Origin: a bacterium
GTDB lineage: Bacteria; Patescibacteriota; Minisyncoccia; Phycocordibacterales; JAGLPS01
DNA length: 64,000 bases
Direction: 5' to 3'
Assembly: GCA_030690305.1 (NCBI GenBank)
Contig: JAUYHB010000027.1
Coordinates: 15,670 to 79,669, forward strand
Shown: in pieces, positions 1 through 64,000 of the stretch
How the letters are laid out: each line of letters starts with the position of its first letter
Position numbering within the stretch: the first letter of the stretch is position 1
Translations under genes and position numbers: made by a program
Notes under the pieces: generated by a model
The model's input: the letters and a program-made list of their open reading frames with translations, nothing else
The model's database searches: none
What the model was told of the DNA's origin: nothing

Positions 1-215
1 CCACACCGAGCCGGGGTGAGAAGCGAATACATGAAGCTTCGCAAGACCGGACTGAACGAAGGTGAAGGAGGTGGGCTCGCAGGTTTTGCCAGTGGGCAAA
101 AACCTGTGAGGTAAGATTTTTCCATCAGGAAGTTTTTCGTGTCCGTAGGTTTGACAATTAGAATGAGTTAGGCTCTAATTGTCTGCAGAAGGTATCTCTT
201 TGAAAGGAGGCTTCT

Positions 216-482
216 ATGCTTGCTACTAAAGCAATCGAACGTGAAGTTTTTCAAAAAGGGGATCCAATAACAATATTGTTCGCCGGGACGGTTAGATTAA
301 AGGGTGTAGTAAAAGAAGATCTCGGGAAAAAAGTGCGGGTGACATTACATACCCCTATTTTAATCAGAGAAAAAGTGGTTTTTCAAAGTGGCATTTTGGG
401 GGTGAGTTATTCCTACGAAGCTCCTCTCAAAGAAGACTTTACCCGCGAAGTCGAAGTAAGTCCCGACTGTATCAATGTGTAA
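216..482 (+). CDS. hypothetical small protein (88 aa)
   Basis: ORF with GAAAGGAGG Shine-Dalgarno about 8 nt upstream and a hairpin terminator just downstream; no family recognised by eye. Confidence 0.55.
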   Translation: MLATKAIEREVFQKGDPITILFAGTVRLKGVVKEDLGKKVRVTLHTPILIREKVVFQSGILGVSYSYEAPLKEDFTREVEVSPDCINV

Positions 483-500
483 AGTGTGTGAAAAATGAAA

Positions 501-534
501 AAAGGCCTTGCGAATTTCGCAAGGCCTTTTGTTT
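501..534. terminator. rho-independent terminator between convergent genes
   Basis: GGCCTTGCG-aattt-CGCAAGGCC hairpin followed by TTTTGTTTG; lies between the 3' ends of the 216..482 (+) and 541..1050 (-) genes. Confidence 0.6.
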
Positions 535-540
535 GAACAA

Positions 541-1050
541 TTACTTCAAAACACAAAAACGTGAAAGGGATTTTATAATAGCCACTTTCTCGTCAGGGAA
601 CATACGTATCCCGTCTTCGGGTTTGAACGCCCTGTCTTCGTAAGAAAATGAACCATCGGTTCGATATGCGCGCATATCCCTGACCTTTTCCATATCTTCC
701 AGGGTGAAAGGAACAAGGTGGGTTTTTTGCATTATAAGGATGACTTTAGGCCAGGGAATTACGGACATAAAAATTACTTTTTGGTAATCGTCGAACACCT
801 GTGTTTTATGTACCTCCTCGAGATTGGTAAGAAAACCAAGCCCGGTTTCCTCTCCAAACTCCCGCAAGGCACACTGGTGGAAATTCCCATTATCGACTGA
901 CTCCATTTTTCCCACGGCCGTAATCTGATATCCCCCGGCCCATGACTCAAAGTCTCCTTTCTCGGAATTCCACAAAGGCCGTTTGGAAAGAAATGCGTAC
1001 CACTCCCTGTTGATTTCGGACAAGACAACTATTCCAGCAAACAATTTCAT
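541..1050 (-). CDS. Nudix hydrolase
   Basis: Nudix box GX5EX7REUXEEXGU visible as ...ALREFGEETGLGF...; AAGGAGG RBS upstream on the minus strand. Confidence 0.8.
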   Translation of the reverse strand: MKLFAGIVVLSEINREWYAFLSKRPLWNSEKGDFESWAGGYQITAVGKMESVDNGNFHQCALREFGEETGLGFLTNLEEVHKTQVFDDYQKVIFMSVIPWPKVILIMQKTHLVPFTLEDMEKVRDMRAYRTDGSFSYEDRAFKPEDGIRMFPDEKVAIIKSLSRFCVLK

Positions 1051-1191
1051 TACGCGCCTCCTTTTTTGAGATGGTATTTAATCCCACATCTTTCAAATTC
1101 TAGTCCTAATTATACCATATAAAATGATAAATGACAATTTATTATTTCACCTTTTTCATATTTTGCTGTATTATCCTTACATTGAAAGATA

Positions 1192-1265
1192 GGGCGGATA
1201 GTTCAGTTGGTTAGAACGTACGGTTCACATCCGTAAGGTCACAGGTTCGAATCCTGTTCCGCCCA
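1192..1265 (+). tRNA. tRNA-Val (anticodon CAC)
   Basis: Manual cloverleaf: acceptor GGGCGGA/TCCGCCC, U8A9, D-stem GTTC/GAAC, anticodon stem TACGG/CCGTA, loop TTCACAT, T-arm ACAGG-TTCGAAT-CCTGT, discriminator A. Confidence 0.85.
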
Positions 1266-1287
1266 CAGCGCGGAATGTGGAAAATTC

Positions 1288-1387
1288 TTTTTAGAGTCGG
1301 GATGTAGTGTAACGGTAACATGCACGCTTCGGGGTTAATTTTAGTGTCGGGATGTAGTGTAACGGTAACATGCACGCTTCGGGTGCG
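1288..1387 (+). repeat. tandem duplication (2 x 50 nt) of the 5' half of tRNA-Pro(CGG) plus about 10 nt of upstream flank
   Basis: 1288-1333 and 1338-1383 are identical except for one base (ttttag[a/t]gtcgggatgtagtgtaacggtaacatgcacgcttcggg). The first copy ends at tRNA position 37 and the second continues into the complete tRNA. Confidence 0.7.
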
Positions 1388-1419
1388 TGAGACTCCGGGT
1401 TCAAATCCCGGCATCCCGA
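1348..1419 (+). tRNA. tRNA-Pro (anticodon CGG)
   Basis: Acceptor CGGGATG/CATCCCG, U8A9, D-stem GTGT/ACAT with AACGGTA loop, anticodon stem CACGC/GCGTG, loop TTCGGGT, T-arm CCGGG-TTCAAAT-CCCGG, discriminator A. Confidence 0.8.
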
Positions 1420-1465
1420 CACTGGGATTAACCGGAAGTCCGGGGGACTTCCGAGGCTCGAAGAG

Positions 1466-1579
1466 GTGAGACTCCGGGTGAGATATGCTGGGGGCATATC
1501 GCAAGACCTTTTGAGATAATTTCTGAATTATCCAAAAGGTGTACAGAATCTGTAAGATTCAAATCCCGGCATCCCGACT
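1466..1579 (+). pseudogene. tRNA-Pro 3'-half copy (anticodon-stem 3' strand through acceptor 3' end) interrupted in the T-loop by a 78-nt hairpin-rich insert; probable tRNA fragment or pseudogene
   Basis: gtgagactccgggt (1466-1479) and ttcaaatcccggcatcccgac (1558-1578) are identical to the authentic tRNA-Pro 3' half (1386-1420). Between them lies a 78-nt insert (1480-1557) with two hairpins, GAGATATGC/GCATATC and CCTTTTGAGATAAT/ATTATC-CAAAAGG. The candidate 5' segment CTGGGAT-TA at 1422-1430 continues into an extra 9-bp hairpin (CGGAAGTCC/GGACTTCCG, 1433-1453) and no anticodon arm can be drawn, so a clean cloverleaf cannot be built. Confidence 0.45.
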
Positions 1580-1589
1580 CTGAAAAGAA

Positions 1590-1663
1590 GGGCCTGTAGT
1601 AAAGTGGTATTACACAGCATTCGCATTGCTGAGGCGGGGGTTCGATTCCCCCCAGGTCCACCA
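1590..1663 (+). tRNA. tRNA-Ala (anticodon CGC), CCA encoded
   Basis: Acceptor GGGCCTG/CAGGTCC with G3:U70 (the Ala identity pair), D-arm GTAA-AGTGGTA-TTAC, anticodon stem CAGCA/TGCTG, loop TTCGCAT, T-arm GGGGG-TTCGATT-CCCCC, then ACCA. Confidence 0.85.
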
Positions 1664-1665
1664 AA

Positions 1666-1736
1666 CGGGCTGTAGTACAACGGTAGTATATACGCATGGG
1701 GTGCGTATGACCCGGGTTCAACTCCCGGCAGCCCGA
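1666..1736 (+). tRNA. tRNA-Pro (anticodon GGG)
   Basis: Acceptor CGGGCTG/CAGCCCG, U8A9, D-arm GTAC-AACGGTA-GTAT, anticodon stem TACGC/GCGTA, loop ATGGGGT, T-arm CCGGG-TTCAACT-CCCGG, discriminator A. Starts 2 nt after the CCA of the preceding tRNA. Confidence 0.8.
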
Positions 1737-1780
1737 TAGTTGAGAGCGTTGTTTTTATTTGTTTAAATGAAACTTGTTAC

Positions 1781-1851
1781 GGGCCTATAGTATAGTAGTA
1801 GAACGCTTCCATGGCATGGATGAGGCGGGGGTGCGATTCCCCCTAGGTCCA
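1781..1851 (+). tRNA. tRNA-Ala (anticodon GGC), atypical and possibly degenerate
   Basis: Acceptor GGGCCTA/TAGGTCC with G3:U70, anticodon loop ATGGCAT, T-arm GGGGG-TGCGATT-CCCCC. Anomalies: D-loop AGTAGTA lacks the canonical G18-G19 pair, D-stem has an A.A mismatch, anticodon stem has a T.T mismatch. Confidence 0.55.
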
Positions 1852-2061
1852 CAAAAACTAGACACCGGCTTTATGTCGGTTGTTTTGTTTCTGTCGCGAA
1901 GCGTTGGGGAATCACAAGATGAAGCAAGCGCAAGCGTGCGAGCTGAGGTCGCGGAAATTGCTAGTAAATAAATATCTGTAACCGATTTCCTACGGATCTA
2001 CATCGACCGGAAAACTTGTGTTTTTGGACAAGAACGTTACTGTTCAATAATCTTTTTTGCA

Positions 2062-2110
2062 CCGCCCCGTGAGACAGGCACAGCCGCCATCTCACGGGGC
2101 TTTTTCTTTT
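2062..2110 (+). terminator. rho-independent terminator
   Basis: GCCCCGTGAGA...TCTCACGGGGC hairpin followed by TTTTTCTTTT; ends an about 200-nt non-coding stretch downstream of the tRNA cluster. Confidence 0.65.
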
Positions 2111-2145
2111 CAAAAAATATTAAGTGCTGTGTTACAATAGGGGGA

Positions 2146-3111
2146 ATGGAAGAATCTATAATCGGTTTTCCGGAACAATTTTCTTTTCACCCAGTCATTG
2201 AAAATGCAGACGCGCTCCGTCCGGCGGAACATTTTATTTTATGCGGCATGGGCGGTTCCCATCTTGCCGCGGGGCTCATAAAACTGTACGACCCGACGCT
2301 CAATCTTTCGGTTCACTATGACTATGCATTGCCTCAATACCCGCACGCGAAATTGAAAGAAGGCCTTCTTATCGCCAGTTCGTTTTCCGGAAATACCGTT
2401 GAAACGATTGATTTTGCACAAAAAGCCTTTGACCAGAAACTCAATCTGATAATTATCGCGTCCGGAGGAAAACTTCTCGAATTTGCGAAAATAAACAATA
2501 TACCGTATATCGCTCTTCCGGCCGTGCGTATTCAGCCGAGAAACGCCGTCGGGTATTCGTTGCTTGCCCTTGCCGAAGCGACATCGAATAAAATGCTTCT
2601 TAATACGTTATGGGGCATGCGGGGGAACTTGGATGCCATGCGGTTTAAGCAGGACGGAGAAATGCTTGCCGAAAAGTTGCAGGGAAAGGTTCCGGTGATT
2701 TATTCCTCAAATAACAACCACTCACTTGCATACAATTGGAAAATAAAATTTAACGAAACCGCGAAAATCCCCGCCTTTTTCAATATGTTTCCGGAACTCA
2801 ATCACAATGAGCTCGCGGGTTTTGACACGACCGAAGAAAAAAAAGCACTCATGCGTCCGTTTCATTTTATTTTTCTTCGGGATTCCAACGACCATCCTGC
2901 AATCATAAAAAGAATGGACATCGCGAAAGACTTGTATCTTACGCGGGGTTTCGATGTGGAGGAGGTGATGCTTACGGGCTCGCATGTCCTTGAAAAAGCA
3001 TTCAACTCGATTTTTCTTGCGGACTGGACGGCATTTTCCCTTGCTTCTTTTTACGGCGTTGACCCGGAACAAGTGCCTCTCATTGAGGAATTCAAAAGTC
3101 TTATCGCATAA
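2146..3111 (+). CDS. pgi: SIS-domain bifunctional phosphoglucose/phosphomannose isomerase (archaeal-type PGI/PMI)
   Basis: SIS motif ...ILCGMGGSHLAAG...; about 320-aa two-SIS architecture typical of PGI/PMI; sits next to a glucokinase-like gene. Confidence 0.75.
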   Translation: MEESIIGFPEQFSFHPVIENADALRPAEHFILCGMGGSHLAAGLIKLYDPTLNLSVHYDYALPQYPHAKLKEGLLIASSFSGNTVETIDFAQKAFDQKLNLIIIASGGKLLEFAKINNIPYIALPAVRIQPRNAVGYSLLALAEATSNKMLLNTLWGMRGNLDAMRFKQDGEMLAEKLQGKVPVIYSSNNNHSLAYNWKIKFNETAKIPAFFNMFPELNHNELAGFDTTEEKKALMRPFHFIFLRDSNDHPAIIKRMDIAKDLYLTRGFDVEEVMLTGSHVLEKAFNSIFLADWTAFSLASFYGVDPEQVPLIEEFKSLIA

Positions 3112-3114
3112 AAC

Positions 3115-3957
3115 ATGTACATGCTTTTCGACATTGGCGGAACAAAGATGCGTATCGCCGTCTCCGACGGGGGCCGTCAACTTGGAGAATATAAAATCGT
3201 TGAAACCCCGAAAGACTTTAACGAAGGAATGTCGCGGTTTGCATCCGTCGTCGCGGAATTAACTCACGGAAAAAAAGCCCAGGGCGCCGCGGGAGGTATC
3301 GCGGGCACTTTCTTGAAAGAAAAAAAAGAACTTGTCCGTTCTCCCCATTTGCGCGCATGGGTGGGAAAGCCCATTCAGGAAGAGTTGGAGAAAATTATCG
3401 GAGGAAAAGTGTTTATTGAAAACGATGCGGCTATTGTGGGGTTGGGAGAAGCGTTATACGGGGCGGGCAAAGGACACAATATTGTCGTATATGTCACTGT
3501 AAGCACCGGTGTCGGCGGAGCGCGCATTGTCAAAGGAATTATCGACCCTTCAACTGCCGGTTTTGAACCCGGACATCAGGTCATAGATATCGCTTCGGCC
3601 ATTGACCCAGTTGATAATCCTAACGGTACGCTTGAGAATTTCATATCTGGTTCGGCTATGGAAAAACGGTTCGGTGTTCCTCCGTGGGAAGTTACCGACA
3701 AGCATGCGTGGGAAGAAATGGCGGAGTGGCTGGCCTACGGTCTTTTCAACACCACATTATATTGGTCCCCTGAGGTCATCGTTTTGGGCGGCCCCATGAT
3801 AGTCGGGCGTCCGGGCATCGATGTTCATCTGACGACGCTGTATCTAAAGAAACTTCTTGAAGAGTTTTCATATATGCCCCTTATCAAAAAGGCACAGCTT
3901 GAATCTATCGGAGGCCTCTACGGGGCGCTTGCCCATTTGAACAGAGTAATAAGATAG
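3115..3957 (+). CDS. ROK-family sugar kinase (glucokinase-like)
   Basis: N-terminal DIGGTKMRIAV actin-fold phosphate-1 motif and ENDAAIVGLGEALYGAGKG ROK signature. Confidence 0.8.
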   Translation: MYMLFDIGGTKMRIAVSDGGRQLGEYKIVETPKDFNEGMSRFASVVAELTHGKKAQGAAGGIAGTFLKEKKELVRSPHLRAWVGKPIQEELEKIIGGKVFIENDAAIVGLGEALYGAGKGHNIVVYVTVSTGVGGARIVKGIIDPSTAGFEPGHQVIDIASAIDPVDNPNGTLENFISGSAMEKRFGVPPWEVTDKHAWEEMAEWLAYGLFNTTLYWSPEVIVLGGPMIVGRPGIDVHLTTLYLKKLLEEFSYMPLIKKAQLESIGGLYGALAHLNRVIR

Positions 3958-3965
3958 TGTAGTCT

Positions 3966-4223
3966 TTGAAGACTATTAAGATAAAAATATCGCCCATTAT
4001 GTTTGGAAATTTTTTGCTTAAACAATTTATCAAATCAAAACTGAAAGGGGTGCCCGATTCCGAAATCGACAGACTTATTTCCATTGTTGAAAAAAACCCC
4101 GATTTTTTCAAAAAAGTCGCTACCGAAGTGGAACAGAAGGTAAAAGGAGGACAAGACCAGAGCGCGGCGATGGCCGAGGTTATGAAAAAATACGAATCGG
4201 AATTGAAAAATATCGCCCACTAA
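3966..4223 (+). CDS. hypothetical small protein
   Basis: Open frame filling the glucokinase-ychF gap. Start is uncertain: TTG at 3966 or ATG at 3999. No family recognised. Confidence 0.35.
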
Positions 4224-4233
4224 ATCATTTATC

Positions 4234-5334
4234 ATGCTTTCAATCGGAATTGTCGGGCTTCCAAATGTCGGAAAATCAACGTTGTTTAACGCGCTGACCC
4301 TCAAGTCTGTTCCCGCGGAAAACTTTCCTTTTTGCACCATTGACCCATCGGTAGGCATTGTTGCCGTGCCGGACGAACGGTTGTGGAAACTTACAACATT
4401 CAGCACATCGGCAAAAACCATTCCTGCCGCCATTGAATTTGTCGATATTGCCGGGCTTGTCAAAGGAGCCTCGGAAGGCGAAGGCCTTGGCAACCAATTC
4501 TTAAGTCACATCAGGGAGGTTGATGCCATTGCGGAAGTGGTGCGTATTTTTGAAGACCAAAACATCATTCACGTTGACGGGAAAATCCAGCCGCTGTCCG
4601 ACATTGAAACAATCAATCTCGAGCTTGTTTTGGCAGATTTGCAGACGGTTACGAAACGTAAGGGAAGTATTGAAAAAGACGCACGGCGAGGAGACAAAGT
4701 CGCGCTCATCGAATCGGGGGTATTGAATAAAATCGAGCCGGTTCTTAAAGAGGGGAAACCCGTTTCCACGCTCCAGTTTACGGAAGAAGAAAAACCCGTG
4801 CTTAGAAATCTTCACCTTCTGACCTCAAAACCGATTATGTATGTTCTCAACAAAAAAGGCGGGGGAACGAACCTTGATGAACTGAAAGACGAGCGCTGGA
4901 CGGCACTTTTAAAGTTTTTTGAAGACACTAACGCCAAGTGGACGATTGCCGACGCAAAAATCGAGGACGAACTCAAAGAACTTGTTGGAGAAGAAAAAGA
5001 AACGTTCCGCAAGGAACTTGGGGGAAAAGATGACGGTATCGACACGCTCATCAAAAAGGGATACGAATTGCTGAATCTCATTACGTTTTTTACCACGGGA
5101 GAAGACGAAAGCCGCGCATGGACGATACGCCGCGATTCAAAAGCGCCCGTTGCGGGCGCCGCAATCCATACCGACTTTCAGCACAGATTCATTTGTGCCG
5201 AAGTCATTCCGTGGAACACGCTTCTCGAAGCCGGCTCATACGGCACCGCCCGGGAAAAAGGCCTTCTGCGCACCGAAGGGAAGGAATATGTCGTTAAAGA
5301 TGGTGATGTGATTGAGTTCAAAATTGGTGCGTAG
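4234..5334 (+). CDS. ychF: ribosome-binding ATPase YchF (Obg-like ATPase)
   Basis: G1 motif [18 protein letters not shown]; C-terminal TGS-like end ...[14 protein letters not shown]; about 365 aa. Confidence 0.9.
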
Positions 5335-5404
5335 CTTGCTTACGTACCCTTTTTTTATCGTTAAAAAAGGAATATACTATACGTATATTCAATAAGTAAT
5401 TACT

Positions 5405-6349
5405 ATGGATACAACGCAGCCAACACAAAAACCCCGTACAACAGCCGCCGACTTCTTTCTCCATCTCGGAGTTATTGTCGCCTTGTACGTAACGGTAATC
5501 AGTTTTCTCAATCTCGTTTTCAGCCTTATTAACTATGTATATCCGAACTTGCCGCTTGAACAGGGGGTTCCGACAAGCGACCTGAGTATCCCCGTGTCTG
5601 CGCTTGTTATTTTTGCCCCGTTGTACATTTTTCTTTCATGGCTTCTCAATAAGCAATATGGCACCAACCCTTACAAGCGTGAGTTGGGAGTGCGAAAATG
5701 GCTGGTGTATCTTACGCTTTTTATCTCCGGTCTGGCGATTGCTATCGACCTTGTTGTTCTGGTGTACAGTTTCGTGAGCGGAGAATTAATCACTCTCGGT
5801 TTCCTCCTTAAGGTCTTGTCGGTCTTTACTGTTTTAGTCGCCGTTTTTTGGTATCATATTGCCGATTTGAAGGACAAAATAAACGCATCACAAAACAAAA
5901 AACTCGCAATTGCTCTTTCCGTTGTCATTATCGGCTTCATTTGTTTGAGTTTTGCCATTATGGGCTCGCCGTTTAAGCAAAGACTTCTGAAAATCGACGG
6001 TCGTCGAGTTTCCGACTTGCAAAACATTCAATATCAAGTGCTTAACTACTGGCAGTCAAAAGAGAAATTACCGACAACACTTGATGACCTTGTCGATTCT
6101 CTTTCGTACAACAAGGTTCCTGTCGACCCTGCTACCCAGTCCCAATATGAATATCGTGCAATTCCGCCCTTTTCCTTCGAATTGTGTGCTACCTTTGATC
6201 TTCCAAGTGAGGAAAGTGTAAAAAGTATTGCACAGCCCGAGTTTGTCAGCGACTATGAATTTGAAAACTGGAAGCATGAAAAGGGAAGAACCTGCTTTGA
6301 ACGCACTATTGACCCGGACAGGTATCCTCCGTATACCAAAGTAAGATAG
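5405..6349 (+). CDS. polytopic membrane protein, function unknown
   Basis: Several hydrophobic helices in the N-terminal 200 aa and a soluble C-terminal domain; no catalytic motif recognised. Confidence 0.6.
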   Translation: MDTTQPTQKPRTTAADFFLHLGVIVALYVTVISFLNLVFSLINYVYPNLPLEQGVPTSDLSIPVSALVIFAPLYIFLSWLLNKQYGTNPYKRELGVRKWLVYLTLFISGLAIAIDLVVLVYSFVSGELITLGFLLKVLSVFTVLVAVFWYHIADLKDKINASQNKKLAIALSVVIIGFICLSFAIMGSPFKQRLLKIDGRRVSDLQNIQYQVLNYWQSKEKLPTTLDDLVDSLSYNKVPVDPATQSQYEYRAIPPFSFELCATFDLPSEESVKSIAQPEFVSDYEFENWKHEKGRTCFERTIDPDRYPPYTKVR

Positions 6350-6361
6350 CTAAAAGAAGAG

Positions 6362-6392
6362 AAAGCGGCGGGAAAATCGCCGCTTTTTTCTG
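6362..6392 (+). terminator. rho-independent terminator
   Basis: AAGCGGCG-ggaaaat-CGCCGCTT hairpin followed by TTTTTTCT. Confidence 0.65.
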
Positions 6393-6406
6393 TATACTAG
6401 AGCAAT

Positions 6407-8845
6407 ATGGCGCAGGAATATAACCATTTGTCCATAGAAAAAAAATGGCGGGAGAAATGGGCAAAAGAAAAAATCTATAAAACAACGGAATTAGGTGACA
6501 AGCCAAAAGCCTATATTTTGGACATGTTCCCATACCCTTCAGGTGTGGGACTTCATGTCGGGCACCCAAAGGGCTACATTGCAACCGATATCTACTCACG
6601 TTTCAAGCATATGAACGGCTTCAATGTCCTGCATCCAATGGGGTGGGACGCATTCGGTTTGCCCGCGGAAGAATATGCCATTAAAAACAAAATTCATCCG
6701 CGCGTTGCCGTAGAGCAAAATATCAAACGCTACAAAGAACAGCTGGAAATTCTCGGATTCAATTATGACTGGGAGCGGGAAATCGATACTACCGACCCGA
6801 AATACTATAAATGGACGCAATGGATTTTTCTGCAGATGTTTAAAGACGGTCTTGCTTTCGAGTCGCACGAGCCGATTAACTGGTGTCCGTCATGTAAAAC
6901 AGGTCTTGCTAACGAAGACCTGGAAGGAGGAAAGTGCGAACGCTGCGGTTCGATTGTCGAAAAACGTCCGATTCGCCAGTGGGTCTTGAAAATCACCGAT
7001 TATGCGGAAGATTTGCTTGCCGACCTGAAAGATTTGGCATGGCCCGAATCCATAAAAGAATCCCAGCGAAACTGGATAGGGAAAAGTGAGGGAGCGGAAT
7101 TTGACTTCGAACTTGTGGATATTCCCGGCCAGCCCGATGGCAAACATAAGGTAAAAGTATTCACTACACGCCCCGACACGCTGTTCGGTGCGACCTTTGT
7201 AGCGATTTCCGCAGCGCGAGCGAAACTCTGGCTTGATATCGGCTGGAAAGCGAGCGAAGAAATAAAAAAATTCATCGAAAAAACTCTTGCCAAGGAAGCG
7301 GTTCGCGCGCTTAATGAAGTTCCGGAGAAGGAGGGAATGTTTACGGGCATATACGCAAAAAATCCCGCGAACAGAGAAAAAATTCCCGTATGGATTGCGA
7401 ATTACGTTCTCTCGGATTATGGAAGCGGGGTAATTATGGCAGTACCCGCCCACGATGAGCGTGATTTTGAGTTCGCCAAGAAATTCTCTATAGAAATTCG
7501 TCCTGTTGTTCTTTCAGGGGGTAGCGTCCAAATAGGTTGGACCATGGAAAAATATGCTGAAGAATGGAATGACCACTACGCTAAAAATGGCAAACTTTGG
7601 AATTCAGGTGAGTTTACTGGCATGGAAAGTGAGGAAGCGAAAAAGGAAATTATAAAGTTTGCAAAAGGAAAAGAAAAAATTCAGTACAAACTCAAAGATT
7701 GGGTATTCTCCCGTCAGCGATATTGGGGTGAACCTATTCCTCTCATCCATTGCAAAAAATGTGGTGTAGTTCCCGTGCCTGAAAAAGATTTGCCGGTGGA
7801 ATTGCCTGATGTGAAGTACTACGAACCGACCGGAACGGGGGAATCACCTCTCGCAAACATTTCAGAGTGGGTGAATGTGAAATGTCCGAAATGCGGCGGG
7901 GAAGCCAAGCGCGAAACAAATACAATGCCGCAGTGGGCCGGCTCGTGCTGGTACTACCTGCGCTACATGGACCCGAAAAATGACAAGGCGCTCGTTGACC
8001 CCAAAAAGGAAAAACACTGGGCTCCTGTGGACATGTATGTGGGAGGTACAGAACATGCCACGCGTCACCTTATCTATGCCCGTTTTTGGCATAAGTTTCT
8101 CTATAAAATAGGCGCAGTAAGCACCAAAGAGCCCTTCATAGCCCTTCGCAACCAAGGCCTTATCATGGGTACGGACGGACGAAAAATGAGTAAGCGGTTC
8201 GGAAATGTCGTTAATCCCGACGATATAGTTGCGCAATTCGGCGCGGACACCATGCGTGTATATGAAATGTTTATGGGTCCGTTTGAAGCGTCAATCTCAT
8301 GGAGTACGGACAATCTCGTGGGCTCACGGCGTTTCGTTGAGCGTGTCTGGAATCTCGCGCAAAAAGTTTCAAAAGAAGGAACCGTTTCGGACGAAACTCT
8401 TTTCAACCGTACCGTAAAGCAGGTGACCGAGGATATAGAAAATTTTCGTTTTAATACCGTCATATCGGACATGATGATATTGTTGAATTCTCTTGAAAAA
8501 GAAGAAAAAATTCCGCAAGCGATTTTTGAAACATTTATTACCCTTCTGTCTCCGGTTGCTCCACATATCACCGAGGAATTATGGCAGGCCTTGGGCTACC
8601 AAACCTCAATCCATCTTCAGCCGTGGCCGACATTTGACGTTGCAAAACTCGTATCCGAAACGGCCACAATTGCCGTGCAGGTAAACGGAAAAATCAGGGG
8701 GGAATGCACTGTCTCAAACACCGCAACAGAAGATGAAATTAAAACACAGGCACTTTCTTTAGAGTCCGTAAAAAAATGGACGGAAGGCAAGGAGATTAAA
8801 AAGACCATTTTCATAAAAGGAAAACTCATCAGTTTTGTTGTTTGA
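6407..8845 (+). CDS. leuS: leucyl-tRNA synthetase
   Basis: MFPYPSG...HVGHPKGY (HIGH region), editing/CP1 region, KMSKR (RKMSKRFGNVVNPDD); 812 aa. Confidence 0.95.
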   Translation: MAQEYNHLSIEKKWREKWAKEKIYKTTELGDKPKAYILDMFPYPSGVGLHVGHPKGYIATDIYSRFKHMNGFNVLHPMGWDAFGLPAEEYAIKNKIHPRVAVEQNIKRYKEQLEILGFNYDWEREIDTTDPKYYKWTQWIFLQMFKDGLAFESHEPINWCPSCKTGLANEDLEGGKCERCGSIVEKRPIRQWVLKITDYAEDLLADLKDLAWPESIKESQRNWIGKSEGAEFDFELVDIPGQPDGKHKVKVFTTRPDTLFGATFVAISAARAKLWLDIGWKASEEIKKFIEKTLAKEAVRALNEVPEKEGMFTGIYAKNPANREKIPVWIANYVLSDYGSGVIMAVPAHDERDFEFAKKFSIEIRPVVLSGGSVQIGWTMEKYAEEWNDHYAKNGKLWNSGEFTGMESEEAKKEIIKFAKGKEKIQYKLKDWVFSRQRYWGEPIPLIHCKKCGVVPVPEKDLPVELPDVKYYEPTGTGESPLANISEWVNVKCPKCGGEAKRETNTMPQWAGSCWYYLRYMDPKNDKALVDPKKEKHWAPVDMYVGGTEHATRHLIYARFWHKFLYKIGAVSTKEPFIALRNQGLIMGTDGRKMSKRFGNVVNPDDIVAQFGADTMRVYEMFMGPFEASISWSTDNLVGSRRFVERVWNLAQKVSKEGTVSDETLFNRTVKQVTEDIENFRFNTVISDMMILLNSLEKEEKIPQAIFETFITLLSPVAPHITEELWQALGYQTSIHLQPWPTFDVAKLVSETATIAVQVNGKIRGECTVSNTATEDEIKTQALSLESVKKWTEGKEIKKTIFIKGKLISFVV

Positions 8846-9030
8846 CCTGTTTTCTTCGCGTTTGAGCGAGAATCCACTTTTTCCAAACCTTGCGGAGTCC
8901 GGAAAGTATGAGCAGAGAAAAATCCAACAGGATTTTATCGTGTTTGGAAAAAGTGGGTTGGAGCGGGCATTTGACATTTCCTTGACTTTCTTTTAGTGTA
9001 GTGATACAACGTAGTGAATAAATAAACCTA

Positions 9031-10077
9031 TTGAACATGTCCGAAAAAATTACAGTAGCGTTTAAGCCCAAACAAGTTGTCAAAAAACTCCTTGCTGTTC
9101 TCGTTCCCAGGGCAAAAGACGTCATTGTAAGTCGTTATGGTCTCGGAAATGAAAGCGCCCGTCTTACTCTCGAAGCTATCGGGAAAAAATACAACATTAC
9201 CCGCGAGCGCGTGCGACAAATAGAAAACTACTCTCTCGACCACATTCGAAAATCCAAGGAATACAAAGAAACCCTTCCGGTTTTTGAAGAGCTCAAGGAA
9301 TCCATGCATTTAATGGGCGGACTTGTTCCGGAAGAAGAATTTTTAACGACGCTTGCCAAGGACAAGAGTACCCAAAACCATATCCACTTCCTTTTAGTTG
9401 TCGGTGAACATTTTACCCGTTACAAAGAAGATGACCACTTTAAAACCCGTTGGCACGTCGACAATGAACTTGCCGAACAGGTGCACGGGTCTTTGAAGAA
9501 ATTGTACGAAAATCTTTCCGACGATGACCTCATATCGGATCCAGACTTTATCGAATCTTTTCTGGAACAACTCCATGAGCTCGCCGAAAAATATAAAAGT
9601 GATGAAATCATGAAGCGCTGGCTTTCGCTTTCAAAGAAAATCGGACGCAATCCTCTTGGCGAATGGGGCAAATCAAGTTCCTCAAATATCAATGCCCGCG
9701 GTATGCGCGACTATGCATTCCTGGTTATCCGTAAACACGGTTCACCAATTCATTTTCGAGAAGTAGCCGAAGCAATTACCAAAATTTTCAATAAAAAGGC
9801 CCACGTTGCGACGACCCACAACGAACTTATCAAAGATTCCCGTTTTGTTCTTGTCGGCCGCGGCTTGTACGCCCTTTCCGAATGGGGATATATGAGTGGT
9901 GTCGTTAAAGATGTTATTCGCAAAGTGCTTGAGAAAAACGGCCCTCTTACCAAGCAGGAAATTATCGACAAGGTCTTGAAGGAACGATATGTTAAAGAAA
10001 ACACCATTGTCGTTAATCTTCAGAATCCGAAGTTTTTCAAAAAAGACACCCAAGGCCGCTACGCTCTCGCCAAATAA
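9031..10077 (+). CDS. DNA-binding protein with an N-terminal sigma-70 region-4-like HTH and two C-terminal HARE-HTH-like winged-helix domains
   Basis: TLEAIGKKYNITRERVRQIE matches the sigma-70 region 4.2 HTH. C-terminal ...IHFREVAEAI...DSRFVLVGRGLYALSEWGY and ...GPLTKQEIIDKVL...GRYALAK resemble HARE-HTH repeats. The start is TTG at 9031 or ATG at 9037. Confidence 0.65.
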   Translation: MNMSEKITVAFKPKQVVKKLLAVLVPRAKDVIVSRYGLGNESARLTLEAIGKKYNITRERVRQIENYSLDHIRKSKEYKETLPVFEELKESMHLMGGLVPEEEFLTTLAKDKSTQNHIHFLLVVGEHFTRYKEDDHFKTRWHVDNELAEQVHGSLKKLYENLSDDDLISDPDFIESFLEQLHELAEKYKSDEIMKRWLSLSKKIGRNPLGEWGKSSSSNINARGMRDYAFLVIRKHGSPIHFREVAEAITKIFNKKAHVATTHNELIKDSRFVLVGRGLYALSEWGYMSGVVKDVIRKVLEKNGPLTKQEIIDKVLKERYVKENTIVVNLQNPKFFKKDTQGRYALAK

Positions 10078-10113
10078 TTAAATCTACACCCATAGGTTTT
10101 TAGACGGTGCAGC

Positions 10114-10136
10114 TTACCCCCTTTTGGGGGTTTTTC
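10114..10136 (+). terminator. rho-independent terminator
   Basis: ACCCCC-TTTT-GGGGGT hairpin followed by TTTTCC. Confidence 0.6.
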
Positions 10137-10166
10137 CTTGTCTTTTTCATAATGTATACTTAAAAC

Positions 10167-11396
10167 GTGCTATTTGAACAATTCACGTCGTCATTCGGAG
10201 ACAGCATCTCACAAGCGCTCGATATTTTGCGTCGAACCGTATTCGTGTGGCTTCCGATTCTTTCGGGAACCGCGCTTTTTCATACGTGGATAAACTACAT
10301 ACGCGCGCGTTGGATACGTGAACAGGGCACCGTGTTGCTTGAAATCAAGCTTCCGACCGAAATTTTCCGCTCACCGGCGGCAATGGAGCTGGTGCTCACC
10401 CAGTTGTATCAGGCGGCAAATCCCACATATATTGACGCATATCTTATAGGAAAAGTGCGTCCGTGGTTTTCTCTTGAACTTGTTTCTCTCGGCGGGGAAG
10501 TCCATTTTTACATTTGGGGGCACCGAAAGTTCAAAAAATTCATTGAAAATCATATTTATGCCCAATATCCGAATGTGGAAATTTACGAGGTTGAGGATTA
10601 TGCGAAAAGATTTCCTTTCGACCCCGAAAACTATCCTTTTTGGGCCACCTATTTCAAACTTACCAAGGCTGATGCCTATCCGCTAAAAACCTATATCGAA
10701 TACGGCCTCGATAAAGACCCAAAGGAAGAATTTAAAATCGACCCCATCACGTCGCTTATTGAATATCTCGGAGGGCTCAGGAAGGGAGAGCAGGCGTGGA
10801 TTCAGATTCTTATCCGGGCCCACAGAAAAGAAGGATTGAAAGATTTACGGCTTGCAAGACCCGACTGGCAAAAAGACATTGAAAAAGAAATAAAAAAAAT
10901 TATGACGGAAGCAGTGGTGGACGAAGAAAAGCAAATGCCTTCCCTCATGCTTCTTGATGAGGAGCAGAGGAATCTTATTACTGCGATGCGTCGTAACATG
11001 GGAAAGTTTGCGTTTGATTCGATTGTGCGGGGTTTTTATCTTGCCGAAAAACCTTCCTTTGACGGCAGTAATATCAGTGGTTTGATAAGCAGTGTCAGGC
11101 AATTCAGCTCAAATACCCGCAACGGATTCAAGCTCGGAAAATTCAGCGCCTTTGAGTATCCATGGCAAGACTTTCAGAATATGCGCCGCCGTGTTATCGA
11201 GAGAAAAATGCTTGATTCCTATAAGCACCGTTCTTTCTTCTATCCTCCCCACACGCATTTCCGCGCCCAGCCTTACATTCTGACGACGGAAGAACTCGCA
11301 ACGATGTTCCACTTCCCGGGCAAAGTTGTCGGCACTCCGACGGTCACTCGTATTACTTCAAAGAAAGCCGAAGCGCCTTCAAATCTTCCTATATAA
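10167..11396 (+). CDS. hypothetical protein with an N-terminal TM helix (409 aa)
   Basis: GTG start behind a TATACT -10-like box; one hydrophobic segment near the N-terminus; no motif recognised. Confidence 0.55.
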   Translation: MLFEQFTSSFGDSISQALDILRRTVFVWLPILSGTALFHTWINYIRARWIREQGTVLLEIKLPTEIFRSPAAMELVLTQLYQAANPTYIDAYLIGKVRPWFSLELVSLGGEVHFYIWGHRKFKKFIENHIYAQYPNVEIYEVEDYAKRFPFDPENYPFWATYFKLTKADAYPLKTYIEYGLDKDPKEEFKIDPITSLIEYLGGLRKGEQAWIQILIRAHRKEGLKDLRLARPDWQKDIEKEIKKIMTEAVVDEEKQMPSLMLLDEEQRNLITAMRRNMGKFAFDSIVRGFYLAEKPSFDGSNISGLISSVRQFSSNTRNGFKLGKFSAFEYPWQDFQNMRRRVIERKMLDSYKHRSFFYPPHTHFRAQPYILTTEELATMFHFPGKVVGTPTVTRITSKKAEAPSNLPI

Positions 11397-11408
11397 ATTT
11401 CCTCGCTC

Positions 11409-12449
11409 ATGCGCTTTTCTTTCCCCGACATTTCAAAATTTTTTATTTCGACATTTCTGCCAGCGGTACGAAATGTTTTTAATCTGTTCTTTTTGTGGAT
11501 AAAGCGAAATGACACCGCGCTTATCAAAGGTGCCGTGGCGGTTGTGCTTACTTACGCTCTTTTCTACGCGTCATTTTTCAGCGCTCCTCGGGAATTTCCC
11601 GCGCAAGCGATTACAACGATTGAAGACGGGAAAACGCTCAATCAGGTGTCTATGTTTTTTGCCGAACAAAACATTATCCGTTCTCCGTTCTGGCTTAAAG
11701 TATTTGTGACCGTATTCGGGGGGGACAAGCGTATTTATGCCGGCGATTATTTTTTCAAAGATCCTTCTTCCGTCATTACCGTCGCCCGTCGCATCACAAG
11801 CGACGACCACGGCCTCACTTCGACTCGCATGACAATCCCCGAGGGCCTCAATGTATTCGAAATTGCGGATTTGGTGGCCAAAAAGTTTAAGAAATTCGAC
11901 CCGGAAAAATTTATCGCCATCGCGCCCGAAGGCTACCTTTTCCCTGACACATATTTTTTTCTTCAAAACGTCGAAGCTGAGTTTGTCGTAGCGGCCATGA
12001 AAAAAAACTTTGATGAAAAAATTCAAGGGATTATGCCCCGGATAGAAGAGTTCGGGCGTCCGTTTGAGGACGTGATTATCATGGCCTCAATCATAGAAAC
12101 CGAAGCGCGACAAAAAAATACCCGGCGTATGATTTCCGATATCTTGTGGCGTCGCATCGATATCGGTATGCCTCTTCAAGTCGATGTTTCCTTTAAATAC
12201 GTTAACGGCAAGGTAACGCCTGATTTGACGCTTGACGATTTGGAAATCGATTCGCCGTACAATACGTATAGATACGCCGGGTTGCCTCCGACGCCCATTG
12301 CAAATCCCGGTCTTGGGGCGATTGAAGCGGCGGTTACTCCCATTAAAAGCAGTTATCTGTATTTTCTTTCCGGTCACGACGGCGTAATGCATTATGCCCG
12401 CACGTTCGAGGAACATAAACAAAATCGGCGACTCTATCTTGATAGGTAA
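11409..12449 (+). CDS. mltG: endolytic murein transglycosylase MltG (YceG family)
   Basis: N-terminal TM helix plus YceG-like C-terminus with ...YNTYRYAGLPPTPIANPGLGAIEAA...YLYFLS. Confidence 0.85.
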   Translation: MRFSFPDISKFFISTFLPAVRNVFNLFFLWIKRNDTALIKGAVAVVLTYALFYASFFSAPREFPAQAITTIEDGKTLNQVSMFFAEQNIIRSPFWLKVFVTVFGGDKRIYAGDYFFKDPSSVITVARRITSDDHGLTSTRMTIPEGLNVFEIADLVAKKFKKFDPEKFIAIAPEGYLFPDTYFFLQNVEAEFVVAAMKKNFDEKIQGIMPRIEEFGRPFEDVIIMASIIETEARQKNTRRMISDILWRRIDIGMPLQVDVSFKYVNGKVTPDLTLDDLEIDSPYNTYRYAGLPPTPIANPGLGAIEAAVTPIKSSYLYFLSGHDGVMHYARTFEEHKQNRRLYLDR

Positions 12450-12495
12450 TATTTTCCTTTGCGCTCCCGCCGGTCTTGTGTAAACTAACGGCTAC

Positions 12496-13596
12496 ATGGA
12501 GAAGCGAAATAAAAAAGTTTTTGTAGGCATGTCGGGCGGGGTGGACAGCTCCGTTTCCGCCGCATTGCTTAAGAAAGCCGGCTATGACATCACGGGCGTG
12601 TTCATCAAAGTATGGCATCCGGATTTCCTGCCGTGCGATTGGAAAGAAGAACGCAGGGATACGATGCGTGTCTGCGCCGCTCTCAATATTCCTTTTCTCA
12701 CCTTTGATTTTGAAGAAGAATACAAGCGCGAGGTGGTGGATTATATGCTCTCGGAATACAAACGGGGAAGGACACCGAACCCCGATGTTATGTGCAACCG
12801 CTATATTAAATTCGGCTCATTCCTAAAAAAAGCGAAAACGATGGGCGCGGATATGATTGCCACCGGCCACTACGCCATTCGCGAGGAAGTAGGCAAGGGG
12901 TCACAGAAAGTTTTCCTTCTCAAGGAATCAAAAGATAAGGAAAAAGACCAATCGTATTTTTTATGGACACTGGGCCAAGAAGAACTTTCCCAAAGCCTGT
13001 TTCCTGTCGGTGGGTATGAAAAAAAGGAAGTACGTGCGCTTGCACAGAAGTTCAATCTTCCCACATTCGAAAAAAAAGACAGCCAGGGATTGTGCTTCTT
13101 GGGGAAAATTGATTTTCGGGAATTCTTGGCCGCCTATCTTCCCGTAAAGCGGGGGCATGTCGTCAACCTTAAGGAAGAAATTATCGGTATCCATGATGGC
13201 GTGCATCTGTATACCATTGGACAGCGCCATGGTTTTACCATAACGAAAAAAGGCACCTCCGATACCCCTTTATATGTAATTGATAAAGACGTGGCCAAAA
13301 ACAGGCTCATTGTTTCCGACAAGAAAGAAGCGATTTATGAAACAGTCAAAACAAAAAAAGTTACACTTTCCGATACGCACTGGGTTTCCGGCGCATTTCC
13401 TTCGCTGAATCGGGATTATAATATCCGTTTCCGTTATCACCAAAAACCGATATCGGGATTTTTGACAAAAGAGGGGAGGAAAACCGTCGCGGTTTTTAAA
13501 ACCTCTCAGGATAGCGTGGCCCTCGGGCAATCGCTGGTTTTTTATACGAAGGACGACGTATGCCTTGGTGGCGGGGTTGTCGATAGGATTGCCTAA
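12496..13596 (+). CDS. mnmA: tRNA-specific 2-thiouridylase MnmA
   Basis: PP-loop GMSGGVDSSV and catalytic cysteines (...LPCDW..., CNRYIKFGSFL). Confidence 0.9.
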   Translation: MEKRNKKVFVGMSGGVDSSVSAALLKKAGYDITGVFIKVWHPDFLPCDWKEERRDTMRVCAALNIPFLTFDFEEEYKREVVDYMLSEYKRGRTPNPDVMCNRYIKFGSFLKKAKTMGADMIATGHYAIREEVGKGSQKVFLLKESKDKEKDQSYFLWTLGQEELSQSLFPVGGYEKKEVRALAQKFNLPTFEKKDSQGLCFLGKIDFREFLAAYLPVKRGHVVNLKEEIIGIHDGVHLYTIGQRHGFTITKKGTSDTPLYVIDKDVAKNRLIVSDKKEAIYETVKTKKVTLSDTHWVSGAFPSLNRDYNIRFRYHQKPISGFLTKEGRKTVAVFKTSQDSVALGQSLVFYTKDDVCLGGGVVDRIA

Positions 13597-13656
13597 AGCC
13601 GTTGGACTGTTTCATGTGTTTTTAGACTTTCGCTTTCGCGGTATAATGATGGTCAT

Positions 13657-14487
13657 ATGAACGGAAACATTTATGTTATCAAGGCGCACGGGGACAAAGA
13701 ACTTTTTGCGCCCGAAAAACTTATACGCTCCTTAAAAAACTCCGGTGCTTCCGACGAGATGGCTTCCGATGTTTTGAAGTCCATCGAAAGCTTGCTTCAG
13801 GATGGGATGAAGACTTCCGATATTTACCGTCTCGCGTTTTCTTTGTTGCATAAGAAAGAAAGGGTGGCGGCGATGCGATATTCTCTTAAACGGGCGCTTA
13901 TGGACCTTGGGCCGAGCGGCTTTCCGTTCGAAAATTTTCTTTCAGAGGTTTTCAAGCGGAAAGGTTTTACCGTTGAGCGCGACATGATTGTTTCGGGGAA
14001 TTGCGTTGACCATGAGGTCGACCTTGTGATTTCTTCTCCGGAAAAAAGAATCATGGTTGAGGTTAAATTTCATAATGAAATCGGCATCAAGTCGGATGTG
14101 AAAGTCGCACTGTACGTTGCCGCCCGGTTTGAAGATATTTTTATAAAACAAGGAGGGCCGACCGACACGAAAAAAGAAGAGGGCTGGCTTATCACCAACA
14201 CAAAATTTACCCAGGCGGCTATCGAGTACGGAATGTGCAAAGGACTGACAATGATAGGGTGGAATTATCCTTCCAAAGGAAATCTCCAACAACTCATTGA
14301 AGAAAGCGGCCTCCATCCTTTGACGTGTCTTTCAACATTGACCACGTCGCAAAAGCAAACCCTCCTCTCCGAAGGTGTCGTGCTGTGCCGCGATGTTGTT
14401 GACCACCCGCGCCTTCCGTCTCTTGGCGTAAATGATGCCAAACTTAAGAAAGTTATTGACGAGGCGCGTTCTCTCTGCGGTATTTAA
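13657..14487 (+). CDS. ATP-cone domain protein fused to an Mrr-like (restriction-endonuclease-fold) domain
   Basis: N-terminal NrdR-like ATP-cone (IYVIKAHGDKELFAPEKLIRSL). Central ...FENFLSEVFKRKGFTVERDMIVSGNCVDHEVDLVI...EVKFHN resembles the Mrr catalytic D...(D/E)xK core. Confidence 0.6.
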   Translation: MNGNIYVIKAHGDKELFAPEKLIRSLKNSGASDEMASDVLKSIESLLQDGMKTSDIYRLAFSLLHKKERVAAMRYSLKRALMDLGPSGFPFENFLSEVFKRKGFTVERDMIVSGNCVDHEVDLVISSPEKRIMVEVKFHNEIGIKSDVKVALYVAARFEDIFIKQGGPTDTKKEEGWLITNTKFTQAAIEYGMCKGLTMIGWNYPSKGNLQQLIEESGLHPLTCLSTLTTSQKQTLLSEGVVLCRDVVDHPRLPSLGVNDAKLKKVIDEARSLCGI

Positions 14488-14492
14488 AACAT

Positions 14493-15311
14493 ATGTCTCC
14501 ACTGCCCTACAACGCCAAAAGAAAAAAAATTACTTTCAACCCCGAAAGCAATGCCGCTCACCGGCTTAGCCGCTCAAAAGTGGATTTGTTTTTTGAATGT
14601 CCGCGTTGTTTTTATCTGAATGAAATTCTAGGTATCGGGCGTCCGTCCATGCCCCCGTTTACGTTAAATGTCGCGGTTGACCATCTGTTGAAAAAGGAAT
14701 TTGATGTCCATAGGACGGAAGGGACCGCGCACCCGCTTATGAAAGAGTATGGAATCGATGCTGTCCCTTTCAACGACCAAAAAATCGAAGAATGGCGAAA
14801 TAATTTCAAAGGAGTAACCCGTTTCCACAAGGAAACCAACCTGACTTTTTTTGGAGCCGTTGACGATGTGTGGGTTAATCCGAAAGGGGAATTGATTGTC
14901 GTTGATTATAAAGCGACAAGTAAAGCGGGTAAAATTGATCTTTCCGGCGGGTGGGGCCCGCAATACAAACGGCAGATTGAATTTTATCAATGGCTTTTGC
15001 GCGGCAATGACTACCGGGTTTCCAATACGGGATATTTTGTTTACGCAAACGGCATTAAAGACAGAGCGGTGTTTGATAAAAAACTTGAATTTGAAGTGGA
15101 AATCATTTCTCATACCGGAGACGATTCGTGGATTGAAAAAACCGTAACGGATGTCAAATCGTGCCTTCTGCAAAAAATGTTGCCGGAAGCGGGAGAACTG
15201 TGTGAACACTGTTCATATCGCGAATCCGCCGGAAAAGCCATTCGGGGCTTGTACGGGCAAAAAATCGATGAAAAAAAAGACGATGACACAAAATCGGGCC
15301 GCCTCTTTTAG
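14493..15311 (+). CDS. PD-(D/E)XK nuclease superfamily protein, Cas4/RecB-like with a Cys cluster
   Basis: N-terminal CPRC and C-terminal CEHC cysteines (Fe-S-like, as in Cas4/AddB nuclease domains); VVDYKAT provides the D-x-K motif. Confidence 0.6.
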   Translation: MSPLPYNAKRKKITFNPESNAAHRLSRSKVDLFFECPRCFYLNEILGIGRPSMPPFTLNVAVDHLLKKEFDVHRTEGTAHPLMKEYGIDAVPFNDQKIEEWRNNFKGVTRFHKETNLTFFGAVDDVWVNPKGELIVVDYKATSKAGKIDLSGGWGPQYKRQIEFYQWLLRGNDYRVSNTGYFVYANGIKDRAVFDKKLEFEVEIISHTGDDSWIEKTVTDVKSCLLQKMLPEAGELCEHCSYRESAGKAIRGLYGQKIDEKKDDDTKSGRLF

Positions 15312-15552
15312 ACATAGGGTTTTTGCGGTTGTAAAGAACATTCCTGCGGGCAAAACGCTTTCTTACAAACAAGTGGCGCAAAGGGCGGGCCATCCGAAAA
15401 GTTTCAGAGCGGTGGGGAATGTGCTCAACGGCAATTACGACCCGGATATTCCATGCCATCGGGTTATCCGTTCCGACGGCACGATAGGAGGATATAACAG
15501 GGGCAACAAAGAGAAAATCAAAAAACTTCGCGAGGAGGGCGCGCTTATATGA
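15268..15552 (+). CDS. ogt: methylated-DNA-protein-cysteine methyltransferase-like (Ogt/MGMT DNA-binding domain) protein
   Basis: ...YKQVAQRAGHPKSFRAVGNVLNGNYDPDIPCHRVIRSDGTIGGY... with the PCHR active-site motif. The listed ORF (15151) overlaps the upstream gene; internal ATGs at 15268 or 15283 are more plausible starts. Confidence 0.7.
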   Translation: MKKKTMTQNRAASFRHRVFAVVKNIPAGKTLSYKQVAQRAGHPKSFRAVGNVLNGNYDPDIPCHRVIRSDGTIGGYNRGNKEKIKKLREEGALI

Positions 15553-16172
15553 CAGAGGAAAATAAAGAAAAAACACCGCTTTTAAAACAGATTCGTGACG
15601 AGGTAGTCAAACTTTCCGCCTCGCCTCTTTATTCGGAGCGGGTAAAAAATAAAGTTTTCCCCGTTATCGGCGAAGGAAGTCATGATGCGTGCATTATGTT
15701 TGTCGGGGAAGCGCCGGGAAGAAATGAGGCCGCAACAGGAAGGCCGTTTTGCGGGGCGGCGGGAAAACTGTTGGATGAGATGCTTGCGTCAATCAATATT
15801 CCCCGCACGGACGTGTATATCACAAATATCGTCAAAGACAGACCCACGGAAAATCGCGATCCAACTCCGCAGGAAATTGAGATATACGCGCCGTTTCTTG
15901 ACCGGCAGATAGACATCATTCAGCCGAAAGTCATAGCGACCCTTGGCCGTTTCTCAATGGCATATCTTTTCAATAAATTCGGTCTTGAGTTCGAGCTTGA
16001 ACCGATAAGCCGCATTCATGGAAAAACTTTTAAGGCGGCCGTCTCATACGGAGACATAACCATTATTCCCCTCTATCATCCTGCTGTTGCCATTTACAAC
16101 ATACACATGAAGGAAACGCTCTTTAAAGACTTTGAGATACTTAAAAAATACCACCTGGACGCATCACAATAA
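15549..16172 (+). CDS. udg: uracil-DNA glycosylase, family 4
   Basis: GEAPGRNEAATGRPFCGAAGKLL family-4 UDG motif; the start ATGA overlaps the ogt stop. Confidence 0.85.
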   Translation: MTEENKEKTPLLKQIRDEVVKLSASPLYSERVKNKVFPVIGEGSHDACIMFVGEAPGRNEAATGRPFCGAAGKLLDEMLASINIPRTDVYITNIVKDRPTENRDPTPQEIEIYAPFLDRQIDIIQPKVIATLGRFSMAYLFNKFGLEFELEPISRIHGKTFKAAVSYGDITIIPLYHPAVAIYNIHMKETLFKDFEILKKYHLDASQ

Positions 16173-16209
16173 AACTCGTATAGTAACTCTATTGCCTAGC
16201 GCAGTGAGT

Positions 16210-16239
16210 GAAATGAGAATGTTCGTACATTCTCATTTC
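16210..16239. repeat. perfect 13-bp inverted repeat (GAAATGAGAATGT-tcgt-ACATTCTCATTTC)
   Basis: Seen directly. No T-tract follows, so it could be an operator or a weak terminator after udg. Confidence 0.5.
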
Positions 16240-16271
16240 TGAGCCAGCGACGGCAAAAAAACACACCTTTT

Positions 16272-16511
16272 ATGTTTCCGATGTTTCCCTACAACATTCT
16301 TATTATGGCTTCCACCCTCCGTCTCGTGGGGGAAATTCTCATAGCAATAGTTTTGTTCTCTCTTCACAGTCATGTGATGAAAGAAGAAAAAACCAATGCC
16401 GAACGACTGGCCGTAATGAGTCGGGAGCGCCTCTATATTGTCGTCGGCCTTACCGCTATTTTTGCCGCGTACGCTGTTGAACTGTATGCCAGAGCGAGAG
16501 GATACGTTTAA
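16272..16511 (+). CDS. small hydrophobic protein (79 aa), hypothetical
   Basis: Two predicted TM segments; ends 4 nt before the alaS start; coding status uncertain. Confidence 0.35.
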   Translation: MFPMFPYNILIMASTLRLVGEILIAIVLFSLHSHVMKEEKTNAERLAVMSRERLYIVVGLTAIFAAYAVELYARARGYV

Positions 16512-16514
16512 ACC

Positions 16515-18260
16515 ATGCAATCGGAAGAAATACGTTCTCGTTTCCTAAAATTTTTTGAAAAGAAAGGACATGCCATTGTTCCTTCTTCTTCGCTTGTGCC
16601 GCAAAACGACCCTTCGGTTCTTTTTACAACCGCCGGAATGCAGCAATTCAAGCCCTACTATACCGCTCCCGAAAATGCCATCAAAGATTTTGGGAATAAA
16701 AATATTGTGACTGTCCAGAAATGCGTGCGCACCGGGGATATTGATGAAGTGGGAGACGAAACACACCTTACCTTTTTTGAAATGCTCGGTAATTTTTCTT
16801 TCGGCGGATATTGGAAAAAAGAAGCGATTGAATATGCTCATGAATTTATCACCAAAGAACTCGGGCTTTCGATAGATTACGTTTCCGTGTTCAAGGACGA
16901 AGTGAGTGGCATACCTGCCGACGAGGAATCCCGTGCTATTTGGGCTGGAATCGACCCTAATCTTGTAATAAAAGAGCACAATCGTCAGGATAATTTCTGG
17001 GGTCCGACGGGGGACGAGGGTCCTTGCGGTCCGACAACTGAAATTTATGTTAATGGCGTAGAAATTTGGAACATTGTATTCAACGAATACTACAAAACCC
17101 GAGAAGGGAAATATGAACCGCTTGCGGTAAAGGGAATTGATACAGGCATGGGGCTTGAACGTCTTGCGGTACAAGTACAGAAAAAAAATGATGTGTACGA
17201 GACTGATTTGTTTGAACCAATTATTTCTTTAATAAAGCAAAAGAGAGAACAGATTCCCGCTGTTTCTATATTAAAAGGAGATCCTAAAAATGATAGTCGT
17301 GAAGAAAGAATAAATCGTATTTTCACTGATCATTTAAAAACAAGCACCTTTTTAATTTCTGATGGTGTTTTACCAAGTAATAAAGACAAGGGCTATATTT
17401 TGAGAAGACTAATGCGTAGGACTATGGGTGAGACACTTTTAGCCCCATTTCACAAAGAAGCTTTTCAGAAAATTGAAAAAATATATAAAAAAACAAACTA
17501 CAAAATTAATCTTCAGATTGTCATTGAGGTCTATGAAAAAGAGTTGGAAAATTTTAAATCTAATCTGGAGAGGGGATTGAAAGAAATAAATAAGAATATC
17601 AACGCTGGTGGGATTGTTACAGGTCAAGAAGCTTTTAATTATTTCTCCACTTACGGGATACCGAAGGAAATGTTTTTAGATTCAATAAGCCACTTAATTT
17701 ATAGTAAAGATGAGAATTTTGAGCAGGACTATGAATTTTCTTATAAAAGGCACCAAGAACTCTCTCGCACATCGTCTGCGGGAATGTTTAAGGGTGGTCT
17801 TGCTAATCACAACGAGAAAACAATCAAGCACCACACCGCACATCACTTGCTCCTGGCTGCGCTTCAGGAAGTGCTGGGCAAAAGTGTAAAACAGAAGGGA
17901 AGTAATATCACCGAGGAACGTCTGCGTATGGATTTTTCTTTCGAAAGGAAAATGACGGATGAGGAAAAAAAGAAAGTTGAGGAAATCGTAAATAATTATA
18001 TTTCCCAAAATCTTTCCGTGATACGGAAAGAAATGCCCCTTGCAGAGGCGGAGAAAATCGGCGCAGAAATGGAGTTTGGCGCAAAATATCCCGATATTGT
18101 TTCCGTTTATCTTATTGAAGATAAACAAGGCAATCCCATCTCTAAAGAATTTTGCGGCGGACCTCATGTTGAGAACACCGGTATCTTAGGAAAATTTAAA
18201 ATTCTCAAAGAAGAGGCGGTTTCCGCCGGGGTACGCAGGATTAAAGCCGTACTTGAGTAA
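16515..18260 (+). CDS. alaS: alanyl-tRNA synthetase, short form (catalytic, tRNA-recognition and editing domains; no C-Ala domain)
   Basis: N-terminal FTTAGMQQFKP class-II core, DTGMGLERLAV, editing-domain HxxxH (HTAHHLL) and CGGPHV. Only 581 aa. Confidence 0.85.
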   Translation: MQSEEIRSRFLKFFEKKGHAIVPSSSLVPQNDPSVLFTTAGMQQFKPYYTAPENAIKDFGNKNIVTVQKCVRTGDIDEVGDETHLTFFEMLGNFSFGGYWKKEAIEYAHEFITKELGLSIDYVSVFKDEVSGIPADEESRAIWAGIDPNLVIKEHNRQDNFWGPTGDEGPCGPTTEIYVNGVEIWNIVFNEYYKTREGKYEPLAVKGIDTGMGLERLAVQVQKKNDVYETDLFEPIISLIKQKREQIPAVSILKGDPKNDSREERINRIFTDHLKTSTFLISDGVLPSNKDKGYILRRLMRRTMGETLLAPFHKEAFQKIEKIYKKTNYKINLQIVIEVYEKELENFKSNLERGLKEINKNINAGGIVTGQEAFNYFSTYGIPKEMFLDSISHLIYSKDENFEQDYEFSYKRHQELSRTSSAGMFKGGLANHNEKTIKHHTAHHLLLAALQEVLGKSVKQKGSNITEERLRMDFSFERKMTDEEKKKVEEIVNNYISQNLSVIRKEMPLAEAEKIGAEMEFGAKYPDIVSVYLIEDKQGNPISKEFCGGPHVENTGILGKFKILKEEAVSAGVRRIKAVLE

Positions 18261-18379
18261 ATCTATCCACTATCTTTCCTCAGGGTAGTTGATAAAATAA
18301 AAGGTAAAGGGAAGAGGCCGATATGTAATCGACTGAGGTTTTTTGTGTACGGCTCTTTTCAAGTTCCGGTCTTTAACCA

Positions 18380-21300
18380 ATGAACGAAAAGTCCACAATA
18401 CAATTTGTCATCTCGGGAGTATTCGTTTTTGCCATGCTTCTCCCAGGCATCGCTTTTTTGGTAGAGCACAAAGATGCTTATGCGGCAGAAAATCCTCTAT
18501 CCCAATTCGTAGAAAATATCGGACAAAGCGGCAAAAGCACGCTTTCTTTTGTTTCCGAAGTGGCGAGAAGCGGAGCGCAACAAGGGGTAAAACAACTCCA
18601 GGAATCCCGCCGAAGAATTTTTGTGCTTTTTGAAAAAAGTCGGGTCCATCTCCGGAATACCTTTGGGGAATTGTATGTCGGTGCTTTCATGCGTGCGCAA
18701 CCCGATTCCAAGGGAAACTTTTTTCTTCGTGCGAATGTTTTCGAAGCAATAGGGGAAATGTTCAATAATCTTTCTATTGGTTTATATAAAGGAGTCAATG
18801 AAATTTTTTCCAGTTTCTTCTCAAGTGAAGAATCATATATCCAGAATAAGGCACCCATAGTACAAGAACCTGTTTCTCCCGCGCCGGTCGCGGAAGAAAA
18901 GGCTGACGAGTCCGCCGCACAAAAAAGCGATTCTTTTCAGGAAACAGCGGAGCAATCCCCGACAGTTGTATATGTTCAGGCTCCACCCAAAACACAACCT
19001 CCTCAAACTGTTACAACTATCATCAAGGAAGTCCCTGCTCCCGACTCTGTTTCCAAAAGCGAATTGGAATCCCGTCTTTCCGCCCTCGCGGCGACGTTGT
19101 TGAGTAAAATTTCTTCAGCCCAAAATACTGCCGTTCAATATTTCTATCCCTCGGTTCCGCAACCTGTTCAACTTCTGAACAAAATAGACAACCTTTCCGG
19201 TGTTACTATCACTTCTTCCTCAATTATCGGTGGAACATGGAGTGATGTTGATATTACAAGCGGTTCAGGGGGTTTCGGAACACTTTCAAGCGATACATTT
19301 TCTAGTGGCGCTGTCACTGTAAGTGGCAGTCTCACATTAAGTACAACAACATCGGGATGTCTTGAGGCAACAAGTAGCGGAGTGGTATGGATTACCGGTA
19401 CCGCTTGCGGAACAGGAAGCGGAGGCGGTTCTTCCTTCGGTCAAGCCTTTGAAATCACCACTAACATTTTCTCCCAAGCTTCTCTCAAGGCAACCTCAAC
19501 AGCCGTTCACAACCTGGTCATTGATGGCACCGGTACATCCACTTTCTCCGGAGGCCTTGAAGTCTGGAGACAAATTGCTGCTCCGTACTTCCAGGCAACA
19601 TCGACCACTATCGCATCACAATTCCCATACGCTTCAACGACGGCACTTACTATCTCGGGTACTGCCTACATTAGTTCTCTCACAGGCCCTCTTCAAGCGC
19701 TGAGTGGTACCGTTTCTGCAACCACAACACTTTCTGCCGCATACGGAGGAACGGGACTCTCGACACTCCCTTCATACGGACAAATTCTCTTAGGTAATGC
19801 GTCAAGCGGATATACCTTAAATGCCACCTCCTCACTTGGCTTTATCGGTGCTGACTACAGAGATTGGAATTTGACCACGAACATCTTTAACCAATCCGTT
19901 CTCGCGCCAACGACAACACAAAACATTCTTGTCTCCGGCACCGGTACCTCCACCTTTGCAGGAAGCATTGAAGCCTGGAGACAAATCGCCGCTCCGTACT
20001 TTCATGCGACTTCTTCTACGGCGACGAGTACGTTTGCGGGGGGACTTACGGTAGATGGTTCAACATTCGTTGTTGACTATTCATCAGGGAATGTGGGCAT
20101 CGGGACGGCAACTACAACTGCCCTTTTCACAGTGTATGGAACAAATCCGATAGCCCACATAAGAAGTTCCAGTCTTAACGATAATGCCAACTCTCCAGCG
20201 ATTGAGCTTACTGAATCTACAGGAACCGAGGACTATGGTTTTCAAATCAAATACCTTGCACAATCAAATCGTTTTGAGATAAATACGGACAGCAGTGGTT
20301 CTAATGGCTTCGGACAGAACGCAGTGTCCATAATGAGAGAGACTCATAATTTTGGTCTTGGTTCCACATCTCCCTACGCCAAATTCTCTGTTGCGGGGAA
20401 AGACACCACTACCACCTTGATAGGAGCGGATGCCGTCTCTGGATTTTCCGGGAACCTTCTTGAACTTAAACTGGCCTCTACTACTGTCTTTATGGTGGAA
20501 GGAGATGGAGATGTACAATTTTTAGATGCTAAAGGAATTTACTTTAATTCTGCGGCCAATGATGCAAATTGGGGTATCGGAAGAAACATTGTGGAAGACA
20601 CCGGTGGGTTTCTCACAAGTAATAACCTTCAGCTAAAAATATACGGCAACTCTACTCCACAGACACAAGGTTTACAGGTAGTGAACCACAACAATGTTGT
20701 GTTGATGGAAATATCGGGGAGTGATGGAAAAACCGTATTTAACGGAAGTGGAAATATAGGTATTGGTACAACTTCACCTTATGCAGTGCTTTCAATACAC
20801 GCAACCTCAACTTCAAATTATGAAAATACCCTTTTTGCTATTGCTTCCTCTACGGCCTCTTTCGCCACCACTACCCACTTTGTTGTTACCGCTGGGGGCA
20901 ACGTCGGCATCAGTACAACAAGTCCGTACGCGAAGTTATCTGTCATCGGGCAAACTGTCGCTGCATACTTTACTGCCACCACAACCTCGGACAACACTTT
21001 CCCAAATCTTCTTTCAACAAATTCAACAACGACAAACGCCACCACCACAACCGCCTCATTCACCACTGCTTCCACAACTAATTTAATTGTCAGCAGTGCG
21101 GGCGGTTCTGCAGGCTGCGCACAATTCAGTATCACAGGCCTTATTTCAAATTCAGGTTCAGCCTGTGGCACGGGCGGAGGATTGTCTTCTTATGACGCTT
21201 GGACACATCCGATAGTGGGGCAATCGGCCACAACTTCTTCGATTGTCGCAGCAGGATTCTTTACAAACTCTAACTCAAACTTCAACGCATCAGTCGGCAT

Positions 21301-22714
21301 CGCATCTTCAACTCCGTGGGCTAAACTCTCCGTCGGTACTCACAACCTCGCCATCGCCACTCCTTCTTTCGTTATTGCTTCTTCTTCAACGGGAGTGGCA
21401 ACGACGACACAATTTATTGTCAAGAATGGTCAGGTAGGCATTGGAGCAACGGCTCCAAATACCGAGAAACTCTATGCCTTTGACAACACAGACTCAACAT
21501 TTGGTGTCATCAGTGCACGCACTGAATCCACTAACTCAGACAATATTGCCATCAATGCTACGGTCGCAGGAGCCGGGACTAATAACATCGCTCTGTATGG
21601 ATGGGCCTCTGATGCAGTAACCAATAACTGGGGTTTGTATATCGAAAGTGGTAACGCACACATTGAAGGCCTTCTTGAAATTGCAACGTTTGCCGCATCT
21701 GATGATAATTCCCGTTGGGTGTGTATCGATGCTTCAGGCGCGTCTACTTTGCAGGCGGGTGTTAACGCTTCCAGTGGCGATTGCGACACTTCCTCTGCCC
21801 GATTTAAACACAATATAGAAACACTTGAAGTCTCGGCTTTGTCCTTGGTTTCCGGGTGGCGACCTGTTTCATTTATATACAATGAGGATCTGGAAGAAAC
21901 AATTATGTGGGGTTTTATCGCGGAGGAAATGGCTTCCAGCAGTCCACAATTGGCATTTTACGATAGTTTAGGTCGTCCCAGAGGACTTCAAAAAAATGCC
22001 ATACTTTCCGTATTGGCCAAAGCGATTCAGGAGCTTAATCTCAACCTGGATAATATTGCCTCTACGACTGCCACATCTACACCGGAATCACAATCATTTG
22101 CAACGAGCTTCTTTAATAATCTCTTCAAGCGATTCACAACATGGTTTGCGGACGCGGCGAATGGCATTGGGGATGTGTTTGCCCGTTCATTCCGCGCAAA
22201 AGAAGAAATTTGTGTGGATGACCAGTGTCTCACGAAAGAGGACGTTCGTTCCCTGCTTACGCTTGCTAACGGCAGCACTGCTTTTGTTGGCGGAGGTAAC
22301 ATTGGCGACGAGGGTGGAAATGTCTCCGGTGACATTTCAGGAAATGGTGGAAACCAAGAGCAAGAAGCCTCCGATACCACTCCTCCTATCATTCTCATCC
22401 AAGGCAATAATCCTGCGGAAATAGCGATAAACACAAGTTACGCCGACCTCGGGGCGTTGATTACTGACGACCAGGACGAAAATCCAACGACGTATACCTA
22501 CCTTAATGGAGCAACCACTACAAGCATTTCAATCGACACATCGGTTGCCGGCACACACACGGTTACATATACCGCGACCGATGACGCTGGAAATACCACG
22601 ACCGTAGAGAGAATTGTAAACATTATGGAAGTGCAGAAAACTGACGATACATCTCCGAACAATAACGCCACGACGACGCAGGAAACCGCAACGTCAACAG
22701 AAAACGTAATATAA
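18380..22714 (+). CDS. giant secreted/surface fibre-like protein (1444 aa) with internal repeats, an internal peptidase-S74 intramolecular-chaperone domain and a C-terminal Ig-like (DUF5011-type) domain
   Basis: N-terminal TM/signal anchor; Ser/Thr/Gly-rich. Repeated NxGIGTxSPYAKLSV-like units (6 or more) and a duplicated GTGTSTF(A/S)G..E.WRQIAAPYF.ATS block. SSARFKHNIE...WGFIAEE...LQKNAILSVLAKAIQEL matches the SDxRxKxNI autoproteolytic chaperone motif of phage tail-fibre/endosialidase C-termini. ...TTPPIILIQGNNPAEIAINTSYADLGALITDD...GTHTVTYTATDDAGNTTTVERIVNI matches the DUF5011 Ig-like fold. Confidence 0.8.
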   Translation: MNEKSTIQFVISGVFVFAMLLPGIAFLVEHKDAYAAENPLSQFVENIGQSGKSTLSFVSEVARSGAQQGVKQLQESRRRIFVLFEKSRVHLRNTFGELYVGAFMRAQPDSKGNFFLRANVFEAIGEMFNNLSIGLYKGVNEIFSSFFSSEESYIQNKAPIVQEPVSPAPVAEEKADESAAQKSDSFQETAEQSPTVVYVQAPPKTQPPQTVTTIIKEVPAPDSVSKSELESRLSALAATLLSKISSAQNTAVQYFYPSVPQPVQLLNKIDNLSGVTITSSSIIGGTWSDVDITSGSGGFGTLSSDTFSSGAVTVSGSLTLSTTTSGCLEATSSGVVWITGTACGTGSGGGSSFGQAFEITTNIFSQASLKATSTAVHNLVIDGTGTSTFSGGLEVWRQIAAPYFQATSTTIASQFPYASTTALTISGTAYISSLTGPLQALSGTVSATTTLSAAYGGTGLSTLPSYGQILLGNASSGYTLNATSSLGFIGADYRDWNLTTNIFNQSVLAPTTTQNILVSGTGTSTFAGSIEAWRQIAAPYFHATSSTATSTFAGGLTVDGSTFVVDYSSGNVGIGTATTTALFTVYGTNPIAHIRSSSLNDNANSPAIELTESTGTEDYGFQIKYLAQSNRFEINTDSSGSNGFGQNAVSIMRETHNFGLGSTSPYAKFSVAGKDTTTTLIGADAVSGFSGNLLELKLASTTVFMVEGDGDVQFLDAKGIYFNSAANDANWGIGRNIVEDTGGFLTSNNLQLKIYGNSTPQTQGLQVVNHNNVVLMEISGSDGKTVFNGSGNIGIGTTSPYAVLSIHATSTSNYENTLFAIASSTASFATTTHFVVTAGGNVGISTTSPYAKLSVIGQTVAAYFTATTTSDNTFPNLLSTNSTTTNATTTTASFTTASTTNLIVSSAGGSAGCAQFSITGLISNSGSACGTGGGLSSYDAWTHPIVGQSATTSSIVAAGFFTNSNSNFNASVGIASSTPWAKLSVGTHNLAIATPSFVIASSSTGVATTTQFIVKNGQVGIGATAPNTEKLYAFDNTDSTFGVISARTESTNSDNIAINATVAGAGTNNIALYGWASDAVTNNWGLYIESGNAHIEGLLEIATFAASDDNSRWVCIDASGASTLQAGVNASSGDCDTSSARFKHNIETLEVSALSLVSGWRPVSFIYNEDLEETIMWGFIAEEMASSSPQLAFYDSLGRPRGLQKNAILSVLAKAIQELNLNLDNIASTTATSTPESQSFATSFFNNLFKRFTTWFADAANGIGDVFARSFRAKEEICVDDQCLTKEDVRSLLTLANGSTAFVGGGNIGDEGGNVSGDISGNGGNQEQEASDTTPPIILIQGNNPAEIAINTSYADLGALITDDQDENPTTYTYLNGATTTSISIDTSVAGTHTVTYTATDDAGNTTTVERIVNIMEVQKTDDTSPNNNATTTQETATSTENVI

Positions 22715-22754
22715 CCAAAGAATCTTTTTAAAAATTGTTGTACTATTTATAATC

Positions 22755-23951
22755 ATGAGTTTCCTTAAGAAAGAATCAAAATCAGAACCCTCCATCATTT
22801 TTGATATCGGTTCCGCCTCCATAAACGCTTCAATAGTTATCTTTTCGGAAACACACCTTCCCCATGTCGTGTATTCTTTAAGGCTTGGTTTGCCGATTAC
22901 CGAACACCCCGATTCCGACAGAATGCTCACTTCTATAGTGAGCCTGATAAAGGATGCTCTCGCGCAACTTGAAAAAGAGGGAATTCCTCTTTTGCACTCC
23001 TATCATCTTTCGGGAAAAGCAATTCGCCATATCCATTGCGTTCTTGCCTCACCTTGGTACGTTTCGCAGACAAAAACTCTTGAAGTGGAACGCAAGTCGC
23101 CGATTGTGATTTCCGAAGATTTTATTTCCGAAATTACCGGAAAGGAAGAAAAGGCGTTCGAAGACTCTATCGCGCATTCCGCATATGCCGACACATTCGA
23201 CAAAAATGTTGTTCTGGCCGAACAAAAAGTAATCCATATCAAACTCAATGGGTATGAAACGAAAAATCCTTATGGCAAAAAATCTTCTCACATTTCTTTT
23301 TCATTTTTCTCAAGTCTTGTGTCAAAAAAGGTAACGGAAAAAATAACCGAAGTTATTTCAAGCTCTTTTGATAAGGACAAAATCAAATTCCACAGTTTTT
23401 GCCTCGCATCGTTCGGCGCCTTTACCGAACTCTTTTCCGAAGTAAAAGATTTTTTGATGATGGATATTACGGGGGAAGTAACCGATGTTTCGCTCGTGCG
23501 AGGGGGAATCATACTTGAAACCGCATCGTTTCCCTCTGGCAGAAATTTTCTCGCGCGACGCATTATGAAGAAAATGAATACGAATGCCGAAGTCGCTCTT
23601 TCGTATCTTTCTTTGTACGCGAACAAAACCGCCGAACCCGCTTTGGCCGTAAAAGTAGAGCAAGTCATAAAAGAAGTCGAAGAGGAGTGGGTGATTTATC
23701 TCAATGAAGTGGCGAAGGACCTTGCCGGTCAAGGCAACGTACTTCCGAGGAAGGTATTTCTCACCGTTGATGACGACGTCGCTCCGGTTTTTCTTTCATA
23801 TCTTAAAAGAAGCGCGTATCCTCTGGACACGTTACCTCTCAACGAAAAACAAACCTCTCATATTGTCGCGATGGAAAAAGGAATGAAAGCCGATCCGTTT
23901 ATCGCGCTTGAAGCCGTATATTTAAACAAAATATTTCATAACAAAAATTAA
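22755..23951 (+). CDS. actin-fold ATPase, FtsA/PilM-like
   Basis: Phosphate-1 motif IIFDIGSASINASIV and phosphate-2-like LMMDITGEVTDVSLV; about 400 aa; followed 15 nt later by a single-pass membrane protein gene. Confidence 0.6.
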   Translation: MSFLKKESKSEPSIIFDIGSASINASIVIFSETHLPHVVYSLRLGLPITEHPDSDRMLTSIVSLIKDALAQLEKEGIPLLHSYHLSGKAIRHIHCVLASPWYVSQTKTLEVERKSPIVISEDFISEITGKEEKAFEDSIAHSAYADTFDKNVVLAEQKVIHIKLNGYETKNPYGKKSSHISFSFFSSLVSKKVTEKITEVISSSFDKDKIKFHSFCLASFGAFTELFSEVKDFLMMDITGEVTDVSLVRGGIILETASFPSGRNFLARRIMKKMNTNAEVALSYLSLYANKTAEPALAVKVEQVIKEVEEEWVIYLNEVAKDLAGQGNVLPRKVFLTVDDDVAPVFLSYLKRSAYPLDTLPLNEKQTSHIVAMEKGMKADPFIALEAVYLNKIFHNKN

Positions 23952-23966
23952 AGGTATAATAGACGT

Positions 23967-25262
23967 ATGGCAAGAAATATCGTTCAAGATGTATTACCTC
24001 CCGATAGGCGCTCCATAAGGGATATTCCGCTACCGAACCGCCGAAAAGAAGAAAGAAAGGCAGAGCCTCCCAAGCAATCCTCCTCACCTTCATCACCGGA
24101 AAAAAACGAAAAGAAAACCCATGTCGCTATTTGGGTTATCGCGGCGCTGTCGGTTATCGTGCTCCTTTTTGCGGTGGCTTCCTTATTTGTCGGTGCAACC
24201 GTTAAAGTTACCCCCCAAACTCAGGAGGTTTTATTCAATAACGCCATCATTCTCTCCGCTTCCCGAGATGCTCTCAATACAAATGCGGCCGCATTTGAAA
24301 TCATGACCCTGAACAAAGAAAAGGGGAAAGAGGTGCCGGCAACCAAAGAAGTGGACGCCCGAGTGAAGGCGTCGGGAACCATTGTAATTTACAACAATCA
24401 CAGCGCGGAAAGTCAGAGGCTGGTTAAAAATACCCGTTTTGAGACTCCCGAAGGTCTTGTATACCGCGTTGCCGAATCGGTGGTTGTGCCCGGAAAAACA
24501 ACCAAAGACGGGAAAACAACGCCCGGTAGTGCGGAATCCGTCGTGTATGCCGATGAACCCGGAGAAAAATACAATATAGGCCTCGCGGATTTTACGATAC
24601 CCGGTTTCAAAGGCTCTCCTCAATACAGCAATTTTTATGCGCGTTCGAAAACACCGATGACGGGAGGGTTTGTCGGTAAAATTAAAGAAGTGGAACAGGG
24701 AACGCTCGCGGAAACAAAACAGGAAATTCAAGGAGCACTCATGTCCGAACTTCTCACCGAAGCGAAAGACCAAATCCCTGAAAATTTCATTCTTTACGAC
24801 GGTGGAGTTTTTTATTCTTTTGAAGATTTACCACAGGGGGCGGGGAGCGCGACTTCCGCCGAAATCCGCCAGAAAGGCACACTATATGGAGTTATGTTTA
24901 AACGGGGCGATTTCATAAATTACCTCGCGCAAAGCATGGTGCCCGAATTCGGTTCCGAAGCGGATTTTCTGGGACTTGATGACCTTGTTCTTTCCATCAA
25001 AGAAAAGAACAATACCAATCCCGAAAGAATGACCGAATTTAAATTTACTTTTGAGGGAAATGGCGTTTTCGTGGCTTTATTTGAAGCTGAAAAGCTGAAA
25101 GTCGACCTTTCCGGAAGAGAACGAAGCGTGGCAAAGGAAATTTTTGGCACCTACTCCTCCATAGCCGAAGCCACGGTAACGGTGATGCCTTTCTGGAGAA
25201 GTATGCTTCCCGAAGACCCCAATAAAATAAAGGTTGAAATCGTTTTACCCGGACGTCGATGA
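23967..25262 (+). CDS. single-pass membrane protein with a basic cytoplasmic N-terminus and a large extracytoplasmic domain (431 aa)
   Basis: Lys/Arg/Pro-rich N-terminus, one TM helix (HVAIWVIAALSVIVLLFAVASLFVGA), then an about 350-aa domain; topology resembles FtsQ/PilN-type partners of actin-like ATPases. Confidence 0.55.
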   Translation: MARNIVQDVLPPDRRSIRDIPLPNRRKEERKAEPPKQSSSPSSPEKNEKKTHVAIWVIAALSVIVLLFAVASLFVGATVKVTPQTQEVLFNNAIILSASRDALNTNAAAFEIMTLNKEKGKEVPATKEVDARVKASGTIVIYNNHSAESQRLVKNTRFETPEGLVYRVAESVVVPGKTTKDGKTTPGSAESVVYADEPGEKYNIGLADFTIPGFKGSPQYSNFYARSKTPMTGGFVGKIKEVEQGTLAETKQEIQGALMSELLTEAKDQIPENFILYDGGVFYSFEDLPQGAGSATSAEIRQKGTLYGVMFKRGDFINYLAQSMVPEFGSEADFLGLDDLVLSIKEKNNTNPERMTEFKFTFEGNGVFVALFEAEKLKVDLSGRERSVAKEIFGTYSSIAEATVTVMPFWRSMLPEDPNKIKVEIVLPGRR

Positions 25263-25267
25263 GAGGG

Positions 25268-25297
25268 TTGACGAACCCTTGCACTTTTTGTTAGTAT
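25268..25297 (+). promoter_or_regulatory. sigma-70-like promoter upstream of a long infA leader
   Basis: TTGACG - 18 nt - TAGTAT, about 130 nt upstream of infA. Confidence 0.35.
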
Positions 25298-25422
25298 GTT
25301 CTCCATTACTTCGCTGAGCGAGGAGCGCCGCGAAAACTTCTTAGTTTTCATGGTGTCCGAGTGATGGCGAAGCAAGGGTAAATGTATCACGGCAAGCCCC
25401 GAGGCACCTTTACTTTAACGTA

Positions 25423-25653
25423 ATGCAGCTTTCAAAAGGAAAAAACTCGGAACTTGAAATTGTCATTGGGACTGTTATTGAAGCGTTGCCAAATACCCAG
25501 TTTCGAGTGGAGGTTCCGGGGAAGGAAAATCTGATACTCGCATATCTTGCGGGGAAGATGCGTATGCATAAAATACGTGTTCTTATCGGAGACAGAGTTG
25601 AAATGGTGCTTGATTTATACGGCGAAAAAGGACGTATTACGAAAAGGTTATAA
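25423..25653 (+). CDS. infA: translation initiation factor IF-1
   Basis: ...[16 protein letters not shown]...GKMR...[16 protein letters not shown]... S1-like fold typical of IF-1; 76 aa. Confidence 0.9.
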
Positions 25654-25655
25654 AT

Positions 25656-25772
25656 ATGCAGGTAAAATCTTCAATAAAAGCAAGAGGGGCGGGAGACAAA
25701 GTCGTCCGAAGACGAGGGCGTCTATACCGTATTAACAAACTTAAGCCGCGCAATAAGGCCCGTCAGGGTTAA
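25656..25772 (+). CDS. rpmJ: 50S ribosomal protein L36 (zinc-free type)
   Basis: 38-aa [41 protein letters not shown], 2 nt after the infA stop; matches the L36 pattern MKV+.S+K.....K.++R+G+..+I....+.KQRQG without the Cys ligands. Confidence 0.75.
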
Positions 25773-25807
25773 GCGTGCCTTTATAATTTTTTAATGTAAC
25801 TTTAGAC

Positions 25808-26188
25808 ATGCGTATTTTGGGTATTACCATACCGGATAACAAGAGAATAGAAATCGCCTTGACGGCTCTCTACGGAGTCGGCCGTTCGCGTGCGCACGCC
25901 GTTTTGGATGAAGCGAAAGTCGAATATGGAAAGAAAGCAAAAGAATTGAATGTTGAAGAGGAAAATGCGATACGAAAAGTACTTGAAAAATTTCAGCTTG
26001 AAGGTGATCTGAAACGCACCGTTTCCGGAAATATAAAACGACTCAAGGACATCTCGTCATACCGCGGCGCGCGTCACACAAAAGGTCTTCCCGTTCACGG
26101 ACAGAACTCGCGGACCAACTCCCGAACAAGACGGGGTAACGTAAGAAAGACGATGGGTACCGGAAGACGTAAACTTGAGAAGACATAG
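25808..26188 (+). CDS. rpsM: 30S ribosomal protein S13
   Basis: MRILGITIPDNKRIEIALTALYGVGRSRA... canonical S13 N-terminus. Confidence 0.95.
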   Translation: MRILGITIPDNKRIEIALTALYGVGRSRAHAVLDEAKVEYGKKAKELNVEEENAIRKVLEKFQLEGDLKRTVSGNIKRLKDISSYRGARHTKGLPVHGQNSRTNSRTRRGNVRKTMGTGRRKLEKT

Positions 26189-26196
26189 AAATAAAT

Positions 26197-26631
26197 ATGG
26201 GAAAGAAACGAATTGTTAAAAAAACAGAAACGATAAGCGAGGACGCGGCAAAGAAAGGCGCGGTTCCTTCGATTCCGAAAAAAACTGTAAGTGCCGCGAT
26301 TTTGAACGTTGAAGCAAGCTATAACAACACAAAAGTCGTATTAACCGACACGAGCGGGAAGGTTCTCTGCTGGTCTTCAAGCGGAAGCTTGGGTTTTTCC
26401 GGGGCCAAAAAAGGAACGCCGTTTGCTGCCGCAAAAGTAGGGGAGCTTCTTGCCGATAAAGCCCAAATCATGGGAGTCAACGATGTTTCGGTTGTCATTA
26501 AGGGGGTTGGATCGGGAAGAGAGTCGGCGGTTCGTGGTTTCATCTCGAAGGGTTTTAATTTATTGTCGATAAAAGATATCACGCCGGTGCCTTTTAACGG
26601 GCCTCGTGCTCCCAAACCGCGTCGCGTATAA
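26197..26631 (+). CDS. rpsK: 30S ribosomal protein S11
   Basis: ...ASYNNTKVVLTD.SG....WSSSGSLGFSGAKKGTPFAA... S11 signature. Confidence 0.95.
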   Translation: MGKKRIVKKTETISEDAAKKGAVPSIPKKTVSAAILNVEASYNNTKVVLTDTSGKVLCWSSSGSLGFSGAKKGTPFAAAKVGELLADKAQIMGVNDVSVVIKGVGSGRESAVRGFISKGFNLLSIKDITPVPFNGPRAPKPRRV

Positions 26632-26645
26632 GGAATAAAAATTTT

Positions 26646-27254
26646 ATGAAAATCGGACCAAAATACAAAATTGCACGAAGACTCAAAGCGCCTGTGTTTG
26701 AAAAAACCCAGACGCAGAAGTATGTGTTGTCTGAAGCGAAAAAAACAAAAGTTGAAAAACGGCGAGGGGCAATGAGTGATTACGGACGCCAGCTTATTGA
26801 AAAACAAAAAGCCCGCTACACGTACCTTCTCTCCGAAAGACAATTTTCAAAATATGTTGCGGAAGCCATGAACCGAAAAGGAATGAAAAACGCCGACGCG
26901 CTGTATGAAAACCTGGAACGACGTCTTGATAACGCCATCTTCCGTCTCGGATACGCGCCGAGCCGCCCAATGGCCCGCCAGCTTGTCTCCCACGGCCACA
27001 TTCAAGTAAACGGGGTCAGAGTAACACGCCCTTCCTATCAGATGAAAATCAACGACAAGATAAAGATAAGAGAATTGAGTCTTGCGAAGCCCTTATTTGC
27101 AAAACTCGACGAACGTCTGCAGGGAATCAACGCTCCGATATGGTTCAAATCCGATACGGCAAAGAAGGAAGCAGACATTGTCAGTTTGCCAAAAAGGGAC
27201 GGAGCGGACATGTTGTTTGACCTCAATTCGGTGCTCGAGTTCTACAGTAGGTAG
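26646..27254 (+). CDS. rpsD: 30S ribosomal protein S4
   Basis: S4 N-terminal domain and S4 RNA-binding domain (LERRLDNAIFRLGYAPSRPMARQLVSHGHIQVNG). Confidence 0.95.
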   Translation: MKIGPKYKIARRLKAPVFEKTQTQKYVLSEAKKTKVEKRRGAMSDYGRQLIEKQKARYTYLLSERQFSKYVAEAMNRKGMKNADALYENLERRLDNAIFRLGYAPSRPMARQLVSHGHIQVNGVRVTRPSYQMKINDKIKIRELSLAKPLFAKLDERLQGINAPIWFKSDTAKKEADIVSLPKRDGADMLFDLNSVLEFYSR

Positions 27255-27322
27255 GTTTCTTGCCGAGTTTGATATTTTAAGGTATAATTTACAAGTTAAT
27301 TTTTTAAGCGCAAAGCTTCCAT

Positions 27323-28291
27323 ATGCCGGACTACACCATCGTTTTGCCCTCAAAACCGAAAATAATTTCGGAAGAGGAATTCAAAGGCGTCTACGAAATA
27401 GACGGCTTATACCCCGGGTACGGCCACACCCTGGGTAATTCGTTGCGAAGAATTATTCTCTCTTCGCTTCCCGGCGCCGCTATCACTTCCGTAAAAATCG
27501 CGGGAGTAAGCCATGAGTTTTCCGTTCTTGACGGCGTTAAGGAAGACATGATTACCCTTCTTCTCAATTTAAAGAGGGTAAGAATCAAAATGCTTACCGA
27601 CGAGCCCCAAACTCTCCGATTCAATGTTAAGGGGGTAAAAGAAGTCACGGCGGGAGACATCGAGAAGATGGGACAAGTGGAAATTCTCAACCCGGAACTT
27701 TCTATCGCCAATCTTACGAGCGCGAACGCAGTGCTTGATGTGGAAATGACCGTTGAACGTGGCTTGGGCTTCATCTCAAAAGAAACTCTTCAGAAAGGAA
27801 AAGTGGATATCGGTACCATTGCGCTTGATGCCATCTTTACTCCCATCCGCCGCGTCAACTATGAAGTTGAAAACATGCGTGTCGGAGACAGAACCGATTT
27901 TAATCGTCTAAGAATTTTTGTTGAAACCGACGGAACAATCAGCCCCAAAGACGCCCTTGAACGTTCAATTGAAATAATGATTAACCAGCTCAAGGCCATT
28001 GTCGGATTCAAAGAGGAAGACTTGGAAGAATTAAAAGCGGAAAAAGAAGTGGAGACCGAAGAAAAAAAGAAAGCCAAGGACGTTGACCCCGAAGTGCTCA
28101 AAACAAGAATAGAAACACTCGCCCTTTCCGCACGTACCATGAACGCTTTGCTAAACGGCAATGTAAGAACCGTGGGAGGTTTGGTGCGAAAGAAAGAAGA
28201 CGATGTATTAAACATTGAAGGCATCGGAGCCAAAGGTATCGAGGAAATCAAAGAAGCTCTTACCGCCCTTAACCTTTCCCTAAAAGACTAA
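27323..28291 (+). CDS. rpoA: DNA-directed RNA polymerase subunit alpha
   Basis: ...GHTLGNSLRRIILSSLPGAAITSVKIAGVSHEFSVLDGVKED... alpha N-terminal domain; C-terminal alpha-CTD helix-hairpin-helix. Confidence 0.95.
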   Translation: MPDYTIVLPSKPKIISEEEFKGVYEIDGLYPGYGHTLGNSLRRIILSSLPGAAITSVKIAGVSHEFSVLDGVKEDMITLLLNLKRVRIKMLTDEPQTLRFNVKGVKEVTAGDIEKMGQVEILNPELSIANLTSANAVLDVEMTVERGLGFISKETLQKGKVDIGTIALDAIFTPIRRVNYEVENMRVGDRTDFNRLRIFVETDGTISPKDALERSIEIMINQLKAIVGFKEEDLEELKAEKEVETEEKKKAKDVDPEVLKTRIETLALSARTMNALLNGNVRTVGGLVRKKEDDVLNIEGIGAKGIEEIKEALTALNLSLKD

Positions 28292-28336
28292 CGATAGACA
28301 CGAAAGAGAAAACGGGTATTATATCCTTTTACACAT

Positions 28337-28684
28337 ATGCGACACCATAACGCCAACAAAAAATTAAGCAGAAAAGCCGGACCACGCAGAGCCCTCATAC
28401 GCTCTCTTGCCCGTTCCTTGGTGCTTAAAGAAAAAATGAAAACGACCGTTACAAAAGCAAAGGTGGTGAAACCGTTTGTAGAGCGTCTTGTTACATATGG
28501 AAAGAAAGGTACTCTTGCCGCCCGCCGTCTTGTCATCAAAGAAATCGGAAACGAGGGAACAAAGAAGATATTTTCCGTTATTGCTCCAAAATACGAAAAG
28601 AGAACGGGAGGTTATCTTCGCATTGTTAAATTGGGCAGACGCCTTTCGGACAGCGCGCCTATGGCACATATCGAATTTGTATAA
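28337..28684 (+). CDS. rplQ: 50S ribosomal protein L17
   Basis: MRHHNANKKLSRKAGPRRALIRSLARSLV... canonical L17. Confidence 0.95.
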   Translation: MRHHNANKKLSRKAGPRRALIRSLARSLVLKEKMKTTVTKAKVVKPFVERLVTYGKKGTLAARRLVIKEIGNEGTKKIFSVIAPKYEKRTGGYLRIVKLGRRLSDSAPMAHIEFV

Positions 28685-28689
28685 ATAAC

Positions 28690-29034
28690 ATGAAGCACAC
28701 GATTGACGCAACAAATCAAAAGATGGGGCGCTTGGCGAGTAAAATCGCTGCGATGCTTTTGGGAAAAACAACACCCGCATTCAAACGAAACGAAGTAGCG
28801 GAAATTTCCGTTGAAGTCCTCAATGCTTCAAAAATGAGCATTGCCCCAAAAAAGAAAGAGGATACGATATATAACCGATACTCAGGCTACCCGGGCGGGC
28901 TCCGTCACGAGTCAATGAAGCAAATCATAGAAAAGAAAGGGTACGGGGCGGTACTTCAGGAAGCGGTGTACGGAATGTTGCCCGGAAACAAATTAAGAGG
29001 GGAACGCATGAAGCGCCTCACCATCAGCGAATAA
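28690..29034 (+). CDS. rplM: 50S ribosomal protein L13
   Basis: ...IDATNQKMGRLASKIAAMLLGK... L13 N-terminal signature; GMLPGNKLRGERMKRL. Confidence 0.85.
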   Translation: MKHTIDATNQKMGRLASKIAAMLLGKTTPAFKRNEVAEISVEVLNASKMSIAPKKKEDTIYNRYSGYPGGLRHESMKQIIEKKGYGAVLQEAVYGMLPGNKLRGERMKRLTISE

Positions 29035-29039
29035 ATATT

Positions 29040-29450
29040 ATGGAAACAACGAAAGGAACAAAAGAATACATAGAAACGGTAGGAAGACGAAAAACCTCTA
29101 TTGCCCGCGTGCGGCTATATCCTGCCGGCAAAACAACTTTTGTCGTCAATGAGAAAGATCTTTCGACTTATTTTCCGACGCAAGAATTGCAATTAATAGT
29201 CAAAGATCCTTTTACACAGGTAAAATCGGAAGGAAAATTCAAAATAAGCGTACTTGTTAAGGGTGGAGGCATTCACTCCCAAGCCGAAGCGGTTCGCCAC
29301 GGAATCAGCCGCGCACTCATAGAGGGCGATATACAACTTCGCGGAACATTAAAGAAAGCCGGCCTTTTGACACGCGACCCTCGAATGAAAGAACGACGCA
29401 AATTCGGTCTCCGGAAAGCCCGAAAATCCAAACAATGGTCCAAGCGTTAG
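29040..29450 (+). CDS. rpsI: 30S ribosomal protein S9
   Basis: ...GRRKTSIARVRL..G.......GGG...QAEAVRHGISRAL...DPRMKERRKFGLRKARK... with the Lys/Arg C-terminus ending KR. Confidence 0.95.
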   Translation: METTKGTKEYIETVGRRKTSIARVRLYPAGKTTFVVNEKDLSTYFPTQELQLIVKDPFTQVKSEGKFKISVLVKGGGIHSQAEAVRHGISRALIEGDIQLRGTLKKAGLLTRDPRMKERRKFGLRKARKSKQWSKR

Positions 29451-29518
29451 TCTTTGGTTTTCTTCCCGGATTTTTTCAATTCAATATTGTCGGTTTAGCT
29501 TGCTAAGCACTTTTTTCT

Positions 29519-30094
29519 ATGGATAAAGAAAATAAAAAAAAGGAAATGGAAGAAGAAACGGAATCCATACAGGAATCCGAAGACGTGGTCTTTGAAGAAG
29601 ATCCCCGCGACCTCATAAAAAAACTCAAAGAGAAACTGAAAACGGCCCAGGAAGAAAGACAGGCCTACCTTGAAGGATGGCAACGTGATAAAGCGGATTT
29701 TATAAATGCCCGAAAAGATGATGAGAAACGCAATGTTGAATTGCTTAAGTTCGCCAAGGAAGGCCTGATTGAAGAAATCATTCCCGTGCTTGACAGTTTT
29801 GAACTTGCGGTAAAAAATCCTTCCTGGGGTTCCGTTTCTCCGGAATGGCAGGCTGGAGTGGAACATATCTACTCTCAGCTTAAGAATGTGCTCTCAACTA
29901 ACGGCATTGCCGAAGTTGACCCTCTCGGAGAGAAATTCAATCCTCGGGAACACCATGCCATGGGAATAATTGCTGTTTCCGATGAAGAAGAGGACGGAAA
30001 AATTCTTGAAGTTGTTCAAAAAGGGTATACACTTAACGGAAAGATTGTACGCACGGCGAACGTAAAAATAGGGGAATTTAAAAAAGGTCAATAA
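29519..30094 (+). CDS. grpE: nucleotide exchange factor GrpE
   Basis: Acidic N-terminus, coiled coil, C-terminal ...HHAMGIIAVSDEEEDGKILEVVQKGYTLNGKIVRTANVKIG GrpE beta-domain. Confidence 0.9.
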   Translation: MDKENKKKEMEEETESIQESEDVVFEEDPRDLIKKLKEKLKTAQEERQAYLEGWQRDKADFINARKDDEKRNVELLKFAKEGLIEEIIPVLDSFELAVKNPSWGSVSPEWQAGVEHIYSQLKNVLSTNGIAEVDPLGEKFNPREHHAMGIIAVSDEEEDGKILEVVQKGYTLNGKIVRTANVKIGEFKKGQ

Positions 30095-30132
30095 AATAAA
30101 TTTAAATATAAGTTAATTTTTTATCAAAACAT

Positions 30133-32061
30133 ATGTCAAAAATCATAGGAATCGATCTAGGCACAACATACTCCGCAGTCGCCGTAATGGAAGCCGGTAG
30201 TCCGAAAATCATCGAGAATGCCGAAGGTGCTCGAACGACCCCTTCGATTGTTGCCATGTCCAAGACGGGAGAAAGGCTGGTGGGACTTCTTGCCAAGCGG
30301 CAGGCGGTTACAAATCCCCACAATACGATTTTCGGAATTAAGCGCTTCATGGGGCATATTTTCGAAGAACCGGGAGTTCAGAAAGACAAAGCGGCTGTCG
30401 CATACGAAGTTATAAAGGGTGCAGACGGCGGTGCGCTTGTTAAAATGGGCGACAAACAATACCGTCCGGAAGAAATTTCCGCGATGATTTTGCAAAAACT
30501 GAAAAACGACGCCGAAGCCCGTCTCGGTGAAAAAATTACCGAGGCCATTATTACCGTTCCGGCCTATTTCAATGACAGCCAGCGTAAAGCGACAAAAGAC
30601 GCGGGACAAATCGCGGGGCTTGATGTAAAACGCATCATTAACGAACCGACGGCCGCCGCGCTTGCATATGGATTTGATAAAAAGAAAAATGAAAAGATTG
30701 TCGTCTTTGACTTTGGGGGCGGAACATTCGATATTTCCGTTCTTGAAGTCGGCGACGATGTCGTCGAAGTAAAAGCGACGGACGGAGACAGCCACCTCGG
30801 CGGGCGCGACATCGACCAAAAAATCGTCGGCTGGCTCGCTGACGAATTCAAAAAAGAATCGGGGATAGACCTTCGCAAGGACCCGCTTGCTTTACAGCGT
30901 CTCGATGAGGGTGCCGAAAAGGCGAAAATCGAACTTTCTTCCGCGGTTGAGACCGAAATCAATCTTCCGTTCATTTCTTCGGACGCTTCCGGACCCAAAC
31001 ACCTTGTCAAAAAAATGACCCGGGCAACGCTAGAAAGTCTTGCGGGAGAATTTTTAGACCGCGCCCTTACAATCACCAAACGGGCCATGGAATCTTCTCC
31101 GTTTAAAGTTGCCGATATAAATGAAATCGTTCTTGTTGGGGGACAGACCCGAATGCCGAAAATGATTGAAGCGGTGAAGCAGTTTTTCGGAAAAGAACCG
31201 AACCGCTCGATTAACCCGGACGAGGTTGTGGCTGCAGGAGCCGCCATTCAGGCCGGTATTTTACAGGGCAATGTCCGTGACGTCCTGCTTCTCGACGTTA
31301 TTCCTCTTTCTTTGGGGATAGAAACGATGGGTGGAGTTGCGACAAAAATCATAGAAAAAAACACCACCATTCCGGCATCCCGTTCGCAGGTGTTTTCAAC
31401 GGCCGCTGACAACCAAACCTCCGTTGAAATTCACATTGTTCAAGGTGAACGTGCTATGGCGTCGGACAACAAAAGCCTCGGGCGTTTTATCCTCGATGGT
31501 ATTCCTCCCGCGTCCCGCGGTGTTCCTCAAGTTGAGGTGGCATTTGATATCGATGCAAACGGCATTTTAAGCGTTAAAGCCAAAGATAAAAGTTCAAACA
31601 AAGAACAATCAATCAGAATCGAGGCAAGCTCCGGACTTTCAAAAGAAGAAATCGAACGGATGAAACGGGAGGCGGAAACAAGCGCTTCCGACGACGCGAA
31701 GAAAAAAGAAGTTGTTGAAGTGCGTAATCTTGCCGACCAGATGCTCTATACGGCGGAAAAATCTCTCAACGACTACAAAGACAAAATTTCCGAAGGACTT
31801 AAAAACTCCGTCACGGAAAAAATAAATACTCTCAAGAAGGAGAAGGACACGGATAATATTGAAAATATCAAGTCATCTACCTCCGCCCTTTCTTCGGAAT
31901 TGCAGAAAATCGGGGAGGAAATATCAAAACAGCAACAGACAAGTGGGCAACCTTCGGGCAGTTCCACAGAAAATAAAAATGACTCCGGAAACGTCCGCGA
32001 TGCCGACTTTGAAGAGAAAAAAGACGATAAGGACGGAAAAGAAGACAATACGGCAAAATAG
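30133..32061 (+). CDS. dnaK: molecular chaperone DnaK (Hsp70)
   Basis: [38 protein letters not shown] Hsp70 signatures; 642 aa. Confidence 0.97.
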
Positions 32062-32077
32062 GATAGTATAAGCTTAT

Positions 32078-33160
32078 ATGGCCAAAAATTACTACGAAAT
32101 TCTTGGTATTGAAAAAAGCGCAAGCAAAGACGATATAAAAAAAGCGTTCCGCAAGCTTGCCCACAAATATCACCCCGACAAAAAGGGCGGTGATGAAGCA
32201 AAATTCAAAGAAGCGAGCGAAGCGTACGGCGTTCTTTCCGACGATAAAAAGCGTGCCCAATATGACTCATATGGGAGGGTATTTAACGATGCGGGAGGAT
32301 TCAGCCAAGGCCAAGGACAGGGTTTTGAAGGCTTTGATTTCTCCGGTTTCGGTAACGCCGGTTTCAATTTTGAAGATGTAGACCTCGGGGACATTTTCGG
32401 AGACTTTTTTGGTGGTACCCGTGGCGGGCGCCCCAAACGCGGCCGCGATATTTCCATCGATCTCGAACTTTCCTTTGAGGAAAGTATTTTCGGCGTTGAG
32501 CGAAAAGTGCTTGTAAATAAAATTTCTTTCTGCGAAACGTGCAAAGGAAGCGGGGCCGAAGAGGGTTCCGAGTTGGTAACCTGCGCTCAATGTGGCGGCA
32601 AAGGAAAAGTAAAGAACGTTCGGCACTCGATTTTAGGTTCGTTTGCTACAGTCCAGGAATGTACCGACTGTCATGGCAAAGGAAAAACTCCGAAGAAAAA
32701 ATGCAATGTCTGCAAAGGCATGGGTATTTTGGACAGACGCGAAGAAATCCGCATCAAAATTCCGGCGGGAATTGAAGATGGTGAAGCAATCCGACTTTCC
32801 CAAAAAGGGGAAGCTGTTGCAGGTGGTATAGCCGGCGACTTGTATGTCCGTATCCGTACCAAAAAGCACCCGATTTTCAGGAAAGAGGGTCACAACCTCT
32901 CAATGACCCTCAATGTCCGCCTTACAGACGCCCTCTTGGGCGGTAAATACACCGTACGGACGCTTGATGGGGATATTATCGTCAAAATCCCCGAGGGGGT
33001 GGCATTTGGCGAGATTTTGCGCATCAAGGGCAAGGGAGTGCCTTACGAGGACGGTAAAACGCGCGGCGACATTCTCATAAAGATTGCCGTGGAACTTCCA
33101 AGAAAACTCTCCAAAAAATCAAAAGAAAACATCGAAAAACTCCGAGAAGAGGGGATTTAG
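32078..33160 (+). CDS. dnaJ: molecular chaperone DnaJ
   Basis: J-domain with HPD (AHKYHPDK), Gly/Phe-rich linker, four CxxCxGxG zinc-finger repeats. Confidence 0.95.
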
Positions 33161-33277
33161 CCTCTATACAATTTGGCAAAAATCTGCTATAATTGTGGGT
33201 ATAGTGAAGTATAGGGAAATACAGAGTATTCAGAGTGGATTATTGATGATTCTTTCATTTATATTTTAAGTATTGTC

Positions 33278-33305
33278 TAAAACGCCTTTATGGGCGTTTT
33301 TTGTT
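33278..33305 (+). terminator. rho-independent terminator after dnaJ
   Basis: AAAACGCC-tttat-GGGCGTTTT hairpin followed by TTGTTT. Confidence 0.65.
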
Positions 33306-33311
33306 TAATAC

Positions 33312-34082
33312 ATGGCAACAAGTTTAGCTACAAAACCAAAATTAAGGGCGGTACCGGAGATATTTGCCGTGGCTGATTTTCAGGAAGAACAGAAATTTCT
33401 TCCGGCGTACCGTTTATTCCCGACAATTTTTCAGGCGTTTCTCACTCCCGTTATGCGCCTGTTTTTTTACATATTCGGAAGAATTGAAATAAAAGGTCTT
33501 GAAAATCTTAAACATATTCCTCACGGTGTGATTCTCGCCTCAAACCACATTAGCGAACTCGACCCTATTATTATTCCGGCTGTGCTACCGCTGTCTTCCC
33601 GTTTACGGCCTCTTTTCTTCACCTCCAGGCAACGAAAAACATACGTCCATAATCCTCGTTTTAGCTGGCGTGGTTATTTTTACGGAGGCTTATTGTTTAA
33701 ACTTCTTGGTGGGTATCCGGTTATAATCGGTATTCACAATTATGAGCAATCTCTTGCCGCGCATATCAAACTTGTTGACGAGGGCCGCACTGTTGTTATT
33801 TTCCCTGAAGGAACACGAACGCGCGACGGTAATTTGCGGGAAGCCAAAGGGGGAGTGGCGTATCTTGCGTACAGAACCAATGCTCCAATCGTCCCGATTT
33901 CAATTGACGGGTTATATAACATAAACCTTTTTGAGCTTCTTACGTTCAAAAGAAAAATAAAAATTTCTTTCGGAAAACCTTTTTTTGTCATGGATATTTT
34001 ACCTTCGCGAGAAGTTGAAATTCACGACTTCCATATTGCCGCCCAGGAAGTGATGAAGAAGATTAAAGAATTAAAGGGCTAA
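33312..34082 (+). CDS. plsC: lysophospholipid (1-acyl-sn-glycerol-3-phosphate) acyltransferase family protein
   Basis: NHISELD (HX4D) and FPEGTRTRDG acyltransferase motifs. Confidence 0.8.
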   Translation: MATSLATKPKLRAVPEIFAVADFQEEQKFLPAYRLFPTIFQAFLTPVMRLFFYIFGRIEIKGLENLKHIPHGVILASNHISELDPIIIPAVLPLSSRLRPLFFTSRQRKTYVHNPRFSWRGYFYGGLLFKLLGGYPVIIGIHNYEQSLAAHIKLVDEGRTVVIFPEGTRTRDGNLREAKGGVAYLAYRTNAPIVPISIDGLYNINLFELLTFKRKIKISFGKPFFVMDILPSREVEIHDFHIAAQEVMKKIKELKG

Positions 34083-34084
34083 AT

Positions 34085-34789
34085 ATGTTGGACACAAGAT
34101 TCTGGAAAAAATATTTCGAAGTATACGACCTACTCAATATCCTCGAGCCGTATCAGACACTGCTTCAAGATATCCGTGAACCCCTTGGCGAGATAGAAGG
34201 AATGAAAATTCTTGATGCGGGAGCTGGAACTGGTAACTTGGCGATTTTGCTTTCCCGAGAGGGTGCCGACGTTGTCGCTCTTGATTTTTCACAGGAAGGA
34301 CTTGGAAAATATCTTGAGAAATTTCCCTCGGGAAAAACTGTGCTTCATGACCTCACAGAACCGCTTCCGTTCGATTCCGAAACCTTTGACACTATTGTCT
34401 CGAATAATACGATTTACACTTTACCTAAAGAAACTCGTCCGTATGCATTTAAAGAGTTTTACCGAATTTTGAAACGAGGTGGAAAAATTGTCGTTTCAAA
34501 CGTGCATACTGGCTTTAAACCGATAAAAATTTATTTTGCCCACATTGGATGGAGTTTAAAAAACAAAGGTTTGGGGAAAACCATGGGGGAAGTGCTAAGT
34601 CTCTTAGTGCCGACAATGAAGATTTTTTACTATAATTCTCTTATCATAAAAGAGCATAAAGGTAATAATTTTGCTTTTATAGGCGAAAATGAGCAGAAAG
34701 AACTCCTCGAAAGCACGTTTTTCAAAGAAATTTCTCAAAACAAGTCCACGTATGCCAATCAGGCAATCCTTAATCACGCGATAAAATAA
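34085..34789 (+). CDS. class I SAM-dependent methyltransferase
   Basis: ILDAGAGTGNLAILL motif I and downstream motif II/III spacing. Confidence 0.75.
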   Translation: MLDTRFWKKYFEVYDLLNILEPYQTLLQDIREPLGEIEGMKILDAGAGTGNLAILLSREGADVVALDFSQEGLGKYLEKFPSGKTVLHDLTEPLPFDSETFDTIVSNNTIYTLPKETRPYAFKEFYRILKRGGKIVVSNVHTGFKPIKIYFAHIGWSLKNKGLGKTMGEVLSLLVPTMKIFYYNSLIIKEHKGNNFAFIGENEQKELLESTFFKEISQNKSTYANQAILNHAIK

Positions 34790-34843
34790 GCCATTCTAAA
34801 ATGGCTTGTTTTCTAATACAATTTACCTAATTCTCCAAGAGCT

Positions 34844-35596
34844 ATGAAGATTTACAAAAAACTTAAATTAGCAATAAAAGAAGGAGAAAAAGAAGTTATC
34901 TTTGGTGAAACTGAAACTGTAGATGAACTAAAACAAGTTTATGAATTCCGTTTTAAAGAATATTCGAGAAAAGGGTATATCATTCCCTCCCAGTTTCCCG
35001 ACAATCAAGAAAGTGACGAGTATGATAAATCTAGAAAATGTAAGTATTTTGTAGCAATTGTAGATAATAAAATTATTGGAACAGTTCGTCTTATCATTAC
35101 TGACCCTCTTCCTACGGAGAGTGTTTATCATTTTATCGAACCCGTTGAAATGCTAAAAATTCCTCGTGACAGAAGAGGGGAGCTGGGACGTCTGATTATT
35201 GTTCCCTTAGACCGTGAGAAGAAAATCTATCTTCCAAGAGGTCTCGTTCTACTTATGATGTTGGATATGTTGGCTGATTATGGTACACGAAATAATATTC
35301 AGGGAGGGTATGCATTTATTAAAAAAAGTCTTGAGCAAAAAATGAAATTACTCCGTTTTCCTTTTAATCCTATTAAAAAATTTGAATATATTGATTTAGC
35401 GACCAACACTATTCGTAATTATTTTCATCAACCTAATGACCCTGCCTTACCAATTTTTTATTTGACTGTGGATTTTAAAAAATATATTTCAAAAATTATT
35501 TATAATCCGTGGTTGTTCAAAAAAGAAAAAGATAACACCCTAATTCTTAGAAAAAACCTATATTCTTTTTTCCTCAAGGTTCTAGGGATAATTTAA
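34844..35596 (+). CDS. GNAT-fold N-acyltransferase of the autoinducer-synthase-like (LuxI/FeeM N-acyl amino acid synthase) type
   Basis: ...VYEFRFKEYSRKGYIIPSQFPDNQESDEYDKSRKCKYFVAIVDNKIIGTVRLII... and ...ELGRLIIVP... resemble the R-x-x-VF/E-x-D-x-D and GxxRL/ExSRL blocks of LuxI/FeeM-type acyl synthases. AT-rich gene. Confidence 0.55.
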   Translation: MKIYKKLKLAIKEGEKEVIFGETETVDELKQVYEFRFKEYSRKGYIIPSQFPDNQESDEYDKSRKCKYFVAIVDNKIIGTVRLIITDPLPTESVYHFIEPVEMLKIPRDRRGELGRLIIVPLDREKKIYLPRGLVLLMMLDMLADYGTRNNIQGGYAFIKKSLEQKMKLLRFPFNPIKKFEYIDLATNTIRNYFHQPNDPALPIFYLTVDFKKYISKIIYNPWLFKKEKDNTLILRKNLYSFFLKVLGII

Positions 35597-35623
35597 GTTA
35601 TAATGAAAGGAATAATAATTTAA

Positions 35624-37186
35624 ATGGAAAATTTGATTGTACCAATTTTATATATCGTGGTGGCAGTTAATGTTATTCTCGCTTTTGTTATTTTCTCTCG
35701 AGGTCTTAAGAATTTAAAAAATCTTCTTTTTGCACTGATTGCTCTTACGACAGCAATATGGAGCGTTGCTATTATAGGTTTTTTTTCACCAGAATATCGA
35801 AGTTTTTTTGAGTGGATACGTCTAACCCACATCTCCGCTCTTTTAATTGCATTTGTGTTTTTTCATTTTTCGTTAGTTTTTCCTCAAAAAGTCTACAGAA
35901 GTTCATTGATAGCTTATTTATTCAGCATACCCTGCTTGGTTGCTTTATACTTTTTGTTTTTTACAAATCTGATAGTGAGTAACAGTGGTACAGGTGTCGC
36001 ATACGGCATTGAGGGTGGTTATATATTTTATGGCTTACTTTTGACATTCTACTTTTTCTCTGGTTATTTTTTCTTAGACGTCCAGTATAAACGCGCAAAA
36101 ACCGAAGAACAAAAAGGTCAAGTGAAGTATGTTTTTATTGGTTCCTTACTTACTTCTGCACTAGCCATAGTACCTGATTTAATTTTCCCTTTTTTTAAAA
36201 TTTTTGATTATACATGGTTAGGCCCGATATTCACCTTATTTTTAGTCGTGTCAATCTTTATTGCCATGGTTAGATTCCAGCTTTTCAATATTAGAATCAT
36301 TTTAACTGAGCTTTTTACAGGAGTAATTATCATTGTAATGATGATAGATTTATTCCTTTCAAGCTCTACCTTCGACCTATTAGTAAAATCAGGGATATTG
36401 GTATTAATTACATTTTTTGGTTTCTTATTAATAAAAAGTGTTTATAGGGAGGTTGAACAGAGAGAACATATTGAAAAACTGGCGGGGGAGCTTGAGGAGG
36501 CCAACAGACGCCAGGAGAGCCTTCTGCACTTCATAGGGCATGAAATCAAGGGATACTTCACCAAGAGCCACTGGGCGCTTTCCTCAATGATTGACGGAGA
36601 CTACGGAGAAATTGCTCCTGATTTAAAGATGCTTACCACCCAGGCCCTAGACGACACCAGGCAGGGCATTGATATGGTTGATGGTATTTTAAAGGCTGGT
36701 AATTTTAAAAAAGGGACAGTGAGTTTCAACATGAAGCCTTTCGATTTCAAGGGCGAGCTTAACAATGTTATTGGGATGCTTAAGCCTAATATTGAGACGA
36801 AAAAACTGGCCCTCCAACTTAATATTGACGAAAACCAGGATTATACGCTAAATGGCGACGGAGAGCAGATAAGCAAGCACGTCCTAAGAAATCTTATTGA
36901 TAACGCGATTAAATACACGCCTTCCGGAACCATTACAATCAGCCTTTCAAAGAAAGACAGCAAAATTCTTTTCTCTGTTAAAGATTCTGGGGTAGGAATT
37001 AAAGAAGAAGATAGAAAATTGCTGTTTACCGAAGGTGGACGAGGCAAGGATTCGGTAAAAATAAACGTCCACAGCACCGGCTACGGCCTCTTTATCGCAA
37101 AACAAATTGTAGACGCCCACAAAGGGCGCATTTGGGCTGATTCTACCGGCCCCAATCAGGGCTCCACTTTCTCTATAGAGATTTAA
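35624..37186 (+). CDS. sensor histidine kinase with an N-terminal 7-TM-like membrane domain; no adjacent response regulator
   Basis: About 7 hydrophobic helices (aa 1-280), HisKA H-box LHFIGHEIKGY, HATPase_c N/G boxes (LIDNAIKYT, VKDSGVGI, GTGYGLFIAKQIV...GSTFSIEI). Confidence 0.85.
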   Translation: MENLIVPILYIVVAVNVILAFVIFSRGLKNLKNLLFALIALTTAIWSVAIIGFFSPEYRSFFEWIRLTHISALLIAFVFFHFSLVFPQKVYRSSLIAYLFSIPCLVALYFLFFTNLIVSNSGTGVAYGIEGGYIFYGLLLTFYFFSGYFFLDVQYKRAKTEEQKGQVKYVFIGSLLTSALAIVPDLIFPFFKIFDYTWLGPIFTLFLVVSIFIAMVRFQLFNIRIILTELFTGVIIIVMMIDLFLSSSTFDLLVKSGILVLITFFGFLLIKSVYREVEQREHIEKLAGELEEANRRQESLLHFIGHEIKGYFTKSHWALSSMIDGDYGEIAPDLKMLTTQALDDTRQGIDMVDGILKAGNFKKGTVSFNMKPFDFKGELNNVIGMLKPNIETKKLALQLNIDENQDYTLNGDGEQISKHVLRNLIDNAIKYTPSGTITISLSKKDSKILFSVKDSGVGIKEEDRKLLFTEGGRGKDSVKINVHSTGYGLFIAKQIVDAHKGRIWADSTGPNQGSTFSIEI

Positions 37187-37202
37187 CCTGAAGTGGTTTT
37201 TC

Positions 37203-37231
37203 TTGACAAAGCAAGAAAAAGATTATATTAT
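37203..37231 (+). promoter_or_regulatory. near-consensus sigma-70 promoter for the rSAM-peptide operon, followed by a palindrome
   Basis: TTGACA - 17 nt - TATTAT; downstream GTCTTTG-ACA-AAAGAC inverted repeat (37245-37260) and AAAGGAGG RBS before ATG 37295. Confidence 0.6.
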
Positions 37232-37294
37232 ATGAGGAAGTTGGTCTTTGACAAAAGACTTTTGAATCTCTAGACAGAAAGGAGGATAGATGAC

Positions 37295-38350
37295 ATGAGT
37301 TCATTCCAAGTGAAAATTGTTGGTGATTTCTGTAACATCCGTTGTACATATTGCAGAAACCGTGACTTTGATCAAGATACGAATGTTTTGATGTCTGTGG
37401 CCAATCTAGAAAAACTTTTTGTTTTTCTAGATTCGTTACCACAAGCACGAATTCGTGTGAATTGGCACGGGGGCGAGCCATTGCTGGCAGGAAAAAAGTT
37501 TTTCCATCATATCTTGAGACTGGAAAACCAATATAAGCAAAAAATATGGATGAATGCTGTTCAGACAAATGCCATGTTGATTGATGATGATTGGGCTAAA
37601 CTTTTCCATGATAACCACTTTGATATCGGAGTAAGTATTGATGGAAGTGAACAAACGCATAACAGTGACAGAATAAATGTTGCTGGACGTGGAACATATA
37701 AGGAAGCGATGCGTGGTGTGGAAGCTCTTCGTCATAATAGCATTCATCCCGGCGTTATCTGTACTGTTACTAAAAAGACTGTCAGATACGCAAAAGAGAT
37801 GCTTCTTGATCTAGTGGATGCTGGGTTTAAAAGCATTGCTTTCAATGCTTTCTATAACACAGCGTCAGATTGTGATGGTGATACGTACGGACTAACAGAC
37901 ACAGAATGGCTGGCGTTTCTCATAGAAATATTTGAAACGTGGCTCGTACTTAATGATCCCACAATTCGTGTTCGCGAGTTGGATAGCATGCTTGCATGGA
38001 CCAAATCAAAAAGTGCTAATTCTTGCGTGTATAAAGGTACCTGTTATCAGTGGTTCGCTATCCATTACACTGGCGACATTTATCCTTGTGAAAGGCTGGG
38101 TAAATCTACCCATTTTGGAAGTATTGACTCCCTGAGAACTTTTCAGGACTTAGTGAATACTCCTGTTTTCCTTAATTGGAAAGAGTCAATTGGCCAACTT
38201 CCTCAAAGGTGTCGCACTTGCAGTTTGCAGTCATTGTGTCATAATGGTTGCGTTAGCCATCGGAAAGCAGATGAAGAGGGGGTGCCTCTTTACAGGTATT
38301 GTGAAAGTAGGCTCGGTTTCTATGATTACATCAAGGAAAGACTTAAATGA
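37295..38350 (+). CDS. radical SAM enzyme with a C-terminal SPASM domain (peptide-maturase type)
   Basis: CNIRCTYC (CX3CX2C) radical-SAM cluster motif. C-terminal auxiliary-cluster cysteines CVYKGTC...YPCE...CRTCSLQSLCHNGC are typical of SPASM (anSME/PqqE/MftC/AlbA-like) enzymes. Confidence 0.85.
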   Translation: MSSFQVKIVGDFCNIRCTYCRNRDFDQDTNVLMSVANLEKLFVFLDSLPQARIRVNWHGGEPLLAGKKFFHHILRLENQYKQKIWMNAVQTNAMLIDDDWAKLFHDNHFDIGVSIDGSEQTHNSDRINVAGRGTYKEAMRGVEALRHNSIHPGVICTVTKKTVRYAKEMLLDLVDAGFKSIAFNAFYNTASDCDGDTYGLTDTEWLAFLIEIFETWLVLNDPTIRVRELDSMLAWTKSKSANSCVYKGTCYQWFAIHYTGDIYPCERLGKSTHFGSIDSLRTFQDLVNTPVFLNWKESIGQLPQRCRTCSLQSLCHNGCVSHRKADEEGVPLYRYCESRLGFYDYIKERLK

Positions 38351-38365
38351 AAGGGGGTAAGGACC

Positions 38366-38551
38366 ATGTCACGTAAGAGTAGTTCTTTAGTTAATGAACG
38401 GCAGTCATCGCTATCTGGAAATCTCGCGCTTCAAGGTTCATTTAGCCGGATTGAGGATGGTAGTCGTTTTTCATCAAAAATACCGGAAGTCACGAATTAC
38501 GATGACTATCAGTATTCCGATTGCGACTACGATGACAGTGGAAAAAACTGA
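38366..38551 (+). CDS. putative RiPP precursor peptide (61 aa) with a Tyr/Asp-rich C-terminal core
   Basis: ATG 15 nt after the rSAM stop with AAAGGGGGT RBS. Sequence MSRKSSSLVNERQSSLSGNLALQGSFSRIEDGSRFSSKIPEVTNYDDYQYSDCDYDDSGKN. A strong terminator follows. Confidence 0.55.
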   Translation: MSRKSSSLVNERQSSLSGNLALQGSFSRIEDGSRFSSKIPEVTNYDDYQYSDCDYDDSGKN

Positions 38552-38574
38552 CACGAAGTAAGTTTTTAGTTAGC

Positions 38575-38610
38575 CAAGAGCGGGTTTGCAAAAACCCGCT
38601 CTTTTTTTTA
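38575..38610 (+). terminator. strong rho-independent terminator ending the rSAM-peptide operon
   Basis: GAGCGGGTTT-gca-AAACCCGCTC hairpin followed by TTTTTTTT. Confidence 0.75.
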
Positions 38611-38623
38611 ATATGAATACATT

Positions 38624-39409
38624 GTGAATAAAGATTTGTTAATGTCTTATGATCAGTACTCGAAAATTAAGCATGAAACTCCATATTTTTACATTGCCAA
38701 ATCAACAAAACAATCAATCTACTATTTTGGTTCCAGTCATTCCCATGATCCCAATCATCCGCAATTTGAATTATTAAAAGCGAAATGGAACGAATTTCTT
38801 GATGAAACTAAGGGACTGAAAACAGTAGTTCTTGTAGAAGCACATGAAATGCCAGAGCCAGAAGCTACACTGGAAAAAGAAATTATTAAACATGGTGAGT
38901 CAGGTGCGGGAGCCTATCTAGCGTATAAAAATAAGGCGCTGCTTATCTTTGGAGAACCTCAAAACGATAAAATAATTGTCCATCTGCTTCAATATTTTTC
39001 TAAAGAAGAGATTCTTTTTTGGTATGAATGCCAAGCTATAAAATTTTGGCAGCAACACAAAAAGGGAAGAAGCATACATGAATTTCTTTCAAATCATACT
39101 GAGAAATATCGTAAATTATTTAAATGGCCGGATTTGGTTATATCTTTAGAACTTGTTAATTCGATATATAAAAAATTATTTAATCAAGAGTTGAATATTG
39201 ATGACGAAGAATTATTCTCTCAAATTACCACTCCAATAACTGTTTTATCAAGAATTAATGAATTGTCCAGAAGCCAATCTATCTACAGAAATGAGCAGAT
39301 ATTGGTGCAAATAGAAAAATATTGGAAAGAGGGAAGTAATATTTTTGTTATCTATGGTGCTGGTCATGCGGTTATGCAGGAATCCGCCATCCGTAGTTTA
39401 GTTGGCTAG
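38624..39409 (+). CDS. TraB/GumN (Tiki-like) family protein, putative metalloprotease
   Basis: N-terminal ...IYYFGSSHSHDPNHP... and C-terminal ...FVIYGAGHAVMQESAIRSLVG match the two conserved GxxH blocks of TraB/GumN/Tiki proteins. GTG start; very AT-rich. Confidence 0.55.
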   Translation: MNKDLLMSYDQYSKIKHETPYFYIAKSTKQSIYYFGSSHSHDPNHPQFELLKAKWNEFLDETKGLKTVVLVEAHEMPEPEATLEKEIIKHGESGAGAYLAYKNKALLIFGEPQNDKIIVHLLQYFSKEEILFWYECQAIKFWQQHKKGRSIHEFLSNHTEKYRKLFKWPDLVISLELVNSIYKKLFNQELNIDDEELFSQITTPITVLSRINELSRSQSIYRNEQILVQIEKYWKEGSNIFVIYGAGHAVMQESAIRSLVG

Positions 39410-39432
39410 ACAATTCTTAAGGAATATATTTA

Positions 39433-39903
39433 ATGATACTACGACAAAGAGTAGCTGCGATTGTGGTTAAAGAAGATACGGTGCTTCTAATGCATCGTAT
39501 TAATGATGGAAAGGAATATTATTCTTTTCCTGGTGGTGGCAAGGAAGAAAATGAAAGTCTAGAAACAGGAGCGCTTCGAGAACTTTCTGAAGAAACGACA
39601 GTTGATGCAATAATTGACCGTTTGGTGTATAAGGTTATATGGGATAGCGGTGATGAGAACTACTTCTATCTTTGTAATTACATTTCAGGAGAACCAAAAC
39701 TAAGAGAGGATGCCGAAGAGCTAAAAGAGATGGCTGACGGAAAACAGGCGTATAAGCCGGAATGGGTTTATATTTCCGATTTACCCAACACCCTTTTATA
39801 TCAGTTAGAAATCAGAGATTTACTTATAAAAGACTTAAAAAATGGCTTTCTCGAACATCCTCAAGAACTCTTTATAAAAGTTGAAGAAAGACGTCGGATA
39901 TAA
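39433..39903 (+). CDS. Nudix hydrolase
   Basis: Nudix box GGGKEENESLETGALRELSEETTV. Confidence 0.8.
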   Translation: MILRQRVAAIVVKEDTVLLMHRINDGKEYYSFPGGGKEENESLETGALRELSEETTVDAIIDRLVYKVIWDSGDENYFYLCNYISGEPKLREDAEELKEMADGKQAYKPEWVYISDLPNTLLYQLEIRDLLIKDLKNGFLEHPQELFIKVEERRRI

Positions 39904-39908
39904 ATTAA

Positions 39909-40664
39909 ATGAAAGAAAATACTTCATGGGGAAATGTTGCGGATTGGTATGATACGCACCTTGAACAGGGCGGGGATACGTATCAGCGCAAAGTAATATT
40001 GCCGAATTTGCTTCGGGTGCTTGATTTGAAAGCGGGGGAAAGCGTGCTTGATTTAGCCTGCGGGCAGGGATTTTTCTCCCGTGAATTCGCAAATGCCGGT
40101 GCCAAGGTCATTGGGACCGACATTTCAAAGGAACTTATTGGGTACGCACAAGAACATTCTCCCAAAGAAATTACTTTTCATGTTTCTCCCGCCGACAATC
40201 TTTCTTTCGCTAAAGATGCTGAATTTGATGTGGTTACGATTATTCTTGCAATTCAAAATATTGAAAATATTTCGGGAGTTTTTTCTGAAGTAAAACGTGT
40301 TCTTTCTCCGCAAGGCGGGCTAATCATGGTGCTCAACCACCCGGCATTTAGAATCCCGAAGCAATCGGAATGGGGATGGGACGAGGAAAAGCAAATTCAG
40401 TACCGCAGAATCGACCGCTATCTTTCTCCTCAAAAAATTTCCATTGAAATGCATCCGGGGGAAGAAAAAGGGGAGCAAACGATTTCTTACCACCGTTCCT
40501 TACAGGACTTTTTCAAAGCATTGTCCAAAAACGGTTTTGCAATATCCAAACTTGAAGAATGGATTTCCCACAGAGAAAGCCAGGAAGGCCCGCGTCAGAA
40601 AGCGGAAGACACCGCCCGCAAAGAAATCCCGCTATTTCTGATGCTTGAGGCTAAAAAGATGTAG
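39909..40664 (+). CDS. class I SAM-dependent methyltransferase
   Basis: VLDLACGQGFFSREFA motif I, acidic motif II (GTDIS), IMVLNHPAF. Confidence 0.75.
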   Translation: MKENTSWGNVADWYDTHLEQGGDTYQRKVILPNLLRVLDLKAGESVLDLACGQGFFSREFANAGAKVIGTDISKELIGYAQEHSPKEITFHVSPADNLSFAKDAEFDVVTIILAIQNIENISGVFSEVKRVLSPQGGLIMVLNHPAFRIPKQSEWGWDEEKQIQYRRIDRYLSPQKISIEMHPGEEKGEQTISYHRSLQDFFKALSKNGFAISKLEEWISHRESQEGPRQKAEDTARKEIPLFLMLEAKKM

Positions 40665-41285
40665 TTGGTATTCTCAAACAAAAAATCTTGTATGTCACAC
40701 AATGTATCGTGGGAAAAATATATTAAGAAAACCGAGTCAAACCCACCCCGAGTTTTACTTACTGAAGCAGTAGAACATGTGCGGAATAAAGATGAGGCTC
40801 TTGATTTGGGAGCTGGAGCAATGAACGATTCAAAATACCTTTTATCAGTTGGTTTTAAACATGTAACGGCAATTGACAGTGATATCGCTGCCCAAGAAAA
40901 GGCAAAAGACATCTTAGGAGATAAGTTTTCTTTTTTCTTAAGTAGCTTTGAAAATTTTTCTTTTCCTCATGAGACGTATGACTTGATAAATGCTCAGTAC
41001 GCTTTACCGTATAATTCTCCAAAAACATTTAACAGTTTAATAAAGAACATTACTCTCTCACTTAAACCTAAAGGTGTGTTTGCAGGTCAACTATTTGGTA
41101 ATAAAGATTCTTGGAATACTGAAAACAGTGGTAAAACCTTTCATACAAAAGAAGAGGCTGAAAAGTTATTTTTAGATTTTAAGATAATCAAATTTATAGA
41201 GGAAGAAAATGATAAACCGAGTGTTCTTGGAAAACCAAAACATCAACACCTGTTTAATTTTATAGTTTCAAAACCAGAAAAATAA
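40665..41285 (+). CDS. class I SAM-dependent methyltransferase (small, TehB/TPMT-like size)
   Basis: ALDLGAGAMNDSKYL motif I and AIDSD motif II. Begins immediately after the previous stop (TTG at 40665 or ATG at 40692); AT-rich. Confidence 0.65.
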   Translation: MVFSNKKSCMSHNVSWEKYIKKTESNPPRVLLTEAVEHVRNKDEALDLGAGAMNDSKYLLSVGFKHVTAIDSDIAAQEKAKDILGDKFSFFLSSFENFSFPHETYDLINAQYALPYNSPKTFNSLIKNITLSLKPKGVFAGQLFGNKDSWNTENSGKTFHTKEEAEKLFLDFKIIKFIEEENDKPSVLGKPKHQHLFNFIVSKPEK

Positions 41286-41316
41286 AAAGAGCAGAGAAAA
41301 AATCTCTGCTCTTTAG
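41286..41316. terminator. bidirectional terminator between convergent genes
   Basis: AAAGAGCAGAG-aaaaaat-CTCTGCTCTTT hairpin. Confidence 0.6.
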
Positions 41317-41331
41317 TAAATGGGAGGGGGA

Positions 41332-41553
41332 TTAATTTAACCAGGAAAGCCATAACGGAGATGTTGACGCTTTCAATTTCTTTTCATTCCAGCGGGGAAT
41401 GTGTCTTTGCCCGACCCACGACATATCGTGGAAAAACTGGGCACGGGCTCTTTCTGTTGTGGCCACTTCTTTGGGAGAAGCGACCTTGGTGCAGGCCCTG
41501 TGTGGCCTTTCAGCCTGGGCAATGTCTTCCATAATTCTGGTCCTTAAACTCAT
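41332..41553 (-). CDS. small Trp-rich hypothetical protein (73 aa)
   Basis: Start chosen at the ATG preceded by AAAAAGGAGGATATATG (minus strand), not the longer 41628 ORF; consensus promoter upstream. Confidence 0.5.
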   Translation of the reverse strand: MSLRTRIMEDIAQAERPHRACTKVASPKEVATTERARAQFFHDMSWVGQRHIPRWNEKKLKASTSPLWLSWLN

Positions 41554-41599
41554 ATATCCTCCTTTTTGAAGGTGCAAAAACTTTTCTAACCTAATTCTA

Positions 41600-41629
41600 A
41601 TTATACTATTATTTTTATGTAAAGTCAAG
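41600..41629 (-). promoter_or_regulatory. consensus sigma-70 promoter (minus strand) for the 41332..41553 gene
   Basis: Reverse complement reads TTGACT - 18 nt - TATAAT. Confidence 0.55.
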
Positions 41630-41687
41630 GCACTTATTATCTTTTTGCTTTCAAAAAAGGCCTTATTTTGGTATTATTTCTCCATAT

Positions 41688-42671
41688 ATGACTTCAGGCA
41701 AGAAAATTTTGATTTCAGGTCTTAAGCCTACAGGAAGGCCCCATATCGGAAACTATTTCGGCGCGATGAAGCAATTTGTCGACCTCCAGAGTGACTACAA
41801 TTCGCTCATATTCATCGCCGACCTTCATGCCCTTACTTCGGTTGCAAACAAGCAAGAACTCGCGCAGAGCACCTTGGATGTCGCCATAGACTATCTGGCC
41901 ATCGGCCTTGACCCAAAGAAGGCTCTCATTTTCAAACAATCAGATACTCCGCAAGTGGCCGAACTTGCATGGGTTTTTAATTGTCTTACCACCATGCCGT
42001 ATCTTATGCGTGCGCACGCATTCAAGGATGCGGAAGCAAAAAACAAAGATATCAATGTCGGAATTTTCCAATATCCATTGCTTATGGCGGCTGACATTCT
42101 CTTGAATAATGCCGATGTCGTGCCCGTAGGCATGGACCAGGAACAGCATTTGGAAATCGCTCGCGACACCGCCCGCGCTTTTAATCGTGCGTATGGAGAA
42201 ACATTCAAAGAACCTAAAGCGCTTATTCTGGAAGACGTGAAAACCGTCCCCGGAACAGACGGGCAGAAAATGAGCAAGAGCTACGACAACACCATTCCAC
42301 TTTTTGCGATAAAAGAAGAAATTGAAAAAGCCGTAATGAGCATTCCGACGGATTCTAAAGGCATTGATGAACCAAAAAACCCGGAGCAGGACAAAATATT
42401 CGCTTTGCACAAACTATTTGCGTCGGGAATGCCTCTTGATGAAATCAGAGCGCGGTACGAAAAGGGAGGTATCGGCTACAAGGAATCAAAAGAAATACTT
42501 ATCAGAAACATCGAATCTTTCGCGGCTCCGTTGCGCGAAAAACGAGAAAAAATTGCCCAAGACAAGGAGTACGTAGTCGACCTGCTTTCGGAAAATGGGA
42601 AACGGGCTTTTGAACGGGTGGAAGAAAAGATGAAGGAAGTAAGGGAAAAGGTTGGTTTGACACTTTCATAA
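41688..42671 (+). CDS. trpS: tryptophanyl-tRNA synthetase
   Basis: HIGH-region variant PTGRPHIGNYFGA and KMSKS (QKMSKSYDN); 327 aa. Confidence 0.93.
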   Translation: MTSGKKILISGLKPTGRPHIGNYFGAMKQFVDLQSDYNSLIFIADLHALTSVANKQELAQSTLDVAIDYLAIGLDPKKALIFKQSDTPQVAELAWVFNCLTTMPYLMRAHAFKDAEAKNKDINVGIFQYPLLMAADILLNNADVVPVGMDQEQHLEIARDTARAFNRAYGETFKEPKALILEDVKTVPGTDGQKMSKSYDNTIPLFAIKEEIEKAVMSIPTDSKGIDEPKNPEQDKIFALHKLFASGMPLDEIRARYEKGGIGYKESKEILIRNIESFAAPLREKREKIAQDKEYVVDLLSENGKRAFERVEEKMKEVREKVGLTLS

Positions 42672-42672
42672 C

Positions 42673-44013
42673 ATGGAACGTACATACATCAACAATCTTA
42701 AAAATGAAATTGGCAAGGAAGTTTTGATTTCCGGATGGGTGGACATTCGCCGCGACCACGGAAAACTTATTTTTCTTGACCTGCGGGACGCGAGCGGAAA
42801 GGTGCAATGTGTTACCTCGGCAAAAGATGCGGCATACGCGACTGCAAACGAGCTTCGTTCGGAGTGGGTGATTTCCATAAAGGGGAAAGTAAATGCCCGT
42901 CCGGAAAAGATGGTAAAAACCGACGAAGAAAATGGTTCTGTGGAAATTTATATCGAAGAAATCTCCGTGTTGGGAAAAGCCAAAGAATTGCCTTTTGAAT
43001 TGAGAACGGAACTTAATATCGATACATATCTTGACCATCTTCCGCTCACACTGCGGACTCCCAAAGGCAAGGCTATTTTTAAGGTGCAGGCAACAATCAT
43101 CAACGCATTTCGAAAATTTTTGATAAACGAAAATTTTGTTGAGATTCAAGCACCGAAACTCATCGGCGAAGACGCCGAAGGGGGCGCCAACTCTTTCAAT
43201 GTCGAGTATTTCAAACATACCGCGCATTTAGCTCAAAGCCCTCAGTTCTACAAGCAGATTATGGTTGGCATATTTGAAAAAGTATTTGCAACAGGAAACG
43301 TGTACCGTGCCGAAAAACATTCGACAACACGCCATCTCAACGAATACACAAGCCTTGACCTCGAAATGGGCTTCATCAAAGACCATACGGACATAATGAA
43401 GCTTCAGAATAGATTGCTCGCTTTTATAATGGAAGAACTGAAAACTTCTTGTGAAAAAGAGTTCAAGTTGCTTGGTGCGGAAATTCCGTCCGTACCCGAA
43501 ACAATACCGTCTCTTAAACTTAAAGAAGCTCAGGAGGTACTCAAAAAAGAATATGGAATTGATTGTGGCACTGCTCCCGACCTTGACCCAGACCATGAAC
43601 GCAAACTGTGTGAGTACTCAAAACAAAAATACGATTCGGATTTCATATTTGTTACCCATTTTCCGATGAGTAAGCGCCCGATGTATACGTATGAAGACGA
43701 AAGCGACCCGGGATACGCCAAGGGTTTTGACCTTCTTTTTCGGGGCGTTGAAATAACCACAGGAGGACAACGTATTCACGACCACGACGTTCTTGTAGAA
43801 GCTATGAAAAAGAAAGGTCTTGACCCGGAAAAGTTTTCTTTCTACCTGCAAGCCTTTAAATACGGAATGCCACCGCACGGGGGACTGGGCTTAGGCCTTG
43901 AGCGTATTACGGCGAAACTTCTCGGACTTGAAAACGTCAAAGAAGCGACTCTTTTTCCGCGGGACCTCAACCGCATCGACATTCTTCTCTCCAAAGACGA
44001 TGGAGGAAAATAA
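42673..44013 (+). CDS. aspS: aspartyl-tRNA synthetase, archaeal/eukaryal type (class IIb, probably non-discriminating)
   Basis: OB anticodon-binding N-domain, class II motifs (FRAE.HSTTRHLNEYTSLDLEM; GFDLLFRGVEITTGGQRIHD...GMPPHGGLGLGLERI...LFPRD). Length 446 aa and C-terminus match archaeal-type AspRS rather than bacterial AspRS or AsnRS. Confidence 0.85.
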   Translation: MERTYINNLKNEIGKEVLISGWVDIRRDHGKLIFLDLRDASGKVQCVTSAKDAAYATANELRSEWVISIKGKVNARPEKMVKTDEENGSVEIYIEEISVLGKAKELPFELRTELNIDTYLDHLPLTLRTPKGKAIFKVQATIINAFRKFLINENFVEIQAPKLIGEDAEGGANSFNVEYFKHTAHLAQSPQFYKQIMVGIFEKVFATGNVYRAEKHSTTRHLNEYTSLDLEMGFIKDHTDIMKLQNRLLAFIMEELKTSCEKEFKLLGAEIPSVPETIPSLKLKEAQEVLKKEYGIDCGTAPDLDPDHERKLCEYSKQKYDSDFIFVTHFPMSKRPMYTYEDESDPGYAKGFDLLFRGVEITTGGQRIHDHDVLVEAMKKKGLDPEKFSFYLQAFKYGMPPHGGLGLGLERITAKLLGLENVKEATLFPRDLNRIDILLSKDDGGK

Positions 44014-44749
44014 CTCATTCAAAATAAAGACGGAGGTTTTCGAAGGGCCCTTAGACCTTCTGCTTTCTCTTATTGAAAAACGGAAACTGCTCATCAACGA
44101 TATTTCGCTTGCTCAAGTTACGGACAATTTTATTTCCTATATAAAAAGTTTTTCGGATTTTCCGATAAAGCAGAGCGCGGATTTTATTCTCGTCGCTTCA
44201 ACTCTGGTGCTTATCAAGTCAAAGTCATTGTTGCCGACACTTGAACTTTCCGATGAGGAACAGGGAAGTATTGAAGACTTGGAGCGCCGTCTCAAACAAT
44301 ATAAGCGAATCAAGGAACTAAGCCATCATGTCAAAACACGGTTCGGGGATAAAGTCCTTTTTATGAGAAACCCGAACAAAAACGTGGAGCCTGTTTTTTC
44401 CCCGACAAAAGAAATTACCGTTTCGGCCATGCTTTCATCTATCCGCGATGTTTTAAAAAACTTGCCAAAGGTGGAGCAGCTCGCGAAAGCTGTTGTTGAA
44501 AAAGTAATCAGCCTTGAAGATATGATAGGCCGGCTCATGGAACGTGTTACTTCCAATTTAAAAATGACCTTCAAAGAATTTTCCAAGCACGGAGATATGA
44601 AAACAAAAGAACAAAAAGTGCATGTTGTAGTCAGTTTTCTTGCCCTGCTCGAACTTGTCAAACAAGGGGCGATTAAGGCGGTTCAGGAAAATCTTTTTGA
44701 GGATATTCATCTGGAATCAAATAAAATTAAAACGCCGAATTATACGTAA
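44000..44749 (+). CDS. scpA: segregation and condensation protein A
   Basis: FEGPLDLLLSLIEKRKLLINDISLAQVTDNF ScpA N-terminal signature. Start moved to the internal ATG at 44000 (14-nt overlap with aspS). Confidence 0.85.
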   Translation: MEENNSFKIKTEVFEGPLDLLLSLIEKRKLLINDISLAQVTDNFISYIKSFSDFPIKQSADFILVASTLVLIKSKSLLPTLELSDEEQGSIEDLERRLKQYKRIKELSHHVKTRFGDKVLFMRNPNKNVEPVFSPTKEITVSAMLSSIRDVLKNLPKVEQLAKAVVEKVISLEDMIGRLMERVTSNLKMTFKEFSKHGDMKTKEQKVHVVVSFLALLELVKQGAIKAVQENLFEDIHLESNKIKTPNYT

Positions 44750-44759
44750 TCAAAAAAAT

Positions 44760-45086
44760 ATGAATACGCACATTATTATCATCACCACGTGTCCGAATTT
44801 GGAAGAATCAAGAAAGTTGGCTCAAGGTCTCGTACAGCAGAAACTTGCCGCCTGTGTTCAGCTCGGCCAGATTGAAAGCGTGTACCGTTTTGAGGGTAAA
44901 GTCGAGGATGAAAAAGAATATCGTTTGTATATCAAGACCAAGCGCGACCTTTTCGACCAAGTGAAAGAATATATTCTTTTACACCACTCATACAAATTGC
45001 CTCAAATCGTCGCCATATCCATCGTTGAGGGTTTTGACAAATACTTGCAGTGGATTGATGCAAACACCGCGGAAAGTATACAATAG
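44760..45086 (+). CDS. cutA: divalent-cation tolerance protein CutA
   Basis: About 108 aa, MNTHIIIITTCPNLEESRKLAQGLVQQKLAACVQ....YRFEGKVEDEKEYRLYIKT... CutA1 fold signature. Start at the internal ATG 44760. Confidence 0.8.
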   Translation: MNTHIIIITTCPNLEESRKLAQGLVQQKLAACVQLGQIESVYRFEGKVEDEKEYRLYIKTKRDLFDQVKEYILLHHSYKLPQIVAISIVEGFDKYLQWIDANTAESIQ

Positions 45087-45091
45087 GCCCT

Positions 45092-45655
45092 ATGTCTCTC
45101 GCGCAACGCATTGAAGCGATATTGTTTTTTAAAGGTGAGCCGGTTTCAACGAAACGACTCTCGGAAATGCTTTCCGTTTCGGAGGAAGAAGTTTTGGCCG
45201 CGCTGACCGAGTTGGAATCCTCTCTTTCCAATCGCGGCATTACGCTCATGCGCAAAGAAAAAGAGGTTATGCTTGCGACAGCCAAAGACGCAAGCGAACT
45301 TATTGCGAAAGTCGCCAAAGAAGAATTGTCCCGCGAGCTTGGAAGGGCGGGGCTTGAAACTCTTACCATTGTCCTATATCGTTCTCCTATAAGCCGTCGT
45401 GAAATCGACTATATACGAGGCGTCAACTCGGCCTTTATAGTAAGAAATCTTATGGTTCGCGGGCTTGTTGAACGCATACAAAACGAAAAGGACGAGCGGG
45501 TATTTTTATACAAACCTACATTCGAACTTCTTTCGTATCTGGGCATTTCCCGCGTGGAAGATTTGCCGGAATATGAAACGGTGCGGCAGGAAATTGAAAG
45601 TTCGCAGAAAGCCGCCGAGGAACAGGAAAAAGAGGAACAACCAAGCTTATTATGA
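45092..45655 (+). CDS. scpB: segregation and condensation protein B
   Basis: Two winged-helix repeats; ...IEAILFFKGEPVSTKRL... and ...LYRSPISRREIDYIRGVNSAFIVRNLMVRGLV... ScpB signature. Confidence 0.85.
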   Translation: MSLAQRIEAILFFKGEPVSTKRLSEMLSVSEEEVLAALTELESSLSNRGITLMRKEKEVMLATAKDASELIAKVAKEELSRELGRAGLETLTIVLYRSPISRREIDYIRGVNSAFIVRNLMVRGLVERIQNEKDERVFLYKPTFELLSYLGISRVEDLPEYETVRQEIESSQKAAEEQEKEEQPSLL

Positions 45656-46617
45656 ACAGACCGAAATTCCCACAACTTGAGACACTTGAAACGCACGAAC
45701 TGGTGGCGTGTTTTCTCATTACGTTTGCGACCATGCTTTCCTTTTATACTATTTTCCCCCGTGCCACTCACTTTGTTTTTGCCGACGATGTTTCAACTTT
45801 AACGGCAGAAAAAATCAATCCGTATCAAACAATTACTCTTTCTGCAAAAGCGGCGTATGTGTACGACTTGGCGGAAAACCGACCGCTGTATTCTTCAAAC
45901 GCCGATGAACCGTTGGCACTTGCGTCACTGACCAAAGTAATGACCGCGCTTACCGCCATAGAACTTATTCCCGCGTATACCGTTGTGACAATCGGGAATG
46001 ACGATTTGGCCGAAGAGGGGGACAGTGGGTTGTTCGGAGACGAACGGTGGAAACTCAAAGACCTCCTTGATTACAGTCTTGTCGTTTCTTCAAACGATGG
46101 CGCCCGGGCGGTTGCTTCCGTCGCGGGAAGTGTTGATTTAGGGACTGAAAAAAGCCAATTGGGACGCGAAGGATTCATTGCGCGGATGAACGAAAAAGCG
46201 AAAGAAATCGGTCTTTTGGAAACTCATTTTTCAAACGAGAACGGTCTTGACGTCGCGGAAGCATCGGGAGGAGCCTACGGCTCGGCGCGCGACATGGCAA
46301 AACTTTTTGGTTATATCATCGAAAACCATCCTGAACTTCTCGAAGCGACGCGTTATGACACCCTCACATTTACTTCGTTAAGCAACCTTGTCCATGAAGC
46401 AAAAAATACCAACACAAAAATAGGAGAAATTCCCGGCCTTGTCGCTTCCAAAACCGGCTTTACCGATTTGTCCGGAGGAAATCTTGTTATTATTTTCAAT
46501 TCGGAGGTCAACCGCCCCATTGCTGTTGTCGTTTTGGGTTCCACATATGAGGGCCGTTTTGATGACGTGCTGTCCTTGGTCAAAGCGACTTTCCAGACAA
46601 TCGCTCAAACTGACTGA
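45652..46617 (+). CDS. D-alanyl-D-alanine carboxypeptidase (serine-type, PBP5 family)
   Basis: N-terminal TM anchor; SLTK (ASLTKVMTA) active-site motif; SxN (SSND) and KTG (SKTGFT) motifs. Confidence 0.85.
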   Translation: MNRPKFPQLETLETHELVACFLITFATMLSFYTIFPRATHFVFADDVSTLTAEKINPYQTITLSAKAAYVYDLAENRPLYSSNADEPLALASLTKVMTALTAIELIPAYTVVTIGNDDLAEEGDSGLFGDERWKLKDLLDYSLVVSSNDGARAVASVAGSVDLGTEKSQLGREGFIARMNEKAKEIGLLETHFSNENGLDVAEASGGAYGSARDMAKLFGYIIENHPELLEATRYDTLTFTSLSNLVHEAKNTNTKIGEIPGLVASKTGFTDLSGGNLVIIFNSEVNRPIAVVVLGSTYEGRFDDVLSLVKATFQTIAQTD

Positions 46618-46679
46618 AGGAGAGAGGGCTTTAAAAACAGTCATTCCCAAATGGCCATCTCCCCGCTATAATCTAGTCA

Positions 46680-47756
46680 ATGGAAGTTTTAGACATAGTT
46701 AAAGTGCTTTTTCCCACAGTCGTATCTTTCGGCGTGGGAATTTTGATTACCCCGGCGGTAACTCATTTCCTTTACAAGCACAAAATGTGGAAGAAAAAGT
46801 CCGGAAAAGTGGACATGGACGGGACCGAAACGCCAATTTTCAACGCACTGCACAAAGACAGGGAGGTAAATACCCCTCGAATGGGTGGTCTTGTCATTTG
46901 GGTATCTTCCCTTATCACCATCCTCGGTTTTTGGCTCTTCGCCAAAGTTTTTCCTTTCGATTTTTTCTCAAAACTTGATTTCTTGAGCCGCGACCAAACA
47001 TGGATTCCTTTGTTTACACTTATCGCGGGAGGTATTGTCGGAATGATTGACGATGTTTTGGAAATCCGGGGCAATGGAGGCCGTTTTTCCGGAGGACTTT
47101 CTTTAAAAAAACGTCTCGGAGTCGTAACGGTCATCGGTATTCTCGCGGCATCGTGGTTCTTTTTTAAACTTGATGTTATAGGCCTTGGGCTCCCTAATGG
47201 CGGGATAATAGAACTCGGCTGGCTTTTCATCCCTGTTTTTGTTGCCATAATGCTTTTCATATATGCCGGCGGAATCATAGACGGCATTGACGGCCTTGCA
47301 GGAGGAGTGTTTGCAACGACATTTCTTGCGTATTCAAGTGTCGCTTTTCATCAGGACCAAATCAACCTTGCCGCTTTCTGCGCTATGCTTGCCGGTTCCA
47401 TCCTCGCATTCTTGTGGTTCAATATTCCTCCCGCGCGATTTTATATGTCCGAAACGGGAACGATGGGGCTCACACTCACGCTTGCCGTTGTCGCTTTTCT
47501 GACCGACTCCTTGGGCGAAGGCTACGGGGTACTTGTGCTTCCCGTTATCGCACTGCCATTAGTACTGACAACGCTTTCGGTTATTATTCAGGTTCTCTCA
47601 AAACGTTTCCGTAAAGGGAAGAAAGTGTTTTTGTCCGCTCCCGTGCACCACCATTTCGAAGCTATCGGCTGGCCGCCGTATAAAGTGACGATGCGGTATT
47701 GGATTATCAGCATCATCTTTGCGCTCCTTGGAATGGTGTTGGCATTTATCGGTTAG
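46680..47756 (+). CDS. mraY: phospho-N-acetylmuramoyl-pentapeptide transferase
   Basis: 10-TM protein with DD (IDDVLEIRG) and ...IDGIDGLAGG motifs of the MraY/WecA family. Confidence 0.92.
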   Translation: MEVLDIVKVLFPTVVSFGVGILITPAVTHFLYKHKMWKKKSGKVDMDGTETPIFNALHKDREVNTPRMGGLVIWVSSLITILGFWLFAKVFPFDFFSKLDFLSRDQTWIPLFTLIAGGIVGMIDDVLEIRGNGGRFSGGLSLKKRLGVVTVIGILAASWFFFKLDVIGLGLPNGGIIELGWLFIPVFVAIMLFIYAGGIIDGIDGLAGGVFATTFLAYSSVAFHQDQINLAAFCAMLAGSILAFLWFNIPPARFYMSETGTMGLTLTLAVVAFLTDSLGEGYGVLVLPVIALPLVLTTLSVIIQVLSKRFRKGKKVFLSAPVHHHFEAIGWPPYKVTMRYWIISIIFALLGMVLAFIG

Positions 47757-47937
47757 AAATCGTTCAACTATATTTTTTGCAAAGTGCTCACCCGCTTCCA
47801 GCGGCGGGTTTGCTAAACTCGGAAAATTTTCGGCTAAGAGCCGAACCAAGCAAATTTTCCTGCGAACATTGCAAAAAATATAGTTTCGCTCTAACGGCCA
47901 GAGGGAGGGGGAAGGGGAAAATGCTATTATTGCTACA

Positions 47938-49038
47938 ATGCCACGGGCTAGAACCGACAATTTATTTTTTATCTCCGTTGCCGTGCTTGTGGCGGCAGGC
48001 CTTTTGGTATTCTTGTCCGCTTCCATGGGATTGTGGAACCGTGAGGGGATTGACCCGGTAAGCATCACTGTCAAACAAATTCTCATCGGTCTTGTCGGAG
48101 GAATTATCGCGTGTAATTTTACCTCCCGTCTAGATTACAAATTATGGAGAAAATGGTCACCTCTGCTTTTTTTGGGAAGCATCATTCTCACACTTCTGGT
48201 TTTTGTCCCCGGCATCGGATTGGATTCCGGCGGAGCGCGTCGCTGGATAGACCTGAAAATTATTTCTTTTCAGCCTTCCGAATTTCTTAAAATTTCTTTC
48301 ATTATTTATTTTGCCGCTTTGCTTTCAAAATTTCGGGGAACAACACGTTCATGGACCGAAAGCCTCTTGCCGTTTGCGATACTTTCGGGCCTTGCCGGAG
48401 CGGTGCTCGTGCTTCAGCCGGACATAGACACATTTGCCGTTATCTGTTTTTCGGGAATAGCGATGCTTATTGTTGCGGGCGCGAAATGGCGGCACATTGG
48501 TCTTATCATTCTTATCGGCCTTATAGGCATCGGAGCATTATTTTATATTAAGCCCTACATTAAAGACCGAATTCTTACTTTTCTTGACCCGGCGCGCGAC
48601 CCCCACCGTTCCGGATACCAAATTCAACAATCTCTCATCGCCATAGGCTCGGGAGGCCTTTCCGGAAGGGGATTCGGGCAAAGCATTCAGAAATTCGGCT
48701 CGCTTCCGGAACCTATCGGCGACTCGATTTTTTCCGTAGCCGCTGAAGAATTCGGCTTTATTGGCACAACCGCTCTTGTATTTCTATATATGTTTTTCTT
48801 TCTGCGGGGCCTTAAAATAGCCTCACACGCGGCCGATTCGTTCGGTAGACTGATAACCGTAGGAATTGTTATACTGATAGTATCCCAGTCATTTCTTAAT
48901 ATTTCCGCCATGCTGGGACTGTTTCCTTTGTCCGGTATCCCGCTTTTATTCATAAGCCACGGAGGAACGGCATTATTTGTCACTCTTGCCGAAATAGGTA
49001 TCATTTTTAACGTATCTAAGTACGGCTCGCGAGTGTAA
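47938..49038 (+). CDS. ftsW: SEDS-family peptidoglycan glycosyltransferase FtsW/RodA
   Basis: Polytopic; ...IDLKIISFQPSEFLKI... and ...FIGTTALVFLYMFF... SEDS conserved blocks; sits between mraY and murG. Confidence 0.88.
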   Translation: MPRARTDNLFFISVAVLVAAGLLVFLSASMGLWNREGIDPVSITVKQILIGLVGGIIACNFTSRLDYKLWRKWSPLLFLGSIILTLLVFVPGIGLDSGGARRWIDLKIISFQPSEFLKISFIIYFAALLSKFRGTTRSWTESLLPFAILSGLAGAVLVLQPDIDTFAVICFSGIAMLIVAGAKWRHIGLIILIGLIGIGALFYIKPYIKDRILTFLDPARDPHRSGYQIQQSLIAIGSGGLSGRGFGQSIQKFGSLPEPIGDSIFSVAAEEFGFIGTTALVFLYMFFFLRGLKIASHAADSFGRLITVGIVILIVSQSFLNISAMLGLFPLSGIPLLFISHGGTALFVTLAEIGIIFNVSKYGSRV

Positions 49039-49042
49039 GCAC

Positions 49043-50170
49043 ATGAAAATACTCTTTACAGGAGGCGTCACAGGCGGTCATTTCTATCCGATCATTGCCG
49101 TCGCCCAGGAAATAAACAAACAAGTAAAAGAAAACAAACTCTTCGGGGTGGAACTTTACTACATATCAACCTCTCCGTACAACGAAGGAATCTTGTATGA
49201 AAACGGAATCATATACAGGAAAAATCCGGCAGGGAAAATACGCGGATATTTCTCGTTGCTTAATGTTTTTGACGTGTTTAAAACCGCATGGGGAGTAATC
49301 CGGGCGCTTTTCGTCGTGTTTGATATTTTTCCCGATGTTATTTTCGGCAAAGGGGGGTACGCGAGTTTTCCCGCCTTACTTGCCGGCCGTATCCTAAAGA
49401 TTCCCGTCGTTATACACGAATCCGATACTGCGCCCGGAAAGGTAAATGCGTGGGCGGGAAAATTCGCCCGTCGCATTGCGCTTTCATATCCGGAAACCAT
49501 CTCATATTTTCCCAAAGAGAAAGTGGCCATAACCGGCAATCCCGTTCGAAAAGAAATGCTTGAACCCGCAACGGAAGACGCCGAAGAATATTTTAATCTC
49601 GAAAAAAATGTTCCCGTCATTCTCGTGCTCGGAGGTTCCCAGGGCGCGCAAATTGTGAATAATGCCATCATCGACTCTTTGCCCCAACTGGTAGAGCGCT
49701 ACCAGGTCATCCACCAGACCGGGAAGAAAAATCTCGAGGAAGTGAAAACCACCGCCGATGTTTTGCTTTTGCAAAATCAAAATAAATACAGACACAAGCC
49801 GTATGATTATTTGGATACCAAAGAATTGCGCATGGCCTCTCAAATGGCCGATCTTGTCATTTCCCGCGCCGGTTCGACGATTTTTGAAATCGCCGCGTGG
49901 GGCAAGCCTGCGGTTCTCATTCCCATCACCAACTCAAACGACGACCATCAGCGCAAAAACGCTTTTGCCTACGCGAGAGCCGGAGCGGCATTCGTTATTG
50001 AAGAAAAAAACTTGAGCGCCAATATTCTTTTGTCGGAAATAGAACGCATACTCGCAAATCCGGAAGAAAAAACAAAAATGGAAAAAGCGGCCAAAGATTT
50101 TTTCAAACCGGACGCGGCGGAAAAAATCGCGCGAGAAATTCTTTCAATAGGAGTTGAACATGAAGGCTAA
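49043..50170 (+). CDS. murG: UDP-N-acetylglucosamine--N-acetylmuramyl-(pentapeptide) pyrophosphoryl-undecaprenol N-acetylglucosamine transferase
   Basis: MKILFTGGVTGGHFYPIIAV N-terminal G-loop motif, GT-B fold, C-terminal GGSQGA. Confidence 0.92.
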   Translation: MKILFTGGVTGGHFYPIIAVAQEINKQVKENKLFGVELYYISTSPYNEGILYENGIIYRKNPAGKIRGYFSLLNVFDVFKTAWGVIRALFVVFDIFPDVIFGKGGYASFPALLAGRILKIPVVIHESDTAPGKVNAWAGKFARRIALSYPETISYFPKEKVAITGNPVRKEMLEPATEDAEEYFNLEKNVPVILVLGGSQGAQIVNNAIIDSLPQLVERYQVIHQTGKKNLEEVKTTADVLLLQNQNKYRHKPYDYLDTKELRMASQMADLVISRAGSTIFEIAAWGKPAVLIPITNSNDDHQRKNAFAYARAGAAFVIEEKNLSANILLSEIERILANPEEKTKMEKAAKDFFKPDAAEKIAREILSIGVEHEG

Positions 50171-50172
50171 TT

Positions 50173-51522
50173 ATGGAAAAAAGCGACACATATTCTACGC
50201 AAATTGTTGTTACCCGTTTCGCCCCCTCTCCAACAGGGTTTTTCACTCTTGGTAATTGCCGCACCGCGCTGTTTAACTATATTTACGCCCGCCAACATGA
50301 GGGCAAGTTTATTCTCCGTATCGAAGATACCGACAAGGAACGCAGCAAGAAAGAGTACGAGGACGACATTCTGGAAAATTTCAAATGGCTCGGCTTTTCC
50401 CACGATGAGTTTTACAGACAATCAGAAAGAGGGGACGTATACAGACGATATCTGGAGAAACTCATTACCGAAGGAAAAGCATACGTTTCCAAAGAAGAGA
50501 TGGTAAAAGAAGGGGACAGGAGTGAGGTCATCCGTTTCAAAAATCCGGGCACGAAAATCTGTTTTGCCGACCTCATCCGAGGAGAAGTCTGTTTTGACAC
50601 GACGGAGCTGAAAGACTTCGTCATTGCAAAAAGTCTCGACGAACCCGTATTTCATTTTGCCGTTGTTATAGACGATTTTGAAATGGGCGTAACCCACGTT
50701 ATTCGCGGAGAAGACCATATTTCAAACACTCCGCGACAAATTCTTGTGCAGGAGGCCATCGGCGCTCCTCGTCCGGCATACGCGCACCTTCCTTTGATTC
50801 TCGCGCCGGACCGTTCGAAGCTTTCCAAAAGAAACGGGGGAATGTCCATACGCGAATGCAGAGAGCGGGGCTACCTTCCGGAAGCCGTCATCAACTACCT
50901 CGCCCTTTTGGGTTGGAATCCGGGAACCGACCAGGAGAAACTCTCCCTTGAAAATCTTATCCTCCAATTCCGTCTTAATAAGATACAGAAGGGCGGCGCC
51001 GTCTTTAACCCCGAAAAGTTCAATTGGGTAAACAAAGAGTACATACGGGACCTTCCCCAGGAAAAAATGACCGAGATTATCGGGCAATACGCGGCAGCGG
51101 CGGGAAAAACGCTTCCCGGAGAAATGGCGGTAAAAATAACCCCGCTTGTAACCGAGCGCGTTGAAAAATTGGAAGACCTCAAAGCCATGTTTGATTCCGG
51201 AGAACTCGATTTCTTTGTCGGGACACCCGAATATCCGGCCGAAAAACTTTCCTGGAAAGATACGCCGAAAGAAAAAACAATCACCAATTTAAAAACGGCG
51301 CTCACCATACTTTCAACTCTTTCTGAAGAAGAATTCAATGCGACGGAAGTAAAAGAGGCGTTGTGGGAATATGCCGAGAAAGAGGGGCGGGGAAACGTGC
51401 TGTGGCCCATACGGTTTTCATTATCGGGAAAAGACAAATCTCCCGACCCGTTCACCCTCGCAAGCGTGTTGGGGAAAAAAGAAACCTTGGCCCGCATATC
51501 AAGCGCGATTCAAAAATTATAA
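50173..51522 (+). CDS. gltX: glutamyl-tRNA synthetase
   Basis: RFAPSPTGFFTLGNCRTAL (HIGH-region variant), KLSKR (SKLSKRNGG); 449 aa. Confidence 0.92.
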   Translation: MEKSDTYSTQIVVTRFAPSPTGFFTLGNCRTALFNYIYARQHEGKFILRIEDTDKERSKKEYEDDILENFKWLGFSHDEFYRQSERGDVYRRYLEKLITEGKAYVSKEEMVKEGDRSEVIRFKNPGTKICFADLIRGEVCFDTTELKDFVIAKSLDEPVFHFAVVIDDFEMGVTHVIRGEDHISNTPRQILVQEAIGAPRPAYAHLPLILAPDRSKLSKRNGGMSIRECRERGYLPEAVINYLALLGWNPGTDQEKLSLENLILQFRLNKIQKGGAVFNPEKFNWVNKEYIRDLPQEKMTEIIGQYAAAAGKTLPGEMAVKITPLVTERVEKLEDLKAMFDSGELDFFVGTPEYPAEKLSWKDTPKEKTITNLKTALTILSTLSEEEFNATEVKEALWEYAEKEGRGNVLWPIRFSLSGKDKSPDPFTLASVLGKKETLARISSAIQKL

Positions 51523-51524
51523 CA

Positions 51525-52832
51525 ATGAAATTTTCATGGCAAAAGATTTTCATATTGACGCTCGCTGTCGCACTAACATTTGCTCCACAAAGCAAAGGGG
51601 CTACCGTTGAGGAACTCCAAGGAAAAATCACCGACAAAAGCACCCAGATAGAGCAACTGGAAAAAGAAATACAGCAGTACCAAAAAGAACTTACGGAAAC
51701 AGGTAAACAGGCCCAAACGCTCCAGAATGCGGTCAAAACGCTTGATACGACGGCTAAAAAGCTTGCCGCCGACGTCAGACTAACCGAACAAAAAATCAGT
51801 GTCGCAAATGACAGCATTAGTGACCTTAGTGACGGGATTTCTGTTAAGGAAGAGGAAATTTTGCAGAATCTCGCCGCTATTGAAAAAACGTTGCGGAATA
51901 TCAATGCCGCTGATGATGCGACCTTGATTGAAATATTTCTTTCAAATACCGACTTATCGGAATTTTGGAACGAAATTGAAAACCTTCAGCGTTTCCAGAT
52001 CGGGGTGCGCGAAAAACTCGGCGAATTAAGAAACTTGAAAGTAGACCTGCAGGACAAGAAGACAAGTGAGGAAAAAAGAAAAAAAGAACTGGTTTTTCTT
52101 AAAAGCCAGCTTGCCGACCAGCAAAAAATCGTGACCGCGAATAAACTGGAAAAGAGCACGCTGCTCAAACAGACACAAAACAAAGAATCGGAATACAAAA
52201 AACTTCTCACGGAAAAGCAGAAGCAAAAAGAAGCGTTCGAGAGGGAACTGGCCCAGTACGAATCCGACCTCAAAATCGCCATTGACCCGAATTCCATTCC
52301 CAAAGCTTCGGCTATTTTTACCTGGCCGTTTGACACTTCCAAAGTTAAACCCCTTTCAATCATTACCCAGCTTTTTGGCGGCACCGAATTCGCCAAATTG
52401 AACCCCCAGGTCTACGGCAGACCGTTCCACAATGGCACGGACTTCGGTATGCCTGTAGGAACCCCGATTTTAAGCGCCTTAGGCGGAGTGGTGGAAGATT
52501 CCGGCAATACCGACGCTTTCCCGGGCTGTTATTCGTACGGGAAATGGGTCTTGGTTAAGCACTCAAACGGCCTTTCAACCCTTTATGCACACCTTTCCTT
52601 GATAAAAGTAACCCCGGGCAGCCAACTTTCAACCGGCTCGCTTCTCGGGTACAGCGGCAATACCGGTTACAGCACCGGGCCGCACCTCCATTTCACCGTG
52701 TATCTCACCAAAGGCGTGCAGGTTATCCGTTTCGGCGAAGCGAAAAAAGTTACGAACTGCGCCGACGCTCGAATTCCCATCGCTCCGTACGATGCGTACC
52801 TTGATCCTATGCTATACTTACCATCGAAATAG
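51525..52832 (+). CDS. M23-family peptidoglycan metalloendopeptidase with an N-terminal coiled-coil (EnvC-like architecture)
   Basis: Signal/TM, long coiled coil, C-terminal HNGTDFGMPVGTPI...HLHFTVY LytM/M23 HxxxD and HxH motifs. Start set to ATG 51525 (MKFSWQKIF...). Confidence 0.85.
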   Translation: MKFSWQKIFILTLAVALTFAPQSKGATVEELQGKITDKSTQIEQLEKEIQQYQKELTETGKQAQTLQNAVKTLDTTAKKLAADVRLTEQKISVANDSISDLSDGISVKEEEILQNLAAIEKTLRNINAADDATLIEIFLSNTDLSEFWNEIENLQRFQIGVREKLGELRNLKVDLQDKKTSEEKRKKELVFLKSQLADQQKIVTANKLEKSTLLKQTQNKESEYKKLLTEKQKQKEAFERELAQYESDLKIAIDPNSIPKASAIFTWPFDTSKVKPLSIITQLFGGTEFAKLNPQVYGRPFHNGTDFGMPVGTPILSALGGVVEDSGNTDAFPGCYSYGKWVLVKHSNGLSTLYAHLSLIKVTPGSQLSTGSLLGYSGNTGYSTGPHLHFTVYLTKGVQVIRFGEAKKVTNCADARIPIAPYDAYLDPMLYLPSK

Positions 52833-52889
52833 AATTTAATGAAAAAATTAATTTAAATTTTAATTTTATTCGCCAAAAAAGTTATCAAC

Positions 52890-53144
52890 ATGTACAAAAG
52901 AGGATTCATTAGGGATATAATCATAATTGTCATTGCGGTCCTTGCCTTGGGTTACTTCGGTTTCGATATCAAAGGATGGCTCGACTCTCCTGAAGTGAAA
53001 GCGGTAGTCGGACCGGCGCTTGAATTCATCGAAAACATTTGGACTAACTACATTCAAGGATTCGCAGACTACCTGTGGAACGATATTATCATAGGGGTCG
53101 TCTGGCAGTGGATTCTTTCGATTATAGAAACAATCAAAAACTAA
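52890..53144 (+). CDS. small membrane protein (84 aa), hypothetical
   Basis: Two hydrophobic helices; paired with the next small membrane ORF. Confidence 0.45.
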   Translation: MYKRGFIRDIIIIVIAVLALGYFGFDIKGWLDSPEVKAVVGPALEFIENIWTNYIQGFADYLWNDIIIGVVWQWILSIIETIKN

Positions 53145-53165
53145 TTTTACGGACACGAAGTTCAG

Positions 53166-53366
53166 GTGAAAGCGATTAAAATTCTACTTTTTATCCTTGC
53201 TGTTCCAATTCTCGCGCCTTTAATGTGGCTTTCTCACCAGGCAGACCAATACTGGAGAGAGGGCAAAGAAGCGCCGTTTTGGTATTACCTCCTTTTCATA
53301 TTTATTGCTCCCGCTAACGCGGTTTTATATGTCGTCGAGGAGCATTGGGAGGAGCTTTTGGATTAG
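53166..53366 (+). CDS. small membrane protein (66 aa), hypothetical
   Basis: Two hydrophobic helices. Confidence 0.4.
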   Translation: MKAIKILLFILAVPILAPLMWLSHQADQYWREGKEAPFWYYLLFIFIAPANAVLYVVEEHWEELLD

Positions 53367-53463
53367 CTTTTTGCAAGCATCTTAAACCCTCGTAATATTT
53401 CAACCGTTATAGGGGATTTTATTTTTGTGCTAAAATACAGGACTATATTTAGCCATTACTACA

Positions 53464-54168
53464 ATGTACAAAATCATCTTATTGCGGCATGGCCTTTCAG
53501 ATTGGAATAAACAGAACCTTTTTACAGGATGGGAAGATATCGATTTAAATGAAGAGGGAATTCAAGAGGCCCATGAAGCGGCAGAGCTCCTCAAGGAAAA
53601 TGGTTTTACATTCGATCTGGCTTTTACGTCTGTTTTAAAACGGGCAATTAATACCCTCTCAATTCTTTTGAGCGATATGCATTTAACCGGCATTCAGATA
53701 GAAAAATCATGGCGTCTCAATGAGCGTCATTACGGGACTCTCCAAGGTCTTAATAAGGATGAAGTTAAACGGCAATATGGTGAAGAACTATTCAAGGCAT
53801 GGCGCAGAGGTTACGCTACCCGACCTCCAGCAGTGTTAAAAACGGACAAAAGATATCCTGGAAATGATCCTCTATATGGAGACCTTTCTCCTTTGGAATT
53901 ACCGACCAGTGAGTCTCTTAAAGACACGTACGACCGATTCTTGCCATATTGGCACGAGGAGATCGCTCCTCAGATAAAGAAAAGGAAGAAAATAATCATC
54001 TGTACCCACGGCAATCTTATCCGGGCTCTTGTTAAATATCTTGATAACGTCTCAGACAACGATATTGCCGAATTCAGTATTGAGACAGGAATTCCGCTTG
54101 TCTATGAACTTGATGAAAAGTTGGCTCCCATCAGGCACTATTATTTGGAAAAAAAGGTTAAAGTGTAG
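53464..54168 (+). CDS. gpmA: 2,3-bisphosphoglycerate-dependent phosphoglycerate mutase
   Basis: LLRHGLSDWN catalytic RHG motif, ...RHYG... second His region; about 230 aa. Comparatively AT-rich gene. Confidence 0.88.
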   Translation: MYKIILLRHGLSDWNKQNLFTGWEDIDLNEEGIQEAHEAAELLKENGFTFDLAFTSVLKRAINTLSILLSDMHLTGIQIEKSWRLNERHYGTLQGLNKDEVKRQYGEELFKAWRRGYATRPPAVLKTDKRYPGNDPLYGDLSPLELPTSESLKDTYDRFLPYWHEEIAPQIKKRKKIIICTHGNLIRALVKYLDNVSDNDIAEFSIETGIPLVYELDEKLAPIRHYYLEKKVKV

Positions 54169-54221
54169 AGTAAAAGCCCCTCATAAATTGATTGAGGGTC
54201 TTTTTATTGTAAAATAAACAC

Positions 54222-55265
54222 ATGTCAAAAGTTTTTGTGACTGGAGGAACAGGCTTTGTCGGCTCGGCCCTCGTGCGGGCACTTGTTGCGCACGGGGATG
54301 AAGTAACACTTCTTGTTCAAAAAAACGACTCCCAAGCCAAAAGTGTTGACGGTCTTGCGATAAAAATAGTTGAGGGAGATATTTTAAACCTCGACAGTTT
54401 TAAAGTTGCGGCGCAGGGGACTGAAGTCTTCTATCATGCCGCTTTTTTGTACACACTTCCGGCTATAGGGATTAGAAAAGAACCCCGAATGGACGCAGTC
54501 AATCTACAAGGCACAAAAAATGCCGTGGAAGTGGCTCAAAGTGTGGGAGTAAAAAAGTTTGTATTTACAAGCTCCGTATACACCATAGGACAGTTGGGAA
54601 AACACATTACCGCCGACGAGAAAGACCATATCCCTCCGGGAAAAGAAATTGGCTATTACGGGCGAACAAAAAGAATTGCGGAAGATTATGTTCTTACAAA
54701 GGCTCGCGCGGAGGGATTTCCCGCGGTAGTCGTCAATCCATCGGCAATTTTCGGACCGGGGGATTCGCGCCCCACACCGTCCGGGGAAATTGTCATTAAA
54801 TTCCTTCAAAAGAAATATCCGGGGTATTTTGACGCGCTTGTCGCCGTTGCCGATGTTGATGATGTCGCACAAGGTCATATCCTTGCCGCGGAACGCGGAA
54901 AAATAGGAGAACGATATATTTTATGTAATGAGAAAAATTACACGGAAAAAGAATTATTTGAAATATTTGAAAAAGTATCAGGTATTCCTGCTCCCAAAAC
55001 AAAATTTCCCGTATGGTTCATGAACATATTCGTCCAAGCCGACGAATGGATCAGAAGATTCTTCCCGAAGCACAAGGTGCTCATATACTGGGACCATTTC
55101 CGTCTTGCCAAGGATTTTGTCGCATTTAGCAACAAAAAGGCCGTTATGGAGCTTGGCTGGACTACAAAACCATTCGAAGAAACGGCCCGGAAGGCGGTTC
55201 TGTGGTACAAAGCACACGGTATGTGGCATAAAGCCGGCATATCAGATTCGGGGGACATGAAATAA
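54222..55265 (+). CDS. NAD-dependent epimerase/dehydratase (extended SDR)
   Basis: VTGGTGFVGSALV Rossmann motif, YxxxK (YGRTKRIAE). Confidence 0.85.
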   Translation: MSKVFVTGGTGFVGSALVRALVAHGDEVTLLVQKNDSQAKSVDGLAIKIVEGDILNLDSFKVAAQGTEVFYHAAFLYTLPAIGIRKEPRMDAVNLQGTKNAVEVAQSVGVKKFVFTSSVYTIGQLGKHITADEKDHIPPGKEIGYYGRTKRIAEDYVLTKARAEGFPAVVVNPSAIFGPGDSRPTPSGEIVIKFLQKKYPGYFDALVAVADVDDVAQGHILAAERGKIGERYILCNEKNYTEKELFEIFEKVSGIPAPKTKFPVWFMNIFVQADEWIRRFFPKHKVLIYWDHFRLAKDFVAFSNKKAVMELGWTTKPFEETARKAVLWYKAHGMWHKAGISDSGDMK

Positions 55266-55449
55266 TAAAAATAAATTTTTCGTCCCGAATAAAAAATTTT
55301 ATCTCGATAGAGGAGTGGAGGTTCGATAATACCGCCATAGAGTCGTATACAAAAAGAAGACTTAAAGGGGGTGTCAAAAGAGGTCTCCTTATTTGCCCCT
55401 ATGGTAACGTCGCAAAAGATATATTGTGCGACGTTCCAGAGTTATCCAC

Positions 55450-55476
55450 AGGGGCTTTACAAAGCCCCTTTTCTTC
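55450..55476 (+). terminator. rho-independent terminator after the epimerase gene
   Basis: GGGGCTTT-aca-AAGCCCC hairpin followed by TTTTCTTC. Confidence 0.65.
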
Positions 55477-55596
55477 AGTATTCCCTAACCCAGCCGAATT
55501 CGATGTGAATCTAAACTGTAAATGTTCTTGATGACTTCACTATACAGTTATCATCGAGAGATGCAAGCCAAGCCCTGTGGATATTAATGAACAATG

Positions 55597-56622
55597 CTAC
55601 GCAACGGCAATAACGCCTTCACCCGGCATGACCCCCCTTCCCCACTCGTTGTCCTCAAAAATTTTTCTATACGTTTCTTCGATCTCAAGTCTGCTTAATT
55701 TCGTATAGTGAGCAATCGTATGAGGCGTAGAATGTCCCACCAACAATGCAATGATGGCATCAGGCACTCCTTTCTTCGCTAATCGATGTATGAATCCGTG
55801 CCGGAAAGAATGAGGACAAATTATCCTTTCTATCCCGGCCAATCGTGTCGTTTCCTTAACCATTCTCTCCACTGAGCGAGAAGTAATTCCATCTCTAAAA
55901 TTTCCCTTCAGCCCAATAAATAGGGCGCTAGTCAGTTTTGCACTTTGGCAGAATTGGGTTCGCGCTATCATATATTCCTTTACTACACGAGCAGTCTCAT
56001 CTGTCCAGAACACTCTTCGTTTGCGGGTAGTCTTTTCTGTTTTGATCACTGCGGTTCCTTCCTCCATATCCTCGATGTTCAAAGCACATAACTCTCCTAC
56101 TCTCATTCCAGTGTCGTGCAGAAGACGGATAATACACTGATTCCTGAGATCAAAAATTCCATACTCCTGCAAGGCCGCTAACATCTGTTGATATTCATCT
56201 TCCGTAATCGCATTATGCGAATTGGCGATAGCAGTTGGAACCTTCACCAGATATAGAGGAAGAGATAATTTGCCTTGTTCCTTCCAGAATCGAAGATAGT
56301 TGTAAATGATGTTCATGCCATACTCTACATTCTTCGGTGAGTATACCGCTTGGATCATCCTCATGAACATCGTGATATCAGATAATTCAAGTTTCTCTGG
56401 ATCCTTTCCTACAAAACTCTGAAACCGCTCAACCCATATTCTGTACGCCTTAAAGGCTGTCCTTGAATGAGTCTCTTTCCACATTAAGTATTCTTCTACC
56501 GGCCCATGCGTGGTTGTGATAATCTTCTGGCCTAATCTCCGTCGGATGTTTATCAGCCTATCTAAAGCTACGTAATCTTTTTCTATTTGCATAAAGTTTT
56601 CAAATAAGGCGGGTAATAGCAC
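55597..56622 (-). CDS. tyrosine-type site-specific recombinase/integrase
   Basis: C-terminal catalytic residues in ...HSFRHGFIHRLAKKG...LVGHS...AHYTKLS (R-H-R-Y tetrad context); N-terminal SAM-like core-binding domain; GTG start. Confidence 0.88.
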   Translation of the reverse strand: MLLPALFENFMQIEKDYVALDRLINIRRRLGQKIITTTHGPVEEYLMWKETHSRTAFKAYRIWVERFQSFVGKDPEKLELSDITMFMRMIQAVYSPKNVEYGMNIIYNYLRFWKEQGKLSLPLYLVKVPTAIANSHNAITEDEYQQMLAALQEYGIFDLRNQCIIRLLHDTGMRVGELCALNIEDMEEGTAVIKTEKTTRKRRVFWTDETARVVKEYMIARTQFCQSAKLTSALFIGLKGNFRDGITSRSVERMVKETTRLAGIERIICPHSFRHGFIHRLAKKGVPDAIIALLVGHSTPHTIAHYTKLSRLEIEETYRKIFEDNEWGRGVMPGEGVIAVA

Positions 56623-57076
56623 ATTAACCCTCGGTGAGTGAACATCAGGTACTGCTTTTAGGCACCCTTAATTAAGGTTGACTGTGCTCCCACTGCTAAT
56701 TAAAGCAGCGGGAATTATTACCACCTTAGAACTTCGGTTTACCGGCCTCTTGATCTTAGGTAGGCAAAACAAAACCATCCACCTCTACGTTCAATTTACC
56801 GGCCTTGGCGAAAGGTGGCTAGTATACTTGAATTTGTGCCACTCTTCCTGCCCGTTTCCTCATTGGCAGTTGCCCTGTTATCCACAGGTAAGTTAGGGGT
56901 CACAACGTAAAGGCGGCGATCTTGCCAAACGCCATACTACTGTCTTCTCGAATCTTGTCAAAGAACTCAGCATGCCTTACCAATCATATACAAATACCTC
57001 TACATACATGGTATGTAGGACTAACTTGTGGCCTCAATCGGCCAACTATCTCTTAACTGAGGACTGGTTCACTAGT

Positions 57077-57219
57077 TCCCCGCGTGTCGTGCTCGCGCCC
57101 GACTTGCTCTTCTTCCTGACGGCTATCGGGTTTGTCTCCGCACTATCGTTTGAGTCTGCACCAAGAAGCGCAAGTCGGCCGCTCGATTGAGCGTCGACAC
57201 GCGGGGAAAAGCTCAAACG
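57077..57219. repeat. large nested imperfect inverted repeat (candidate oriT/attP-like structured site)
   Basis: CCCCGCGTGTCG...GCGCCCGACTTGC (57077-57106) pairs with GCAAGTCGGCCGC...CGACACGCGGGG (57167-57205). Inner ATCGTTTGAG (57144-57153) pairs with CTCAAACGAT (57210-57219). Confidence 0.55.
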
Positions 57220-57402
57220 ATTAACCACTACGTGCTCACTACTCATTGCCTGCTGGCAATCAATTTTCCATAAGTTATAATTACCCCGGACTCATTGCAC
57301 ATTCCAGTAAGCCGCTCAGGCTTCAAAATCAGCTCCCACTACCCTTTCGGCTCGTTTCTCATACCGTATGTCGGCAAGGGACTGGAAGCTGGCTTTGCAA
57401 CC

Positions 57403-58683
57403 ATGAGTAACGAAATCCTTGCAGGCAAAAGACTTTCTTGGGGAGGGACGGAAACGCTCTTTGGAATCAAGACGGAAGACAGCCGGAGACATGTGTATAT
57501 CGTCGGAAAGACGGGTTCGGGTAAGAGTACGCTCTTACATAATTTTCTCGTTCAACACATCGAAGCCGGCCACGGCATAGGCCTCATCGATCCTCACGGA
57601 GACCTCGCGCATGATCTTCTCGATTACATCCCCTCGTGGAGAACGCGTGATGTCGTCTATCTCAATCCAGCCGACCTCAAATATCCCGTAGGAATTAATC
57701 TCTTTGCCGATATTCCTTTCGACAGACGCCATCAGGCCGCTTCGGGGATTGTCAGTTCGTTTAAAAGTATCTGGCGGGACTCATGGGGGCCCCGTCTTGA
57801 ATATATCCTCTATAACGCAGTCGCCGCTCTGCTTGACTGCGAGAATACGACCATCTTGGGAATTCCAAGACTTCTCACGGATTCTTCATACCGGAAATGG
57901 GTAGTAAAACAGGTGCGTGATCCATTTGTGAAGGCTTTCTGGGTCAATGAGTATGAAAACTACGATAACCGCTTTATGCGGGAGGCTATCGCTCCAATTC
58001 AAAATAAAATCGGCCAGTTTCTTACGACTCCCGCGATTCGCAACATCTTGGGCCAAGTAAAAAGCACCGTTGATTTCCGGTTTATGATCGACAATGAACG
58101 GATTTTCATAGCCAATCTCGCCAAAGGATCTCTTGGCGAAGATAAAGCAAACCTCTTGGGCTCGCTTTTAGTCACTCAATTACAGCTTGCGGTCATGTCC
58201 CGCACGGATATCCCCGAGGAAGAACGAAAAGACTATTTTCTGGTGATTGACGAATTCCAGTCGCTGACGACGGACAGTTTCGCTTCCATTCTCTCCGAAG
58301 CCCGCAAGTACCGCCTCTCCCTCATCCTCAGTCATCAGTACCTTGACCAAATCACACCTGAAGTAAGGCAGGCGATTCTCGGCAACGTCGGCACCATCAT
58401 TTCTTTCTGCGTAGGCAATACCGACGCCGAAATATTGGAAAAGGAATTAGGTAATTCTCATTCAGCCGAGCAGTTCACCGATCTAAAAAGATATGAGATA
58501 ATTGTTAAGCTGCTTGCAGATGGCGAGTACCTTGAGCCGTTCCGGGCAAGAACGCTTTCGAAGATGGGAATTTCGAAATACCATCGAGAAAGGATAGTGG
58601 AACAATCAAGACAACGATATTCCTTAAAAAGAGAAATCGTTGAAAATAAAATCGCCAGATGGCTGCATAGCGCATCAGCATAA
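57403..58683 (+). CDS. P-loop ATPase of the TraD/VirD4-coupling-protein / FtsK-HerA (AAA-like, DUF87-type) superfamily
   Basis: Walker A VGKTGSGKST, IDPHGDL (DPxGD-like), Walker B LVIDEFQSL. No N-terminal TM. Start set to ATG 57403 (MSNEILAGK...) rather than the ORF-track 57295. Confidence 0.7.
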   Translation: MSNEILAGKRLSWGGTETLFGIKTEDSRRHVYIVGKTGSGKSTLLHNFLVQHIEAGHGIGLIDPHGDLAHDLLDYIPSWRTRDVVYLNPADLKYPVGINLFADIPFDRRHQAASGIVSSFKSIWRDSWGPRLEYILYNAVAALLDCENTTILGIPRLLTDSSYRKWVVKQVRDPFVKAFWVNEYENYDNRFMREAIAPIQNKIGQFLTTPAIRNILGQVKSTVDFRFMIDNERIFIANLAKGSLGEDKANLLGSLLVTQLQLAVMSRTDIPEEERKDYFLVIDEFQSLTTDSFASILSEARKYRLSLILSHQYLDQITPEVRQAILGNVGTIISFCVGNTDAEILEKELGNSHSAEQFTDLKRYEIIVKLLADGEYLEPFRARTLSKMGISKYHRERIVEQSRQRYSLKREIVENKIARWLHSASA

Positions 58684-58723
58684 TTTTGTCACAACAAACC
58701 TGCCGAAAACGGGGCGGCGGGTT

Positions 58724-59677
58724 ATGAAATATATGGTATTTATAAGAACCCCGAGGTTCAATCGTTCCGCTAAAACTCAACATATCCGCGTCACTCCACG
58801 CGATCTCCACATCATCCACCACGTCTTCAGATATCGCCTTCTAAGCTCTAAGCAAATTGCGACTCTTACAGAAGGCAGTCATCAAAACTTATTAAGACGA
58901 CTCAAGCTGTTGTACAACAACCGCTATCTCGACCGGCCCATAAGCCAGCTCGACTACTACCGCGCCGGCGGTTCTCATCCGATGATTTACGCTCTCGGCA
59001 ATCGCGGCGCGGATTTGATCCAAGCTAAATTCGGCATTCCAAGGACGGAGATCGATTGGACGGCAAAAAACCGATCCGTCAAACGGCTTTTTATTCAACA
59101 CACCTTATCGGTCTCTGAAATTCTCGTCCGGTTGAAATCCAGATGCCGGGATAGTGATGTGGAATTTCTGGAAAAAGAAAAGGCCCTGCGGAATCTTGCC
59201 GGTACTTCACCAGCACACAAAAAACTTGGCTGGAATGTATCCGTCCCTTTTAATAAGGACGTATTTTCAATTGGAGTGATCCCCGACTACCTATTCGGCC
59301 TGCGCCCCCAAAACGGCACCGATACGGTTTACTTCTTCCTCGAAGTCGATAGAGGCACCATGCCTGTCATGCGGAAGAATTTGAATCAGACTTCATTTTA
59401 TCGAAAACTCCTTGCTTACCATGAGACATGGAGACAAGAGCTTCACACTTCCCTCTTCGGATTGAAAAGATTTCGCGTGCTCGTTGTCGTAAACAGCAAA
59501 GAGCGACTGAGTCATCTCATTGCGGCGAACAAACTGCTTAATGACGGCAAGGGATCAGGTATCTTTCTCTTTGCGAGCATGTCCGATGTTGATTCCTGCG
59601 AAAATATTTTAAATTTGCCCTTTATTGATGGACACGGTGATTCGACTTCCTCTTTACTAACGGACATAGGAAGCTGA
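58724..59677 (+). CDS. replication-relaxation family protein
   Basis: N-terminal winged-helix (...RVTPRDLHIIHHVFRYRLLSSKQIATL...) and C-terminal ...YFFLEVDRGTM... block match the Replic_Relax family of integrative and plasmid elements. Start at internal ATG 58724. Confidence 0.6.
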   Translation: MKYMVFIRTPRFNRSAKTQHIRVTPRDLHIIHHVFRYRLLSSKQIATLTEGSHQNLLRRLKLLYNNRYLDRPISQLDYYRAGGSHPMIYALGNRGADLIQAKFGIPRTEIDWTAKNRSVKRLFIQHTLSVSEILVRLKSRCRDSDVEFLEKEKALRNLAGTSPAHKKLGWNVSVPFNKDVFSIGVIPDYLFGLRPQNGTDTVYFFLEVDRGTMPVMRKNLNQTSFYRKLLAYHETWRQELHTSLFGLKRFRVLVVVNSKERLSHLIAANKLLNDGKGSGIFLFASMSDVDSCENILNLPFIDGHGDSTSSLLTDIGS

Positions 59678-59702
59678 TATTCTCGCATCTTCAGAAAGTT
59701 AC

Positions 59703-59740
59703 AAAAGCCCTGCCATACAGCAGGGCTTTTCTTTCTTCTT
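59703..59740 (+). terminator. rho-independent terminator
   Basis: AAAGCCCTGC-catacag-GCAGGGCTTTT hairpin followed by CTTTCTTCTT. Confidence 0.65.
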
Positions 59741-59838
59741 GTTATCCACACCCCCTCCCTTCTGAACTTCAGTCCCCGGCGTATACTTACGATTGGAACT
59801 GTTCATTTTGAGAAACTCAAATCCAAAGGAGGCGATCT

Positions 59839-60849
59839 ATGTCTGAATCGAATAACGGTTTTGTCGATTTCAAAGCCATTAAACAGTCAGTCTCAATGCT
59901 TCAGGTTCTTGAGTATTACGGGCTCATGCAGAGTCTCAAAAGAAATGTAGATTCTCTGAGCGGTCCCTGCCCTCTTCACAGCGGGCACACAGAGGGACAG
60001 TTTAAAGTCAGCGTTTCCAAAAACTGCTGGAATTGCTTCGGTAAATGCAAATCCGGCGGGAATATTTTGGACTTCGTGAGCCGTAAGGAAAACGTCGGAA
60101 TCCGCGAGGCAGCGATTCTCATTGTGAAATGGTTTGATCTATCGGCAGACACCGCACCGGATAAACAAACAGAAAAAACAAAAGATAAAAACCCGCAAAG
60201 CCAGAAAGACGCCGAAGAATCGGCCGCACCAGAAAGCCAGTCTAAGGAAAATAAACCTCTTGGATTCTCCCTTAAACATCTCGATCCCAATCATACATAT
60301 CTTACTGAAAGAGGATTGTCCCCAGAGACAATCATTGCGTTCGGCTTAGGCCACTGCAAAAAAGGCATCTTGACCGGAAGAATAGCCATCCCAGTCCACA
60401 ACTTGGATGGAGGGCTTGTGGCGTATATCGGTCGCTGGCCCGGACAACCGCCGGAAGGAAAAGAAAAATATAAATTTCCCGAAGGTTTTAAAAAATCGCT
60501 GGAAATATTCAATGTTCACCGTGCGATAAACGAATCTTCAACGGAACCCCTCATCGTGGTACAAGGCGTATTTGACTGCATGAAAATTTGGCAGGAGGGC
60601 TTCCATCGAGTAGTTGCCATTATGGGAAACGCGGTCTCGGAAGAACAGTCAACACTGCTTCTTCAAGCCGTTTCTCCTCAAGGCCGCATCGTCCTTATGT
60701 TCAATGAGGATGAAGCCGCGCAACAGGGCTGTCAAAACGCTCTCATGCGCCTGTCGTCTGCCTGCTATGTCAGAACGATCAAACTCCCTCAAGAAGGACT
60801 GCAATCAGAACATCCGTCTCAAAAAAGATTCATTGAGCTGCTTAAATAA
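59839..60849 (+). CDS. DNA primase-like protein (CHC2 zinc finger plus Toprim)
   Basis: CPLHSGHTEGQFKVS...CWNCFGKCKSGGNILDFV is the DnaG/P4-type CHC2 zinc-binding motif. Toprim-like ...LIVVQGVFDCMKIWQEG...VVAIMGNA... downstream. AAAGGAGG RBS. Confidence 0.75.
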   Translation: MSESNNGFVDFKAIKQSVSMLQVLEYYGLMQSLKRNVDSLSGPCPLHSGHTEGQFKVSVSKNCWNCFGKCKSGGNILDFVSRKENVGIREAAILIVKWFDLSADTAPDKQTEKTKDKNPQSQKDAEESAAPESQSKENKPLGFSLKHLDPNHTYLTERGLSPETIIAFGLGHCKKGILTGRIAIPVHNLDGGLVAYIGRWPGQPPEGKEKYKFPEGFKKSLEIFNVHRAINESSTEPLIVVQGVFDCMKIWQEGFHRVVAIMGNAVSEEQSTLLLQAVSPQGRIVLMFNEDEAAQQGCQNALMRLSSACYVRTIKLPQEGLQSEHPSQKRFIELLK

Positions 60850-61025
60850 CTGTCGGGTCGGGAAGTTCGGGGGCATTCCGAACGGACGTGAAGGGATAAC
60901 CCTTTCATTCTGCCCGTTCCTGCTTGACGAAGCAGACTCGGGCTTTGTTCGTCGGCATGCGGGGGACCCCAAAACTTCCCGGCCCTAATAATTCTTCCGT
61001 CTTACAAAAAACGAAAGGAACGATC

Positions 61026-61289
61026 ATGGCCTACACGCCGGAACTGACTTATAAAGCGAGTTCTACGTTACGCAGGATCGCTTGGTCGCTGAACAAACCG
61101 ATGACCAAAACCATGGAATGGATCCTTACCGACTTAATCAAATTCATTCCTGCTCCCGCCATCTGCGAGGCGTGCAAAGACCAAACGAAATGCGAAACAT
61201 GTCCCTTTAACACGAACGGAAAACCGACAGGAGGCAACATGCCGCCGGATCTTCTAAAACAATCGGAGGAAATCTTATGCGAACGATAA
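61026..61289 (+). CDS. small Cys-rich (zinc-ribbon-like) protein, 87 aa
   Basis: Start at the internal ATG with AAAGGAA RBS; C-terminal CEACKDQTKCETCPF cluster. Confidence 0.5.
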   Translation: MAYTPELTYKASSTLRRIAWSLNKPMTKTMEWILTDLIKFIPAPAICEACKDQTKCETCPFNTNGKPTGGNMPPDLLKQSEEILCER

Positions 61290-61726
61290 AATGTTTTGAG
61301 AGAGATTTGGAGGCGGCTAATACAGCCATTGTCCGGGACACTTTTGGGAACCAAGCATTAATAAGTGCAATCTTCAATATATGGGAATCTCGGACAATGG
61401 GCAAAACAGATCGCGAGTTCGACAAACTCATGCGTAGAACAATGGGCAAGAAGATCTGGAGCCATATGACTCAGGAAGAAAAATTCACAGAGTTTAGAAC
61501 CAGTATTTTAAACGATCTGTGGATTAGTCTGAATGAAATCAGGGAAGGAAACAGAGTCGTGGTTGAATACTTTCTGGATCGCGCCCTTGACCCACTGGAT
61601 CCATTTGCTGGGGTCTATCAGGCGTTCTTGAGAGGACTCGGTGCTGAGATTCTTTATGAAGAAAAAGTTTTTAAAGGTATTCGTTTCCCAAAAGGGGCCG
61701 AAAAACAGACGATTGTTCTCGAATAA
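61277..61726 (+). CDS. hypothetical protein (149 aa)
   Basis: ATG overlapping the previous gene's end; no family recognised. Confidence 0.5.
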   Translation: MRTIKCFERDLEAANTAIVRDTFGNQALISAIFNIWESRTMGKTDREFDKLMRRTMGKKIWSHMTQEEKFTEFRTSILNDLWISLNEIREGNRVVVEYFLDRALDPLDPFAGVYQAFLRGLGAEILYEEKVFKGIRFPKGAEKQTIVLE

Positions 61727-61746
61727 ACCTTCAAAGGAGAAAAACC

Positions 61747-62010
61747 ATGAATATTACCGTCGAAAGAATTTATCGCCAGCCGGAAAGCAAATCACTTAAA
61801 GCCTTTGTTGATCTGTCGATTGACAATGTTTTGCTGATTAAAGGAATCCGTATCGTTCAAGGCCCGAAAGGACTCTTTGTATCCATGCCGCAAGGGCAAG
61901 GAAAAGACAAGCGCTGGTATGATTCCATCCGTTGTCTGGATCAAGAATTCAAGAAACGATTGGATGACGAAGTCATGTCCGCTTATACCAAAGAGATCGA
62001 TAACGAATAA
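61747..62010 (+). CDS. spoVG: SpoVG-family protein
   Basis: MNITVERIYRQPESKSLKAFVDLSIDNVLLIKGIRIVQGPKGLFVSMPQGQGKDKRWYDSIRCLDQEFKKRLDDEVMSAY aligns with the SpoVG consensus (M.VTDVR.....KA.ASI.+D+.FV+HDIRVI+G.NGLFVAMPS......+RDI.HPI....R..I..AV); AAAGGAGA RBS. Confidence 0.75.
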   Translation: MNITVERIYRQPESKSLKAFVDLSIDNVLLIKGIRIVQGPKGLFVSMPQGQGKDKRWYDSIRCLDQEFKKRLDDEVMSAYTKEIDNE

Positions 62011-62067
62011 GAATTTTCTGAAACCGTTGGCAAATACATTGTCCAAACCAGTAAAGGAGGTGATCGT

Positions 62068-62370
62068 ATGTACCCGGAAGTCAATGCGTTATCTAATACA
62101 AAACTGGCAAAGTTTCCCGTGGGACAAATAGTCTCCACTACAAACGCTTTGTCAAAGCTGACGCATCACGACATACTGATAGCATTAAGTCGTCATGTTA
62201 AAGGAGATTGGGGCGAAGTTTGCGAGGAAGACCGTCGAGAGAACGAACTGTCGCTGAAGGAAGGATACAGATTGCTTTCTGTTTATCAGGGAGCCGCCGG
62301 AACAAAATTCTGGATTATCACTGAATCCGACCGATCTGTCACAACAGTTTTACTTCCCGAGGATTATTGA
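62068..62370 (+). CDS. conserved small protein of mobile elements (100 aa), function unknown
   Basis: Strong TAAAGGAGGTGA RBS; ...GDWGEVCEEDRRENELSLKEGYRLLSVYQ....KFWIITESDRSVTTVLLPEDY is a pattern I recall from plasmid/ICE accessory proteins. Confidence 0.55.
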   Translation: MYPEVNALSNTKLAKFPVGQIVSTTNALSKLTHHDILIALSRHVKGDWGEVCEEDRRENELSLKEGYRLLSVYQGAAGTKFWIITESDRSVTTVLLPEDY

Positions 62371-62384
62371 GTTAAAACAAAACA

Positions 62385-62427
62385 CCTCTTCTTAAATTTG
62401 AAGAGGTGTTTTCTATTATGTGTAAAA
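62385..62427. terminator. bidirectional rho-independent terminator between convergent genes
   Basis: AACACCTCTTC-ttaaatttg-AAGAGGTGTT hairpin flanked by A-run and T-run. Confidence 0.65.
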
Positions 62428-62604
62428 ATCATTTGCTCTAAATAATCGTTTAATATGCCAAAAAGAACTTGGGCCCATTGAAATGAATCATATGATTGGG
62501 ATCGGCAATCCAAACTTCTGTTTCCCATATAACACTTGCCCCAACCTTCCCGTGCGCGTGTTAAAAACTTTTGCCGTCTTGAAAGATCGGCAAACTCCCT
62601 TTTT

Positions 62605-63909
62605 CTATTCTGCTGTCCGTCCGTATTTTTCGCGGCGTTTTCTAAAAGCTGTTTTCCCACCTTCTAATATATCCAATCCGTGTTCTCTTATACCTCGTTT
62701 TTCTAATGGTATTTTTGCTTTTTCGCTCACAAATGAGTTTTCAATAGCTCCACTTACATATGAAATACGGGATGGTTGTAAACTTGGGACAGCATCAAAA
62801 TTTGCGACAATGATCTGTTCCGCGTCAGTGTTCAATACCAAGTTAGGATTGTGAGTGATAACAATGACTTGGCGTCGGCGTTTAATTTCTCTAAAGTAAT
62901 CAACCAGCGAAGGGAATACTGATTTATTATCAAGATTTTCTTCGGGTTGGTCTATAACGAGCGGGACACTACCTTCTGTATCTAGCACCAAATACATGAG
63001 CAACAATACTACTCCCTTTTTGCCCGGTGAAAGCAACTCCAAACTCGTTCCTTGATATTTAATATTATAGGCAACTTTAAAATCGCTAGTGTCAAAAAAC
63101 CAATTAGAAAAATCTAATTTTTGTTTTCCTTTGAGTAATTGCGAGCGTATATCCAACTCTTTCCCATCCACATCCTTTTCAAAGCTATTGTAAAAAGTTT
63201 TTATTTCGCCAGATATATTTTCAACCTCACCAAGCTCAATAGATTCGGCAATACCTTTGATCTTCTTAAACAAGTTGTCATTGCCTCTATAATACTTACC
63301 CTTCCTCCCAAAATCTAAAACAGACTGCGCTTTGCGGAAGTATCCTTCCACATCTAATTCAATTCTCGCAAAAAATTCCATCTGATTTTCTTTTTCCTTT
63401 TTCTCTCTATCTTTTAGAGGGGCGTAAAGTTCTTCTAAAGACTTCTTTTCTTCTTTTAATAATTCAAAGTATTGTTTATAGGTTTCATCTCTTAATACTT
63501 CTTTTTTGGGCAGTTCCAATATTTTTACTGTTTCTATATCGGTTATATTTTTTTCAAGTTCCGTTGTCCTTGTTTTAATTTTCGCTATTTTACCGTCGTA
63601 TTCTTTTATAGCTTTGCGAGTAGATTCAACAATGCTTGAAATTGATTCAAGCTTTTTTATCCACTCCTCGGTATCACTCAAAGGCAAGTCTTTGACCAAT
63701 TCTTCTTTTAACTCGTCCAATTTTACTTCTTTATTTTCCGCCGTATCATTTTCCTCCTTGGTTTTGATAGCTCCTTTCAACTTGTTGATTTGCTCATTGA
63801 ACTTCGTTTTTTGCTCATCAAGAGCCGTGAGAAAATCCGGTGTTATAGAAAATTCTATCTTTTCGTAGATTAAACCGATATTTTTAAGATCGTCCTTAAT
63901 TTGCGACAA
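62605..63909 (-). CDS. SMC/RecF/SbcC-like ABC-type ATPase, C-terminal two-thirds (coiled coil plus signature, Walker B and H-loop); no Walker A head in this ORF
   Basis: LSPGKKGVVLLL (ABC signature-like), LVIDQPEENLD (Walker B/D-loop), VIVITHNP (H-loop), long coiled-coil N-terminal part. The ORF starts at TTG just after an in-frame stop, 90 nt from the window edge. Confidence 0.6.
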   Translation of the reverse strand: MSQIKDDLKNIGLIYEKIEFSITPDFLTALDEQKTKFNEQINKLKGAIKTKEENDTAENKEVKLDELKEELVKDLPLSDTEEWIKKLESISSIVESTRKAIKEYDGKIAKIKTRTTELEKNITDIETVKILELPKKEVLRDETYKQYFELLKEEKKSLEELYAPLKDREKKEKENQMEFFARIELDVEGYFRKAQSVLDFGRKGKYYRGNDNLFKKIKGIAESIELGEVENISGEIKTFYNSFEKDVDGKELDIRSQLLKGKQKLDFSNWFFDTSDFKVAYNIKYQGTSLELLSPGKKGVVLLLMYLVLDTEGSVPLVIDQPEENLDNKSVFPSLVDYFREIKRRRQVIVITHNPNLVLNTDAEQIIVANFDAVPSLQPSRISYVSGAIENSFVSEKAKIPLEKRGIREHGLDILEGGKTAFRKRREKYGRTAE

Positions 63910-64000
63910 TTGCTTGTCCGCGTATGTTTTAAGCGTTGAGGTTTTTGTCTTGATATTCTCAACGGTTAATAAGTGAGATTTAAGAATAGCAATTTTATTA

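Follow-up and report, generated by a model that had tools for sequence, protein, structure and literature searches.

The Replic_Relax family (PF13814) has been equated with MobC (PMC5357655), and MOB_C relaxases are winged-helix proteins that resemble restriction endonucleases and have a D-E-E motif (PMC12857230; PMC6736028). MobC is also carried by mobilizable plasmids and integrative mobilizable elements (IMEs) that have their own VirD4-type coupling protein: CloDF13-type plasmids (MobB and MobC) and streptococcal IMEs (VirD4 and MobC, e.g., IME_SsalCCHSS3) are not self-transmissible and borrow only the mating channel (PMC5704250). In the enterococcal plasmids pAD1 (TraX/TraW) and pAM373 (Orf8 and the coupling protein), a Replic_Relax (PF13814) gene adjoins a co-directional gene for a TrwB/TraG-type ATPase, and in pAM373 (typed MOBC) a compound inverted repeat, with an outer stem of 18 bp and an inner stem of 25 bp, lies between the two genes. 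For Patescibacteria, the parts of a 2025 survey that we draw on (PMC12102498) describe T4SS without relaxases as widespread and count 109 relaxases in 103 genomes; MOB_C is the commonest type (58 of the 109), and 39 relaxase genes are close to a coupling-protein gene.

Within a window of 64,000 nucleotides (the whole stretch of DNA that was analysed), we describe a block that is rather likely to be a MOB_C-type IME with its own candidate origin of transfer (oriT), coupling ATPase, relaxase, and primase (Table 1). This kind of element is already known, and the window adds a member. It has the same host group and the same pair of MOB_C relaxase and coupling-protein genes as loci in the survey, and it probably belongs to the class counted there (PMC12102498). 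The view in an earlier note on this DNA that such elements are rarely described in CPR-like genomes is only partly right. Where the survey, in the parts used here, merely counts genes, we worked out the boundaries, the integrase, an att-like site, a hairpin, and relatives in other phyla.

The enterococcal modules resemble the window locus in the adjacency and shared direction of the two genes, in having a two-tier inverted repeat beside them (142 bp in pAM373, 139 nt in the window), and in relaxases that likewise have a winged helix, a restriction-endonuclease-like domain, and acidic catalytic residues. However, the repeat lies between both genes in pAM373 and upstream of the ATPase gene in the window; the ATPase has 737 amino acids in pAM373 but 426 in the window, where it is soluble; the third acidic residue is E in the enterococcal relaxases and D in ours; and the window element is integrated, with its own recombinase and no T4SS. 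Also, the window relaxase is not significantly similar in sequence to the pAM373 TraX homologue (hhalign, E = 0.33). Like the CloDF13-type plasmids and the streptococcal IMEs, of which the latter are integrated as well, the window element appears to have its own coupling protein and MOB_C relaxase and to borrow only the channel (PMC5704250). It differs from both in its host phylum, in its Xer-like integrase with a palindromic site, and in its extra primase and p100 (100-aa protein) module, and the available record of the CloDF13 Mob region, which is apparently frameshifted, has no detectable similarity to the window's proteins. Finally, actinomycete-type integrative conjugative elements (AICEs, e.g., pSAM2) are also small, encode one translocase-like ATPase but no T4SS, and have the integrase at one of their ends. 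Their TraB is FtsK-like and acts on double-stranded DNA, and they have a Rep protein, in contrast to the TrwB-like ATPase and the candidate MOB_C relaxase with its hairpin in the window.

Table 1. Features of the element and its right-hand neighbour (positions within the window)
Feature	Position	Strand	Basis or remark
12-6-12 imperfect palindrome AACGTCGCAAAA GATATA TTGTGCGACGTT; candidate attL core	55406..55435	.	left element edge
Terminator-like hairpin	55450..55469	+	terminator scan; just inside left end; overlaps GTTATCCACA box at 55442-55450
Xer-like tyrosine recombinase (integrase), 331 aa	55597..56592	-	Phage_integrase 8.6e-31
Two copies of TTTACCGGCC	56738-56747 and 56795-56804	+	repeat family D10
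GTTATCCACA box (DnaA-box consensus)	56878..56886	+	inside CCTGT...ACAGG palindrome
Two-tier DNA hairpin, 139 nt; candidate oriT	57071..57209	+	fold, covariance model, covariation
Sigma-70-like promoter match CTGGCA-17-TATAAT	57253..57281	+	between hairpin and ATPase gene; consensus match only
Soluble TrwB/VirD4-type coupling-protein-like P-loop ATPase, 426 aa	57403..58683	+	TrwB_AAD_bind
MOB_C-type (Replic_Relax) relaxase candidate, 314 aa	58733..59677	+	PF13814
Terminator-like hairpin (59703-59730), then box GTTATCCACACCCCCTCCCTTC (59742-59750)	59703..59750	+	terminator scan
DnaG-like primase (CHC2 zinc finger and Toprim), 336 aa	59839..60849	+	profiles; TIGR01391 9.3e-40, under cut-off
Cys-rich protein, 87 aa, C-x2-C-x6-C-x2-C	61026-61289	+	ORF
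149-aa protein	61277-61726	+	ORF
SpoVG homologue, 87 aa	61747..62010	+	PF04026 1.3e-18
Conserved 100-aa protein	62068..62370	+	present 3' of primase gene in many related loci
Terminator hairpin (62379-62412); conserved core ends at 62423	62379..62423	+	terminator scan, alignment to copies
TrlF-family AAA-like ATPase, C-terminal half	62605..64000 and beyond	-	NF045780 1.4e-78

Judging by DnaK, the host genome is of Patescibacteria/Parcubacteria type, in line with the CPR-like host proposed earlier: the protein is 100% identical to one named 'Patescibacteria group bacterium', and the next named relatives (about 75-80% identity) are from Pacebacteria, Parcubacteria, or Zambryskibacteria. The insertion site is directly downstream of a housekeeping epimerase gene of the chromosome. 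Alignment places a discrete core of 7.0 kb (55405-62423) in unrelated genomic contexts. Three contigs (L005, L006, and L007) are 95% identical to the window at the DNA level over the core only, with different flanks on both sides, and a fourth (L008) has 78-82% identity to the core in another context. The core has 44-46% GC in all four contexts compared, as against 36-44% in the flanks there. A contig labelled Ca. Brocadia has a 65%-identical relaxase and the identical gene order. Conversely, relative L093 has the window's gene order MraY-FtsW-MurG-GluRS-M23-GpmA-epimerase but different ORFs past the epimerase gene, and it lacks homology to window positions 55208-64000. The copies with other flanks, the GC contrast, and the relative without the block support the earlier proposal that the block is integrated, horizontally moving DNA. 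Profile searches also confirmed that every gene named in the earlier note exists.

The left boundary had been placed at 55477, but homology to the copies in L005, L006, and L007 starts at the palindrome, which moves the boundary to 55405/55406. The hairpin just inside it, which had been taken for the epimerase terminator, belongs to element sequence that is common to L005. In relative L094, the host sequence includes the intergenic region and the palindrome's left arm and spacer, with divergence beginning in the right arm; in L005, the right arm is the same as in the window, while the left arm and spacer differ. A similar palindromic site is found at the same relative position in L008. With host sequence providing its left arm and spacer in L094, the palindrome looks like an attL made by an Xer-like integrase, and we treat it as a candidate attL core. 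The integrase gene adjoins it, on the minus strand as had been claimed, and its best NCBIfam matches are XerA (145 bits), XerD (116 bits), and XerC (114 bits), each under its own cut-off. Two observations on the element ends count against the IME reading. First, the spacer is GATATA in the window and GTCTTA in L005, an unusual difference if this is a simple tyrosine-recombinase overlap. Second, neither an attR nor a second such palindrome or further copy of its arms was found in the window or in 7.5 kb rightward in L005; the right end is outside the window, as had been expected.

The ATPase (Walker A at residue 35, Walker B at 279) had been described as FtsK/TraD-like. A P-loop ATPase is indeed present, but by its profiles it is TrwB/VirD4-like and not FtsK-like: it scores 48.8 bits against TrwB_AAD_bind, above the cut-off, and 19.9 bits against FtsK_SpoIIIE, under the 24-bit cut-off, and its best solved relative is TrwB (3.5e-6). 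Canonical coupling proteins possess a membrane anchor. The absence of a transmembrane segment here (top 19-residue hydropathy of 1.09) counts against the IME reading, as do matches to HerA- and mad8-type models. The Replic_Relax protein matches PF13814 with 83.9 bits (cut-off 25.3; 2.1e-23) and has an N-terminal winged helix followed by a restriction-endonuclease-like domain, with P184-D185, E204, and D206 invariant. In a Foldseek search, its AlphaFold2 model (pLDDT 84.6) gave PfoI, MunI, and winged-helix proteins as top matches, although these are weak (E of about 5e-3, none with E <= 0.001). We consider this protein a candidate MOB_C relaxase, predicted to nick at the origin of transfer. As in the window, most related loci have a primase gene behind the relaxase gene. 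Located 3' of the relaxase gene and about 90 nt ahead of the primase gene, the box GTTATCCACACCCCCTCCCTTC and its C-rich tail are kept in L005, L008, and L009.

The structured inverted-repeat locus that was noticed earlier is real. The hairpin has an outer stem of 12 bp and an inner stem of 20 positions, of which 18 are paired, together with apical loops that are conserved and a small hairpin at the side; its DNA fold has z = −4.68 against shuffles, and covariance model R1 gives it 113.6 bits. In an alignment of 35 matches, 93.7% of cells are paired (74.1% if shuffled). Both sides have changed in 30 of the 44 pairs, and the covariation score of 0.439 falls to <=0.10 when the partners are slid. 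Of 46 related loci, 40 have the hairpin at a distance of 190-600 nt upstream of the ATPase gene, and the loci with it are mostly from Verrucomicrobiota and Acidobacteriota. Its analogy to the compound repeat of pAM373 speaks for a candidate origin of transfer. An unlikely reading is that it instead serves the ATPase operon as a structured RNA leader or is an ssi/Frpo-type single-strand initiation/promoter element that acts after entry. This would fit with its position, which is fixed in orientation and distance relative to the ATPase gene downstream, its conserved unpaired loops and three-way shape, an apical 4-bp helix rich in U.G pairs, and the primase gene in the module. In typical RNA helices, however, G.T pairs are not as rare as A.C mismatches, and the long stems have 9 G.T and 10 A.C against 1177 Watson-Crick pairs. 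Also, the best promoter match is downstream of the hairpin, and an Rfam search of the hairpin gave no family match. An ssi role would be compatible with a function in transfer.

The block had been read as an AICE, which would transfer double-stranded DNA by means of one FtsK/TraB-like translocase, with the Replic_Relax protein as replication initiator. The integrase, the one P-loop translocase-like ATPase (soluble, with its weak FtsK_SpoIIIE match), the 'replication-relaxation' protein, and a block without T4SS genes are what this would predict, but it is very improbable given the TrwB-like ATPase, PF13814 being a relaxase family, and the pAM373-like compound hairpin beside the genes. Furthermore, the block has no Rep (RepSA/RepAM-type), NUDIX, or Spd gene (there are four other-family assignments and three small ORFs without a family), and the family is found mainly in Verrucomicrobiota and Acidobacteriota, beside ArdC and RadC. 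ArdC and RadC are typical of conjugative elements, and their presence in one Verrucomicrobial relative supports the transfer reading. It also seems unlikely that the block is a fixed or decaying remnant that neither excises nor transfers and is perhaps retained for its primase, SpoVG, or defence genes. The lack of an attR, the differing spacers, a right edge that is merely a terminator, and the lack of T4SS genes (profiling covered roughly one-fifth of the large ORFs in the window and identified none) would be explained, but all eight core ORFs are intact, and the 95%-identical copies in unrelated contexts imply recent movement. Over the non-coding stretch 56593-57402, the close relatives L005, L008, and L009 show 78-98% identity, and the hairpin is kept across phyla, so transfer-type signals are under purifying selection. 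Alternatively, the block could belong to a larger, self-transmissible ICE of which it is the left part, with attR and the T4SS genes past position 64000. Besides the right end being outside the window, this would account for a second coupling-protein-like gene (about 1050 aa) some 5 kb downstream in many relatives, a 1030-aa coupling-protein gene nearby in L005, and ArdC and RadC additionally in relative L076. We think it quite unlikely because 5-8 kb rightward in L005, L008, and L009 contain nothing but opposite-strand genes of the restriction-modification, PolB, TIR, and SRAP kinds, because VirB4 was not seen in the inspected flanks of L005, L006, L008, L009, and L076 (for the other related loci, the screen used only proteins of the window), and because the copies with a 95%-identical core have differing flanks.

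If the block is an IME, then we propose that the recombinase would excise it via the left site and a putative right site beyond the window. The MOB_C relaxase would nick at the hairpin, acting as oriT, and the element's own coupling ATPase would pass the single strand to a T4SS channel encoded outside the element, likely a relaxase-less chromosomal T4SS of the sort common in Patescibacteria. In the recipient, the primase would prime the complementary strand and the recombinase would integrate the circle at a site resembling AACGTCnCnAAA. The element offers a concrete test of whether ultra-small Patescibacteria conjugate.

Between the integrase and ATPase genes, each TTTACCGGCC copy seems to lie within a short stem's loop (the stems were identified by eye). 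The copies are kept in L005, L008, and L009 but missing from nearly all more distant loci (the single match, with one mismatch, is in L027), and they are possibly protein-binding repeats. The GTTATCCACA box downstream of them is kept in position in L005, L008 (one mismatch), and L009, and the TATAAT hexamer of the promoter match in L008 and L009.

To the right of the core, the convergent ATPase that had been called SMC-like is in fact the C-terminal half of a TrlF-family ATPase, with a reading frame that is still open at the window end. It matches Ppl antiphage (5.6e-17) and PADLOC Ppl (2e-14) models, and its stretch has 36% GC. The gene is defence-like and is probably cargo or part of a neighbouring island. 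In relatives, the right-hand genes are restriction-modification systems, or a B-family DNA polymerase (PolB) and a TIR-domain protein; the variable minus-strand genes right of the core, which in the window means this TrlF/Ppl-like ATPase, are most likely cargo.

No recombinase-type site was seen at the core end (62379-62423), and the terminator stem there covaries in L008. Profile searches gave no family for the 87-aa Cys-rich or the 149-aa protein. By alignment, their ORFs are a variable cassette: positions 61231-61705 are not homologous to L005, which carries 73-aa and 81-aa ORFs there. The SpoVG gene is present in L005, L006, and L008 and in none of the genome loci L009-L088. The 100-aa protein has no named family in profile searches, but 7382 cluster representatives match it at E <= 1e-3, and no other accessory gene of the module co-occurs as widely as the one for this protein.

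The 7.0-kb core just downstream of the host epimerase gene is best explained as a MOB_C-type integrative mobilizable element (IME) that carries its own coupling ATPase and primase. For gene starts we relied on gene calls made independently on public contigs of identical sequence, and the ORFs and profile searches bear out the gene list of the earlier note on this DNA. The gene set is that of an IME (integrase, relaxase, coupling ATPase, and candidate oriT, with the right end beyond the window), and profile searches found no VirB4, VirB6, or VirB8-type gene in 55405-64000. The element would depend on a mating channel encoded elsewhere: presumably it would excise up to its right end, be nicked at its large hairpin, and use a T4SS of the host.

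Features of the core and of the surrounding window, in window positions
Feature	Positions	Strand	Match or remark
Five-tRNA cluster	1192-1852		Val, Pro, Ala, Pro, Ala
AlaRS	16515-18260		581 aa
1444-aa ORF	18380-22714		Peptidase_S74 (endosialidase chaperone), bacterial Ig-like surface domain
Low-GC stretch	33000-41000		35-39% GC vs about 45% elsewhere
7TM-type histidine kinase	35624-37186		within low-GC stretch
Epimerase	54222-55265
Core	55405-62423
12-6-12 palindrome	55406-55435		left edge of element
DnaA-type box	55442-55450	+
DnaA-type box	55576-55584	-
Tyrosine recombinase	55597-56592	-	Phage_integrase, 8.6e-31
Repeat TTTACCGGCC, copy 1	56738-56747
Repeat TTTACCGGCC, copy 2	56795-56804		57 bp apart
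DnaA-type box	56878-56886	+
Hairpin	57071-57209		candidate origin of transfer
P-loop ATPase	57403-58683	+	TrwB_AAD_bind, 48.8 bits (cut-off 20.5)
Replic_Relax protein	58733-59677	+	PF13814, 83.9 bits (cut-off 25.3), E = 2.1e-23
DnaA-type box	59742-59750	+
CHC2 + Toprim primase	59839-60849	+	Pfam, NCBIfam
Small proteins (Cys-rich 87 aa, 149 aa, SpoVG, 100 aa)	61026-62370	+	SpoVG 1.3e-18; rest unnamed
Swapped cassette	61231-61705		end of 87-aa ORF and 149-aa ORF
100-aa protein (p100)	62068-62370	+	large unnamed family
Convergent ATPase	62605 onward	-	TrlF family, 1.4e-78

The ATPase passed the coupling-protein model TrwB_AAD_bind over residues 60-388 and also matched T4SS-DNA_transf (27.6 bits, cut-off 20.1). 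Among solved structures, its best relative is TrwB of R388, and it has a Walker A motif at residue 35 and a Walker B motif at 279. It has no N-terminal transmembrane anchor (all hydrophobic 19-mers were at or below 1.09 on the Kyte-Doolittle scale), and its start is only 34 residues ahead of Walker A. The mobilizable plasmids and IMEs that encode their own VirD4-type coupling protein are those with a MobC relaxase (PMC5704250), and the pairing of ATPase and relaxase in this block is that known VirD4-MobC module.

The Replic_Relax protein matches the MOB_C family profile, as PF13814 corresponds in Pfam to the CONJscan MobC / MOB_C family (PMC5357655 Table 1); the relaxase of pAM373, which is typed as MOBC, matches the same profile at 27.1 bits. 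MOB_C relaxases, among them TraX of pAD1 and CloDF13 MobC, are relatives of restriction endonucleases; their features are a winged helix at the N terminus and an acidic D-E-E motif (PMC12857230, PMC6736028, PMC3424549), which binds metal (PMC6736028). For the fold, we looked for an N-terminal winged helix and a PD-(D/E)XK (BamHI-like) catalytic domain. In an AlphaFold2 model (pLDDT 84.6), a winged helix is predicted, and the best fold matches of the predicted C-terminal domain, although weak, are the type II endonucleases PfoI and MunI. P184-D185, E204, and D206 are invariant across 20 homologs, and the three acidic residues sit at the start and end of adjacent beta-strands; the pattern is D-E-D rather than D-E-E, and the residues were equated with those of TraX via a non-significant alignment. 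At the sequence level, we saw no significant direct similarity to the prototypes TraX, Orf8, or MobC: hhalign against the pAM373 homolog gave E = 0.33, and a profile search of the CloDF13 record, which is apparently frameshifted, found nothing. As these comparisons are not significant, we place the protein in the family on the strength of its Pfam profile, predicted fold, and motif, together with the neighboring genes and hairpin.

The earlier note had proposed an actinomycete integrative conjugative element, which moves double-stranded DNA. Such an element would be expected to encode a TraB translocase of the FtsK/SpoIIIE type along with Rep (RepSA/RepAM/prim-pol), NUDIX Pif, and Spd genes. 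That mechanism is not supported, because the match of the ATPase to FtsK_SpoIIIE (19.9 bits) is below the 24-bit cut-off and is limited to the P-loop region (residues 44-86), and because no RepSA/RepAM-type Rep, NUDIX, or Spd is among the listed matches for the block's genes (E ≤ 0.01 for Pfam and NCBIfam, E ≤ 0.001 for PHROGs). A phage or satellite was rejected as well, because the relaxase has no relative in IMG/VR and the block has no structural genes.

The mobilizable-element reading also draws on the spacer between the integrase and the ATPase (810 bp, 78-98% identical in the related contigs L005, L008, and L009), which holds a 139-nt two-tier inverted repeat. With blastn, positions 57071-57185 can be picked up even at Verrucomicrobiota and Acidobacteriota loci where protein identity has dropped to about 45%. 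A covariance model built from the hairpin found it in 46 related loci (E ≤ 0.01), on the gene strand, and in 40 of these it lies 190-600 nt upstream of the gene for the small ATPase. Among the 35 aligned matches, 93.7% of cells are paired (vs. 74.1% when shuffled), 30 of 44 pairs have changes on both sides, and the covariation score is 0.439 (vs. at most 0.10 with slid partners); the alignment was fitted to the model and so leans towards structure, but the margin is large nonetheless. With its compensatory changes kept across at least three phyla, the hairpin provides a covariance-model search handle for this lineage of elements.

What might the hairpin do? RNA helices normally tolerate G.U pairs. 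In the two long stems, we counted 1177 Watson-Crick pairs, 9 G.T pairs, and 10 A.C mismatches; that G.T is as rare as A.C points to a DNA hairpin. An RNA was rejected given this lack of a G.U excess and the lack of any match to an Rfam family. The best match to a promoter is also on the downstream side of the hairpin. In pAM373, the coupling-protein gene is followed by the Replic_Relax gene, and between them is a 142-bp compound inverted repeat with the same two-tier design (an 18-bp outer and a 25-bp inner stem there; a 12-bp outer stem and a 20-position inner stem, 18 of them paired, here). The covariation, the DNA-type pairing, and the likeness to pAM373 make the repeat a candidate origin of transfer. 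Compatible with this is the alternative of an element for single-strand initiation or a promoter.

Inside the element, three boxes match the DnaA-box consensus perfectly (TTATCCACA, with a G before each) and a fourth reads ATATCCACA; the whole window has 4 perfect boxes where 0.32 are expected. They may bind DnaA or a regulator of the element. The positions of the boxes are conserved in L005, L008, and L009, and of the 22 perfect boxes in 80 related loci, 20 share the strand of the genes. We rejected a chromosomal oriC because the boxes travel with the element. It is also opposed by the cumulative GC skew, which climbs through the host portion of the window, and by gene orientation: all ORFs of at least 150 aa that we took as genes are on the + strand up to 55265. 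The two copies of TTTACCGGCC, each of which appears by eye to lie in a short-stem loop, are conserved in L005, L008, and L009 and nearly absent from distant relatives (one match with 1 mismatch); possibly they are binding repeats for the relaxase or the integrase.

The 7.0-kb core is a discrete mobile block. In three relatives that we found on longer contigs by searching with the Replic_Relax protein (L005, L006, and L007, 93% protein identity), the DNA is 95% identical to the window over 55405-61230 and 61706-62423 only. The same gene order occurs in other contexts in L008 (82%) and L009 (65%, on a contig labeled Ca. Brocadia). In all four contexts (the window, L005, L008, and L009), the GC content of the core is 44-46%, vs. 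36%-44% for the flanks, and the right flank consists of a block of minus-strand genes of accessory or defense type. This block encodes a TrlF/Ppl-like ATPase in the window; restriction-modification in L005; a dCMP deaminase, a type IIG restriction-modification enzyme, and a SNF2/PLD protein in L008; and SRAP, PolB, and a TIR protein in L009. The frame of the ATPase in the window has not closed by base 64000; its sequence is that of the C-terminal half of an AAA-like ATPase of the TrlF family, with resemblance also to the antiphage protein Ppl. We read these right-hand genes as variable cargo; alternatively, they may form a neighboring island.

Within the core, a cassette in the operon of small genes has been swapped. 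It has no homology in L005, L006, or L007, which have ORFs of 73 and 81 aa instead, and both of its sides are 90-95% identical to those contigs. A second variable spot is in L008, where two added ORFs (363 and 167 aa, 11120-12795, no Pfam match recorded) lie between the relaxase and primase genes. The family of p100 is very large (7382 cluster representatives at E ≤ 1e-3, 2677 at E ≤ 1e-10), and many related loci have its gene after the primase gene. The protein received no name from Pfam, NCBIfam, PHROG, or PADLOC, and its single-sequence structure model was too poor for use (pLDDT 46.9).

The compact, integrase-bearing form with SpoVG was seen only in the window, L005, L006, and L008, and L009 has the same form without SpoVG. 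A module of the hairpin, small ATPase, relaxase, primase, and p100 is common among MAGs of Verrucomicrobiota and Acidobacteriota, in one of which it adjoins ArdC, RadC, and a gene for a 1048-aa coupling-protein-like protein. The hairpin-bearing lineage is essentially absent from sequenced plasmids (tblastn with the relaxase against 72,556 plasmids gave a single weak match) and likewise from IMG/VR.

At the left edge, homology to L005 starts exactly at the palindrome AACGTCGCAAAA-GATATA-TTGTGCGACGTT. L005 has an identical right arm and a different left arm and spacer (AACGTCTCTAAA-GTCTTA). L094 is from a related genome in which the epimerase is 90% identical and the intergenic region after it is about 79% identical to the window; it has 27 bases (CCCTATGGTAACGTCGCAAAAGATATA) identical to the window, then a differing right arm (TACTACGACGA), and then the contig ends. 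Judging from these alignments, the left site would look like an attL of the B-O-P' type, with the host half on the left and the element half on the right. Another relative, L093, has an 85% identical epimerase and the same MraY-FtsW-MurG-GluRS-M23-GpmA-epimerase order, followed by two other small ORFs (a membrane ORF of 51 aa and one that begins MSRIMSALKK) and nothing homologous to window 55208-64000; both this contig and L094 stop within 0.5 kb of the insertion site. A metagenome scan with the epimerase for an empty site gave only one 24%-identical match. The recombinase is Xer-like (its best NCBIfam matches are XerA, XerD, and XerC, all well below the equivalog cut-offs), and the palindrome can be set beside the dif-like pattern of two ~11-bp arms and a ~6-bp spacer.

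The corresponding attR would be AACGTCGCACAA-N6-(TACTACGACG-like arm), beyond the window. Searches of the window for direct repeats of the left junction, arm 9-mers (one mismatch), and ACGTC...GACGT cores found no second site, nor was there one up to 7.5 kb to the right in L005; 9-mer and shared-11-mer searches of L005, L008, and L009 also found none. With no second site and only a terminator at the right end of the core (62423), the right boundary would lie outside the window, as the earlier note had it, and its claim of an integrated mobile element is likewise supported. The exact 40-mer at 63950-63989 has no match among genome or metagenome contigs. Public contigs from the same strain (Logan contigs and one 18.6-kb NCBI contig) stop at 55335 (L091), 57124 (L090), and 62581 (L089). 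The contig that stops at 57124 breaks off midway through the big hairpin; the ends at 55335 and 62581 were rejected as att cores because no sequence is common to both.

In Patescibacteria, chromosomal T4SS are common and relaxases almost never occur, so whether these bacteria conjugate is an open question (PMC12102498). This 2025 survey describes widespread chromosomal T4SS of the monoderm type and counted only 109 relaxases across 103 genomes; the most frequent type was MOB_C (58), and 39 of the relaxase genes were near a coupling-protein gene (PMC12102498). By these counts, pairs of MOB_C and coupling-protein genes in CPR genomes are already on record; beyond the passages of the survey that we read, we add the anatomy of an element, its junction, the conserved hairpin, and the cross-phylum relatives. 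The locus is a compact, fully delimited DNA-processing set (candidate oriT, MOB_C relaxase, coupling ATPase, and primase) that comes with an integrase and a precise left junction, and it is directly testable for nicking and mobilization. If the element is inactive, it is just another integrated island. A bolder and, in our estimate, improbable idea is that the chromosomal T4SS of Patescibacteria, which has no relaxase, naturally takes this element as a substrate and is supplied by it with the missing oriT, relaxase, and ATPase, and that the element moves across phyla between epibionts and larger bacteria. This idea is suggested by the core in the Ca. Brocadia-labeled contig (65% relaxase identity) and by the ATPase-relaxase-primase-p100 module with the same hairpin in Verrucomicrobiota and Acidobacteriota.

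The host belongs to the Patescibacteria (CPR): a protein named "Patescibacteria group bacterium" matches its DnaK at 100% identity, and the next named relatives are from Pacebacteria, Parcubacteria, or Zambryskibacteria. The epimerase has only three close relatives (80-90% identity), and its next best named matches are Omnitrophota proteins that are about 47% identical, so the epimerase gene itself may have been acquired. The low-GC stretch that holds the histidine kinase is possibly another acquired island. The window also includes a cluster of five tRNAs and an AlaRS of only 581 aa. Finally, the 1444-aa ORF combines Peptidase_S74 with an Ig-like domain, a pair that is better known from phage tail fibers.
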